From the NCBI GenBank assembly GCA_002269645.1, contig NIVC01001541.1:124001-188000 (forward strand): a stretch of 64,000 nucleotides of DNA, written 5' to 3'. The notes beneath the pieces are model-generated. The model worked only from the letters and a program-made list of their open reading frames with translations, was not told the DNA's origin and made no database searches. Made by a program: the position numbers and the translations under genes. Below are positions 1 through 64,000 of the stretch, one piece after another; position 1 is the first letter of the stretch; each line of letters starts with the position of its first letter. Source of the DNA: Macrostomum lignano (taxonomy: Eukaryota).

Positions 1-701
1 TGTCGGAGTAACTCCTGAAGCACCTTCTGCTGGTTTTCTAGCGCCTCACCCTGTTTGCGGACCAATTCCTTCAAGCTATTCTCAGCTTCGTCTCCTCCAG
101 TTGCCTTACACTGCTGCGGGTCTCTACCTCGGCGAGACATAGCGTACGCCATTTCAATACGTCGCAAGACTCGACGTGTCTCTTGAAGCGAGTTTACCTG
201 AGCTAGCAGTAGCTTCTCTCTAGTCTCTGGGGCAACCCTAACACCTCTAATGAACTGTTCCACCACCTCTTTCTGTCTCTGATCGTTAGTTAGATGGGGA
301 AACGCCCTGCATGCTAGCTCTGTTAGCTTCTCAGCGTAGTCATCAGTGCTTTCAGTTTTGCACTGGAACCTACTACGGAACTCTTCCCTAGCTTCTTGAG
401 CACTACCTACATGCGTGAACCGCTCGATTAGCCTATCTTTAAAGTCTGCGTATGCTAGATTAGGATCTAAATTTAGCCTTGTCACGATAGCGAACGCTGA
501 CTGAACATCTAGGTTAGACAGTAGCTCATTCTTCCACTCAGCTGGGGGTATCTCATCTGCGATACACCTCTGCTCAAAAGCCTGAATCCACACGTCTATA
601 TCCTGATTAGGCGTGTACTTTTGGATCCTAATATGTTTCCTAATGTCTAGCCTGTCTCTAATGCCTTTAGCCAGTGCTTCTACTACGTCATTCGCTTCCA
701 T
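1..701 (-). CDS. Gag (capsid-like) ORF of a Ty3/Gypsy-type LTR retrotransposon, truncated by the window edge
   Basis: My manual translation from ATG 701 is open to position 1: MEANDVVEALAKGIRDRLDIRKHIRIQKYTPNQDIDVWIQAFEQRCIADEIP...RFTHVGSAQEAREEFRSRFQCKTESTDDYAEKLTELACRAFP...VEQFIRGV. This matches the retrotransposon-gag pattern (R.Q...ES..DY..RL..LA..AFP...F..G). PBS-like motifs and an LTR lie upstream. It is absent from the ORF track because it has no stop in the window. Confidence 0.8.
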   Translation of the reverse strand, partial: MEANDVVEALAKGIRDRLDIRKHIRIQKYTPNQDIDVWIQAFEQRCIADEIPPAEWKNELLSNLDVQSAFAIVTRLNLDPNLAYADFKDRLIERFTHVGSAQEAREEFRSRFQCKTESTDDYAEKLTELACRAFPHLTNDQRQKEVVEQFIRGVRVAPETREKLLLAQVNSLQETRRVLRRIEMAYAMSRRGRDPQQCKATGGDEAENSLKELVRKQGEALENQQKVLQELLR

Positions 702-1263
702 ATTAGTTTAATTTTAGGTTGGATTTTAGAATTAACGCTTCTGGTTTAATAATTTTGGTCAGTAAATTGGCAAGACTCCAAATTTAGCTGCTAAATTGCC
801 TAATGGTAAGACTTTAGTTAATAAAATAGCAGTGACTCTACTTTTATTACTTCCGCCTTACTTCTGGTCTTAATTGAGACCTTACTAATCTTCTAGCGAA
901 GAAACTAAGTTAGAATTCCTTTCAGGAGCGTTAATCCGTTCCTAATCCGATAATCCGTTAATCTGAGATTAGACAATCTTAGACCAACTGACTATGTACA
1001 TTAATTCCCTAATTTAGAACCTAATTAGTAATTTTGTGTTAGTTTTAGTTATAATTTCAGCACATAGGAGTTAATCCGTTAATCCCTTACTAATCCTAAG
1101 CTCCAGTCTAATGTATGCGCTTCTCGGGTATTCTAATCCTCTAAGCTGCCACCAATTGGACAAGTCGTGGTACCTGCGGTTTAGGCTACTGGTTTTCTAT
1201 TTGCTACTAAGGATTTTACTAGTGGATTATTGTCTGCTGCACTGATTTGAGATTTGGTAGTTT

Positions 1264-1274
1264 CGCTGCCACCA
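1264..1274 (-). promoter_or_regulatory. Primer-binding-site-like motif TGGTGGCAGCG (complementary to a tRNA-Leu 3' end)
   Basis: The plus strand reads cgctgccacca. Eukaryotic tRNA-Leu(AAG/UAG) ends ...CCGCUGCCA-CCA. Similar motifs occur at 1145-1154 and 1321-1332. Confidence 0.5.
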
Positions 1275-1551
1275 GGTTCCTGCTGTTCCCTAATTCTAGC
1301 TTTTAGGTTTAAAGAACTGAGCCAGGACACCAATTTAGACTTAGTTAACACAAAAAAATATTTAATAAAAGTAAATTACGGTACAAAAGTTAGTTTTGTT
1401 TTACATTAACTCCTTATTCCCGCTATAGTGCTTTGGGCAAGACTCCCAGTATTTTAGAGGCAAGACTCCTCTGTGCAAGCCTAACCCTTATATTTCCCTT
1501 TCTTACCACTTCTTCGCGAACTCTCTAAGTTAAACAGGAGAAGACACTCCA

Positions 1552-1574
1552 ACGAAAGGCTTTCTTTCCCAAGA
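1552..1574. repeat. Left target-site duplication of the LINE (acgaaaggctttctttcccaaga)
   Basis: An identical 23-mer occurs at 8694-8716. The flanking bases differ on both sides. Confidence 0.9.
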
Positions 1575-1607
1575 TTTCATTTTTCATTTTATAAGTACGA
1601 GCGCTTC

Positions 1608-1624
1608 AGCCCCTATCCGGGGCT
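1608..1624 (-). other. 3'-terminal stem-loop AGCCCC-GGATA-GGGGCT (LINE 3' recognition element)
   Basis: A perfect 6-bp stem with a GGAUA loop lies about 20 nt from the A/TGAAA tail. The same loop sequence is described for the eel UnaL2 3' tail. Confidence 0.75.
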
Positions 1625-2458
1625 CTTACGCTACTAATTATATTTAGTTTTCCGAATTGGTGTAAAATTAGTTCGATATTTGTGAAAAGATCTATAAAAC
1701 AGTAAAACAAATTTCATGTGGTGACTATAAAAATATTTGGTGCACTATAAAAATATTTGGTGCAGAAAATCAATTAAATATAAAACAATTGGTGCAATAA
1801 AACAAATAAAACTGCATTAATAATGAATATTTTGTGTAATAAGTTGACTAAGTATAAGTGGAACAATAAAAGAAGATATTTTTCAGTTAATATAGTTTAA
1901 ATAGCAGTTTAATAGAGGGTGTTAATAATAATAAAACAAATAAATACCATTTAAATAAATCACAAAGGTATTAGGGTCTGTTTGGACTTGTCTTTTTACA
2001 GAATTTGTAATTTATCTGCGGATAAATCAAAAAGGGGACAACCATGTTCTAAAAATACTACCACCAAAAAAAAAGTGCTGACCCTACGAAAACGAAGTTT
2101 TCGCAAAGGGGGAACCAGATTTTTGAAACTATAAATACCGTTCCTGATCCTACAGGGGCAAGCATAGCTTACTCAGACGAAGTTAAGGGCCTCATGGTCC
2201 ATCTGGTTTGGGGTTCCAGATTTAAAACGTCCCCCGGCCTGAGTGAGCTGCAGTGCAGACTAAATGAACTAAACTAAGTGCGGACAAAGCAGCCTCGTGT
2301 CCCTACGGGGAATAAGCTCGGGCAGCCGTTCCGTCATACGGCAAAATTTTTTTCTTTTTGTGACAGACTGTCCAATCAGACTCAAACAGTAATTACAGCA
2401 TGATTTCAACCGTGAGAGGATCTCACCAAGGAACGGCTCGAGGTGAGTTTATTAAATT

Positions 2459-5311
2459 TTATTGATTAATGGCTTTCCTAAATTTAGTAGTGACTGGTTC
2501 TTTAAACCCTGGTCTGCACCATAATTTTTTATCAGAGTGAAAGTCATGCACTTCTGTAAGCAGAACTTTTTTGTACCACCTAAGGCCTAGGTTCCATATC
2601 CTATCCCTAAGCCTAGGCATCTTGGTAGTTTCATGTAGGTAACTAATTTTTGTGTATCTAGGGGCACCAAGCACAATTCTCAGTGCCTGATTTTGAAGCC
2701 GCTGTAGTTTCTGCATGAGGGCATCAGAGGTGTTGATCAGTATTGGAGCACCATAGGTCATGCCGCTTTCAATGTAGGACCTATAAAGAAGTCGCAGAGC
2801 AAGTTGGGAGATTCTCGTATTGCGAGCTAGCCTTCGCAAAGCTTCGAGTCTGGCGATGGATATGCCAGCAGCCTTTGAGATATGATGACTATAGTTGAGA
2901 TCCTTGTCAAGAGCGATGCCAAGGAAAGTGACAGAATCATGATAAGGAATCAAATCCTGTCCAAGTTTAAGCGGAGGTTTGGCAGGGCCAGTGGAGAAAT
3001 TACTCTTGAACCTGAAGAAGGCCATCGCCTTGCTTTTAGTTGGATTGATGGAAATTCCAATATCGTCTAGCCATTTCTTAAGCACAACAAGATAGCTGTT
3101 CAACTTCTTAGCCACAATCGCAGACGTTCTGGCGCTCGCCCAAACAGCCAGGTCGTCCGCAAACTGGCTTTTCTTAACCTTGATATCACGCGATTCAGGG
3201 ATCGTACTGACGTAGATGATGAAGAGCAGCGGTGAGAGGACTCCACCCTGAGGAACGCCTGCAGCAGGCTTGAAACCTTCGCTGATCGCCCCTCCAGCCT
3301 GGATGGAGATTTCCCTATCTTCAAGATAGCTGGACAAGGTCCTAATCATGTTGTGTGGCAGGTCACTCTCCAGGAGACGATACCTAAGATAGCTGTGCCA
3401 AACACCGTCGAAGGCACCCTTGACGTCGAAGAAGACACCAAGTGACACATGTCTCCATTGCTTCATTTTTAGTATATCGTCTGTGAGTCGCACAATGTTG
3501 TCAAACGTACAGTGATCTTGTCTGTACGCACATTGGTCTTCATTAATAATACCCTTGTTTTCTAAGATAATTCTAAGATTCCTAGCAATAATCTTTTCGT
3601 AGAGTTTACCCAAGCAAGAGGTTAAGCTAATTGGTCTGTAGTTGTTGATTTCATTTCTAGATTTTTTAGGTTTAGGGATCATTTTGATTGTTGCCCGCTT
3701 CCAGGCTTTGGGAAAATAGCCCAGAAGAAAGCTTGAATTGAAAATTTTTGCAATGGATCTAACAGAGTCCGGGCTAAGCCCCCGTTTGAGGACGATATTT
3801 GGGATCTGGTCAGGGCCGGGAGCTCCCCCAGATCTGAGGTTTTTAGTTTCCGTGAGGACATCAATATCTAGTATGTTGAGGATATCAGATTCTAAATCTT
3901 CCTTATCAGGATCATCAGGGTCAGCCCTGTCCCTATGGTAGGTCAGAGCTCTGACCATGCAGTCATGGGGCCGGAAATTCTCATGATTTTCCTTTAAAAC
4001 AACCTTTTTGTAGAGAAGGGAATTGATGTCCGGGTGAGGTTGCATTTGGTCCTCAAGAAAATCTTGAAACAGGTTTGCAGTTTCTTGCTCAGTTTCAGCA
4101 GTCTTCCCATTGTAGCTAAGGGTAGGAAAAGAGACTGGTTTGATGGATTGACCGGTCATTTTTTTGATATCAATCCAGAATTGACGCGGTTCCTTCCTAT
4201 AGCTAGTTTTAGCAATTTTCTGACACAAGTTCTCAAATTTTCTATACCTGTGCATTCTAATAGCATTTCTTATTTCTTTAGCAGCTTGGTTTGCCTGAAC
4301 TCTAAAAGCGTCAATTCTGGTTTTTTTGAAAAGTTTTCGAAGCTTTCTTCTGTTCTTGATTTTTTCAACGATGTCTGGAGGAAGCTGTTCTCTCGGATCT
4401 CTGTCTGGGACCACTTCTTCAATAGTTTCATGTATTTTTTCCGTGAGCTTGTCAACCGCGTTGTCTAGATCTTCGGGAGTAGAGATTCGGGAACGAATCA
4501 TACTGCAGTTTTCTAATTTATCTTGCAGAGCATACTTAAATGCCTCCCAGTCAGTATGCCAAAAACTCTTACGAGGCCTGGGTTTAATTTTAGAGCCGGG
4601 GTCGATAAAGATCCTAATGATAATAGGGAGGTGGTCACTGTCAAGGTCATCGCCCACAAGGACGTCGCTGACAGAGTTAATAAAGTCAGGAGAGCAAATG
4701 CCTAGATCCAGGACATTCCCAACCGTGTTGCCCCCTCTATTATAAATTCGGGTGCAATCACCAAAGGTGTTAAGAATATATGGGGGGTTTGGGTGATTGT
4801 CAAGCCAATCATACAGTTGTTTGCCAGGGTAGTTATCAACACTGTCACCGCCCAGCATAGCGTGTCTACAGTTGAGATCTCCAATGATTAGAGATCTGGG
4901 TTGGGAGAGCAACTGCTCAAGCAGAGTAATGCTAATGTTGTCAGGGTTGGGAGCTCTGTAGAGGAGGGAGATCCTAAAAGTGCTGCATGGATTATAGTTA
5001 GGAGTGACATCGAGGCTGACAAGCTCATGGTGGGAATTGTCATAATATTTATGAACATTTGATATTTTTAGGGTATTTTTATAGGCAATAGCCAGTCCCC
5101 TTCTACAGTCAGGAATGTCAAACCTGATAATGGCATATCCTTGTACGTAGAACTTATCATTATTTTTAAGATCAGTTTCTGAGAATAGACCAATGTCAAT
5201 ATCAACACTGTGCAACCACATTATAATCTCATGCATTTTATTGCTAAGTTTGTTACAGTTCAGGTGTCCTATATTTAGAGTGCTATTAGGAGAATTAATA
5301 TCGAAAGCCAT
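2459..5311 (-). CDS. LINE ORF2: AP-endonuclease + reverse transcriptase, no RNase H (950 aa)
   Basis: APE motifs: HLNCN, FSETD, IIGDLNCRH, LDL, SDHLP. RT motifs: GAPGPDQIP, YRPISLTSCLGKLYEKII, DVKGAFD, GVPQGGVLSPLLF, QFADD. Confidence 0.97.
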   Translation of the reverse strand: MAFDINSPNSTLNIGHLNCNKLSNKMHEIIMWLHSVDIDIGLFSETDLKNNDKFYVQGYAIIRFDIPDCRRGLAIAYKNTLKISNVHKYYDNSHHELVSLDVTPNYNPCSTFRISLLYRAPNPDNISITLLEQLLSQPRSLIIGDLNCRHAMLGGDSVDNYPGKQLYDWLDNHPNPPYILNTFGDCTRIYNRGGNTVGNVLDLGICSPDFINSVSDVLVGDDLDSDHLPIIIRIFIDPGSKIKPRPRKSFWHTDWEAFKYALQDKLENCSMIRSRISTPEDLDNAVDKLTEKIHETIEEVVPDRDPREQLPPDIVEKIKNRRKLRKLFKKTRIDAFRVQANQAAKEIRNAIRMHRYRKFENLCQKIAKTSYRKEPRQFWIDIKKMTGQSIKPVSFPTLSYNGKTAETEQETANLFQDFLEDQMQPHPDINSLLYKKVVLKENHENFRPHDCMVRALTYHRDRADPDDPDKEDLESDILNILDIDVLTETKNLRSGGAPGPDQIPNIVLKRGLSPDSVRSIAKIFNSSFLLGYFPKAWKRATIKMIPKPKKSRNEINNYRPISLTSCLGKLYEKIIARNLRIILENKGIINEDQCAYRQDHCTFDNIVRLTDDILKMKQWRHVSLGVFFDVKGAFDGVWHSYLRYRLLESDLPHNMIRTLSSYLEDREISIQAGGAISEGFKPAAGVPQGGVLSPLLFIIYVSTIPESRDIKVKKSQFADDLAVWASARTSAIVAKKLNSYLVVLKKWLDDIGISINPTKSKAMAFFRFKSNFSTGPAKPPLKLGQDLIPYHDSVTFLGIALDKDLNYSHHISKAAGISIARLEALRRLARNTRISQLALRLLYRSYIESGMTYGAPILINTSDALMQKLQRLQNQALRIVLGAPRYTKISYLHETTKMPRLRDRIWNLGLRWYKKVLLTEVHDFHSDKKLWCRPGFKEPVTTKFRKAINQ

Positions 5312-5337
5312 TATGATGTAATATATTTTTTTCCTCT

Positions 5338-8154
5338 TCAGAGCTCAGATCTGCCTCCGCTCACCGAAGTGGCTTTGGCTTCACCTGCCCTGACAGCAGG
5401 CACTCTTCTCGGATTCATGAAGGTCGTCAGGACTTCCGTCACTACCCGAATAGCAAGCTGGCTTGCTTCCCAGGCAGTGAGCAGACGCCCCGGCTCGATC
5501 TCCATGATCCGGTTGAGTGCCCCGAGAACTACCTCGAGCACGTCCCCTTGAGTGAAGCCCCTCTCACCGTTTTCAGCAGAAGAGGTGGCGGCAATGTCAG
5601 TGTTGGTCATAGCAGGCATCTTGGTCTTGGTGGCTGCCTCGTCAAGCGGCGCTGTTGATTGGGCAGCGGCGGCAGCGGCGGCAGTGATTGGCAGTGCTGG
5701 TTGGACAGGAGCGGCAGCAACAGCTGTAGGCGGCATTGCTGATTGGACAGTGGCAGCAGCGGCAGCAGCATCGGACGCTTTGGAGGCTTTATTCTTGTAC
5801 GCAATTGGCCCTAATGTAGGCACCTGACTAACAGCCTCCGCATATGATGCGGGGCCAGGCAAGCCAAAAGTCTCTACTAATGATTGGGTAGGTTCTAAGT
5901 ATCTAGACTGAGCTAATTTAAGTTTTAGTGTTTGTACCCTGTGGTGTTCATTTTCGGTTGCCCTTTCATTAGCATGTTGTACCACTTGACATTTGAATGA
6001 GTAGGCCGGGTGTTCACCACCACAGTTTGCACACCTGAAGCCAGTGTCTTTTGGGCAATCACCGGAAAAGTGCGCCCCGGCACATTTGTTGCAGACGAAG
6101 CCGGCGTTGCACCTGCTCTCGGAGTGACCGAGCCCTTGGCACCTTTGGCACTGGATTTCCTTGACCGGTGGAAGGTTGTGCGATTCTTCGCACCGGAATT
6201 TTAATGCCCCCAGCCTAATGCCATTTTCCAGGCATGTATCGTATGTAGCTCTAGATTTAGTAAACATGCGAATTAAATGTGTTGGTTGTCCTGAGGCTTT
6301 GGAGATGATACGTGTTGCTCCGTCGAATTGTAGGTGTGCTTGATTTTCGTCTAAGTATTCGAGAAGTTCCTCAGCTTCCACGGCTAGAGGAACGCCTTTT
6401 ACGATGAACGAGCGGACCTGTGGCGACTTAAGAGGCTTCCGCAGCCGATCGTCACCTTGATGAAGTGGCCTGTTAGACGGCAGACGCCTAGTGACCGTGT
6501 GCCCATTAATTTCATTAGTTTTTAATGTAGTAGTTAATAAGTTATTCATGTCACTAGGTGAATTTGTAAATACGAGGTATCCAGAGCTATGGTACAGCTC
6601 TTTAACAGACATGATGCGAATATTTGGAAAATTAGTTTTCAAAAAGCTTTCAAACTTAATTGGGTTTTTTGCCTCAACAGGCATTTCAAAAACAACAGGC
6701 GAGATTTTCGTTAGTTTAGACTGCTGATTGCGTGCGCTTGATTGCTGAGCCTGGGCAGATTGCTGGCTGGCTTGATCTGGTTGCTGTGTGTGGGTGCCTG
6801 ATTGCTGTGAGTGAGTGCTTGATTGCTGTGATTGAGTGTTTGCTTGCTGGTTAGTGGCTTGCAGCAGACTGTAGCTATTCGGCTTTTGTGTGTGAGTGTC
6901 AGACGATTGATGCTTTGGCTTAGTGCTTGGCTGCTGAGTGGCTGAGTGTGCTTGCTGAGTGTTTGTGTGTTGCTGAGTGTCGTTAGTTTGCTTGTTGCTA
7001 GACAGAGTGGCTGGTTGCTGAGGCTTGGCTGAGTCAGATCGCTGAGTGCTCTGCTTGTTGTTTTCTTGAGCATCCAGTTTGGTAATTTGAGTGGCTTGTT
7101 CTGATGATTGAGTGATTGGCTGCTGACTGCTAGGTTTGCGCCCCGTGCTACTGTTTGAACGCGATCTAATTCGTCTCAAATTTTCCGCTTCCAGCTCTGC
7201 CCGTCGGCGAACCGAGTCTTCATCATCTAGATCGCAAGTGATGCTGCTGTCGACTGGTAGCACACAAGGATTGGCCTGGTCAGAGACAGGAAGATCTTCC
7301 GGGATCCTACCATCGCGCGTAAGTCTGAACGTGAGGTTGACCCTGAGGTCTTTGACCTTGGGGTCTTTGAGGACCGCGTGTTGAAAGTGCGATTGTGTTG
7401 CCCCGCTCATTATCAGCAGCGAGCCACTGGCGAGTCTTTGTGACCATGCAATGTTTGTTGAGCCTTTGGGGCGCATGTGAAAGTCGCGCGCTGCGCCAAT
7501 CGAGATGGATGCGATAGTCGGATTAGGCCCTAACTCTACCTCGTCATCAGAGTGCCAGGGGATGTTGATCGATCCGTCTTTGTAGAAATTAATCAAACAT
7601 GAGTTGAAGACGGGCAACTGGTACTCAACACTGAGCCAGGTGGCTAAGCTAGTGACAAGGGGATGCCAGTTGTCGTTGGCACTAATTTTAGTACCACCAT
7701 AGGTGTACTCTGGTCCAAACCAAACGATTTTCCGGGCTTCCGGTCTACCGTTGGTGTGGTGGTGAAAGGCTTTCGCCTGAATTTCGTCAACGAGAATTTT
7801 CAAAATTTGATTGTCGCATTTTGTTAGAGCCGATGAATGGTAGCTAATATTGCAATTATTTGATAGATTGTATGATTTGCTGTCTGATTTGTCTGGTTTT
7901 GGTAGTCTAATGATTGTTGTCACACCTTCAGATTTCCTGATTTCTAGACTGCCCCTTTTAGATGGAGGCCGCTCACCCTTTGAGGTACCAGGTGGTGTTT
8001 CTGGCAGTGGCGCGTTTGACGGAGACAGCATGGTTTGTTGTTCGGATCTGCGGACAGGGCCGGCAGAATCTCGGTTGTTCACCTTCTTGGTCGACACCGT
8101 CGGCGGTGAGTCTGTGTCTCGTGAACACCGTTTGCTATTGATTTCGACTTCCAT
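5338..8154 (-). CDS. LINE ORF1 (938 aa): AlkB dioxygenase - Q/S/T-rich linker - RRM-like region - three CCHC knuckles - Ala-rich tail
   Basis: Knuckles CQRCQGLGHSESRC, CNKCAGAHFSGDC and CANCGGEHPAYSFKC lie at 5989-6150, as in Jockey/I-group ORF1. FIVKGVP..EELLEYL precedes them. The AlkB domain is at about aa 103-277. Confidence 0.93.
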   Translation of the reverse strand: MEVEINSKRCSRDTDSPPTVSTKKVNNRDSAGPVRRSEQQTMLSPSNAPLPETPPGTSKGERPPSKRGSLEIRKSEGVTTIIRLPKPDKSDSKSYNLSNNCNISYHSSALTKCDNQILKILVDEIQAKAFHHHTNGRPEARKIVWFGPEYTYGGTKISANDNWHPLVTSLATWLSVEYQLPVFNSCLINFYKDGSINIPWHSDDEVELGPNPTIASISIGAARDFHMRPKGSTNIAWSQRLASGSLLIMSGATQSHFQHAVLKDPKVKDLRVNLTFRLTRDGRIPEDLPVSDQANPCVLPVDSSITCDLDDEDSVRRRAELEAENLRRIRSRSNSSTGRKPSSQQPITQSSEQATQITKLDAQENNKQSTQRSDSAKPQQPATLSSNKQTNDTQQHTNTQQAHSATQQPSTKPKHQSSDTHTQKPNSYSLLQATNQQANTQSQQSSTHSQQSGTHTQQPDQASQQSAQAQQSSARNQQSKLTKISPVVFEMPVEAKNPIKFESFLKTNFPNIRIMSVKELYHSSGYLVFTNSPSDMNNLLTTTLKTNEINGHTVTRRLPSNRPLHQGDDRLRKPLKSPQVRSFIVKGVPLAVEAEELLEYLDENQAHLQFDGATRIISKASGQPTHLIRMFTKSRATYDTCLENGIRLGALKFRCEESHNLPPVKEIQCQRCQGLGHSESRCNAGFVCNKCAGAHFSGDCPKDTGFRCANCGGEHPAYSFKCQVVQHANERATENEHHRVQTLKLKLAQSRYLEPTQSLVETFGLPGPASYAEAVSQVPTLGPIAYKNKASKASDAAAAAATVQSAMPPTAVAAAPVQPALPITAAAAAAAQSTAPLDEAATKTKMPAMTNTDIAATSSAENGERGFTQGDVLEVVLGALNRIMEIEPGRLLTAWEASQLAIRVVTEVLTTFMNPRRVPAVRAGEAKATSVSGGRSEL
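7324..7848 (-). other. AlkB-family 2OG-Fe(II) dioxygenase domain (ALKBH2/3-like) within ORF1
   Basis: NSCLINFYKDG..IPWHSDDEVELG.NPTIASISIGAARDF..GSLLIMSGATQSHFQHAV..RVNLTFR contains N-x-Y, H201-x-D203, H259 and R271-x5-R277. It closely parallels human ALKBH3 (WHSDDEPSLG..IIASLSFGATR..GTLLIMEGATQ..WQH..RVNLTFR). Confidence 0.93.
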
Positions 8155-8678
8155 AGGCCTTTAAAACCGTGGCCAAGATACAAGATAAGTCCTTAAAACT
8201 TAAAACTTAAAACTTAAAACTATATAAAAATAAAACTCAAACTCAAATAATGCTACTATAAGTAGGCCTAAGTCGGCTAAATACAAAAAAAGGGTCCTTA
8301 TTCTACCACGTCACTAAAACCCTTATCAACAACTGCCTGGCGCCTCGCTGCAGAAGTCGCGCGCCGCCGGTTGCAGACCGCAGAGCGAAGCCTGGCGCCG
8401 CCTGAAGCCGCAGCTGAGCCACCGAGCCGCCGCCGCCGCTGAACCGCCGAGCCGCCTGGCCGAGCCGAGCCGCCGAGCCGCCGGAGACGTCGAAGCAGCC
8501 GGAGTCGCAGAAGCAGCCGAAGTCGCTGAAGCAGCCGAAGTCGTCGCAGAGAGCCAGAAGCTGATGCCAACGCCAGGTGAGTCGTCACCACAGATGCTAA
8601 AGCCCTCTATAGTCAGGAACCACCCGTAGGCCTACACTGTAGATACCTGTAGTGGTTCAAAAACTATAGAGTTTATTA

Positions 8679-8692
8679 GTTACCATGGCAAC
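8679..8692. promoter_or_regulatory. RFX X-box GTTACCATGGCAAC at the 5' tip of the LINE
   Basis: A near-palindromic, full match to the X-box consensus GTHNYY-AT-RRNAAC, 1 nt inside the TSD. Function is inferred. Confidence 0.55.
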
Positions 8693-8693
8693 G

Positions 8694-8716
8694 ACGAAAG
8701 GCTTTCTTTCCCAAGA
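8694..8716. repeat. Right target-site duplication of the LINE
   Basis: Identical to 1552-1574. Confidence 0.9.
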
Positions 8717-9183
8717 GCCCAACTGCTCTGTATTTCTAAAGGAACCCCGATTTTATCCACTTACCCCTGCTCTAATTATTTTCCCGGGTTGAAACTACTG
8801 ATAGTAGGGTAAAAGCATATTTAAACCCACAAAATTTCCCGTTCCTAAAAGTAATGCCCTACTACAAGTGCAATGTGTGTTTTAGTCAGCCTATGCATGT
8901 TGAAGCGCACGGCAGCCCACTGAGACTGTCTATGGCCAAAAGACAATTGGTTCAGTGCAATGTGTGTTTTAGTCAGCCTAAATGCATGTTGAAATGAAGG
9001 TTGAATCGTAGACTTTTGAGCTCAATAACTTGCCTTCGAACTGAATATATTTTCGGGACCAAACTTGGAAAGAAAATAGAGATGCTTGCTTTAGAACTGA
9101 TTATTAATGGCAGGGTGATGCAGCCAAATATTTTGGGATACCCTTTATCCAGCTCAATTAGCTTGCTTCATCTCTGCAAAAAG

Positions 9184-9722
9184 ATGGCAGATGACGGGAG
9201 ATGGCGGAAAATGCAGGGAGATGGCAGGAGATGGCAGATGGCAGGGGATGACGGGAGATGGCGGAAAATGCAAGGAGATGGCAGGAGATGGCAGATGGCA
9301 GGGGATGACGGGAGATGGCGGAAAATGCAAGGAGATGGCAGGAGATGGCAGATGGCAGGGGATGACGGGAGATGGCGGAAAATGCAAGGAGATGGCAGGA
9401 GATGGCAGATGGCAGGGGATGACGGGAGATGGCGGAAAATGCAAGGAGATGGCAGGAGATGGCAGATGGCATGCAGGGAGATGGCAGGGAGATGGCAGAT
9501 GGCATGCAGGGAGATGGCAGGAGATTGCAGATGGCATGCAGGGAGATGGCAGGAGATTGCAGATGGCATGCAGGGAGATGGCAGGAGATGGCAGATGGCA
9601 GGAAAATGCAGGGAGATGACAGGGAGATTACAAATGGCATGCAGGAAGATGGCAGGAAAATTCTGGGAGTTGCAGGGAGGTGGCAGATTGCAGATGGCAG
9701 GAAATTGCAGGGAGGTGGCAGG
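9184..9722. repeat. Composite minisatellite (GGAGATGGCA core, 60-bp higher-order unit in the first half)
   Basis: Visible tandem repetition. It generates the spurious ORFs at 9001-9777. Confidence 0.95.
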
Positions 9723-10484
9723 TGAACTCGACAGAGCGACCGACCCCCACTCAATTTTAGTTCAGTTATTTTACTAAATTATCCTCACTCAGGACAAGAG
9801 TTACTACTTACAATCAGTAGTGCTGCGCTCATAACTAAATTTACCTGCTTTCCACTAGACAGTGTGAAGTGCACGCAATAGCTTTGCTCATCAGCTGAAA
9901 GCGGTGAGTTTCAAATATACAAACCAGAGCTCAGTTGCACAAGACAGTTCCTGGTGCCTCAACCCCCGGTTGGAGAGGGCAACATGCCGTTTAATTAATA
10001 TATAATGAGCATCTGTATTGAGGCTGTCGATCAGTGCAGGCGAAAGTTCTTGCGGGTGTCCCTCTGTGAGCAGTGCAATCTCAGTGAGGGCTTCATGATT
10101 GAGAATTTATTGAGCCGATCAGATCTGAACTCACTGGAGCAGCGGGTTCTGCACACAGGTATCAGCGGAAAAGCACTGGAGACTCAGCTGCTCAATTCAT
10201 TTTGTCAGGTAATCATTTTGATCAAACCTCTGCTGCTAGATTTACAATGCGGCAAGTTCAGCCAGGGTTTTCATCTCTAGTCTCACATCTCTGGTCTCCC
10301 ATCTTTAAGTCCCCCCTCTACTCTCCACTACCTAGTCTCCAATCTCTAGTCTGTGATCTCTTATGTCTATTCCTTAGCCTATATTCTCTCGTGTTCAATT
10401 TACATCTAATCTCTCGTCTTCCATGTCTAGCCTCCCGCCTATAGTCTTTTAACTATCAACTCTAATATGCTATCTACCATCGCC

Positions 10485-11150
10485 AATCTGCCATCTGCCG
10501 TCTCTCCTCTCCCATTTGCCCTCTCTAATCTCCCATCTTCCACCTCTCCTCTTTCTATTTGCCATCTCTAATCTCCCATCTGCCACCTCTCCTCTCATAT
10601 TTGACATCTCTAATCTCTCATCTGCCATCTCTAATCTCCCATCTCCTACCTGCCATCCATAATCTTCTATCTGCCTTCTCTAATATACTTTCTGCCATCT
10701 CTAATCTTCCATCTCCTACCTGCCATATCTAATCTTCCATCTCCTCCCTGCCATCTCTAATCTTCCATCTCCTCCCTGCCATCTCTAATCTTCCATCTGC
10801 CATCTCTAATCTTCCATCTGCCATCTCTAATCTCCTCCCTGCCATCTCTAATCTTCCATCTCCTCCCTGCCATCTCTAATCTTCCATCTGCCATCTCTAA
10901 TCTCCTCCCTGCCATCTCTAATCCATCTGCCATCTCTAATCTTCCATCTCCTCCCTGCCATCTCTAATCCATCTGCCATCTCTAATCTTCCATCTCCTCG
11001 CTGCCATCTCTAATCTTCCATCTGCCATCTCTAATCTTCCATCTCCTCGCTGCCATCTCTTATCTCCCATCTCCTACCTGTCATCTGTAATTCTTTATCT
11101 GCCTTCTCTAATATCTTTTCTACCATCTCTAATCTCCCATCTGCCACCTC
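10485..11150. repeat. Minisatellite CTGCCATCTCTAATCTTCCATCT-type
   Basis: Tandem degenerate units whose core is the reverse complement of the 9184-9722 core. Confidence 0.9.
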
Positions 11151-11225
11151 CATCCCCTATCTCGCGATCTTACTCCTATCAGGCTCTCATCTCCCCTCAA
11201 ATCCCAGCCTCTGTCCCCCTGCAGG

Positions 11226-11487
11226 CAACTCCAGCTGCCAAGGACTTCGCCGTCATCAGCACTTCGAGATGCCGTCCTGCAAGCTGCCCTGCATCGTCGG
11301 CGGCGTCCTCGGCGGTCTGGCGGGCCTCGGGCTGTTCGCCGGCCTAATGGCTTTGCTTCTTCACTCCTGCTGTTGCGGCGGCAGTCAGGAAGACGTCGAA
11401 GAATTCAGCGACGAAGAATCTCGCGCGCCAACAAAGCCGCGAGACCGGCAGCAGCGAATGCAGAAGACAATTTATCTGACTCCCTGA
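11226..11487 (+). pseudogene. Terminal exon of a single-pass membrane protein, copy A (frameshifted after the TM segment)
   Basis: Follows a ctgcag acceptor and encodes CIVGGVLGGLAGLGLFAGLMALLL. All differences from copy B across LGGLAGLGLFAGLMALLL are synonymous. Confidence 0.55.
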
Positions 11488-11589
11488 TCTGCGCGCATTT
11501 GGTGCTACTCGCACTGTCAATAAAGTAGTATGTTGCGATGCATGTTGCCACTTGGAATGATGGAATTGCCGTTGTGGAGAAGCTAAACG

Positions 11590-11885
11590 AGTAAAGGGAC
11601 AGGGGAGAGGAGAGAGGAGAGATCAGAGATCTGGGAGGAAAATTGGATAAGAGAGGAGAGCTCGGAGAGGAAAAATCAGAGAGGAGAGATACTTGTAAGA
11701 GGAGAGATCGGAGAGAAAGAAGAGATAGAAGAGAAAAGATCGGAGAGGAGAGATCAGAGAGGAGAGATCAGAGAGGAGAGATCGGAGAGGAGAGATCGGA
11801 GAGGAGAGACCAGAGAGGAGAGATCCGAGAGGAGAGATCGGAGAGGAGAGATCCGAGAGGAGAGATCGGAGAGGAGAGAGAAAAG
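11590..11885. repeat. GAGAGGAGAGATC(G/A) minisatellite
   Basis: Tandem 14-15-bp purine-rich units. Confidence 0.9.
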
Positions 11886-12060
11886 GTGGGGATGGATAGC
11901 AGAAATGCGGCAGAGGAGAGCACTGTCTCCATCGTGTTACTCGTCTTGAAATCTATGGAATAGATAGTTTTTACATTATTCGCACTTAGTCGACGAAGGT
12001 CACTTCTGCCTTTGATATAATCTGAGCGGAGGACGCTCTAAAGTTAAATTGGGTATTGCA

Positions 12061-12160
12061 GCATACAGCAAGCGCCTGTGAGGAGTGGACAGGATAAACG
12101 CAGCACGTACAAGTGGTTCCGCCAGTTCCTATTCCAATTGCCTAGATTCTGTACACACGG
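12061..12160 (+). pseudogene. Decayed piggyBac-like transposase fragment, copy A
   Basis: Homologous to 28753-28900, with additional deletions. Confidence 0.45.
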
Positions 12161-12249
12161 AGTGCGGTGGCACTAAGAAATTGCCTCCTTCCTGTTCGTC
12201 ACTGTCAGGACCTCATCGAGTCGACTGAATCGCACCTTTGACTTTCCAA

Positions 12250-13879
12250 GCGTTGCAAAGTCTACTCCAGAAATGGACGCTGCAAAGTCTACTATGGAAA
12301 TGGACGTTCCAAAGTCTACTACAGAAATGGACGTTGCAAAGTCTACAACAGAAATGGACGCTGCAAAGTTCACTACAGAAATGGACGCTGCAAAGTTCAC
12401 TACAGAAATGGACGCTGCAAAGTCTACTACAGAAATGGACGTTGCAAAGTTCACTACAGAAATGGACGCTGCAAAGTTCACTACAGAAATGGACGCTGCA
12501 AAATCTACTATGGAAATGGACGCTGCAAAGTTCACTACAGAAATGGACGTTGCAAAGTCTACTACAGAAATGGGCGTTGCAAAGTCTACTATGGAAATGG
12601 ACGCTGCAAAAATCACTACAGAAATGGACGCTGTAAAGTTCACTACAGAAATGGACGCTGCAAAGTCTACTACAGAAATGGACGCTGCAAAGTTCACTAC
12701 AGAAATGGACGCTGCAAAGTCTACTACAGAAATGGGCGTTGCAAAATCTACTACAGAAATGGATGCTGCAAAGTCTACTTCAGAAATGGGCGTTGCAAAG
12801 TTCACTACAGAAATGGACGCTGCAAAGTTCACTACAGAAATGGACGCTGCAAAGTTCACTACAGAAATCGACGCTGCAAAGTTCACTACAGAAATGGACG
12901 CTGCAAAGTTCACTACAGAAATGGACGCTGCAAAGTTCACTACAGAAATGGACGCTGCAAAGTTCACTACAGAAATGGACGCTGCAAAGTTCACTACAGA
13001 AATGGACGCTGTAAAGTTCACTACAGAAATGGACGCTGCAAAGTTCACTACAGAAATGGACGCTGCAAAGTTCACTACAGAAATGGACGCTGCAAAGTTC
13101 ACTACAGAAATGGACGCTGCAAAGTTCACTACAGAAATGGACGCTGCAAAGTTCACTGCAGAAATGGACGCTGCAAAGTTCACTACAGAAATGGACGCTG
13201 CAAAGTTCACTACAGAAATGGACGCTGCAAAGTTCACTACAGAAATGGACGCTGCAAAGTTCACTACAGAAATGGACGCTGCAAAGTTCACTACAGAAAT
13301 GGACGCTGCAAAGTTCACTACAGAAATGGACGCTGCAAAGTTCACTACAGAAATGGACGCTGCAAAGTTCACTACAGAAATGGACGCTGCAAAGTTCACT
13401 ACAGAAATGGACGCTGCAAAGTTCACTACAGAAATGGACGCTGCAAAGTTCACTACAGAAATGGACGCTGCAAAGTTCACTACAGAAATGGACGCTGCAA
13501 AGTTCACTACAGAAATGGACGCTGCAAAGTTCACAACAGAAATGGACGCTGCAAAGTTCACTACAGAAATCGACGCTGCAAAGTTCACTACAGAAATGGA
13601 CGCTGTAAAGTTCACTACAGAAATGGACGCTGCAAAGTTCACTACAGAAATGGACGCTGCAAAGTTCACTACAGAAATGGACGCTGCAAAGTTCACTACA
13701 GAAATGGACGCTGCAAAGTTCACTACAGAAATGGACGCTGCAAAGTTCACTACAGAAATGGACGCTGCAAAGTTCACTACAGAAATGGACGCTGCAAAGT
13801 TCACTACAGAAATGGACGCTGCAAAGTTCACTACAGAAATGGACGCTGCAAAGTTCACTACAGAAATGGACGCTGCAAA
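12250..13879. repeat. 27-bp minisatellite (ctacagaaatggacgctgcaaagttca), about 60 copies
   Basis: Head-to-tail units with no spacers. It is homogeneous on the right and more diverged on the left. Confidence 0.97.
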
Positions 13880-14550
13880 AAGACAGTGTTTGTTAGCAAG
13901 GCGTGCTCGAACTGGTCATTTGTTGAGCAAGAACTCAAAAAGAACAAAAAAATCTTGTGACTCTCGCAGAAAATTACGAAAATATTTCGATATGTAATAA
14001 CTAATATTTAATTCTCAATTGATAATCACGATTTGAACGATAAATTACGACATTGTAAGTATATTTATAACAAAGAATGCACTCATATTAGTAAACGAAG
14101 TGACAAGCATCACAATATTGTTATAGCAGCCGAGAAAATGTAATAGGATACATCGAATAATGCACACAGCTTAAAAAGGAATTTAGAATGGAAAGTCTGC
14201 AAAAAATAAGTATTTGGCTAATGATCTATTTGGTTACAACATATCAATATTATCATATCAATTAATCGCATGAAAATAACGGTATTTTAGCGGCTTGCGA
14301 AAACGAAGTAAGTTGCAAGCGAGAAAATTGAAAGTTTATTTGCTTTACGCGGTAAGTATAAATAAGCACGCGATCACATGGGGAGGTGCGCCAAAAAGGT
14401 GGCACGATTGAAGGCCAACCTTCCCGACTTAGCATACTGACTGTCTGCCCGAGTACACCCAAACCCCCCCCCCCAGCCTGGCGGGCAGGGGGTTTCAGTG
14501 CAGATGTACTCGCAATCGCTGGCTGCGTGCTGATAGGGCCACCACAGTAT

Positions 14551-14701
14551 CCATAATTGTCAAACTCCGGACGATTTACTTTTGGCAACCATTGCGGCTG
14601 GGGTGGCGCCGCTGTTCCAATCGGCGTTGACCTCGTCAACAGCTTTCTGTCCCCGCAGGACGCTTATGAACTCCTCGGCATTGTAGTACATCTCAACATC
14701 G
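14551..14701 (-). pseudogene. 3' fragment of a pathogen-related protein gene (paralog of 29431-29590)
   Basis: Nearly collinear with the end of exon 2 of the 29459-31945 gene (VEMYYNAEEFISVLRGQKAVDEVNADWNSGAT) and truncated upstream. Confidence 0.75.
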
Positions 14702-14819
14702 CCTTCCTTGGCCTTCCGAACTCTATAATATAATCACTTTTCTGATTTACAAGAAGTCCAGATGCCCGCTGTCTCGATGCACCTCTCTCCACGCTCAGGT
14801 GCATGATGGTCGTATCTGG

Positions 14820-14940
14820 CCGCGCCCGCTGCTTGCTGGCCGTCGAAGCTGCGCTGCATGGAGCCGGACGAGTCTAGCAGAGCTCCGGTAAGCACCGACC
14901 TCACATGGCGAAATTCATTTTCACTTTTAGACTCATTCAA
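14820..14940 (-). pseudogene. 5' fragment of a vWA-domain gene (paralog of the start of 18637-20834)
   Basis: RSVLTGALLDSSGSMQRSFDGQQAAGAA vs RTVLTGALLDVSGSMERTFDSRQVAGAA. Confidence 0.7.
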
Positions 14941-16640
14941 GCTGGCTGGACAAGCAGCTGGAGGATAAGGACAGGCACCTTATTAACGAATCGGGAACAG
15001 AAGATATGAGTGAAGAAAACGATAGGAGAGGAAAATACAGTAACCCATGGCATAAGTGCAATCGTTCTCTTTTACCAAAAAAACCTATAACTATTCTTTC
15101 AATCAGCCAACTCAAGTTATTTTTTATAAATTATATTTCAGCTGATGAGCAGCCCTAGCGTATTGCAGTTTACCAGAGCTGCACAGCTCAACCAGGTCTT
15201 ACCTGTACAGTCTGCACACGCACAGTTACAAAGTACGGAGACAGCGTAGTTCAGTCTGAACTGGTCGAATTTCTCTCATTTACAGCTGGATCATTGCAAG
15301 GGACTGGGGCTAGAGATGACAAATAAATCAATATTAATTATACTAATTACTACTGAAAGTAGCATGCCAGCCACCTGTGAGCTTAAATTAATTAGTAAAA
15401 TCGTTCGGTTTGGCCTCCACTGCGCAGTTGCTGAGGTTGCACTTGATAGGTACTTTTCTATGTACAATTTCTAAAACTGGCTTGAAGTTTTTATCCGTCG
15501 ATACGAAGCACTGTCTGAATCCCCCTGTGGAAAATGTTTATAACCAGATAGAATAAGCTTCGCTGGAAGTGTCGCAGCTGTTATGCATCTGCAGTTAAAA
15601 ACCTCCCACGATCAAGCGAAGGCGCACCAAAACAAGTCAAAATCTTCTCTCAGCAACTGGAAACTCAGACACTAAAATCACGGGCTGGGCCACTTACGAG
15701 TTGCATACTCTGATTTAGGCACTGGGGGGTCGTACTATACGAGTAAAGCTGTCGTAGCCTAAGTTCGATCGTACGTCGGAACTTTTACACTGCGGAGATA
15801 GGAGCTAAGAAAGATCTTATCTTACGATGGCTTTATAGAACAGGCCCATTACCTGCTTGCATAAACATTTAGCAGCGTGAATCATGTGACAATTGCCTCT
15901 ATGACCGTTTGCTCTCGCTGCAATCGGCTGGGCACAGTAAAAACTTAAAATCTTACCAATGAGACAGAAGCATTGTGCACTGAGATGGTGCGGCTGCACT
16001 CACAAACAGCTTATTTTTTATTTAGCATTGCGCTAAACCCTTGAAAAACAATGGCTGAGAGAACTCTAATTTATGACGAGCATTCACGCAACAGAATAAA
16101 ATATTGCAGTTTTGTCTCGGACAACATGACGATTAATGAGCTTGAGACAGATATACGTAGCCTTTAGTTGAAACACTGCATGCATTCTTTCTGCGCTCGG
16201 TGGCAATGGTTAAAGTGTTTTTCAGCTTTTGTGCGCGCATCGGACAATGGAGCCGAACTTCTGTTCCATTGCGCTCATCATCACCTGTACAAGACTGTTT
16301 GGCGACTCCGATGAGCACTGAGAGATGAGCATAGCAGCAGGGTTTGAAACTGAGAGTTTGATGTGAGCTTGTTCCTCTCGAACTGTTTGCTCATTTTGTG
16401 TCCTTCCTCCACAGTCTGGGATTAACAGGTAGTTAACAGCTGTTGGCTGGAGTTGAAAATCAGATGAGGAGAGGAGAGCAAAAAGGCTCAGAAGAGGGTT
16501 GGAAGAAGATGGAATAATGGACCTCAATGTGATTTTTTGTGACACTTTCAACTGTAGTCATCATAATTCTAATCAAGAAAAGGATGCTGCTGTGTCTTGT
16601 GCCTTTTGCTGCAACTAAACTATACTAACTAAGATAAGAG

Positions 16641-17558
16641 GAGAGGGGAGGAGAGGAGAGGAGAGGAAAGGAGAGGAGAGGAAAGGAGAGGAGAGGAGAG
16701 GAGAGGAGAGGAGAGGAGAGGAGAGGAGAGGAGAGGAGAGGAGAGGAGAGGAGAGGAGAGGAGAGGAGAGGAAGAGGAGAGGAGAGGAGAGGAGAGGAGA
16801 GGAGAGGAGAGGAGAGGAGAGGAGAGGAGAGGAGAGGAGAGGAGAGGAGAGGAGAGGAGAGGAGAGGAGAGGAGAGGAAGAGGAGAGGAGAGGAGAGGAG
16901 AGGAGAGGAGAGGAGAGGAGAGGAGAGGAGAGGAGAGGAGAGGAGAGGAGAGGAGAGGAGAGGAGAGGAGAGGAAGAGGAGAGAGAGAGAGGAGAGGAGA
17001 GGAGAGGAGAGGAGAGGAGAGGAGAGGAGAGGAGAGGAGAGGAGAGGAGAGGAGAGGAGAGGAGAGGAGAGGAGAGGAGAGGAGAGGAGAGGAGAGAGAG
17101 GAGAGGAGAGGAGAGGAGAGGAGAGGAGAGGAGAGGAGAGGAGAGGAGAGGAGAGGAGAGGAGAGGAGAGGAGAGGAGAGGAGAGGAGAGGAGAGGAGAG
17201 AGAGGAGAGGAGAGGAGAGGAGAGGAGAGGAGAGGAGAGGAGAGGAGAGGAGAGGAGAGGAGAGGAGAGGAGAGGAGAGGAGAGGAGAGGAGAGGAGAGG
17301 AGAGGAGAGGAGAGGAGAGGAGAGGAGAGGAGAGGAGAGGAGAGGAGAGGAGAGGAGAGGAGAGGAGAGGAGAGGAGAGGAGAGGAGAGGAGAGGAGAGG
17401 AGAGGAGAGGAGAGGAGAGGAGAGGAGAGGAGAGGAGAGGAGAGGAGAGGAGAGGAGAGGAGAGGAGAGGAGAGGAGAGGAGAGGAGAGGAGAGGAGAGG
17501 AGAGGAGAGGAGAGGAGAGGAGAGGAGAGGAGAGGAGAGGAGAGGAGAGGAGAGGAGA
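16641..17558. repeat. (GGAGA)n pentanucleotide satellite, about 0.9 kb
   Basis: Near-perfect pure-purine tract. Confidence 0.98.
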
Positions 17559-18636
17559 GAAGAAAAAAGTAAGCTGAACTAAGCTAAGTCACAGTTGCAC
17601 AATAGAAGGAGAACTTCAGTTTTGCCTGCACAATCTGCGAGCATCTCCAGTGTACACCCGACAGGTGCGCACTGTGGAGTAAAGCTAAATGAGTACAGAA
17701 ACCTGTGAAGCCGGACCCATGCAAGCTTGGTGTCTTCTGGATACGAGGATTGAATTGCCTCGACGCTTATTTTGGGACGATTTTGCCGAAGGCGTTGCGC
17801 CAGGATGCCCGCAGCCTTCCCGCTGATGTTTTTTAAGGCGGATATTGTGCTGAAGTTCAAGAGTCTGACAGACGAGTTTAGGGAGTTAAAAACATCTGGT
17901 CTTGTGTGCTCAGGCACTGAGCACGATAATGGCTGCCTGCTGCCGGACCCCAGGAGAGCCGGAGGCCAGTCAGCCTCAGCCAGAGCTGGGAAACTGGGCC
18001 TGTACTCTTGTGCTTGCGTACATGTATTTATTAGCGAAGTTTTTGGTCAAAACAAAATTTTCGAGCTGAAATTTTGGAGTAAATATTTATAACATTCGAT
18101 TTTTAAATATATTTATATATTTTTTTTTGAACAATTCCATGCTTATACTTATAAAACACACAGGAGCTCAATCAGAGTGCTTTGAGAAAAACAAATATAA
18201 AAATAAGAACTACTTGAATGTCTCAAATTTTTTCAAAGGACCACCGAAAACTACGCGGTGCTCAGGGTGCTCTATACGATGAGGCATGGGATTTGAGATG
18301 ATGTGGATGGGATAATTTTACACGAGACATGGCTTTTGAGCACGGAAATTCGGTGCGCGAAAATACAGAATACATTAATAAATTTCTTTTTCATTGTCAT
18401 TTGTTTAATTTTTAATCCAATTTTTCAATTTTCCGTCCAAAGTCAGTAAAGATTAGAATTGTCAGCATGAGGTAAAACTACGCTTGGAGAGCAACACGAG
18501 ATCATGTAAGCAGCGGTTGCGAGAAAGAAAAAGTTTCCAAGCCAGAGGCACTTCAGAGGCAACTATGCAGAGAAACTACGCAATTTCCACCAGTCAGTGC
18601 CAAAATAGACTTTTGGATGGCGAGACTCCACGGCAC

Positions 18637-20834
18637 CTACTCTGCCTTCTCATCCACGTTGTGCAGCAGCGAGGTGAGGTACAGGTTCAGCGCCAGGTCG
18701 CCGCCAGCCAGGTTGGCATTGAAGCTGCCCGAACACCTGGGACACCTGGCTTCCAACATGTGTCCCGAGAACTCCGACACCAGAGAATCCCTTTTGCAGA
18801 GCGGGCACTGATAGGTGGAATTCTGCAGACCCTTCAGCGAGGCAAACAGCTTTTCAGCGACGCCCGGTCCGCGCTCTTTGAAGGCGGCTCTCTCGGACGC
18901 AGTCAGCTGCTCCTCGGTCCAGAACACATCGATAAAGTTCATTTCGAGCACGGCTGCGCTCTGCACTCTGAAGAAGCCGCCGTCGCCCCAGCTGGAGCCC
19001 CACGAGTTCATCAGCCTCAGGCTGTGTCTGTCGAAGCTCATCAGAGCCACCGCGTGTCCGAAAGTCTCTGATGCAACGAGTCTTTGGCTGATGTCGAGTT
19101 CCGACTTCGTGAGAATGCATTTGGGATTCTGATCGAAGAACTGCTTGAAGTTGCCCCACTCAGCCTTAGAAAGGCGGAACGTGGCCACGACTGGCCGCTT
19201 GGCGATGACGGCCTCCAGCGCGGCTCTCTCGTTGACCTCCTTGCACTGCAGCCGGTACTCCGGACACACTGTCCGCAGCACCTCGACTGTGCGGGCTCTG
19301 CGCGTTCCGAACTGAGCGACGATCTTGTTTCTGAGCTGGAAGAAGTCCGGATATCCGCCGTCTCGACCCACAACCCTGAGCATGCTCAGGTGCATGGCGG
19401 TCGCCGACGCGACTGCATAGCAGGTGAGCTCCGACTGTCGCTTCGGATCAAAGCCCTCGTTGGCCCTGTTGATGTACAGGTCGAGGTCCACATCGGCCAG
19501 CACGTCTGACAGCGCGTCCTGAGAGCACACGCAGCTCTTGGCGATATCGCAGACCTCATCGATGAGGTCGGGGTGATTGATCTGGAAGAACAGTCGGGTC
19601 TCATTGTTGTCTGTGTCGATTGTCCAGCCCTTTCGGATGAAGAGGGTTCTGGGGATCTTCTGGGTGGAGACCGTCGAAGCCATGTCGAACATGAACTTCG
19701 CAGGTTGATCCCAGTTGATTTCGAATGTGCTGTAGAGCCGTCGTGGATCACAGATGTCGCTGTCCGTGATGTAGCAGGACACAATTGTGGCGCCCATATG
19801 CTTCAGCTCCTCTGGATCATTTTTGCGATTCGGTTGTTTCTCCTCGGCTAATGCTTTCACCCCTAGGGCTACTAATCTTGAAAAAATACCGCCGAAACTA
19901 CTAAAACTACTAACCGTATTCTCATCATCCGTCGGTACTCCGTCCGAAAGAACGAACAAAAGCTTGAAATGATCCTTGTAGGATGCGTGGCTAAACAGTG
20001 TTTTGGACTGCTTGAGAGAAGCTAACAAAGGAGTTGCTCCGTAGATGCAGGGCTCAATGGCTTTAATAAGTTCGTCGATTTTTTATCAGTCAGATTTTCT
20101 CGTCTGTTACCGCCAGAGTTCAGAATTTGCTCTGCTGTTTTCACAGAAACAACTGATCGCACCGAAACGGACTCTAGCGAGCGTTTCTGCTTCAAATAAT
20201 TCTCACAGTCTGCAACAACTTTTTTCATGCTGTCCTCCGTTGCCCCGTCCATTACGGTGTTTGAAATCAGTGCTAATGGCGTGTAAGAGGCAATTCTTCC
20301 TAAAAAATTAAATCCCTCAGAAACAATGTTTGTGGCTTTGAATTCTCTGCACTGATCAGGCAGAATTTGTTCCGCTAATGTTCTTCGAAAATCATTGTCA
20401 GTTCGAAGGGCGTCGAGGATGATGCTGGCTGTCTGAATGTCGACAACGGAGCGCAGCACACTCCTCCTGGCCCAGTTTCGAACTCGGGGAGCGCCACTGC
20501 TTTGAAGTATATCAAGTGCTTCATCAAATATTTGATCCAATGTAAACCTCTCTTGAATTTGACGAATCCTCTCCTCCCGCTCACGAGCCTTCTCAATGGA
20601 CGCCAGAACATCGAACACCTGTGGCTCATTGTGAGCCCCCACGCCAAGCATAAACACCCGGTTAGCTTCAGATACATCGTTTTTCACCAGCTGATCACCG
20701 ACTTGAAATATGGATCTGACCCACTTTTGCTTGGCTGCCCCCGCCACCTGCCGGCTGTCGAACGTCCGCTCCATGGAGCCGGACACATCCAGCAGAGCTC
20801 CGGTGAGCACCGTCCTGGCTGGTTGCTCCTGCAT
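18637..20834 (-). CDS. Apparently intronless vWA domain + papain-like (C1) cysteine protease + C-terminal Zn ribbon protein (about 732 aa after repair of one frameshift near 20080)
   Basis: vWA: MIDAS LLDVSGSME, YGATPL, LFVLSDG.PTD. Protease: RQSELTCYAVAS (Gln..Cys), GHAVAL, MNSWGSSWGDGGFFRV. Zn ribbon: CPLC..CPRC. The two track ORFs join if the A6 run at 20079-20084 is A7. Confidence 0.8.
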
Positions 20835-23800
20835 CGCAAAGGGGGTAAAAACTCAAAACTTCAAAGTATAACAAGTTAGTTGAGCGCGCATCGGCGAGTG
20901 AGCATTCAGAGGTGAGGTGAAATAGAGGCTCGTTCCCATTATTGTTAAATAAGTCATGAAATCACGCGAAGAATGTACATAGTGACGAATAAATACAATT
21001 TTATTACGTTTACTTTTATGCACAGGCCGTATCGTCACGCAAAATGGGCCTCATTTGATGGCGGTGTAAACGAGACTTTATGGGCATGATATTCAGCTTT
21101 ACCGTAAAATTTGTGTACGAGCGTAGAAAAGAAAATAATAGAAATTCGATTTTAATATGCAATTAAAATGAAGTACTCATATTTTACGGCTCATAATACT
21201 CGAATCCTCGTAAAATTTTGATTATCTCTAGTACAGCAACAAATAAGATTGTAGTATCTTCCCAAAAACCTTTATATACACCTTTTTATGAATCCTACAG
21301 TCAACCTGATTCAGGAATTGCAGAAATTTGCGCAGTGCGGGTTGATGTAGCTTACCTGTTGATGCATTTGAATATGCCGTTTTTTATATTTCTTGTAATT
21401 TTTCAGACAATTGCTTTAAATTCGATTTCGCTCGAGATGAATTCGTATTCTCAAGCCAAGGTTATTAAGGTTCAATTTATTTCAAAAGCCAATAAACTTG
21501 TTATCGTTTTTAAGAAAAAGTTGATTTTTACATAAACTTCTGTAAAAAAATAAATATCAAAATTGGGTTATTGTTAGAAGCTTTCAGTGCCAGTCAAAGT
21601 TCTGATAGCCAATAAGTTTATAAATTTGTTTTTCTGCATAAAATTACAAGCCGTAGAAAAAGTATTTGAAAATTTGAATTTTTCACGCGTAGCACTGACA
21701 TTTTTGCTGAGAATATAAAGGGTGCGTTCGAGTAGCTTATGGCTTAAAATATCGTTAAATGACTTAAAATTATTTTAAGCGCCATTTTAACGTAACGTCC
21801 TCATGATCAATAAAACAAAACAAATTACAAAATATTCTTCCTAAAATCGATTAGTGTTATAAAAACCCTGTTCTAATATTTTAACCGACTAGATAGTCAG
21901 TCTAAACCTTTTTCTTCTATTTAAAACTGTAAATTATAACAAATCGTTGAGTGAGAAATATTAGTCAATACTGCTTCAGTAAGTTGCTTTCTACTAGTGT
22001 TATTCTTTAGTGTGAATAATCATTTTAACAACAGTATCAGTCTAAATTGCTTTTTCGATGATTATAATGAAGTCTGTGCAGCATTTCGGTGACCGGACAT
22101 TTCGTCAACCGGCATTCGTCAACCAGACATTATGGCAATAGCTGGGCAGATTACTATAATATTTTTTTGTTTCTATCCATTTTTAGTGTACTTAAATTGA
22201 TTTTTTGTAATAATGGGTTTAGGAGAAGCCCTTTTATGTTTAGTTCTAGGAAAATTCTGTCTATTATTTTATCTACTGTTCTATTATTTTGGTTACCACT
22301 TTTTGCAGTTAGGATTTGAGGCTATAGGGGGTCAGTTTTGGCACGGTTTTGAGTGCGGTGTTTCGTGTTTTTGGTGTAGGCTCTTCCTCTCCCTCCTTGC
22401 GCTTGGCATGCCGATCGTTACCGTGTTCCAGTGATACCAGACAAGACTATTTCCCCTATTATGCTATAGAGCCAACCCAAACCGAATTAAACATTAGATC
22501 AGACTTAGCAACTCAACTGCCCCCAAGATTGTGCCAAGTAACTTTAATATAAGCTATATTATTATTTGTCAAGTGCTCCAATTGATATAAGCTATACAAT
22601 CAAATGAATAGGCCTAACCTAGAATAATTAATAATAAATTTCACGGTTAAATAAATTAGTTACAGACATTTTCTTTTACTATTTGAAATGCACCAAGTGC
22701 TCTGCTACATTAATGGAGGTCCCACAGAGACATTGAATTAAGTTTAATACTGCATCTGGATTCTGTACTTCAAGAGCTACATCTTCTCCATATTCTACAA
22801 TATTGGTTTGGCTATCACCGCCATTCATCTGTTTAATTTGTCTTCTTCAACTGAGTCTGCAACTGCATCTGTCCTACAGTTTGGCATCCAGGTCTACACT
22901 AGGCCCACAGCTGCAGCTTGGCACCTGGGTCAACAACTTGGCACTAAGATCAATCAAATCTATTCCCAGGTTAGCCCCTTTTTGCCTGCTACTATAGGGA
23001 CCATCTGGCAGATTAGCTTCGCTCGTGGGTTGTATGCTCATTCTAGAATTAGGATTTAGGTTCTTCTGGGTTTTCTTAATTTCTCTGCCAGACATTTCTT
23101 TTTTTGTATTTGTGTGTGCTTTACTATCTGCTTTCTTCATTTTTCTCTGCATCACTCTCTGTCTTGAGCATTATGTCAACTGAGGCTGGGGAGGAGGCTC
23201 TTGGTGCAGCTGATGATTTAGGGCCACACCAGCTCTAGGAGAAGTGAAATCTGGCGAATCAATGTTGGATTCATATGATTCACATGTGGGCCTAAATACA
23301 GATGAATCCTCACATTCAACAAACCTCTTACTTGCAAACATGCTAGCTTCTTTGCACCGCATGCTACTAGCTAGGATCACTTAGCGGTAAAGGAGCAGCA
23401 GTCAAGAAGGAGTCAACTGGATAGTGCTCAAAAGGCAAGAGTGTCGCTCCTATGGCTAGTATGGTTCGGTTGCGGCCACCACCACCTAAGCAAATGGCCC
23501 TGTGAATATCTATGGGAAAGTAGAAGAGATTCTTAGAATGCAAAAGTAGAAGAGATTCTTAGAATACAAAGTTGATCGAGAAGACCATTTATTCAGCACA
23601 GTGTGTCTTTCAGTCAGCCTATGCATGCTGAAACGAGGTTAAAAGCGAACGGCCCTGTGAAAGTCTATGGCCAAAAGACCTTTGATTCAGTGCAGTCTTA
23701 TTTGATTCTGCGAGCATGATTGATTTTTTCTATAGACAACGCGGCATGGGTGCAGGATTAAAATTTGTTTTTAGAAATTGAAAAAGCCCATTTTTTGTTT

Positions 23801-23907
23801 TATTGTATGGAAAACTAGCTTTCAGTTGTAATCTCCTTACCCCTCTTCCCACAGCAATCTCCTCATTCCTGTGGGTTTATTTTGTCTATGGTTGAGCCAA
23901 GAGATAG

Positions 23908-24395
23908 CAGGAGATGGCAGAAGAGTGCAGAAGATGGCAGGAGAGTGCAGAAGATGGCAGGAGAGTGCAGAAGATGGCAGAAGAGTGCAGAAGATGGCAG
24001 GAGAGTGCAGGAGATGACATAAGAGTGAAGGAGATGACATAAGAGTGCAGAAGATGGCAGAAGAGTGCAGTAGATGGCAGAAGAGTGCAGATGGCAGAAG
24101 AGTGCAGATGGCAGGAGAGTGCAGGAGATGGCAGGAGAGTGCAGAAGATGGCAGAAGAGTGCAGAAGATGGCAGGAGAGTGCAGGAGATGACATAAGAGT
24201 GCAGAAGATGGCAGAAGAGTGCAGTAGATGGCAGAAGAGTGCAGATGGCAGAAGAGTGCAGAAGATGGCAGGAGAGTGCAGTAGATGGCAGAAGAGTGCA
24301 GATGGCAGAAAAGTGCAGAAGATGGCAGGAGAGTGCAGGAGATGGCAGGAGAGTGCAGAAGATGGCAGAAGAGTGCAGAAGATGATAGATGGCTG
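23908..24395. repeat. GAAGATGGCAG(G/A)AGAGTGCA minisatellite, paralog of 9184-9722
   Basis: Tandem units with the same GATGGCAG core at the homologous position. Confidence 0.93.
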
Positions 24396-25288
24396 GAGAT
24401 GAACACGACAGCTAACCCACTCAGTTCTAACACAATCCACCTACATGTATACTAAATTATTTTACTAACTTCTCCTGACTCAGCACAACAGTTGCTACTT
24501 ACAATGAGTAGTGTTGTGCTAATAGCTGTTTGTACCTGCTTTCCACTAGACAGCGTGTGAATTGCATGCATGGCTCTGCTCAGCTGAAAGCGGTGAATTT
24601 TAATTCTACAAACTGAGATCAATTCTTGGTGACTCACCCGCAGTCTAATTAATATTTAATGAGCATCCCTATGGAGACTATAGATTTAGTGCAGGTGCAA
24701 GTTCCTTCGGGTGTCCCGCTGTGAACAATGCAGTTATTCAGGAAGCTCTCAATGAAGGCTGCGTGATTGAGTATTTATTGAGCCAATCAGCTCTCAGCTC
24801 ACTGGAGCAGCGAGTTCTGCGGAAATCAGCGGAAAGCCATCAGGACTTGAAGACTCGGCTGCTCAATTAATTTTGACAGGTAGTTGTTTAGCTCAAACCT
24901 GCGGCTGCAAGATTTACAATGTGGCAACTTCAGTCAGGTCTTTCATCTCTTGTCTCACATCTCTGGTCTCCGATCTTTTAGTCTTCCATCTCTACCCTCA
25001 ATATCTAGTCTACAATCACTGGTCTGCGATCTCTTTCATGTGTGTCTATTCTTTAGTCTAGATTCTCTCAGCAGGTTTCATGTCTGGCCTCCCACCTCTA
25101 GTATGCTTACTATCAACTCTAATCTGCTATCTACATGTACCATCTCCAATCTTCCATCTGCCATCCCTCATCTCCCGTCTGCCATCTCTACTATCTCCAA
25201 TCTGCACTCTCCAACCTCCCATCTCGCGATCTGACTCCTATCAGGCTCTCATCTCCCCTCAAATCCCAATCTCTGCCATCTCTGCAGG

Positions 25289-25575
25289 CAACTCCAGCTG
25301 CCGAGGTCTTCAGCCGCCATCAGCACTTCGAGATGCCGTCCTGCGAGCTGTCCCGCATCGTCGGCAACGTCCTCGGCGGCCTGGCGGGTCTCGGGCTGTT
25401 CGCCGGGCTCATGGCCCTGCTGCTGCGGCGGCGGCGGCAGTCGGGAAGACGTCGGAGAATTCAACGACGGAGAATCTCCGCGTGCGACAACAAAGCCGCA
25501 GCAGCAGCAGCAGAAGCAGCAGCGAATGCAGAAGACAATTTATCTAACTCACTGATCTATGCGCATTCTGATCTA
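25289..25575 (+). pseudogene. Terminal exon of a single-pass membrane protein, copy B (TM followed by an Arg-rich tail; interrupted by an LTR)
   Basis: IVGNVLGGLAGLGLFAGLMALLLRRRRQSGRRRRIQRRRIS..AAANAEDNLSNSLIYAH. A 1-nt shift relative to copy A occurs before the TM. Confidence 0.55.
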
Positions 25576-25714
25576 TGTGAAATTATGAGCCGAGTGATTG
25601 TAGTTAGAAGTAGAAAAGGAAGGACACGTGAAACTCTCCACGCGCGGTGTTGTATTTATTTATATTGATTTACTGACTCAGCACAGACAGAGATTAGGGG
25701 TGGGTGACTGAACA

Positions 25715-25768
<54 letters not shown>

Positions 25769-25893
25769 AATAACCAACTCCAAACCCCACCGACACTGGG
25801 GTGGCAAAAGTGCACTAGATCTAAAAAATAAACAAATAATAATAACTAACTGAGAGACCTAGCCAAGCCATACACATAACTAACTATCTGACA
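25576..25893 (-). repeat. 3' LTR (318 bp) with internal (AG)n
   Basis: Matches 28096-28399 except aa/gg near one end, one AC unit and the (AG)n length. Confidence 0.93.
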
Positions 25894-25963
25894 TCTCCCC
25901 CCTAAAGTTCGAAACATCCCCTAGCAAAGTTCGTTCGAAGTTAGAGTCAGTTCAAATTCAGGA

Positions 25964-28081
25964 TCAAAGTTGCAGGCGTTCAGGTGGCTGCCTCCGACGC
26001 TGCGGATAGCGCCTCGCCGGACTGCTCGGCCGGTCAGCGGCGGCGGTGGCCGCGTCATCCTGCGGCGCGTCATTGCCGCCGTCGACTTCGCTTTGCTCGG
26101 TAGGCGGCGAATGCGGTTCATCGGAGACAGCGGCCGGCGTCACCGGGTCGGCCTCTGGCAGCGAGCTCGTCAGCAGCTGGTCCGTGTGCCGCCGATGGAG
26201 AGCGCCGCCGACCTCAACGTCGCAGTTGCGGGATCCAGCGGACACGACGCTGCCCTCCGCCCAGCGGGTGCCGCCGCCAGCCTTTGCGTTGGGGCTGAAG
26301 TCACGCAGTAGAACTCGGTCGCCGACTTGAAACTCGCGCGCATGCGGCTGCTGCTCGACCTGCCGCTCTTGGCGCTGCTCCATGCTGTTCGTCAGCGATG
26401 GCATCAGCAGGTCCAGCCGACTGCGCAGTCTGCGGCCGATGAGCAGCTGGCTGGGAGCCTCGCCGGTGATCGAGTGCGGCGTGTTGCGGTAGGACAGCAG
26501 CATCTGCTGCAGTGCCGCCGTCGAGTGCCCGCTCTTGAGCAGATGTCGCTTGAGCACCTGAACGAACCTCTCCACTTGGCCGTTCGTTGCCGGATGGAAC
26601 GGCGCCGAGAAAACATGCCGAATGCCGTTGCGCCTTGTGAACTCGCCGAACTCCGCGGAGGTGAACTGCGTGCCGTTGTCGGAGACCAACACCCGGGGAA
26701 TGCCCAGTCTGGCGAAGACCTCGCGGAGTCGCTCGATGGTGGCAGCAGACGTAACGCTGTGCACCTGATGAACCTCCGGCCACTTGCTGAAGGCGTCCAC
26801 GATGACCAGGTACGTGCGACCGTTAACGGGGCCGGCGAAGTCCAGGTGCAGCCTCGCCCAAGGTTCAGCAGCTTGTCCGGTCACCGCGTTGACTTGACCG
26901 AGGATCGTCGACCAGTCCAGTCTCAGCTCAGTGAGCCAGTCGCGACCGAGTACTGCGACGTCGCCTTGCTCGACCACAAGCAGCGTCAACCACCGGTCTT
27001 GGCCGTTGTGCTGAACCGCGACCTCTGCCTGTCCGATGGGTCGAAAGCTCTCGCCCGTGTAGGTGCGCAGCACCGTGGATGTCGGCGACAGACGGAGACC
27101 CGGCAGAACATCCTCTTGGAGACTCTTCGGGATGACGGTGAGGGCGGAGCCGGTATCCACCTCGAAGCGACATGGCTTGCCTTGGAGCAGCAGCTCGACC
27201 GCCAGACCCTTGCTCGATCCGCTCTGCCTAATGCTGAAGAGGGGCTCCTGCAGCTCAGCCGGCTCTGGGTCCAGCTTGTGCAGATTTGAAGACCTGCACA
27301 CCTTGCGGATGTGCCCGACTTTGCCGCAGTTGTGGCACTTGGCCTCACGAAGCTTGCACTGCTGCCGACTGTGGGCGCCGCCGCAGCTTGCACACGCGCC
27401 TGAGGCAGCAGCTGCCCGCATAGCGTCGGCTTGAGCTCCGGGTGACTGACGGGGAGCCTGCTTGTTGAGCTCTTCGGGCGCAGTGGGCTTCTTGTGGAGG
27501 CGCAGGTGGGCGACTGCTTCAGCACGGTGCGCCATCTCCGACGACGATTTCTCCGCTGCCTCCAATGCGTCGACTCTGGCCACGAGCGTCTTGAAGTCGG
27601 GCTGTTCGATCTCCAGCAGCTTTGCACGGTGCACGTCACTGCGGAGACCGAAGACAAACTGGTCGCGCAGTCTCTCGTCCAGAGTGCTGATGCAGTGGGA
27701 TCCGTCTGACCCGTCCAGAGTGAACTCAAATTTGCAATGCTCCGAGGCAGCCTTTAGGCCAGCAATAAAGTCCGCGAGACTCTCGCCGGGCTTCTGCACG
27801 CGCTGTTGAAAGCGGAATCTGGCGGATAACATTGACGTCTTGGGAGAGTAATGTGCCCTCAAGACAGCAGCTAAGTCTGAGTATGACTTGGAGGTCACCG
27901 TTTCCGGCAGGCACAGATTCCGAAGAACCTTGTAAGCGTCTTCTCCGATGGCGGTCACCAGCGTGGCGACCTTCGCCTCGTCTCGGACTTCTTTACAGAT
28001 GAAATATTGTTCGAGCCTCTCTAGGTATACCTCAATGTCAGAGTTTGCAGAGAGTTCTGGAATTCTACCAGTTGTAGCCAT
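25964..28081 (-). CDS. Gag-protease-integrase fusion (705 aa) lacking RT, RNase H and the integrase HHCC finger
   Basis: Gag YLERLEQYF..RFRFQQRVQKPGES; knuckles CASCGGAH..C and CHNCGKVGH..VC; protease FEVDTGS..LGRDWL; then directly PWARLHLDFAGP, VSDNGTQF, NGQVERF (D,D-35-E) and FQVGDRVLLRD. Confidence 0.93.
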   Translation of the reverse strand: MATTGRIPELSANSDIEVYLERLEQYFICKEVRDEAKVATLVTAIGEDAYKVLRNLCLPETVTSKSYSDLAAVLRAHYSPKTSMLSARFRFQQRVQKPGESLADFIAGLKAASEHCKFEFTLDGSDGSHCISTLDERLRDQFVFGLRSDVHRAKLLEIEQPDFKTLVARVDALEAAEKSSSEMAHRAEAVAHLRLHKKPTAPEELNKQAPRQSPGAQADAMRAAAASGACASCGGAHSRQQCKLREAKCHNCGKVGHIRKVCRSSNLHKLDPEPAELQEPLFSIRQSGSSKGLAVELLLQGKPCRFEVDTGSALTVIPKSLQEDVLPGLRLSPTSTVLRTYTGESFRPIGQAEVAVQHNGQDRWLTLLVVEQGDVAVLGRDWLTELRLDWSTILGQVNAVTGQAAEPWARLHLDFAGPVNGRTYLVIVDAFSKWPEVHQVHSVTSAATIERLREVFARLGIPRVLVSDNGTQFTSAEFGEFTRRNGIRHVFSAPFHPATNGQVERFVQVLKRHLLKSGHSTAALQQMLLSYRNTPHSITGEAPSQLLIGRRLRSRLDLLMPSLTNSMEQRQERQVEQQPHAREFQVGDRVLLRDFSPNAKAGGGTRWAEGSVVSAGSRNCDVEVGGALHRRHTDQLLTSSLPEADPVTPAAVSDEPHSPPTEQSEVDGGNDAPQDDAATAAADRPSSPARRYPQRRRQPPERLQL

Positions 28082-28095
28082 TTTCTCGTCGCCAA

Positions 28096-28234
28096 TGTGA
28101 GGTTATGAGCCGAGTGATTGTAGTTAGAAGTAGAAAAGGAAGGACACGTGAAACTCTCCACGCGCGGTGTTGTATTTATTTATATTGATTTACTGACTCA
28201 GCACAGACAGAGATTAGGGGTGGGTGACTGAACA

Positions 28235-28274
<40 letters not shown>

Positions 28275-28399
28275 AATAACCAACTCCAAACCCCACCGAC
28301 ACTGGGGTGGCAAAAGTGCACTAGATCTAAAAAATAAACAAATAATAATAACTAACTGAGAGACCTAGCCAAGCCATACACATAACTAACTATCTGACA
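28096..28399 (-). repeat. 5' LTR (304 bp)
   Basis: Adjacent to the PBS and the gag ATG. Confidence 0.93.
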
Positions 28400-28752
28400 G
28401 CGTTCTACTCGCACAGTCAATAAAGTAGTATTTTGCGATTGTTGCGACTTGGAATTTAATGGAATTGCCGTTGTGCAGATAGGAAACGGGTAAAGGGACA
28501 GGGGAGGAGAGAGGAGAGAAGAGAGATCTGAGAGGAGAGATCGGAGAGGAAATATCGGAGAGAAGAGATTCGAGAGGAGAGATGGGGATGGATAGCAGAA
28601 ATGCGGCAGAGGAGAGCACTGTCTGAATCGTGTTACTCGTCTCGGAATCTATGGAATAGATAGTTTTTACAACTTTCGACACAGTCGACCAAGGTCACTT
28701 CTGCACTTTGATATAATCGGAGCGGAGGACGCTCTAAAGCTGAAGCGTTGCA

Positions 28753-28900
28753 GCATACAGCAAGCGCATGGGAGGAATGGACAGGATAGACGCAGCACGT
28801 ACCAACCGTCGCACATACAAGTGGTTCCACAAGCTCCTGTTCCACTTCCTGCAGCTGGTACGGAACGCCTGGATCCTGTACACACGGAGTGCGATGCCAC
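28753..28900 (+). pseudogene. piggyBac-like transposase relic (C-terminal part of the DDD core)
   Basis: AYSKRMGGMDRID..RRTYKWFHKLLFHFLQL.VRNAWILY resembles the piggyBac motif YN..MGGVD..D..RR..KW..K.F..LL....NA.ILY. Confidence 0.65.
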
Positions 28901-29458
28901 TAAGAGAGTTCACCCTCCTGTTCGTCACTGTCAGGACCTCATCGAGTCTACTGAATCGCAGCCTTGACTTTCAAAGCGTTGCAAAGTCTACTACGGAAAT
29001 GGACGCTGCAAAAAGACAGTGTTTGTTAGCAAGGCGTGCTCGAATAGGTCATTTGTTGAGCAAGAACTCAAAAAGAATAAAATAATCTTGAGTCTCGTAG
29101 ACATTGGATATTACAAAAATATTTCGATATGCAATAACAAATACTAAATTCTCAGCTAATAAATCACGGCTTGAACGATAAATCACGATATTGAAATTAT
29201 ATTTATAACAAAGAATGCGCCTTTATCAGTATACGAAGAAAGTGACAAGCATCACAATATTATTGTAGCAATCGAGAAAATGTAATAAGATACAAATCAA
29301 CTATTGCGCACAGCTCAAAAAGGGATTAAAAATATAGTCTGAAAAAAATTTTTTGGCTAATGATTTTTTTAGTTGCAATATCAATATTATATAAATATTA
29401 TCATATCAATCAATCGCATGAAAATAACGGTATCCATAATTGTCAAACTCCGGACGAT

Positions 29459-31945
29459 TTACTTCTTGGCAACCATTGCGGCAAAGGGACAGGTGGCGCC
29501 GCTGTTCCAGTCAGCGTTGACCTCGTCAACAGTTTTCTGTCCCCGCAGGACGCTTATGAACTCCTCGGCATTGTAGAAGATCTCAACGTCGCAGAGCTGA
29601 AGCTTGTCGTTGACAACGGCTGTCCCAAAGCCGAACATTTCTACTTTTTCGCCCTTGCCCTTGTTTTCTTCGTAAGTTCCCGTGAAGGTCCCCCAGTGGC
29701 GCCAGGTGAATGCCACCTTCGGGGGGCCGCTGTAGACCTGGAGGACCTCCCAGGGAAAGGCGGCAAAGGCTTCGCGGAACTTGTGGTGCGAGTCCTCCCA
29801 AGTGGAGTTTTCAGAATCCCAGAGGTCGGCTGGGCACGCGTTGAGAAGAACGTTATAGTTTCCTACCTGTTTGAAAGAATGAGATACACGCTATAGTTTC
29901 CTACCTGTTTGAAAGAATGAGATACACGCTATAGTTTCCTACCTGTTTGAAAGAATGAGATACACGCTATAGTTTCCTACCTGTTTGAAAGAATGAGATA
30001 CATAATCAAGCAAGCGGAGAGGAAGAGAATTCGAGAATCTTTGAGAATTTAAATGTTGAGCTGACACGCAATGGCACTTTGGCATGAGATGCTATGGCAT
30101 GAGATGCTATGGCATAAGATGCTATGGCATAAGATGCAATGGCATGAGATGCTATGGCATAAGATGCAATGGCATAAGATGCAATGGCATGAGATGCAAT
30201 GGCATGAGATGCTATGGCATGAGATGCTATGGCATGAGATGCTATGGCATGAGATGCTATGGCATAAGATGCTATGGCATGAGATGCTATGGCATGAGAT
30301 GCTATGGCATAAGATGCTATGGCATGAGATGCTATGGCATGAGATGCTATGGCATGAGATGCTATGGCATGAGATGCTATGGCATAAGATGCTATGGCAT
30401 GAGATGCTATGGCATAAGATGCAATGGCATGAGATGCTATGGCATGAGATGCTATGGCATAAGATGCAATGGCATAAGATGCAATGGCATGAGATGCAAT
30501 GGCATGAGATGCTATGGCATGAGATGCTATGGCATGAGATGCTATGGCATGAGATGCTATGGCATGAGATGCTATGGCATAAGATGCTATGGCATGAGAT
30601 GCTATGGCATGAGATGCTATGGCATGAGATGCTATGGCATAAGATGCTATGGCATGAGATGCTATGGCATGAGATGCTATGGCATGAGATGCTATGGCAT
30701 GAGATGCTATGGCATAAGATGCTATGGCATGAGATGCTATGGCATAAGATGCAATGGCATGAGATGCTATGGCATGAGATGCTATGGCATGAGATGCTAT
30801 GGCATGAGATGCTATGGCATAAGATGCTATGGCATGAGATGCTATGGCATGAGATGCTATGGCATGAGATGCTATGGCATAAGATGCTATGGCATGAGAT
30901 GCTATGGCATAAGATGCAATGGCATGAGATGCTATGGCATGAGATGCTATGGCATGAGATGCTATGGCATGAGATGCTATGGCATGAGATGCTATGGCAT
31001 AAGATGCAATGGCATGAGATGCTATGGCATAAGATGCTATGGCATGAGATGCTATGGCATAAGATGCAATGGCATGAGATGCTATGGCATGAGATGCTAT
31101 GGCATGAGATGCTATGGCATGAGATGCTATGGCATGAGATGCTATGGCATAAGATGCAATGGCATGAGATGCTATGGCATGAGATGCTATGGCATGAGAT
31201 GCTATGGCATGAGATGCTATGGCATGAGATGCTATGGCATGAGATGCTATGGCATGAGATGCTATGGCATGAGATGCTATGGCATGAGATGCTATGGCAT
31301 GAGATGCTATGGCATGAGATGCTATGGCATGAGATGCAATGGCATAAGATGCTATGGCATGAGATGCTATGGCATGAGATGCTATGGCATGAGATGCTAT
31401 GGCATGAGATACTATGGCATGAGATACTATGGCATGAGATGCTATGGCATGAGATACTATGGCATGAGATACTATGGCATGAGATGCTATGGCTGGCTTA
31501 CCTTGTTCGCCTCGGAGTTGTTGAAAACCTTGCCGCCATTGGCTGAGATGGCAAATCGCTCCTGGTCCACGGACTGGTGCTGCCTGCAGTCGGCCTTGTG
31601 GGAGCGCTCCATTTCCCATGTCTTAACGAGATTCTCGACGATCTGCTCGAGGGAACCGGGCTTGTGCACGTGGGTTCGCTCTTTCAAGTAAAGGTAGTTT
31701 GTGAGCGAGTAATCTGGTGGGCCCCCGAAGATCCAACTGGTGTCCTCCTCGCCCATGAAGCTGCGGACGGGTTCCTCCAGTCCGAACTCGGCCTTGATCT
31801 TCTCGAGATCCTTTTTGACTTCTTTGAGCTCGGCTCTGGTAAGCGCTTTGCCGCTGCCATTTACGGCTAGTGGACCCTGCATATGGGTCTGTGCCAAAGA
31901 CGGCGACGTCAACTTTCGCTCCTCCTTAGTTTGTTCGAGTGCCAT
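29459..31945 (-). CDS. Pathogen-related protein family (SnoaL/NTF2-like), 2 exons: 31945-31502 and 29866-29459, 283 aa
   Basis: GT-AG phase-0 intron. Motifs W.FGGPPDY, GSLEQIVENLVKTWEME.SHK, ISANGG, GNYN.LL, F..AF..FPWEVL.VYSGPP.VAF.WRHWG.F.G and VEMFG..A.V..VE.FY match the plant/fungal pathogen-related protein family. Confidence 0.85.
29852..30001. repeat. Four tandem 38-bp copies spanning the 3' splice site of the PR gene intron
   Basis: Unit gctatagtttcctacctgtttgaaagaatgagatacac; on the minus strand each unit reads ..tctcattctttcaaacAG|gtaggaaactata. Confidence 0.9.
30071..31493. repeat. 15-bp minisatellite (atggcatgagatgct), about 95 copies, intronic
   Basis: Fills most of the PR gene intron and starts 8 nt from the donor. 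Confidence 0.97.
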
Positions 31946-34489
31946 GCTTGTGTCTCTCGCTATTCTCAGACTCTCAGAAAGGAACTGTAAAAAAGCAAAA
32001 CAGGTCTACTCATAGCATATTATTTATAATCCTCCCAAAAATATGGTCAAAGTCAGGGGTTGGCAAACTTTTTGTGTCAAGGGCCAGATAGAGAACCCAG
32101 CGCATGACTGCCAAAGTGGGGAGGAGAGGTAATAGAGAAGAGAAATATGAGAAAAGAGAGGCTTATTGATCAAGAAGAGAGAGAAGAGATCAAATAGATA
32201 AGAGTAGTAGAGAGAAAAGAAAGGATAGAACAATACAGGAAATAAGAAAAGAGGTAAGACAAGAGAGCTGAGAAGAGACATAAACCTTGAGTAGGCCAGA
32301 TTGCTATTGTGAAGTTTTAAAGGATCCATGGTAGATGGTCTTTGTGAGTTGCATCTGGCCTGGAAGCTAGAGTTTACCACTCCTTGCTCTAGGCCTAGTC
32401 TAAGTAGATCCAAAGTTAATTTTGATTAAATGTTTATATCTTAAACAACAAAGGATGCTTCTTTGAAAAAAACATACATAAGGAATAAGGATGAGTGTTA
32501 ACAAAAATGAGCTCTATCAAAAATCTAGTATACAATAATATATAATAATATATGCATGCATATATAATAGTATTACAATAATAAAAAACTAAGACTTTTG
32601 TAAGTCATTTTTATAAAAGAATTAAAAAAGCTAAACAATTTATATCATAGTCATCAATGCTAGCATAAACTTACTATTAGACATTCCAACATAACAAAAA
32701 TTATTAGAAAATGAATTAAATAATATCAGAAATTAAATTCAAATTTTATCATTAATACTTGTCAAAGAAAGTTTTAAGAAAATAACATAAGCAAAATTAA
32801 AAAAGATTTTTTATATTTAGAAAACTTTTTCCATCTAATAATCACTAATCAGTAATAATATATTAGGCCTATATAACCTATTATACCAATTTTAGCTAAG
32901 TCAACATAGATCAAAATGTCATTTCATTTTACTTCATGTCATTTAATAGGTTTAATAGTAATGACCCCTGATTAATGGTCATTAATTGTAAGTCAACTAG
33001 CAATTTCAATTTATAAGAATAACAAATAAAGTAAATGTATATTTAAAACTATTTAAAATATGAAAAACCTATAAATGCAACATAGGCTATATAAATTATA
33101 TAAACTATCCAAATTTTCCGAAACTCTAGCCAGCCAGGTCGTGACGTCAACTTAATAATCAACCATGGATACCCAGCTTGCGGCCCCTGGAGTTAGGCCT
33201 ATGCACTGATGCATGGCAACCATCAGACTCTCAGAACATTAGTACAAACAGAAAAGAAATGAACTGTAGTCTTAATATCTTGCGTTGCACTGTTCCTACT
33301 GATACTGAAAGTCGCGCGCGCGCGCGGCGTCGCAGTCGCAGACTTTCAATTCTGCACGCATGTTCATAAACTTTAAACCATTATCACCCGTGTCAGCAGT
33401 TTATACGCGAATTCAGCACAATTGTGTCAGCAGTTTATACGCGAATTCAGCACTATTTTAGGTACGATAAACATGCATATCCAGCATGCTGGTTGCCTTT
33501 ACTGCATGCTGGATACTCGTACATATTGCCTGCACAATGACAAACAAACTAGTACCGTCTAAATGAAATATTGTAGCCTAATCACAACTGAATAGTATTG
33601 CTTTCTATTCGTTTATAAAAAAATGGGAGTTACATACATTTCACTGTACAGAGTTAGTTATTCCTAAAGCAACTTTCGATACATCATCAATTTTGAATAG
33701 GGCCTATGCTTAATTTTGAGTACAATATGTGCCAGCAGCAGGCTTGTTTGAGCTGACTGCGACTGCGATCCCTAAAATACAGATATGGATATTAGATATG
33801 ACTTAGGGGGCTAGCCTAGATAGATGGATTGTCAGAATATCATTAAAATAGATCATATCATCATCGTTAGGCCTACTACCTGGTTCTGCCACACTGACTA
33901 GACTAGACTAGACCTATTCGGCTATTCTATTGGTTTCATTTCAGATTGGGATCCAGAAAATTTGGAATGGGGTGATTGCAGATTACTAAGGTACTTTGAT
34001 TTTTTTATTTGATAGGCCTAATTTACAACCTATTTAACAATTGGCATAGAAAAATTAAAATCAAACTTGATGGGGTTGGGAAGCACATTGATCATTAAAT
34101 ATAGACCTACCAAATAAATCAAGTTTTAATGCATGGGGATAAGCTTTTAATATCAAAGCATTTTATTTTTTAAAACCAAACAAAATTAAATGGTTAATTT
34201 CTAGCATAAAAAATTTCATTAGGCCAGGCCTACATTTATAAAATAAGAATGTTTTGATTAAATTCTCATTTTTGTTATTTAAATTTTGTTTTTGCCCCTA
34301 AATTATTGTGGCCATAATCAAATTGGCTTAGTTAGGGGTAAAATAGTCTATAGGTGAAATTGTTTTAAATGCAAAATTTCCATAGCTAACATAGCTTAAG
34401 GGAATAATGACCTGTTATTTTTTTAGTAGGTTTTCTAATTTGCTTTGTTTTTTTACCCAAGAAACAAATTTTTTAGATGCAGAATTATA

Positions 34490-36002
34490 TACCCTCTATA
34501 CCCTCCCTATATTCTCTCTGTACCTTCCATATCCATACCCTTCATATACCCATCTTTATCTCTCTACATCCTCCATACCTCTTCCCTATACCCTAATCCT
34601 CTCTATATACCCTCTATACACTCCATACCTTCCTATACTCTCTATACTCTCCCTATATCTCTCTATACCCTCTATACTCTCTATAATCTCCCTATACCCA
34701 TTTATACCCTCCCTATATACCCTCCCTATGCCTCCATACCCTTCCTATACCCTTCATACCCTTCCTATACCTTCCATACCCTTCCTATACACTCTATACC
34801 CTTAATACCCTCCCTCAATATGTCTTCCATGCCCTTCCTATATCTCTCCATACCCTCCATATCCTTCCTATACCTATCCAATCTCTCTATACCCTCTATA
34901 CTCTTCCTATATCCATCCATACCTCTCTACACCCTCCATACCTCCTTATATCCCTTATGCCCTCCCTATACCCTCCATACCATTCCTATACCCCTTTATA
35001 CCCGTTCTATACCCTCCATACCCTCCCTGTACCCCTTATGCCCTCCGTATACTCTTCATGCCCTCCCTTTAACTTCCATATCGTCCTTGTACCCCTTATG
35101 CCCTCCATACACTTCCTATATCCATCCATACCTCTCTACACCCTTGCATACCTTCTCTATACCCTTCTTATACCCTCAATACTCTCCCTATACCCTCTAT
35201 ACCCTCCATATACCCTCCATATTTTTTCTATACCCATACATGGCCTCCTTGTACCCTCTATGCCTTCCATATACCCTCAATATTCTCCCTATACCCTCCA
35301 TACCCTTCTATACCCATTCATACCCTCCATATACCCTCCATACCATCCCTATACCCTCCATGCCCTCCCTATACTCTCCATACCCTCCTGCTTTTCCTAT
35401 ACTTCTCCTTCCCGCGTTATACTTTTCCCTATCCAGCCTCTACTATCCCCTCTTTCCACCTCCAGCGCCTCCCCCTCTCTAGCCCCTACCCTCTCTTCCT
35501 TTACTTTCCAGCCCCCATCCTCTACTCCCCTCCAGCGCCCACCCTCTCCTCCACTCCAGCGCCCTCTCTCTCCTCTACTTCAGCGCCCACCCTCTCCTCC
35601 ACTCCAGCGCCCTCTCTCTCCACTCCAGCGCCCTCCCTCTCCTCCACTCCAGCGCCCTCCCTTTCCTCCACTCCAGCGCCCTCTCTCTCCTCCACTCCAG
35701 CGCCCTCTCTCTCCTCCACTCCAGCGCCCTCCCTTTCCTCCACTCCAGCGCCCTCCCTTTCCTCCACTCCAGCGCCCTCCCTCTCCTCCACTCCAGCGCC
35801 CTCCCTCTCCTCCACTACAGCGCCCTCCCTCTCCTCCACTACAGCGCCCTCCCTCTCCTCCACTCCAGCGCCCTCCCTCTCCTCCACTCCAGCGCCCTCC
35901 CTCTCCTCCACTACAGCGCCCTCCCTCTCCTCCACTCCAGCGCCCTCCCTCTCCTCCACTCCAGCGCCCTCCCTCTCCTCCACTCCAGCGCCCACCCTCT
36001 AC
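34490..36002. repeat. Degenerate (ataccctcc)-type array followed by a 24-bp ccctctcctccactccagcgccct minisatellite (about 35520-36002)
   Basis: Pyrimidine-rich tandem units. These are the source of the Pro/Leu/Tyr-rich pseudo-ORFs. Confidence 0.9.
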
Positions 36003-37074
36003 TCTCCTTGGTTATGCCTTCCTCCCTGTTTTACTTACTGTGTCATGCATAACCCGTCTGCTACAGTGTTTTTAAATAGCCTTTTATACCCTCCTCTTTC
36101 CCTAGCCCCTCCTCCCCCGGCGGGTCCCCTTCTCGTAGCTCTGCTAATAAAATCGTAATTCTTCTTCTCTTCAGAATAATTTGCCCAGCTGCGAACTGTG
36201 ATGGTGCATACCGGGTACTCGCAATTTAAAAAGCGTATGCTTCTTACTGATTTAATTCCGACGCAACCAAGCAAATCGTTTACTTTCAAGTCCGTGCATT
36301 TTTCTTGTGTTTAACTTTTCACCGTTCGGCGTTAATGCCGTGTGGCGTTGGTGTAATACTATCGCGAAATTCAATTTCCAATGTAATTGTCTAACTATTG
36401 TCGCTTTTCTGTATTACAACTATATACTATACTTCTGCATTTATTGACGTAACATTGTGCCAATAATTTCACATTGTGTGGCCCCAATATGAATCTGTTG
36501 CTGAATGCAACTTATAGCGCAATGACCATTTTAATCGCTTAAAATACATTGTAATGTAATACTGTATCGCTTTTGGCAATCGAAACGAGACTTTAGCCAG
36601 ACTCCTCACTGATCCAAATGCTCCTCAAGCAAAGGTACGAGTATATGGAAAGCAGACTGAGCTCCGCAGACTTATAGTATATTTGATCTTCGGATCGCGG
36701 ATAGAACCAAGGAAATCTTGGTACGTAAATAAAATTGGAGTCACTTTTCCTACTTCCACTTTCCCTGCTCTTTCCCTGACCACAGTCTGTGCCCCAGGCT
36801 TAAGTTAGACCAACGCAAAATACTAACCTGAATAGGAAGCAAGCAACTCACTTCCCACTCTAGTCTTTTTCTGCCACTGTTGTCTTGCAATACTCGCAAA
36901 GATCTCGTATGGCGTCCTATTTGAATTGGCGCAAGTCTCGTTTACATAGTCGAAAGCAATACTGGTGCCAATTATTTGTGTCGATCAAGTTTCCTAGAGA
37001 ATGATTTGTTGATAACTGTATATTCGCTGTCTTAGAGCTGCACGCTGTGTTTAACCATTACTTTGTCGTAGGTG

Positions 37075-37320
37075 AGCTGATGAAGGGAGGCGTTGGGGCG
37101 GACCTTTTGGAGGGGCGGAGCTGATGGGGGCGGTAGGGGTGGAGCTGATGGGGGGCGGTAGGGGCGGAGATGATGGGGGGCGGTGGTAAGGGCGGACCTG
37201 TTGGAGGGGGGCGATAGGGGTGGAGCTGATGAAGGGGGGACGGTAGGGGCGGAGCTGTTGGAGGGGGGCGGTAGGGGCGGAGCTGATGGAGGGGGTCGAA
37301 GGGGCGGAGTTGATGGAGGA
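37075..37320. repeat. G-rich ggggcggagctgatg minisatellite
   Basis: Degenerate tandem units. Confidence 0.8.
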
Positions 37321-39107
37321 TGGTTTTTCTATTTATTCGACCGATTCTGAATATTGCAAGTGACTTGCGCAAGCTAATTGCAAGCTTTATAATTATAAAT
37401 ATACTCTACTATCGTTACTAATAGTAGAATAAAATGTAAATTTACATAGGAAATTTTTAACTCACTTATTCTGCCTGCCTTCTTTGTAAATAAATGTGTT
37501 GTTTAGATGCCCTTTATAGAAACAGATCGAATCATGACTATGGTGAAATCATGCCATTATCTTATTGAATTAACTTTTCAAAATAATTTTGCGATAATTG
37601 CTATTCAATAATCGTAAGCAATTGCAAAAATTACAATTCACTTGCAAGCAATTCAATTGTCAATTAATTATCGCAATTTCGGTCGTCTTGGACGCCTACA
37701 TGTAGTTGCCGATATGTATATATTGCCTTATTTAAGTGATGACGTTCAAGCATGATCCAATTTACATGTACGAATTCGCAAATTTCATGAATGAATTTCA
37801 AAAGGATTTCGCGTGATTTTTTTGCTTTGAGTGACGATGGAAAGACGCTTTGATCAATTGATTGTTTATCCAAGTCCAGGTGACTAAAATTAGTAAAATA
37901 TAAAAAAGGTCATTTGTGTCCCATCAATCACATATACCGAATGATTAAAGTAGTGATTTTCGAATATCAGATTAAAATCTCCTAGTCATTTCCGTGGCAT
38001 TTTTGCGCTTCCGCGTTCTGCATGAGTTCGAGTTCTTGCAGCAGCAAAATTTTGAATTGCCAGGCAACTCGTGTGGCCGCGCTCCAGCAGCCCCAATCAG
38101 CGCTCCCAAAAGCCAAACACTTTCACGCGCGATCGCGTTCGCGATCGGAGCCTTCGCCACTTACTTTTAAATTAGGAACATGCATACGCTGCCTATAGCA
38201 ACCGCCTAGCAACGACCCAGGATTGAACGACCGAAGACAGTCCGCTTGAATATGCATGCCCTTTACGGTGATCAAATGCTCAAGCAGCGCGTGCTGGTTG
38301 CAGACGGCCGCTCACTAACCAAAATCCATCACTACAAAGGGGCACTATAGGGAATACATCTGTTCCAGAAGTACCGATACTGTAATGCAACTGACACTGC
38401 TGTTGCTGTACGAGCTAATTCAATGTTGTAATGTTGCTATAAGGGATTTATATTAGAATTAGAAGCTAGTTAAATATCAATTTATAATTAGTATTCACTC
38501 TAAATGGATGGAGAACTAACACAGACACAGTGAAGTTTCAACTGAAGCTGGAAACAAATTATTAGGAGGACAAAAGGATTCACTCAATAAATAATAAAAG
38601 ACGCGCTTTTTAAACTCGATAGTTAAGTAATAAGGCGGAAGAAGCTTACAGTGAGGTGGCACTGTGACCGGATTCTGCCTTCACGTGTGGCAGTCAAAAT
38701 AACAGAGAGATCAGCTGAGCCGATTTCATAGCTGAGTGAGCATTCGGATGAGTCCGCTGAGCTGCATGGACTCCGGCCCGGCCACTGCCGCAAGGATTCA
38801 TATGAGTGTCGCCACTTGACTGCTGAAGTGGCGGGCGCAGGAGGGCTGCTTTTGTCTGTCTAAACATCCCAATGGGATGCCAGACTTAGATCCCCATGCT
38901 CAGTCTCCTCCCATTTCTTCATCGACAAGTTCTCAAAAGTCATTACAATTATTCTTGCTGACAGCCTAGAGTGAATTTTCAGCTGAGGGTCTGCGCGCCA
39001 GCTTCGACTTAAGTCAGTCTGTCATTTAGCTGTCAGTGTTTGAAATATCGTGTAATTCTCCGATCTTGAAGTGTCTCAGAAAAAATATTTTCCTGGCAGG
39101 TGGATTG

Positions 39108-39730
<623 letters not shown>

Positions 39731-40321
39731 CAGGGGCCCAGCCAGCCCACAAAGCCTCTCAGCCGGGTCGCTCTGCACTACTCAGTGCTGCAAAGGTCAG
39801 CCATAATTGCACCCGCATTAGTTGATAAACAAGCCATAAACCGGGGCTCCAAAGCCCCAAGCACAGCGGAGAAGTCAGAAGCGATGCATTTTTAATGCAA
39901 TTTTCATTGCCGCTTGAATTCAGGAGCGGCCCGAACTGCTGCTCATCCCGCTGCGGTTTTTTTAGGGTCGGGCGGCTGGCTGTTTTATTGACAAGCCATG
40001 AACTCAACTGGTGACGGCTTGAGCAAATCTGCTGAGGTCGTCCTCATCATTCACATCCGCGCCATTTCTAACCTTTTTTTGTTCCATTTCGATTGTGCTG
40101 CGTGTCGGCAGCCTGCATAATTCTTAATTACTCACCTCTGCCTGCTGCTCAATGTGCGCTGCTATGGGAAGCTTTAACTTGAGAATTGAATGTTGCCTTT
40201 ATTCTCGATTACACAACGCTTTTCTGCTTTTTTCTCTTTCCCGAGCCTCCGGCGGGAACTTTCTGGACATAATATTGCGGAAAAGACTGCGCCTGGCTGG
40301 TGTGTTAAATGGAAAATGCTC

Positions 40322-41472
40322 CTCTCTCTCCCATCCGCCCTCTCCCATCCGCCCTCTCCCATCCGCCCTCTCCCATCCGCCCCTCTCCCATCCGCCCTCT
40401 CCCATCCGCCCTCTCTCATCCGCCCCTCTCCCATCCGCCCTCTCCCATCCGCCCTCTCCCATCCGCCCCTCTCCCATCCGCCCTCTCCCATCCGCCCCTC
40501 TCTCATCCGCCCCTCTCCCATCCGCCCTCTCCCATCCGCCCCTCTCCCATCCGCCCTCTCCCATCCGCCCCTCTCTCATCCGCCCCTCTCCCATCCGCCC
40601 CTCTCCCATCCGCCCCTCTCCCATCCGCCCTCTCCCATCCGCCCCTCTCTCATCCGCCCCTCTCCCATCCGCCCCTCTCTCATCCGCCCCTCTCCCATCC
40701 GCCCCTCTCCCATCCGCCCCTCTCCCATCCGCCCCTCTCCCATCCGCCCTCTCCCATCCGCCCCTCTCCCATCCGCCCCTCTCTCATCCGCCCCTCTCCC
40801 ATCCGCCCCTCTCCCATCCGCCCCTCTCTCATCCGCCCCTCTCCCATCCGCCCCTCTCCCATCCGCCCTCTCCCATCCGCCCCTCTCTCATCCACCCTCT
40901 CCCATCCGCCCCTCTCTCATCCGCCCTCTCCCATCCGCCCCTCTCCCATCCGCCCCTCTCTCATCCGCCCCTCTGTCATCCGCCCTCTCCCATCCGCCCT
41001 CTCCCATCCGCCCCTCTCTCATCCGCCCCTCTCCCATCCGCCCCTCTCCCATCCGCCCCTCTCCCATCCGCCCCTCTCCCATCCGCCCTCTCCCATCCGC
41101 CCCTCTCTCATCCGCCCCTCTCCCATCCGCCCCTCTCCCATCCGCCCTCTCCCATCCACCCCTCTCTCATCCGCCCCTCTCCCATCCGCCCTTCTCTCAT
41201 CCGCCCCTCTCTCATCCGCCCCTCTCTCATCCGCCCCTCTCCCATCCACCCTCTCCCATCCGCCCTCTCCCATCCGCCCCTCTCCCATCCGCCCTCTCCC
41301 ATCCGCCCTCTCCCATCCGCCCTCTCCCATCCGCCCCTCTCCCATCCACCCCTCTCCCATCCGTCCTCTCCCATCCGCCCCTCTCTCATCCGCCCCTCTC
41401 CCATCCACCCTCTCATATCCGCCCCTCTCGAATTGACTTTCCCATCCGCCCCTCCCATCCGCCCCTCTCCCA
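40322..41472. repeat. 14/15-bp ctcccatccgccc(c)t minisatellite
   Basis: Visible tandem units. Confidence 0.96.
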
Positions 41473-42362
41473 TCGGGCCGGAACCCGCACCAACATTGTA
41501 TGGTTGCTAGAAGGATGCAACAAGCAGACGGTTCAACAATAAGCCAGAGACATCTCCACCGCAGAAATTCCAAGCAGCTCAACTGTCAGTGTTTACTGAT
41601 CAGTTCTCCCAGTCAGAACTTCCTGCTTCCTTTTCGTCGAGAATTAATCGTTGAGTCAGCCGGTAGAGCTCCTCAATAATCCTCTGCTGCTGCCTTGGTG
41701 ACAAGACCGAACCTGTTGCGTGCATTGAAACAAAACAGAGCCGAGTGGCTGGCAGGCGGGGAAAAATAATAAGGAATAAAATGCGTGTCCTGTACCGGCT
41801 CCAAATGCCCGAATTTCCATGATAAACAGATCCGCAATGTTTGGTCTGGAAGCCACGGCGATACGAGCGTAGAGATGTCCCTCCGACAGCTGCCCGCGTG
41901 GTTGCTGACTGAGCCGGAGCTTCCTGAGCGCCATTGGGAAAAACAAATAAAAATGTGACAGCCTCTGCAGATTAATTAGCGGATTATAATTCATCAATTC
42001 TGCTCAAATTTGGCGCGAAGAATCCGCGGGAGCGCTTGATCTGGTCACGTGACCATTGTGTTGTTCTCCATTGTCATTCCGGTCTGAATATTGTTGTCTT
42101 TGAATGAATTGCAAAAGGAAAGTTGGACCTGACAATGTCGCCCTGAGCTCGGCACAAGTCTGCCTGCAACTCTGTGAATCCGCTGCGATTGCACGGGAAT
42201 CCCTTTGTTTCGCTCTGCTTCCCTTTGTCGGCTGCCATTCCTCCCGGGAATCAATTATCCTGGCCTGCCGACGGGTCCGACTGGGATGCCGTCGTACATT
42301 GGCTTGCCAGAAAGACATGAACTCACAACAGAAATTGTGACGCTATGAATCAGAAGGTCAAG

Positions 42363-42710
42363 TTTCCCCTTGTTTCCTAGAAACCTGAATGTCACTGTTC
42401 CCTTGTTTCCTAGAAACCTGAATGTCACTGTTCCCTTGTTTCCTAGAAACCTGAATGTCACCGTTCCCTTGTTTCCTAGAAACCTGAATGTCACTGTTCC
42501 CTTGTTTCCTAGAAACCTGAATGTCACTGTTCCCTTGTTTCCTAGAAACCTGAATGTCACTGTTCCCCTTGTTTCCTACAAACCTGAATGTCACTGTTCC
42601 CTTGTTTCCTACAAACCTGAATGTCACTGTTCCCTTGTTTCCTAGAAACCTGAATGTCACTGTTCCCTTGTTTCCTAGAAACCTGAATGTCACTGTTCCC
42701 TTGTTTCCTA
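42363..42710. repeat. 33-bp minisatellite (ttcccttgtttcctagaaacctgaatgtcactg), about 10 copies
   Basis: Tandem units; 11-aa periodicity in the pseudo-ORFs. Confidence 0.95.
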
Positions 42711-42944
42711 AACTTTTTCCTAAAAACCCAGGATCTCATAGTTCTCTTTTATTTCCTAAGAAACAAGGATGTCCTATAGTTCCCTGTTTAATCTTTGCAA
42801 GGAGGTCATTTATCACATATAGTACCGTATTATTTTACAGAAAGTTATACACCTTTATTTTCTAGAAAACAGGCCATAGTCCCCTAGATTTTCTAGAAAC
42901 CAGATCAAACCAGGCCACATATCACGGAATTCAAGAGGTCACAG

Positions 42945-43192
42945 ACCCCCTAATATTTCACAGAAACTATGAAGGAGGTCATAGACCCCCCTAATATTTC
43001 ACAGAAACTATGAAGGAGGTCATAGATCCCCTAATATTTCACAGAAACTATGAAGGAGGTCATAGACCCCGTAATATTTCACAGAAACTATGAAGGAGGT
43101 CACAGACGCCCTAATATTTCACAGAAACTATGAAGGAGGTCATAGATCCCCTAATATTTCACAGAAACTATGAAGGAGGTCATAGACCCCTA
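42945..43192. repeat. About 39-40-bp minisatellite (taatatttcacagaaactatgaaggaggtcatagacccc), about 6 copies
   Basis: Tandem units. Confidence 0.93.
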
Positions 43193-44864
43193 GTATTGCT
43201 CAGAAACTTGAACGGTCGCACTGCTACAGCCCTCAGTATCATTGAACAGATTTGGTCCTTGCAGCCTTCCTCATATACAGAGTTTCCCAGCAATGCAGCA
43301 GTTCGCAAGTCCCCACTGGCTTCACAAGCCGCGGTCCGGATTAGCTCGCTAATCCCCTCCCGCCCGCAGAGCTGGCAGATCTGAATGGATTGTTAAAGAG
43401 TTGGTTTCAGTCGGTCACTCCGCCCTCAGCCCGGGCCCTGTCTGCTCAAGTGGCTCCTGGTAGGTGAGCGAGCAGAGAAACTTCTCTACCGCATGGATTT
43501 ATTTATCACAGCCCGGCTCCCGCTGTGGAGGAGAGGCGCAGCGGTAGCTGCTGAGAAGAGGTGAGCAACAGCTGGTCAGGAACACGTGTGACCACCACAA
43601 ACCCCCCCGTGCCCGCCTCTAAGCTGCAGTGCCATGGAGATCTGAGCCCCGAACCCGGACCAGCGACTCTTCCCGCATCATATTATTTTTAAGTTTAGCG
43701 TAACTTTGGTTTGGCTGATGAAGCATTTTCCGAGCTTGTAGTGGCAGTTCAATGCTGAAAAGTCTTCTTTTGTTTGCGTAAAAATGCCATGGCATCCAGA
43801 AATAACATTTAATATTTGAAAACCCTGAGAGAATCTATATTTTGCGGTAGACATGAAAAAGTTAGGAATGCAAAACTTTGAACAATTTACTAGGAATGAA
43901 AAAATTCAACTTCAATTTCAAAACTACAATTCAATAAATACCGAATGGTGGCCTATTGCTCATGAAAATTAGACTGTTCTGCTGTAGTCTTGGATTGTTT
44001 TTTTGAAAAAAAACACCTGAAACTCTTCTGACTCTTGTGTGCGAACTGACTACAGTGGGGCCTCCAAGCGCAGGTTATGCAGATCTCCTTGGCTCCGCCT
44101 GAGCCGCAGTGGAGAATTTCTTGGAATCAGGAGCTCAAGCGGACTCGGAGATGCCCGCATAGAGCAGCCGCAAATCCGCTGAGCCCCCGCTGCGGGCCAG
44201 AGGTGCGGAGCGGCTTTCTTTGCGCGAGAATTGTATGGAAATGAAATCGTGCAGGGGGTGATTTGGAAAGATGAATGGCCAAAAAATGATCTGGGATCCG
44301 AATCCCGATGAGGGAAGGCCGCGCATGGTTTTCCAAAATAGCAACGCAGTGGGAGAAATCTTCCAGGCCTGCAGAAATGTCCCATACAGCTTTGGCTACA
44401 CTGTTGCCATGTGTCGGGCCGCATTTCGAATTCGAGCACAGACTCTGCGGGCTGGTGCTTAACTATTCGGGCTGGGATAACCGATCGAGCTGGTCTGATC
44501 CTCCGTGATCCCCAAAATCAAGTGGCATGCGGGCGGGGCTGCCTATGGGCGAGAATTGCGAAAATCAGCAGCATTAATATGCATGCAGACCCGCTGCAGA
44601 CTCGACCATGCAGACCCATCACAGCCGGGGATGTGGGCGGCTCCACAGGTGAGCATTAGCATGTACCGAGCCGTTAGCTGCGTGCTGGAATGAGAAAGGT
44701 TACACCTGGCCCTCGAAACCCCTTGCCGTTTTATCCAAATTCAATTGGATTCTTGCGAACCAGCCTTGCGGAGCTCTGAGCGACTGGACGACATTTTGAT
44801 ACTCAGTCTCACCCATGGGCTCCTGATGCTCTCACTCTCTCTCCGATACTCACACCTCATCACC

Positions 44865-45252
44865 GATAGTCTCAGCCCATCGCCGATAGTCTCAGCCCAT
44901 CGCCGATAGTCTCAGCCCATCACCGATAGTCTCACCCCATCACCGATAGTCTCACCCCATCACCGATAGTCTCACCCCATCACCGATAGTCTCACCCCAT
45001 CACCGATAGTCTCACCCCATCACCGATAGTCTCACCCTATCACCGATAGTCTCACCCTATCACCGATAGTCTCACCCCATCACCGATAGTCTCACCCCAT
45101 CACCGAAAGTCTCACCCCATCACCGATAGTCTCACCCCATCACCAATAGTCTCACCCCATCACCGATAGTCTCACCCTATCACCGATAGTCTCACCCCAT
45201 CACCGATAGTCTCACCCCATCACCAATAGTCTCACCCCATCACCGATAGTCT
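44865..45252. repeat. 20-bp minisatellite (caccgatagtctcaccccat), about 19 copies
   Basis: Tandem units. Confidence 0.95.
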
Positions 45253-46090
45253 AAGAGAACTGCTTGTCTTTACGACGTGTTTTCAAATGCGAACCGTCCA
45301 GCCCTGCCGCCAGCAGGTCAACAATGGACTTGAAAATTTCGCACCGAGCAGTCCCTCTGGAGTTTTGAGCGCATTCGTTCGGCACGAACTCCCACCGCTA
45401 GAAGGATCTTAAATTTGCCTGTAAAAAGCTGTAAAATTCAAGCATAAATTGAGCAGAATTAGCTATAAGTTTTATAATCGATCGATCAGACAGCGGACCG
45501 CCTACTAACTTGATTCGGCCATAAATCCCATGTGCGTTAGAAAACAAGTCTTCACCTTGGCGTTTCGGGGGCAATCTGTAGCCTGTAGAGGGGAGCTCAT
45601 GAGAACCCTCGGGCCGCGGTTCTCACACTCGGGCGCGCAGCCGTGCCGCCGCAGCCGCTAATTAACTTTCCCGGGAGCATGGGAAGGCGCGGACCAATGA
45701 ACCGCCTCGCGCGGTCCCTCCCTCCCCTCCGCTGCCTCCCCCCCTTCTAAACCGGTAGCGGGGAATATGGTGGGAAACACTGCTCAGGGGGGATTGGACC
45801 GAGCCCACCCCCGGTCCTCGCTTTCCTTCTCTCCATCAAAGATAAAAGGCGGAGGCCGCAACAGGCACGTGCCGAGCAGCAGAGGGACAAGGCCGGAACA
45901 ACCTCAGAGCGCGCATCCCCAGCTCATCATCGCTAAAAAGGCAGTCCAGTCACGCGCGAATTGCTCTCAGATCAGCAGCTTCGCTGGTGTCAATTGGCGA
46001 ATAAACACTTGAAGCCAGTCAGCTAGAAGTCACGTTCTTGAGCAGCCGGAGCAGCCCGAGGCAGAATACTCGGAGCACAGGACCGCAGCC

Positions 46091-46965
46091 ATGGCCACGT
46101 CCCCTGCGTGTCTAGCCAGCCAGCAGCAGGCGGCAGAGGTCGCTAGCAGCATCAGCAATTTCAGCAGCAACTGCAGCAGCAGCAGCATCGGCAGCGTGGG
46201 CAGCGCAGCCAACATGACCTCCTCGATGGAGACTTCGGGAGCGGCTCTGTTCGTCCCAGAGACGGCAGCTCAGTGCTGGCAGCCCGACGAGCTGCAGACT
46301 CAGCTGCCGCCAGTGCCGCCGCAGCAGCCGCAGTACTTCTGTTCAATGCCTTGTGAGTACGCCCAGTACCCTCAGCCGCAGTTCCCTCCGCAACCGGCTC
46401 AGCAGCAGCTGCAGCAGCAGGAGCAGCAAGCCGCTCGGCCCCAGAAGCCAAAACGCAAGCGAGTGGCGTCGCAGGCCCAGAGAAAAGCGGCAAATGTCAG
46501 GTGAGTTGTGAAAGTAAAATCTTGTCTACCCTTGCTCCTGAAATTTTTCGAGTCTTAATTTAATTTGCTTAACTGTAAACAAAACACCCCGGAAACTTTG
46601 TCAGGGAGAGACGCCGCATGTTCAATCTGAACGAGGCCTTCGACACGCTGCGCACCAAGGTGCCAACCTTCGCCTTCGAGAAGCGACTGTCGCGGATTGA
46701 GACGCTCAGGCTGGCCATCACCTACATCCGGTTCATGGGCCAGGTGATCAACGGGGTGCCCCCCCACCAGGTCCGGCTTAGAGGAGCGGTCTGCACTCCG
46801 CAGCCGCAGCCCCAGCCCCAGCCGCAGCACGCCATTCAGTTCCAGGCCAGTAGTCAGCCAACATCCCTGATGCTGCAGCAGCCGCAGCTTCAGCTGCAAT
46901 ACCCGTGGGATGCAGCGGCTCCTGCAACTTCGTCAACAATCTGGGACCCATCGAAGACAAATTGA
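46091..46965 (+). CDS. Fer3: bHLH transcription factor of the Fer3/FERD3L (Nato3) family; exons 46091-46500 and 46605-46965; 256 aa
   Basis: Spliced at AG|GTGAGT..TCAG|G, giving [59 protein letters not shown], which is nearly identical to the Drosophila Fer3 bHLH. A CCAAT (about 45693) and a CACGTG palindrome (about 45864) lie upstream. Confidence 0.92.
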
Positions 46966-47469
46966 TGAAACTCGCCGACATTTCTAACCCGATTGCTTTC
47001 GTTTTTTCTAAATGTTATTCATCAGCATGCTTGTTAGTTTTGGAGTCCAAGTGCGAGCGATACCGGTAGAGCACGTCAGTCGTGGACGTTATCTAATTTG
47101 CTTATTCTCCTCTGTCTGCTGAATGATGTCACGCTTGCCAATTGTTAATAGTTCATACTGCATACTGATTGAGCAGCTGCTGCCCACCCATGTTACATGC
47201 CTGAGCGGTCACAATAGCGAAGGGCGCGTGTATATAGTCAGTATTATATACCTTGCTTCCGGTTGTCACTGCACGAATCCAATCCACTCGTGTTGCAACT
47301 TTATATAATGCATTGCTGTGCTCACATGTGGTGTGGGAAATTTCATCATATTAAACTGCATGGTCAAAACATAAATGATTGAACTTATGAAACTTTCTCT
47401 GTCAATCCGACCCATTAAGTTTGTGTGCTCGCACTTGCCTAATTGCGCTTGAAGAAGTCATTTGATCAC

Positions 47470-47570
47470 TCTGACTCTGACTCTGACTGACTCTGACTCT
47501 GACTCTGACTCTGACTCTGACTCTGACTGACTCTGACTCTGACTGACTCTGAATTTGACTGACTCTGACT
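47470..47570. repeat. (GACTCT)n/(GACT)n microsatellite
   Basis: Tandem units. Confidence 0.9.
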
Positions 47571-49656
47571 GATTTTCACTTTATTCTGATTCTGACCGTT
47601 TCTGACTGGCTCGGACTTTCAGAGTCAGAGAATCTCTAAATACAAGAATTTATTAATTAGCAAATCAGAGACTTTGTTTCCATGCGTTTTGCATTTGAAA
47701 AGAAGGCTCATTTTCAAACCAGACCAGACTATACTGGTAGTGATGGGAGTTGACACTGCGGACGAGATAGCTGGTATGTTGCTCTTGCTCAGTCCTTGAC
47801 TAGAAATTGGAAGTAAGGAAATCGGACAACAACGAAGTCGCCCAAATGTCCAGCTAATAAGCTAATTAATGGTTGGCTGACCGAGTCAAATGCCTGCACA
47901 GTCCGCTCTTAATTCGCTTCGCACAGAAGCACAGATGTCAGGCACTTCTCGCGCGAGCTATACCGGTTCCCCAAACCCGAGTCTTAATTGGCATCTCGGC
48001 TCCGAAGTTTTTCCTTCGAGTCCCTCCGTAGCATTGAAAATTGTGATAGGCGCTGAGTGGCTGAGCAAAACTTCTCCAAATCAGTTCAACGCAGCCCCTA
48101 CATTGTTTGCTGCGCCTCCTCATTCTCTGACTGTCGAGTCCTCCTACAGGCTCGTGTCTCACTTGATAGCACTCGACTCTGAGCAGTTTACTTCGTTTCT
48201 TTTTGTGGTCACTCTTTCCATTCAATATCTCAATCTCCCTCTTTCGCGTCTGTATAACAATTTTCTCTCGCGTTCTCACTTCCCTGCTTTCGAGAAAGTG
48301 ATTGATAATGAACTGTAACTTTAGCCCGCTTGTTGTAATAGAAGATGCCTGATGATGCCCTGCTTATTAGGTGTTACTATTGCATGCTCTGTGACCTGAG
48401 TTCGCCGCGCAGCTCCTCCACTGGCGCAAGCTGGCGCGAGCTTCATCCATTCTACGAATATACAAGAAGAGAGCGCTCAGACTGCTGCAAAAGAATGCCT
48501 TCATGGAAGCGTCTTGAAGTCTTGGGCCCGTATCGACAGGCTAGAATCGTCTCAAATTTAGAGGACATGGCGTGGCTGTAAACAGAAGAGTTCCGTGGCG
48601 AGATAAAAGTGGTCAACTTCCCCCTTGCACAGATTCCCCGTAAGTCTCCCTCCCCAGCAATTTTCGCTCTGACTGGAGCGAGACAGACAGACAGGAGAGG
48701 ACAGACGGCACTGGGCCCCTATGAAATTACGAGTATAGGGACACGGCGCTGTTCAATAGAGTCGTTGAAAAGTTGAAAAGCTACTTGGCAAAAGTAAGTC
48801 AAAGCTCCCAAATAGTCTGCTGGTATTCTAATGCCCTCCAAGTGATACCAGCAGATTCTCTCTCACTTTTCCCCTCCCATTAGAAAGATCCTCCACGAAC
48901 GATAGAGAAAGATGGCGACTCACAAAACAATGGCGGCAGCATTCCCAGTTGAATAGTTTTAGCGTGAAGGAAATAGGTGTGTAATTACTCGTATAGAAAG
49001 GGTGAAAACGGTTGTCAAGCTGCAGACCTCTCGTATCGTCAGACTCTGTGTGACCTGCTTTATCCTCCTGTTTTTTGTGCTCAGCAGGGGCGGATGAGGC
49101 AATGGAGGCTCACGGAAGTATTAGAGAAGGCTTGTAGGAGAGGCTCTCCGACAGACAGACCGGAGCCCGCAGTGAGTCTTAATTTCCCTGAGTGCGAGAT
49201 CCGGGACTAACTGAATCAATTCACTTCATTGTTTGATGATTGTTATTTGTCATCAAGTAATTAACAAAAGCGACCAGATCCAGATCAAAGTACATGAAGT
49301 ACGACTAGTCGCACATGAATTTGCATTGGTTCAGATGAGCTCCGTCAGCTCCAACTGCAAATATTTCAGCATCCACAATCCACGACTTGGCTCAATTGAG
49401 CAAGAAGGTCTCGACAATTGCCACGAACAACGCCCACCCCCTTTGGCGATCAGAAAGTTAGGAACTGTCTTCTTGAGGTGAAGCCCATGCTCTCGATCTG
49501 TTCAGAGCCAAAGTTGCGCCACAATGAACTCCGGGGAAACAAGTGTCTCTCGCAGAGGATTTGGCATCTTATCCTGTCAACAGCTAAATGTATCCTTAGT
49601 AGTCTAGACTCTAGAGCATGACTGAATTAGGCTGATAATTAAAGAATTAGGCTATT

Positions 49657-49725
49657 GGGGTGCCCAGTGGTCTATAGCTCAGCGCTCTTATGTGCCGGCG
49701 GCCAGGGTTCGTTTCCAAGTTCAGT
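49657..49725 (+). mobile_element. Possible tRNA-derived SINE head
   Basis: GGGGTGCCCAGTGGTCTA (A-box-like) and GGTTCGTTTCC (B-box-like, 49706-49716). No complete cloverleaf. Confidence 0.3.
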
Positions 49726-50614
49726 CACATTAATTTGGGACTAACTTGTGGAATCTCGGCTTGGCGATCTGCTCTTGCAATTAACGCTCTTGAGATTCAA
49801 CCCCCAAGTACATGCCTAACGAAAAATAAAGTTGGGGCGCCATACACAGTATTCGCGCACTTGTGTGCCTGCTCAGGTGAATCGGCGGAATGGGCAGTAA
49901 TGCGGCTCGCCGGTTGTAACAATGTCGCTTAAAGTGCGTCAGGGATGATGAGACAGTAGGCAGAGCACTCTGCTCATATCCAGTGATATTCAAGCTATTT
50001 TTTATACTTTATTTAGTCAATTAATTGTACGTCGTTACATGCGGCAGTCCTTCATAGCATAACATGTACGTTAGAAAAAATTAAAGGTTTTTTGAAGTAT
50101 AAATTACAATAAACCTTTGTTTCCATTAGACTCAGTGAATATCAACTGAAATATGCCAATATCTGGAGCGTAATCTACGCTCGTAAAGTACCGGTAATTG
50201 TGAGATAATGAATACTGCTCGTAGCCAGAGTTTATTCGCGCTACTTGCAGTAACAAAACGAGAATTTGCGAACGAAAATTTTTGCGAATGATTTAATTTA
50301 GCTTCTTGATGTGCACACTGACACAAAGGCAGCTAGAAACTAATACCAGCTAGCAATTATAAAAAAAATTATTCTAGGAACTGTGACCTCTGCGACTCGC
50401 AATGCTCGGAGGATGCACATGGCTTACTGAACCGGGACGGCCGGATCACGAAACACGGCTGAGTTGTAAGTAGTGTGTTGTAAAAAGGAAGTACAAGAAA
50501 AATTGAAATACTCGTACTCCTTGAGGGTTCCCGAAATTTGACTGCCATAACTGACTGCCGATCCAGACCTAAACCTTAACCTAAACCTTAACCTAAACTT
50601 TTACCAATCTAAAC

Positions 50615-50950
50615 CTAATGTCAAGGCTTAACGGAGAATTGTTGAGATGTCAATGCTTACGGGGGGAATTGCTGAGATGTCAAGGCTTACGGGGGGATTG
50701 CTGAGACGTCAAGGCTTACGGGGAATTGCTGAGATGCCAAGGCTTACGGGGGGAATTGCTGAGATTTCAAGGCTTACGGAAGGAATTGTTGAGATATCAA
50801 GGCTTACGGGGGAATTTCTGAGATGTCAAGGCTTACTGGGGAAATTGTTGAGATGTCAAGGCTTACGGGGGATTACTGAGATGTCAAGGCTTACGGGAGG
50901 ATTGCTGAGATGTCAAGGCTTACGGGGGGAATTGCTGAGATGTCAAGGCT
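50615..50950. repeat. 29-30-bp minisatellite (gagatgtcaaggcttacgggggaattgct)
   Basis: About 11 degenerate units, preceded by (cctaaacctt aa)-type repeats. Confidence 0.9.
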
Positions 50951-53244
50951 GAAAAGTCAGAAGCTTACATGTAGTTTATTTAAAAAATTATTCCATTCTT
51001 TGTTGGGGGCACTAGAATGCTATAGCCTTAACGGTAATTAATCTTACCTTAACTTACACTAAACATGAGCTCTAGCCCTAACCTAAACATTAACCTACCA
51101 AACCTTATAATAAACCTTTACTTGATATTAATCTTAGCCCTAATTTAAATCAACGATTGTCGAGTTAAATATTAAACTCCCATTTCTCGTGTCTCTGCTC
51201 ACCGCAGAATCAGTTTTGATTGATAGATTGCAAATAATCTTTCATTTTTCCGGAGATAAGCTGGCAGATAGAGCTTACAGATTGCCTTATTATAATTAAA
51301 ATGCGCAGTGTCTGCCACTATATCTACCTGCTTTGAGGGGTGACATGATAGGTTTGAGTTCACAGCAGGCGCTTTAACTACGATATCTGTTATGACGCAC
51401 GGGGTACAGTGTATTTCAATTGCAGTTTATTACTCAATACTCCAGGAACTCAATAACGTAGCTTATCGCACTCAAGATCTGAATATCAGCGCTGGCACGC
51501 ATGGCACCACGAGCATGGCATGATGGCGTGTTCATTAACTACTTATTCTGATAAGAGTGCCGTGTCACGATCCGAGCAAGTGCTGTTTCGTGTCCACCGA
51601 AACCACTTGACACCGAATTGTTCTCGATTGTCCTGCCCTTGTTGACGCCTAACAGAAATGACAGCTTGACTAGTGATAAAGTGTCTGATTGAAACACTGT
51701 CACACCACACGAAAGTACAACCCTACAATCAGACAGACAGTATTATCAACGTATTGGTCCCTATATAAACTCAAGAAAGTTAGATAATTATCTTTTTATT
51801 TCTGTCGGGATTGCTAAACTCGAAATTGATTAACACGTACAGAAGCAGCAGAAAGTAATGCGGACTGCAGTGGGATTCGGCTGGCCAAAAGAACTTTTCC
51901 TTGTCACTCGTGACTCCTCATTTGTCATGCACTGCACGCAGCACACCTGGCGAGTGGCGACTGACATATGGCTATCGGCTCTTCCTATTGGCCTTACTAA
52001 CTTATAGACACCAAACGGGCGTTAACTTGTTTAATCTCTGTTGCTATATTTAGTATATTTATTTATATATATATTTAGTAGAAATTTATTAGTCGTTGTG
52101 AAATTTAGGCGAAGTCATGTGCTTTAGGCGTTGTGAAATTTAGGTCTTATGAAGCGCCCCCGCTATATTGCTGGAGAAATGTAAATTTTGCTGGCATTAG
52201 CAGACAGGCGCAAATTATTTGAGAAAGCTGATTCATGCTAGAAATTCAAAGGAATTTTTGTAACAGTGATGTGAATCCATTGTGATTTGTGGCAGACGCG
52301 TAGCAAGCTTCACTCATAACTTCACAAATATAACTAACTGTAGGCTGGCGACTGGCGAGACTCCCAACTTCCCAAGAGGGCAAGGGGAAACCTCGGAAAA
52401 ACATGGGGTGACGAGTCACGTGATCAAAACGCCGCCTCCAGGCCTGAACTGACTAAACTGGGCTTCGCTTTCGCTTTGGGTAAAGTATTTTTGGTTCTCC
52501 TCCTAGTGCGGCCGATGTTTGGTTGGGGGTTTACGCCAGCGTGGGGGAGTGGTGTGAGGGGGTTGATTCGCTCAGACGGAAGGGTGGAAAGGAAGGGTTT
52601 GAATGTACACTTTGCTAGCAGATGTACATTTGAACTGAACCCCCCGCCGACCACACCACCCATTCAGAATAGGACGCGCGTCCAGACTATTCATGGCCTT
52701 GAGAATTGTATTGTATCTGATATTTGCAAACTGCTAAGTCAGAAACATTATAAAACAAGACAGGATAGGGCTTACTTAGTGCATGAGTGGCTGCATGCCC
52801 TGTAACTGTAACGATAATTAAAATGTAAATCGTAATTTTAGGAATATTTGCAGTTCGGCAGCACTGCTGAAACATAACAAACAAAATAAATAAATAAACT
52901 GGAGCGGCCGGCCAGATCAGATCAGTCAAGGACGGCTCAAGTTCAAAGTGGCTGCATTTGTGCTGCCGTACTTTTTGATTGTTTTTTAATTGGTTTGCCA
53001 GCCCGACAGACAGATAAAGTAGGATCGAGCTCAACCGGAATATAATACCCAAAATGCGATACAGCAGCGGCCGGCATGCTGTGAAATTTATGCTGCTATT
53101 GTACTCTTCACTGCTCAGTCTGAATGTTCCGGCCATTTCTTTGACCGGATTGTCCAAGGAGGACTTTATGAGTGAGTGCTCTGCTTTGCGTTGTATTAAC
53201 TCGTAACGTAATATTGTAGTAGAATTGATATGATACGGCCCACT

Positions 53245-53755
53245 AGAGGACCAGGGAGTGACAGCCTGCCTACTAGAGAACCAGTAAATGAGTGACAGCC
53301 CACTAGAAGACCAATGACAGTGAGTGACAGCCCACTAGAGGACCCGTGAGTGAGTGACAGCCCACTAGAAGACCAGGGAGTTAGTGACAGCCCACTAAAG
53401 GACGAGGGAGTGAGCGGCGGCCCACTAGAAGACCAGGGAGTGAGCGGCGGCCAACTAGAGGACCGGAGAGTGAGCGGCGGCCCACTAGAAGACCAGGGAG
53501 TGAGCGGCGGCCAACTAGAGGACCGGAGAGTGAGCGGCGGCCCACTAGAAGACCAGGGAGTGAGCGGCGGCCCACTAGAAGACCAAGGAGTGAGCGGCGG
53601 CCAACTAGAGGACCGGAGAGTGAGCGGCGGCCCACTAGAAGACCAGGGAGTGAGCGGCGGCCCACTAGAAGACCAAGGAGTGAGCGGCGGCCAACTAGAG
53701 GACCGGAGAGTGAGCGGCGGCCCACTAGAAGACCAGGGAGTGAGCGGCGACCCAC
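53245..53755. repeat. 30-bp minisatellite (cccactagaagaccagggagtgagcggcgg) with alternating variants
   Basis: Tandem units. Confidence 0.93.
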
Positions 53756-53838
53756 AGCAGTACACTAGATAAAGCAGCTCAGCAACTATATTGATATGAA
53801 ATCACAAAAATAAATCCCAACTCCAATGCGATGCGCAG

Positions 53839-53976
53839 AACTGCTGGTGTACTGCGAACCCAACACGGGCTACTTCGAGTGTCACAACGCCACCGCTGAC
53901 AAGGTGTACTGCCTGCCGGAGTCGCTGAAGTGTCGGATTCAGTGCTCCAACGATGCCGATTTCGGATGCGACCGAG
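53839..53976 (+). CDS. Isolated Cys-rich exon resembling a divergent LDL-receptor class A module
   Basis: cag|AA..CGAG|gt, symmetric phase 1-1, 46 codons: LLVYCEPNTGYFECHNATADKVYCLPESLKCRIQCSNDADFGCDR (C..F.C....C.P...C spacing). Confidence 0.5.
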
Positions 53977-54244
53977 GTTGGTTATTCGCGAATCGGGTTG
54001 TAGGTTGCCTGCGCTGGCCTGGCTATGGCAGTGGGTTGCAAACTAATTATTGCTTGTTTAAGCTAGTTTTTAGTCACGTGGCATTTCGAATGCGCTTACA
54101 GCGGGGCTAAGGGTCACACTGTCTCTCTTCAATCCTCCATCTCCGTCTCTCCAAATCTTGCATCTTCATCTCCAGCCTTTTATATCTCCTCAGCTTTCCC
54201 TCTTTCTCCTTTCATCTCCCCTTCTCTCTCTTTCTCCCTTCACC

Positions 54245-54535
54245 TTGCCAGCTACCTGGCATCATCAGCTCAGACAGGATGCTGGGGCCAGCTACCTGGC
54301 ATCATCAGCTCAGTCAGGATGCTGGGGCCAGCTACCTGGCATCATCAGCTCAGACAGGATGCTGGGGCCAGCTACCTGGCATCATCAGCTCAGACAGGAT
54401 GCTGGGGCCAGCTACCTGGCATCATCAGCTCAGACAGGATGCTGGGGCCAGCTACCTGGCATCATCAGCTCAGACAGGATGCTGGGGCCAGCTACCTGGC
54501 ATCATCAGCTCAGACAGGATGCTGTTGCCAGCTAT
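54245..54535. repeat. 40-bp minisatellite (gccagctacctggcatcatcagctcagacaggatgctggg), about 7 copies
   Basis: Tandem units. Confidence 0.94.
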
Positions 54536-55361
54536 CTCAGACAAGTAGCTCGCACAAGCACTAAGTCACACACCCCCAGGCCATTTCACGTGTTCAGCCC
54601 GCCTACCTGCTAGCCTGCATAGACAAACAGCTCAAAAATCTGAACTGTTTTTTTTTATCAGAGCTTGAGTAGCTGGTCGGCCATTCACATTGGGACAACA
54701 GCCATATCGTTCTCTTCGCTCCATTGAGTAGGCAGCAGGCACTGCAGGCAGGCCAGTAGTCGCCCGCCCATTTCACCTGACTGCCTGTCTCGCCTCGCCA
54801 TACCCCACTCCGCTGTGCTTTTTGTTCTTTTAATCTTTTTTGTCCAACTAAACTGCCAAATTTTTTTTTGACTGATGCAGCGCAGTATTCTGTGTGTTTG
54901 AGCCTGGCCATTGTGCTGCACTTCTGTGCTTTTCCGTGTTTGCCTGCAGCTAAATACTCGGCTCTGCCTGTCTGCCTGCCTGCCCAATACTTGTATTTGA
55001 GCTCTCCACCAGCTACCTCTGCTGTCTTGCCTCCCCTCCTCCTCTCTCTCCCTGTCTTCTACCCTCTACTGTACCCTCTACCATCTCTACCCTCTACTCT
55101 CCAGTCTCCCTCTCCTCTATTCACTACCCTCTACCCTCTCCTCTACTCTCTCCCTTCCCTACTCTTTACCTCCACTCTCTACCCTGTCCTTTCTCTCTGC
55201 TCCGTCTCCCCTACCCTCTCCACTACCCTCCTTTGCCCTTTCCCGTCTGCTCTTCTCTACCCTCCACTCTTCCCTCCCCCTCCCTTACCCTTTTCTCTCC
55301 CCTACTGTCTCTCCCCTCTCCCACCCCGCCCTGTTCCCGTTCCCAGCCGCTCCTTTGACTT

Positions 55362-55832
55362 CCCCACTGTCTGTTATGGATAGCCCGTTGACCGCCCCAC
55401 TGTCTGTTATGGATAGCCTGTTGACCGCCCCACTGTCTGTTATGGATAGCCTGTTGACCTCCCCACTGTCTGTTATGGATAGCCTGTTGACCTCCCCACT
55501 GTCTGTTATGGATAGCCCGTTGACCTCCCCACTGTCTGTTATGGATAGCCTGTTGACCTCCCCACTGTCTGTTATGGATAGCCTGTTGACCTCCCCACTG
55601 TCTGTTATGGATAGCCTGTTGACCTCCCCACTGTCTGTTATGGATAGCCTGTTGACCTCCCCACTGTCTGTTATGGATAGCCCGTTGACCTCCCCACTGT
55701 CTGTTATGGATAGCCTGTTGACCTCCCCACTGTCTGTTATGGATAGATAGCCTGTTGACTTCCCCACTGTCTGTTATGGATAGCCTGTTGACCGCCCCAC
55801 TGTCTGTTATGGATAGCCTGTTGACCTCCCCA
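55362..55832. repeat. 33-bp minisatellite (ccccactgtctgttatggatagcctgttgacct), about 14 copies
   Basis: Tandem units. Confidence 0.95.
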
Positions 55833-56315
55833 TTGTATTATTATTGAAATCCTGCCCATAATGCCCAATGCTCCTCCAATCTCACGGGAAATGGACGGAA
55901 CCGTTCACTTCGTTCTGTAAACTCCGCAATCGCATATCCTAAGCAGATTCGCTGAGCACTGAGCAGTGTGCGCAAATTCAGTGAATGCAGCGAGAGACCA
56001 GCAGTTGCCCCCCACCCGCTCAGGTACGAGCAGCCGCTGAACAGACGAGCAGACTTTGATGAGCGGGGGACGGCGGAGAGGCAGACAGGGAGTGGCGGGT
56101 TTTTTTGTGCGAGCGGGCGAGCGGCCATTCAGTGCTCGGAGGGAGCGGAGCAGCTGCCCCGCCCTTGTCCTGAGTAGGCATTGATTGTCTTGGCTGGGCT
56201 GTGAAATAAGAACACAGCACTGAGTAGAGATTCTTTCTGCTCTGTTCTCTTTTTCTCTGCCTGTGCTTTCGTTTTCTTCGTAGTAGTCTTCTTCTAGTAG
56301 CAGCAATTAGAAAGC

Positions 56316-59300
56316 ATGCCAGGCAAGCAGCTGAGCTTCATCGCCCTGCTGTTGTACATTGCAGCTGCCGCCGACGTCGGAAAATCCGCAGCCTCCGCTG
56401 CCACGCTGACTTGCCCGGAGCCCGGCCAGTTCTCCTGCCCCCAGCGGAACAGCTCCAGCCTCAGCCAGCCTCTGCGCTGCATCGCCGACCACCTCGTCTG
56501 CGATGGCCGGCCACACTGCCCTGACGCGGCCGACGAGTCCCTGGAGCTGTGCAAGCGGCGGCGCTGCGCCCACGGACAGTTCGCCTGCGCCCAGAGCCCC
56601 GGCCACTGCCTACCCGCCACCATGCGCTGCGATGGCAGCTTCGACTGCGAGAGAACTGGTGAGCTGATGCCAGTGATCCCCTTGCTAATCCCCTCCCTGA
56701 TCCCCTCCCTGATCTCCTCCCTGATCTCCTCCCTGATCCCCTCCCTGATCTCCTCCCTGATCCCCTCCCTGATCCCCTCCCTGATCCCCTCCCTGATCTC
56801 CTCCCTGATCCCCTCCCTGATCTCCTCCCTGATTCCCTCCCTGATCCCCTCCCTGATCTCCTCCCTGATCCCTGATTCTCTCCCTGATCACTGATCCCCT
56901 CCCTGACCCCCTCCCTGATCCCCTCCCTGATCTCCTCCCTGATCCCCTCCCTGATCCCCTCCCTGATCCCCTCCCTGATCTCCTCCCTGATCCCTGATTC
57001 TCTCCCTGATCACTGATCCCCTCCCTGACCCCCTCCCTGATCCCCTCCCTGATCTCCTCCCTGATCCCCTCCCTGATCTCCTCCCTGATCCCTGATCCCC
57101 TCCCTAAACCCTGATCCCTGATCCCTTATCCCCTCCCTGATCCCCTTTCTGATTCCTGATTCCCTCCGATTCCCCTATATCATACCCGCCATGACACCCC
57201 TCTGTCCCGCCCTGATACCCGCCCAGACTCTGGTCCTCAGAAATCCCTTTCTTCAACCCCGCTGCTTCGCCTCTCCATCCCACCCAGGCCTGGCAGACTA
57301 CTCAGACGAGATGGACTGCCCCGCGCCCGGGGCCGTGGCCCGCGGAGCCTGCGGCCCCGACCAGTTCCGCTGCCTGGACGGCAAGTCCTGCGTCACCCGC
57401 AGCTTCGTCTGCGACGACTTCAAGGACTGTTTTGACGGCTCGGACGAGTCGCCGGACATTTGCCGGGCGGCCGACTGCGAGTTCCACTGCGACGGGCGCT
57501 GCCTCAAAGCCAGCGTGCGCTGTGACGGCACCATCGACTGCAGCTCCGGCCAGGACGAGATCGGCTGTCCCGGCCGCGGTAACTGCGGCTTCAGCTACGA
57601 GTTCTCCTGCAGGTTCTCCACCGGCAAGGGGCCGCGGGACCCCGCCTGCGTGCCCATCAACTTTGTCTGCGATGGCATCAGCGAGTGCCTGCACGGCGAG
57701 GACGAGGTCTGCCCCATAGACAGGTGAGTGTCTGCCCCATAGACAGGTGAGTGTCTGCCCCATAGATAGGTGAGTGTCTGCCCCATAGATAGGTGAGTGT
57801 CTGCCCCATAGACAGATGAGTGTCTGCTCCATAGACAGATGAGTTTCTGCCCCATAGACAGATGAGTGTCTGCCCCATAGACAGGTGAGTGTCTGCCTCA
57901 TAGACAGGTGAGTGTCTGCCCCATAGATAGGTGAGTGTCTGCCACATAGACAGGTGAGTTTCTGCCCCATAGATAGGTGAGTGTCTGCCCCATAGACAGA
58001 TGAGTGTCTGCTCCATAGACAGGTGAGTTTCTGCCCCATAGACAGATGAGTGTCTGCCCCATAGACAGATGAGTGTCTGCTCCATAGACAGGTGAGTTTC
58101 TGCCCCATAGACAGGTGAGTTTCTGCCCCATAGACAGGTGAGTTTCTGCTCCATAGACAGGTGAGTGTCTGCCTCATAGACAGGTGAGTGTCTGCCCCAT
58201 AGATAGGTGAGTGTCTGCCACATAGACAGATGAGTGTCTGCCCCATAGACAGATGAGTGTCTGCTCCATAGACAGATGAGTGTCTGCCCCATAGACAGAT
58301 GAGTGTCTGCCCCATAGACAGGTGAGTGTCTGCCTCATAGACAGGTGAGTGTCTGCCCCATAGATAGGTGAGTGTCTGCCACATAGACAGGTGAGTTTCT
58401 GCCCCATAGATAGGTGAGTGTCTGCCCCATAGACAGATGAGTGTCTGCTCCATAGACAGATGAGTTTCTGCCCCATAGACAGATTAGTGTCTGCCCCATA
58501 GACAGATGAGTGTCTGCTCCATAGACAGGTGAGTTTCTGCCCCATAGACAGGTGAGTTTCTGCCCCATAGACAGGTGAGTTTCTGCCCCATAGTCAGGTG
58601 AGTGTCTGCCTCATAGACAGGTGAGTGTCTGCGCCATAGATAGGTGAGTGTCTGCCACATAGACAGGTGAGTTTCTGCCCCATAGATAGGTGAGTGTCTG
58701 CCCCATAGACAGATGAGTGTCTGCTCCATAGACAGATGAGTGTCTGCCCCATAGACAGATGAGTGTCTGCCCCATAGACAGGTGAGTGTCTGCCTCATAG
58801 ACAGGTGAGTGTCTGCCCCATAGATAGGTGAGTGTCTGCCACATAGACAGGTGAGTTTCTGCCCCATAGATAGGTGAGTGTCTGCCCCATAGACAGATGA
58901 GTGTCTGCTCCATAGACAGATGAGTTTCTGCCCCATAGACAGATGAGTGTCTGCTCCATAGACAGATGAGTGTCTGCCCCATAGACAGATGAGTGTCTGC
59001 TCCATAGACAGGTGAGTTTCTGCCCCATAGACAGATGAGTGTCTGCCCCATAGACAGATGAGTGTCTGCTCCATAGACAGGTGAGTTTCTGCCCCATAGA
59101 TAGGTGAGTGTCTGCCCCATAGACAGATGAGTTTCTGCCCCATAGACAGATTAGTGTCTGCCCCATAGACAGATGAGTGTCTGCTCCATAGACAGGTGAG
59201 TTTCTGCCCCATAGACAGGTGAGTTTCTACCCCATAGACAGGTGAGTTTCTGCCCCATAGACAGGTGAGTTTCTGCCCCATAGACAGATGAGTGTCTGCC

Positions 59301-61604
59301 CCATAGATAGGTGAGTGTCTGCCCCATAGATAGGTGAGTGTCTGCCCCATAGACAGATGAGTGTCTGCTCCATAGACAGATGAGTTTCTGCCCCATAGAC
59401 AGATGAGTGTCTGCCCCATAGACAGGTGAGTGTCTGCCTCATAGACAGGTGAGTGTCTGCCCCATAGATAGGTGAGTGTCTGCCACATAGACAGGTGAGT
59501 TTCTGCCCCATAGATAGGTGAGTGTCTGCCCCATAGACAGATGAGTGTCTGCTCCATAGACAGGTGAGTTTCTGCCCCATAGACAGATGAGTGTCTGCCC
59601 CATAGACAGATGAGTGTCTGCTCCATAGACAGGTGAGTGTCTGCCTCATAGACAGGTGAGTGTCTGCCCCATAGATAGGTGAGTGTCTGCCACATAGACA
59701 GATGAGTGTCTGCCCCATAGACAGATGAGTGTCTGCTCCATAGACAGATGAGTGTCTGCCCCATAGACAGATGAGTGTCTGCCCCATAGACAGGTGAGTG
59801 TCTGCCTCATAGACAGGTGAGTGTCTGCCCCATAGATAGGTGAGTGTCTGCCACATAGACAGGTGAGTTTCTGCCCCATAGATAGGTGAGTGTCTGCCCC
59901 ATAGACAGATGAGTGTCTGCTCCATAGACAGATGAGTTTCTGCCCCATAGACAGATTAGTGTCTGCCCCATAGACAGATGAGTGTCTGCTCCATAGACAG
60001 GTGAGTTTCTGCCCCAGGTGAGTTTCTGCCCCATAGACAGGTGAGTTTCTGCCCCATAGACAGGTGAGTGTCTGCCTCATAGACAGGTGAGTGTCTGCGC
60101 CATAGATAGGTGAGTGTCTGCCACATAGACAGGTGAGTTTCTGCCCCATAGATAGGTGAGTGTCTGCCCCATAGACAGATGAGTGTCTGCTCCATAGACA
60201 GATGAGTGTCTGCCCCATAGACAGATGAGTGTCTGCCCATAGACAGGTGAGTGTCTGCCTCATAGACAGGTGAGTGTCTGCCCCATAGATAGGTGAGTGT
60301 CTGCCACATAGACAGGTGAGTTTCTGCCCCATAGATAGGTGAGTGTCTGCCCCATAGACAGATGAGTGTCTGCTCCATAGACAGATGAGTTTCTGCCCCA
60401 TAGACAGATGAGTGTCTGCTCCATAGACAGATGAGTGTCTGCCCCATAGACAGATGAGTGTCTGCTCCATAGACAGGTGAGTTTCTGCCCCATAGACAGA
60501 TGAGTGTCTGCCCCATAGACAGATGAGTGTCTGCTCCATAGACAGGTGAGTTTCTGCCCCATAGATAGGTGAGTGTCTGCCCCATAGACAGATGAGTTTC
60601 TGCCCCATAGACAGATTAGTGTCTGCCCCATAGACAGATGAGTGTCTGCTCCATAGACAGGTGAGTTTCTGCCCCATAGACAGGTGAGTTTCTACCCCAT
60701 AGACAGGTGAGTTTCTGCCCCATAGACAGGTGAGTTTCTGCCCCATAGACAGATGAGTGTCTGCTCCATAGACAGGTGAGTTTCTGCCCCATAGACAGGT
60801 GAGTGTCGGTTCCATAGACAGGTGAGTGTCTGCCCCATAGACAGGTGAGTGTCTGCTCCATAGACAGGTGAGTTTCTGCCCCATAGATAGGTGAGTTTCT
60901 GCCCCATAGACAGGTGAGTGTCTGCCTCATAGACAGGTGAGTGTCGGTTCCATAGACAGGTGAGTGTCTGCCCCATAGACAGGTGAGTGTCTGCTCCATA
61001 GACAGGTGAGTTTCTGCCCCATAGACAGGTGAGTGTCTGCCCCATAGACAGGTGAGTGTATGCCTCATAGACAGGTGAGTGTCGGTTCCATAGACAGGTG
61101 AGTGTCTGCCCCATAGACAGGTAGGTGTCTGCCTCAGGCGATGTCGCACAGGTGATTTCCCCAATCCCAATCGCAGAGTGCTCTGCGCCACGGACTCCTA
61201 CTGGACCTGCAAGAACGGGCTGCACTGCATCCCAGTGAAGCAGCGCTGCGACGGCCTCCTGCACTGCCCAGACGGCAGCGACGAGCGGGGCTGCGCCACA
61301 GCGCCCGCGCCCACCGCCCTGCCGGACCCATCGGCTTCCGCCCTGCCAGACTCGGCTGGCTGCCCCCCGGGCCGCCGCTCCGTTGCGGGCGCCTGCCAGG
61401 TGGCTGACGAGTGCACCGAGGAGTTCGGCACCTGCGACCACCGCTGCCGGAGCACCCGACAGGCCCGGCCTGCTCCTGCCTGCCGGCTACCTGCCCGATG
61501 GCAAGGACGGCCGCCGCTGCAGGGCTGTGGGAGCCGCCAAGCTGCTCTACTCCACCCAGGCTGGCGTGAGGCTGCTCGACTCCGACACGAAGGCCGTCAC
61601 CAAA
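56316..61604 (+). CDS. LDL-receptor-related protein (LRP/megalin/vitellogenin-receptor-like), first exons 56316-56658, 57288-57723 and 61177-61604; probably continues beyond the window
   Basis: Signal-peptide-like N-terminus and several LDLa modules (CDGRPHCPDAADE, CDDFKDCFDGSDE, CDGISECLHGEDE, CDGLLHCPDGSDE), followed by EGF-like CDHRC..C.C..GY..DGRRC. Intron phases (1, 2) join correctly. Two 1-nt homopolymer losses near 61460-61485 break exon 3. Confidence 0.88.
56680..57170. repeat. 12-bp ctccctgatccc minisatellite, intronic
   Basis: Begins about 20 nt after the donor at 56659. Confidence 0.95.
57710..61130. repeat. 23-bp minisatellite (ccccatagacaggtgagtgtctg), about 150 copies, built from the exon-intron junction
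   Basis: The first unit overlaps the exon end and the CAG|GTGAGT donor at 57723/57724. Confidence 0.97.
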
Positions 61605-61607
61605 GTG

Positions 61608-62200
61608 AGCCTAATCTCACCCCATCTCATCCTGTCTCACCCTATCTCACCCCATATCATCCTGTCTCACCCTATCTCACCCCATCTCATCCTGTCTCAC
61701 CCTATCTCACCCCATATCATCCTGTCTCACCCTATCTCACCCCATCTCATCCTGTCTCACCCTATCTCACCCTGTCTCACCTCTCACCCTGTCTCACCTC
61801 ATCTTACCTCATCTGACCCTATCTCACCCTGTCTTACCTCATCTGACCCTGTATCACCTCATCTGACCCTGTCTCAACTCATCTGACCCTGTCTCAACTC
61901 ATCTGACCCTGTCTCAACTCATCTGACCCTGTCTTACCTCATCTCACCTCATCTCACCCTGTCTCACCCTGTCTCACCTTATGTCATCTCATCTCACCCT
62001 GTCTCACCTTACCTCACCCTGTCTCACCTCATGTCATCTCATTTCACCCTGTCTCACCTCATGTCATCTCATCTCACCCTGTCTCACCTCATGTCATCTC
62101 ATCTCACCCTGTCTCACCTCATGTCATCTCATCTCACCCTGTCTCACCTCATGTCATCTCATCTCACCCTGTCTCACCCACCTCACCCTGTCTCACCCCA
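61608..62200. repeat. ctcaccc/tatctcacc-type composite minisatellite, intronic
   Basis: Starts immediately after the donor at 61605. Confidence 0.93.
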
Positions 62201-62829
62201 TCTCACTCATTTCGCACCATTGTCTCCTGAAGCTTATCTCACTGCAGCTCACCCTACTTCACCCCATGTCAGCCATCTGATATGTTAGTACCTGAGCGAG
62301 TCTCAACCTACAGTGTCTGTAGAGCTCTGCATCCGACATCAGTTTCGCATTCTCGTGACAATTCCCACACTGCCACTCTGTCTGGCTCACCCTCTCTCCT
62401 GACCCGTCTTGTGTACTGCTTCTTTTTTCTGGCCTTATCTAAGATGCCAACTTTTCTCTGCTTTGAAAAATTCTTGTTTTTTATTGTCTAACGGCTCTCT
62501 CCATTCAAAATTTGCTCTGTTGCTCAAACTGGCATTGAGCAGTCCCAGAAATTGTGAGCTGGTCACTGCAGCTTTATAGCTCGCAATTTTATATGGCGAA
62601 ATTCTTATATTGCTACTTAGGAGCAGTAATATGCAACTGCTCGTGGGGGGGGGTTGCTAAGAGTTCAAGGCTTATATGGGTTTGCTGAAATGCCAAGAGG
62701 CCAATTGGGAGTTGTTGGTAGGCCAAGCATTACAGGGAGAGTGAAGGTTAAGCCATGGCTTAAAGGGAGGCTTTGGTGTCAAAGCTCATATGGGATGTAA
62801 GAATAAGATCTATGGGTATGTCTATAAGT

Positions 62830-64000
62830 GAGATTAGGTGAGATTCGGCTAGCTCAGGGGTGAGATAGGGGAGATTCTATGAGGAGGAGATAGGGGAGAT
62901 TCGGTGAGATAGGGGGATTCGGTGAGATAGAGGGGAGTCGGTGAGATAGGGGGATTCGGTGAGATGGGGGGATTCGGTGAGATAGGGGGATTCGGTGAGA
63001 TAGGTTGAGATAGGGGAGATAGGGGGATTCGGTGAGATAGGGGGATTCGGTGAGATAGGGGGATTCGGTGAGATAGGTTGAGATAGGTTGAGATAGGGGA
63101 GATAGGGGGATTCGGTGAGATAGGGGGATTCGGTGAGATAGGGGGATTCGGTGAGATAGGTTGAGATAGGGGAGATAGGGGGATTCGGTGAGATAGGGGG
63201 ATTCGGTGAGATGGGGGATTCGGTGAGATAGGGGGATTCGGTGAGATAGGGGGATTCGGTGAGATAGGGGGATTCGGTGAGATAGGGGGATTCGGTGAGA
63301 TAGGTTGAGATAGGGGAGATAGGGGGATTCGGTGAGATGGGGGATTCGGTGAGATAGGGGGATTCGGTGAGATAGGGGGATTCGGTGAGATAGGGGGATT
63401 CGGTGAGATAGGGGGATTCGGTGAGATGGGGGATTCGGTGAGATAGGGGGATTCGGTGAGATAGGGGGATTCGGTGAGATAGGGGGGATTCGGTGAGATA
63501 GGGGGATTCGGTGAGATAGGTTGAGATAGGGGAGATAGGGGGGATTCGGTGAGATAGGGGGATTCGGTGAGATAGAGGGATTCGGTGAGATAGGGGGATT
63601 CGGTGAGATAGGGGGATTCGGTGAGATAGGGGGATTCGGTGAGATAGGTTGAGATAGGGGGATAGGGGGATTCGGTGAGATAGGGGAGATTCGGTGAGAT
63701 AGGGGAGATTCGGTGAGATAGGGGGATTCGGTGAGATAGGGGGATTCGGTGAGATAGGGGGATTCGGTGAGATAGGTTGAGATAGGGGAGATAGGGGGAT
63801 TCGGTGAGATAGGGGAGATTCGGTGAGATAGGGGAGATTCGGTGAGATAGGGGGATTCGGTGAGATAGGGGGATTCGGTGAGATAGGGGGATTCGGTGAG
63901 ATAGGGGGATTCGGTGAGATAGGGGGATTCGGTGAGATAGGGGGATTCGGTGAGATAGGGGGATTCGGTGAGATAGGGGAGATTCGGTGAGATAGGGGAG
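62830..64000. repeat. 18-bp gggggattcggtgagata minisatellite running off the window edge
   Basis: Tandem units; the ggtgagatag core is the reverse complement of the core in 61608-61770. Confidence 0.96.

What the first reader, a model, noticed from the sequence alone, without database searches (positions are those of the whole stretch)
5338..8154. LINE ORF1 protein fused to a catalytically complete AlkB nucleic-acid demethylase
Seen: aa 103-277 of the Gag-like ORF1 form an ALKBH2/3-like domain with every Fe/2OG ligand intact (HxD..H, RxxxxxR, NxY). It is in frame with the RRM-like region and three CCHC knuckles, and joined by a long Q/S/T-rich linker, in an intact TSD-flanked element. Known: ALKBH3-type enzymes oxidatively remove m1A/m3C from ssDNA and RNA, these lesions block reverse transcriptases, and several plant RNA viruses carry AlkB in their replicases. 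ORF1 accessory domains usually cited for LINEs are PHD, esterase, RRM and CCHC. Inference: because ORF1p coats the element's RNA in many copies, this element may carry its own RNA/cDNA repair or anti-methylation enzyme inside the RNP. That would protect the template or counter methylation-based host silencing. I cannot confirm from memory whether AlkB-ORF1 LINEs have been formally described.
Basis: partly seen in the sequence, partly recalled or inferred. Interest (0 to 1): 0.92.

Follow-up and report, generated by a model that had tools for sequence, protein, structure and literature searches.

The report
LINE ORF1 fused to AlkB demethylase
A recently active LINE retrotransposon of the flatworm Macrostomum lignano has a complete ALKBH2/3-type nucleic-acid demethylase built into its RNA-coating ORF1 protein; the design recurs in several deeply diverged retroelement lineages, I found no published description of it, and it suggests these elements clean methyl lesions off their own template.

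Summary
The window is Macrostomum lignano DNA. It holds a 7,119-bp LINE on the minus strand (1575-8693) between perfect 23-bp target-site duplications. ORF1 (938 aa) reads N-terminal AlkB domain, Q/S/T-rich linker, two RRMs, three CCHC knuckles and a C-terminal helix. ORF2 is APE+RT.

The AlkB domain passes Pfam (E=1.6e-28) and keeps N189/Y191, H201/D203/H259 and R271/R277. Its model superposes on human ALKBH3/ALKBH2 (TM 0.8), not on ALKBH5.

It is not a one-off. A second 99.8%-identical copy lies at another locus with its own TSD. A second M. lignano lineage and four families from an unidentified organism share the architecture at about 40% identity, with every catalytic residue kept. AlkB has the lowest dN in ORF1. 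An AlkB ORF also precedes a Penelope-like RT/GIY-YIG ORF on one contig.

Retroelement AlkBs form a moderately supported clade apart from the host's spliced ALKBH3-like gene. Their origin is unresolved.

The best reading is in-cis oxidative removal of RT-blocking m1A/m3C from the element's RNA or cDNA. This is inferred, not assayed. I found no prior description. The nearest precedents are an orchid Gypsy ALKBH5-like ORF and plant-virus AlkB domains.

The parts
8694..8716 (.). Target-site duplication, 5' side of the element (23 bp)
   Evidence: Exact direct repeat of 1552-1574
1575..8693 (-). Full-length LINE (7,119 bp)
   Evidence: Bounded by the TSDs. The whole span aligns at 99.83% to a second copy at a different locus (L001) that has its own 21-bp TSD.
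8155..8693 (-). 5' UTR (539 nt) with a GC-rich repetitive stretch at about 8300-8600
   Evidence: Sequence read. It is shared with the L001 copy and with the gene model P0003.
5338..8154 (-). ORF1, 938 aa: AlkB, linker, two RRMs, three CCHC knuckles, C-terminal helical region
7315..7881 (-). AlkB (Fe(II)/2OG dioxygenase) domain, aa ~92-280; N189/Y191, H201/D203/H259, R271/R277
   Evidence: Pfam E=1.6e-28. PDB hit to ALKBH3 at 3.7e-24. AF2 pLDDT 88.2, pTM 0.86. Foldseek TM 0.79-0.84 to ALKBH3/ALKBH2. Residues.
6697..7314 (-). Acidic/coil segment, then a Q/S/T-rich low-complexity linker (aa 281-486)
   Evidence: Composition. This is the least conserved part of ORF1 in related families.
6184..6696 (-). 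Two tandem RRM folds (aa ~487-557 and ~581-657)
   Evidence: AF2 gives beta-alpha-beta-beta-alpha-beta topology twice. Foldseek hits are tandem RRM1-2 proteins at probability 1.0.
5989..6150 (-). Three CCHC zinc knuckles (aa 669-722)
   Evidence: Regex. The Cys/His columns are invariant across families.
5341..5988 (-). C-terminal Ala/Pro-rich region ending in a conserved helical segment (aa 723-938)
   Evidence: Long helix in the AF2 model. The terminal block is conserved in alignment A1.
2459..5311 (-). ORF2, 950 aa, starting 26 nt after the ORF1 stop codon
4619..5281 (-). APE-type endonuclease domain (ORF2 aa 11-231)
   Evidence: Pfam Exo_endo_phos and Exo_endo_phos_2
2912..3673 (-). Reverse transcriptase domain (ORF2 aa 547-800; FADD motif present)
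   Evidence: Pfam RVT_1 at E=3e-34. Translation.
1575..2458 (-). 3' UTR (884 nt)
1600..1632 (-). 3'-terminal stem-loop (inner stem AGCCCC/GGGGCU)
   Evidence: MFE -24.6 kcal/mol, z=-4.09. L007 has the same inner stem and a different but still pairing outer stem.
1575..1590 (-). 3' tail of short (A)ATGAAA-type repeats
   Evidence: The repeat number differs in the L001 copy.
1552..1574 (.). Target-site duplication, 3' side of the element (23 bp)

Best explanation
This is an autonomous APE-type LINE of Macrostomum lignano. Its ORF1 protein is a standard type I nucleic-acid-binding protein (two RRMs and three CCHC knuckles) that has an ALKBH2/3-type Fe(II)/2-oxoglutarate dioxygenase attached to its N-terminus through a flexible linker of about 200 residues. 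Shown: the architecture, its integrity, its recent mobility, its recurrence in deeply diverged lineages, and the constraint on the AlkB domain. Inferred: ORF1p binds the element's own RNA in cis in many copies, so the RNP is studded with tethered demethylases. These oxidatively remove N1-methyladenine and N3-methylcytosine, and perhaps related N-alkyl lesions, from the single-stranded template RNA and possibly from nascent cDNA or exposed target ssDNA. Such lesions block Watson-Crick pairing and stall reverse transcriptases, so removing them would raise the yield of full-length insertions.
For: Domain identity: Pfam E=1.6e-28; best solved relatives are ALKBH3 then ALKBH2; the model (pLDDT 88) has TM 0.79-0.84 to ALKBH3/2 against about 0.6-0.67 for ALKBH5, ALKBH6 and EcAlkB. 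Catalytic competence: N-x-Y, H-x-D, the distal H, R-x5-R and the H[SA]DDE motif are present in the window and in all eight aligned relatives that retain the domain, at only 27-44% overall identity. Not a one-off: a second 99.83% copy sits at another locus with its own TSD and both ORFs intact. A second M. lignano lineage (L011) has AlkB + RRM + frameshifted APE-RT. Four Logan families (P0127, P0128, P0129, P0133) have AlkB-2xRRM-3xCCHC ORF1s followed by APE or APE-RT. Divergence from the window is similar for AlkB (39-43%), RRM/CCHC (about 35%) and ORF2 (about 41%), as expected for co-inheritance. Constraint: AlkB has the lowest dN in ORF1 in both pairs tested (0.21 and 0.30, against 0.28 and 0.34 for RRM/CCHC and 0.47-0.70 for linker and termini). 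RNA binding in the same chain: tandem RRMs and knuckles. Established knowledge, not tested here: ALKBH3 prefers single-stranded DNA and RNA carrying m1A/m3C, these lesions stop reverse transcriptases, and plant-virus AlkB domains repair RNA.
Against: There is no biochemical or expression evidence, so activity and substrate are inferred from homology. The N-terminal substrate lid is shortened and lacks the PWxQ motif of cellular homologues, so specificity could differ from ALKBH3. dS is saturated in the pairs used, so dN/dS values are only rough. It is not shown that m1A/m3C loads on LINE RNA are high enough in vivo to be selectable. The host has its own ALKBH3-like gene, which raises the question of why a private copy is needed. 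In M. lignano subfamilies the AlkB module is 96% identical while the rest of ORF1 is 36-57% identical. That pattern fits recombination as well as constraint.
Confidence: 0.6

Rival explanations
1. The domain erases a regulatory RNA methyl mark (m6A or similar) written by the host. This would let the element's transcript escape reader-mediated decay or silencing, acting as counter-defence rather than repair.
For: The orchid Ty3/Gypsy AlkB ORF has m6A demethylase activity in vitro, and its authors proposed this role (PMC9289625). A tethered eraser on the RNP would act on the element's own RNA.
Against: The domain is ALKBH2/3-type, not ALKBH5/FTO-type: TM 0.8 against about 0.6, and only ALKBH3/2 appear in the PDB sequence search. 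In human cells m6A promotes L1 and ALKBH5 suppresses it (abstract of PMC7873242, listed), so erasing m6A is not obviously beneficial to a LINE.
Confidence: 0.15
2. The enzyme acts in trans on host nucleic acids, for example tRNA m1A/m3C or genomic DNA lesions or marks at the integration site. It would change translation, stress signalling or chromatin to the element's advantage.
For: From general knowledge, ALKBH3 also acts on tRNA. A demethylase on a long flexible linker could reach substrates other than the bound RNA (linker).
Against: Fusion to the element's own RNA-coating protein argues for action in cis. The same fusion is kept in every lineage rather than as a free ORF. There is no direct evidence.
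Confidence: 0.1
3. The AlkB fold serves as a non-catalytic nucleic-acid-binding or chaperone module, and the enzyme function has been lost.
For: Inactive enzyme-derived domains occur in retroelements, for example the DIRS1 methyltransferase-like domain judged inactive in PMC4738411. The lid region is reduced.
Against: All Fe(II) and 2OG ligands are kept in every lineage at about 40% identity. This is not expected if only binding mattered.
Confidence: 0.08
4. The fusion is an accident: a one-off exon capture from the host ALKBH3 gene, a chimeric assembly, or a decaying passenger.
For: None beyond prior plausibility.
Against: Two independent insertions have different TSDs. Several deep lineages share the same architecture. 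The host ALKBH3-like gene is spliced, carries the ALKBH3 insertion that the element lacks, and falls outside the retroelement clade. The domain is the most conserved part of ORF1.
Confidence: 0.01

Closest known systems
Human ALKBH3 / ALKBH2 (AlkB-family repair dioxygenases)
   Same: Same fold and the same Fe(II)/2OG ligand set. These are the best solved relatives by sequence (E=3.7e-24 and 3.5e-18) and by structure (TM 0.79-0.84, about 32% identity). The H[SA]DDE motif is shared.
   Different: Here the domain is part of a retrotransposon ORF1p rather than a free cellular enzyme. It lacks the ~8-residue insertion of metazoan ALKBH3 before the 'GSLL' strand. It has a shortened N-terminal lid without PWxQ, and a one-residue deletion in the R-K-x-x-W-[FY]-G-P motif. 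It falls outside the metazoan ALKBH3 group in the tree.
AlkB domains in plant RNA-virus replicases (Alpha-/Betaflexiviridae, Closteroviridae)
   Same: A selfish RNA-templated replicator carries its own AlkB. The proposed role is repair or demethylation of its own RNA (PMC544882 listed; discussion of PMC9289625).
   Different: The viral domain sits inside a replicase polyprotein, not in the RNA-coating protein. Viral structures share the fold but only 15-30% identity, which is more distant than bacterial AlkB or ALKBH3. The replication mode is RdRp rather than reverse transcription.
Phalaenopsis Ty3/Gypsy 'paALKBH5-like' ORF (PMC9289625)
   Same: This is the only transposable element with an AlkB domain that I found in the literature. 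It is a retrotransposon and the domain is retained in the family.
   Different: It is an LTR element in a plant. The AlkB lies in a separate extra ORF. It is ALKBH5-like, an m6A eraser shown in vitro, and was acquired recently in one orchid lineage. Here the element is a LINE in an animal, the domain is fused into ORF1p, it is ALKBH2/3-type, and it is shared by lineages about 40% diverged.
Type I LINE ORF1p (RRM(s) + CCHC knuckle; I, Jockey, R1, Tad1, L2 and others)
   Same: The C-terminal half fits the definition quoted in PMC4120745: an RRM immediately upstream of CCHC knuckles.
   Different: None of the five ORF1 types, and none of the 448 Jockey-superfamily ORF1s surveyed there, is described with an AlkB or dioxygenase domain; the words do not occur in the paper.
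Type III LINE ORF1p with an esterase domain (PMC3905857)
   Same: This is a precedent for an enzyme fold inside a LINE ORF1p (title and abstract).
   Different: It is a different enzyme class (a lipid-related hydrolase, not a nucleic-acid demethylase) and no link to template repair has been proposed.

Membership tests
AlkB family, ALKBH2/3-like subgroup of Fe(II)/2OG dioxygenases | Match to Pfam 2OG-FeII_Oxy_2 above the gathering score | tested here: met
   100.7 bits against a 31.2-bit cutoff, E=1.6e-28
AlkB family, ALKBH2/3-like subgroup of Fe(II)/2OG dioxygenases | Fe(II) facial triad H-x-D...H | tested here: met
   H201, D203 and H259. Conserved in all relatives that keep the domain and invariant in a 58-sequence alignment.
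AlkB family, ALKBH2/3-like subgroup of Fe(II)/2OG dioxygenases | 2-oxoglutarate-binding R-x5-R and N-x-Y | tested here: met
   R271/R277 and N189/Y191, invariant columns
AlkB family, ALKBH2/3-like subgroup of Fe(II)/2OG dioxygenases | Double-stranded beta-helix fold closest to ALKBH2/3 rather than ALKBH5, FTO or EcAlkB | tested here: met
   On a predicted model only: TM 0.79-0.84 to ALKBH3/2 against 0.57-0.67 for the others
AlkB family, ALKBH2/3-like subgroup of Fe(II)/2OG dioxygenases | Full nucleotide-recognition lid as in cellular homologues | tested here: inconclusive
   The lid region is shorter, lacks PWxQ and has lower pLDDT (62) around model residues 41-50
AlkB family, ALKBH2/3-like subgroup of Fe(II)/2OG dioxygenases | Oxidative demethylation of m1A/m3C | not testable with these tools
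   Needs a biochemical assay
Orthologue of metazoan ALKBH3 (host-derived) | Groups with metazoan ALKBH3 and carries its characteristic insertion | tested here: not met
   The insertion is absent. The domain lies outside the ALKBH3 group and apart from the host's spliced ALKBH3-like gene P0156. Deep branching is unresolved.
APE-type LINE (non-LTR retrotransposon) | ORF2 with an N-terminal APE endonuclease and an RT | tested here: met
   Exo_endo_phos(_2) and RVT_1 at E=3e-34
APE-type LINE (non-LTR retrotransposon) | Target-site duplications and independent insertions | tested here: met
   A 23-bp TSD in the window. A second copy has unrelated flanks and a 21-bp TSD.
Type I LINE ORF1p | RRM(s) directly upstream of CCHC zinc knuckle(s) | tested here: met
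   Tandem RRM folds in a predicted model. Three knuckles. Definition quoted.
A named LINE clade (CR1, L2, Rex1, Jockey, I ...) | Placement of the RT in a reference phylogeny | not tested
   No Repbase or Dfam reference set was available. The 3' stem-loop and short-repeat tail only hint at a 'stringent' CR1/L2-like type.
Viral AlkB domains (plant RNA viruses) | Embedded in a replicase polyprotein; close sequence relationship | tested here: not met
   The context is different. Viral matches are 15-30% identical, against 40-48% for bacterial AlkB and ALKBH3.

The most novel reading that the evidence does not exclude
There is an old, retroelement-specific AlkB lineage that moves between retroelement classes. 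It is fused into the ORF1p of a LINE clade and also present in the upstream ORF of a Penelope-like element. If so, base methylation of template RNA (m1A/m3C, spontaneous or host-imposed) would be a general, selectable barrier to reverse transcription in vivo, and some retroelements would overcome it with a built-in repair enzyme.
Probability: 0.35. Interest if true: 0.85.

Novelty: new variant of a known kind. Interest (0 to 1): 0.75.

Why it matters
LINE ORF1 proteins are normally regarded as RNA-binding chaperones, and the only enzyme fold catalogued in them is an esterase. A conserved, catalytically complete nucleic-acid demethylase in ORF1p would be a new functional class of LINE accessory domain.

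It would also parallel RNA viruses and one LTR-element lineage, which acquired AlkB independently. That convergence points to template methylation as a real cost for RNA-templated replicators.

The idea becomes testable in a tractable laboratory animal, since M. lignano has transgenesis. Simple biochemistry and point mutants would do it, and the work might show whether hosts use RNA or DNA alkylation against retroelements.

On the practical side, AlkB-containing 'genes' in flatworm annotations (the Fe2OG proteins of M. lignano in UniProt and NCBI) are at least partly transposon ORF1s. They should not be counted as host ALKBH paralogues.

Tried and rejected
- Searching with the whole ORF1 in the word-indexed protein search gave only two hits because the low-complexity linker swamped the candidates. 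Splitting the query into AlkB and RRM/CCHC parts worked.
- Exact-sequence contig look-ups for P0002, P0123 and the window's ORF2 found nothing.
- I could not identify the organism behind SRR31628392-437 and SRR19430222. A literature search for the run numbers found only an unrelated chicken project. The M. lignano heat-stress RNA-seq data are under a different archive accession. There was no DNA-level match and no near-identical protein fragments against the roughly 130 kb of M. lignano sequence held.
- The first bootstrap tree timed out and was redone with numpy distances.
- dN/dS from near-identical copies is uninformative. Window against L001 has two amino-acid changes and pS=0. The Logan contigs from different runs are identical in DNA.
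- The ~123-aa ORFs between ORF1 and ORF2 in L007 and L013 are not homologous, so I dropped them as a feature.
- AlkB mentions in the krill and tubeworm genome papers concern host ALKBH2 only.
- A viral origin of the domain was considered and not supported.
- A recent host-gene capture was considered and rejected.
Full report
WHAT IS IN THE WINDOW

The window matches contig NIVC01001541.1 of the Macrostomum lignano assembly GCA_002269645.1, a free-living flatworm. On the minus strand there is a 938-aa ORF at 5338-8154. A 950-aa ORF at 2459-5311 follows 26 nt downstream. Pfam places a 2OG-FeII_Oxy_2 (AlkB) domain in the first ORF (E=1.6e-28) and APE endonuclease plus reverse transcriptase domains in the second.

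An exact 23-bp direct repeat at 1552-1574 and 8694-8716 brackets the unit. The element is therefore 1575-8693, or 7,119 bp. It has a 539-nt 5' UTR and an 884-nt 3' UTR, and it ends in a stable stem-loop followed by a few ATGAAA-like repeats. The window contains no other copy.

ORF1 ANATOMY

- The AlkB domain spans about aa 92-280. Its AlphaFold model, built on a 58-sequence alignment, is confident (pLDDT 88.2, pTM 0.86).
- The model superposes on human ALKBH3 and ALKBH2 at TM 0.79-0.84 and about 32% identity. ALKBH5, ALKBH6, ALKBH8 and E. coli AlkB are clearly worse, at TM 0.57-0.67.
- A PDB sequence search gives the same ranking: ALKBH3 at 3.7e-24, ALKBH2 at 3.5e-18, and nothing else at E<=0.01.
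- All cofactor ligands are present: N189/Y191, H201/D203, H259 and R271/R277.
- After a short acidic segment comes a linker of about 200 residues that is 21% Q, 18% S and 11% T.
- The next 170 residues fold as two RRMs (model pLDDT 76.7). All top Foldseek hits are tandem RRM1-2 proteins such as FIR, PABP and HuR, at E about 5e-7.
- Three CCHC knuckles follow at aa 669-682, 688-700 and 708-722, and then an Ala/Pro-rich tail with a conserved terminal helix.

The C-terminal half is thus a textbook type I LINE ORF1p as defined in PMC4120745. The AlkB domain is the unusual addition.

IS IT A ONE-OFF?

It is not.

1. A second full-length copy lies on another contig (L001:9462-16577). It is 99.83% identical, both ORFs are intact, its flanks are unrelated, and it has its own 21-bp TSD. 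The family has therefore transposed recently with the AlkB domain on board.

2. M. lignano protein databases hold diverged ORF1 relatives that also carry the domain: P0002/P0275, P0126, and P0123, which starts inside the AlkB C-terminus.

3. The locus of another M. lignano 'Fe2OG' protein (P0274, L011) has an AlkB domain only 35% identical to the window's. An RRM-like region follows, and then a frameshifted APE-RT that is 38-47% identical. This is a second, old AlkB-LINE lineage in the same genome.

4. An exhaustive HMMER search of 1.84 billion representative proteins with the AlkB domain found only ten proteins at E<=1e-30. All are either M. lignano proteins or long proteins from Logan assemblies. 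Four of the Logan proteins (P0127, P0128, P0129, P0133; 757-962 aa) have the complete AlkB-linker-2xRRM-3xCCHC-helix layout. Each is followed on its contig by APE or APE-RT sequence about 41% identical to the window's ORF2. L007 is a 9-kb contig with the whole element.

All four come from one run series (SRR31628392-437), and their DNA is identical across runs. I could not determine the organism. It may be another species or M. lignano itself.

L007 also shares the 3' stem-loop. The inner stem AGCCCC/GGGGCU is identical. The outer stem differs in sequence but still pairs (AGCGU/GCGCU in the window, GAUCC/GGAUC in L007).

CONSTRAINT

Every relative that retains the domain keeps N-x-Y, H-x-D, the distal His, R-x-N-L-T-F-R and the H[SA]DDE motif, although overall identity to the window is 27-44%.

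Divergence from the window is similar for AlkB (39-43%), RRM/CCHC (about 35%) and ORF2 (about 41%). That fits joint inheritance from a common ancestor rather than repeated capture.

I computed Nei-Gojobori estimates by domain for the two pairs with DNA.

| Pair | dN AlkB | dN RRM/CCHC | dN linker and termini |
|---|---|---|---|
| P0127/P0128 | 0.21 | 0.28 | 0.47-0.70 |
| P0129/P0133 | 0.30 | 0.34 | 0.61-0.65 |

Synonymous sites are saturated (pS 0.61-0.81), so absolute dN/dS values are unreliable. The one AlkB estimate that could be computed is 0.09. The ranking is still clear: AlkB is the most conserved part of ORF1.

ORIGIN OF THE DOMAIN

Outside the retroelements, the best matches are bacterial AlkB proteins of about 200 aa (44-48% identity over the core) and metazoan ALKBH3 (about 40%).

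The host has its own ALKBH3-like gene (P0156/P0279). It is spliced, with 263 aa spread over 3.2 kb, and it lies among ordinary genes.

In the alignment the retroelement AlkBs share signatures absent from both cellular groups:
- R-K-x-x-W-[FY]-G-P with a one-residue deletion;
- N-S-C-L-x-N-[FY]-Y;
- a shortened N-terminal lid without PWxQ.

They also lack the ~8-residue insertion of metazoan ALKBH3.

A neighbour-joining tree with Kimura distances and 300 bootstraps recovers all retroelement AlkBs as one clade. Support is moderate: 64% on the full alignment and 52% on the catalytic core. The clade is separate from the host gene, metazoan ALKBH3 and bacterial AlkB, and its sister group is unresolved.

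Viral AlkB structures share the fold but only 15-30% identity. I conclude that this was not a recent capture from the host or from a plant-type RNA virus. Whether the ultimate source was bacterial or an early eukaryotic ALKBH2/3 remains open.

A SECOND RETROELEMENT CLASS

One Logan contig (L009, SRR19430222) carries a 1,012-aa ORF with an AlkB domain of the same retroelement type. An ORF with RT and GIY-YIG motifs, the Penelope-like combination, starts 108 nt downstream on the same strand. In the tree this AlkB sits inside the LINE AlkB clade. The link rests on a single contig and needs confirmation. If it holds, the module is shared between retroelement classes.

MECHANISM

Shown:
- the fusion itself;
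- its integrity and recent mobility;
- its recurrence in deep lineages;
- the constraint on the domain;
- its ALKBH2/3-type fold;
- tandem RRMs and knuckles in the same polypeptide.

Inferred from established knowledge:
- LINE ORF1 proteins coat their own RNA in cis in many copies.
- ALKBH3-type enzymes remove m1A and m3C from single-stranded DNA and RNA.
- These lesions stop reverse transcriptases.

The most likely function is therefore in-cis oxidative repair of the template RNA, and possibly of nascent cDNA or exposed target ssDNA, within the RNP. The long flexible linker would let the catalytic domain sweep along the bound strand. The reduced lid suggests that substrate capture has been partly handed to the RRM/knuckle module. 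I put this reading at about 0.6.

The rivals are:
- erasure of a regulatory mark such as m6A (0.15). This is disfavoured because the domain is not ALKBH5/FTO-like, and because m6A is reported to help human L1 (PMC7873242 abstract).
- action in trans on host tRNA or DNA (0.1).
- a non-catalytic binding role (0.08), which is disfavoured by complete ligand conservation.
- artefact or accidental capture (0.01).

COMPARISON WITH WHAT IS KNOWN, AND NOVELTY

Searches of the open-access library for AlkB together with non-LTR, LINE, ORF1, Penelope, Repbase or transposable elements found no description of an AlkB domain in a LINE or Penelope-like element.

The only transposable-element precedent is the Phalaenopsis Ty3/Gypsy lineage (PMC9289625). 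Its AlkB is a separate, recently acquired, ALKBH5-like ORF shown to demethylate m6A in vitro. That paper cites RNA viruses as the other carriers of AlkB.

The large survey of Jockey-superfamily ORF1s does not mention AlkB or dioxygenases. The review of eukaryotic AlkB domain architectures by Iyer and colleagues notes PHD, SAD/SRA and AT-hook fusions of ALKBH3, but the passages retrieved mention no retroelement fusion.

Repbase, Dfam and subscription journals could not be searched, so a prior catalogue entry cannot be excluded.

I classify this as a new variant of a known kind: LINE accessory-domain capture, and AlkB in selfish RNA-templated replicators. It is not categorically new.

CAVEATS

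- Structures are predictions.
- The tree is distance-based, and support for the key clade is only moderate.
- dS is saturated.
- The organism behind the Logan contigs is unknown.
- Copy number in the M. lignano genome was not measured.
- The LINE clade was not assigned.
- No expression or activity data were examined.

Noticed in passing
window 1600-1632 (minus strand); L007:8985-9017: A 3'UTR stem-loop just upstream of the short-repeat tail. Its inner stem (AGCCCC/GGGGCU) is identical between the window's element and L007, whose ORF2 is only about 41% identical. The outer stem differs in sequence but still pairs. It could be an RT-recognition hairpin of a 'stringent' LINE type.
   Followed up: partly
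window ORF1 aa 103-345 against aa 346-938 (7120-7848 against 5341-7119): Mosaic ORF1. Against the M. lignano protein P0002, the AlkB domain and the segment after it are 96% and 92% identical, while the linker, RRMs and C-terminus are 36-57% identical, with a sharp break near aa 345. This suggests exchange of the AlkB module between subfamilies, unless it is a chimeric gene model from an older assembly.
   Followed up: partly
L009:2120-5158 and 5266-7398: A 1,012-aa ORF with a retroelement-type AlkB domain lies 108 nt upstream, on the same strand, of a Penelope-like RT + GIY-YIG ORF. The contig is from SRR19430222, organism unknown. AlkB may also be carried by a Penelope-like element.
   Followed up: partly
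L011:10001-15500 (M. lignano contig NIVC01002030.1): The annotated 'Fe2OG dioxygenase' proteins P0274 and P0132 are the ORF1 of a second, degraded AlkB-LINE lineage, since a frameshifted APE-RT follows. Some M. lignano 'ALKBH' gene models are therefore transposon ORFs.
   Followed up: yes
L015:8001-11180: The host's own ALKBH3-like gene (P0156/P0279) is spliced and flanked by ordinary genes. It carries the metazoan ALKBH3 insertion that the element's domain lacks.
   Followed up: yes
window 25964-28081 (minus strand): A 705-aa ORF in a 63% GC stretch has aspartyl protease and integrase core domains. It is part of another retroelement, LTR-type or similar.
   Followed up: no
window 18637-20028 (minus strand): A 463-aa ORF with a weak papain-family (Peptidase_C1) match (E=2e-4, just above the cutoff). 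A 270-aa ORF with no Pfam match at E<=0.001 lies next to it at 20022-20834.
   Followed up: no
window, many sites, e.g. 12254-13879, 16637-17563, 30080-31493, 39109-39730, 40326-41474, 57707-61133, 62887-63998: The window is packed with long mini- and microsatellite arrays, for example a 27-bp unit x60, (AGAGG)x186, a 15-bp unit x94, (CAGA)x155 and a 23-bp unit x149. These create many of the long spurious ORFs on both strands.
   Followed up: no
window 8300-8600 (minus strand, 5' UTR of the element): A GC-rich, internally repetitive stretch (GGCTGCTTC-like units) lies in the 5' UTR. It is translated as the N-terminus of the gene model P0003, so some annotations splice the UTR into the AlkB domain.
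   Followed up: no
L001:3468-4241: A weak RT-like match (26% identity to the window's ORF2 aa 497-764) lies about 5 kb upstream of the second copy. It is probably a fragment of an unrelated LINE.
   Followed up: no
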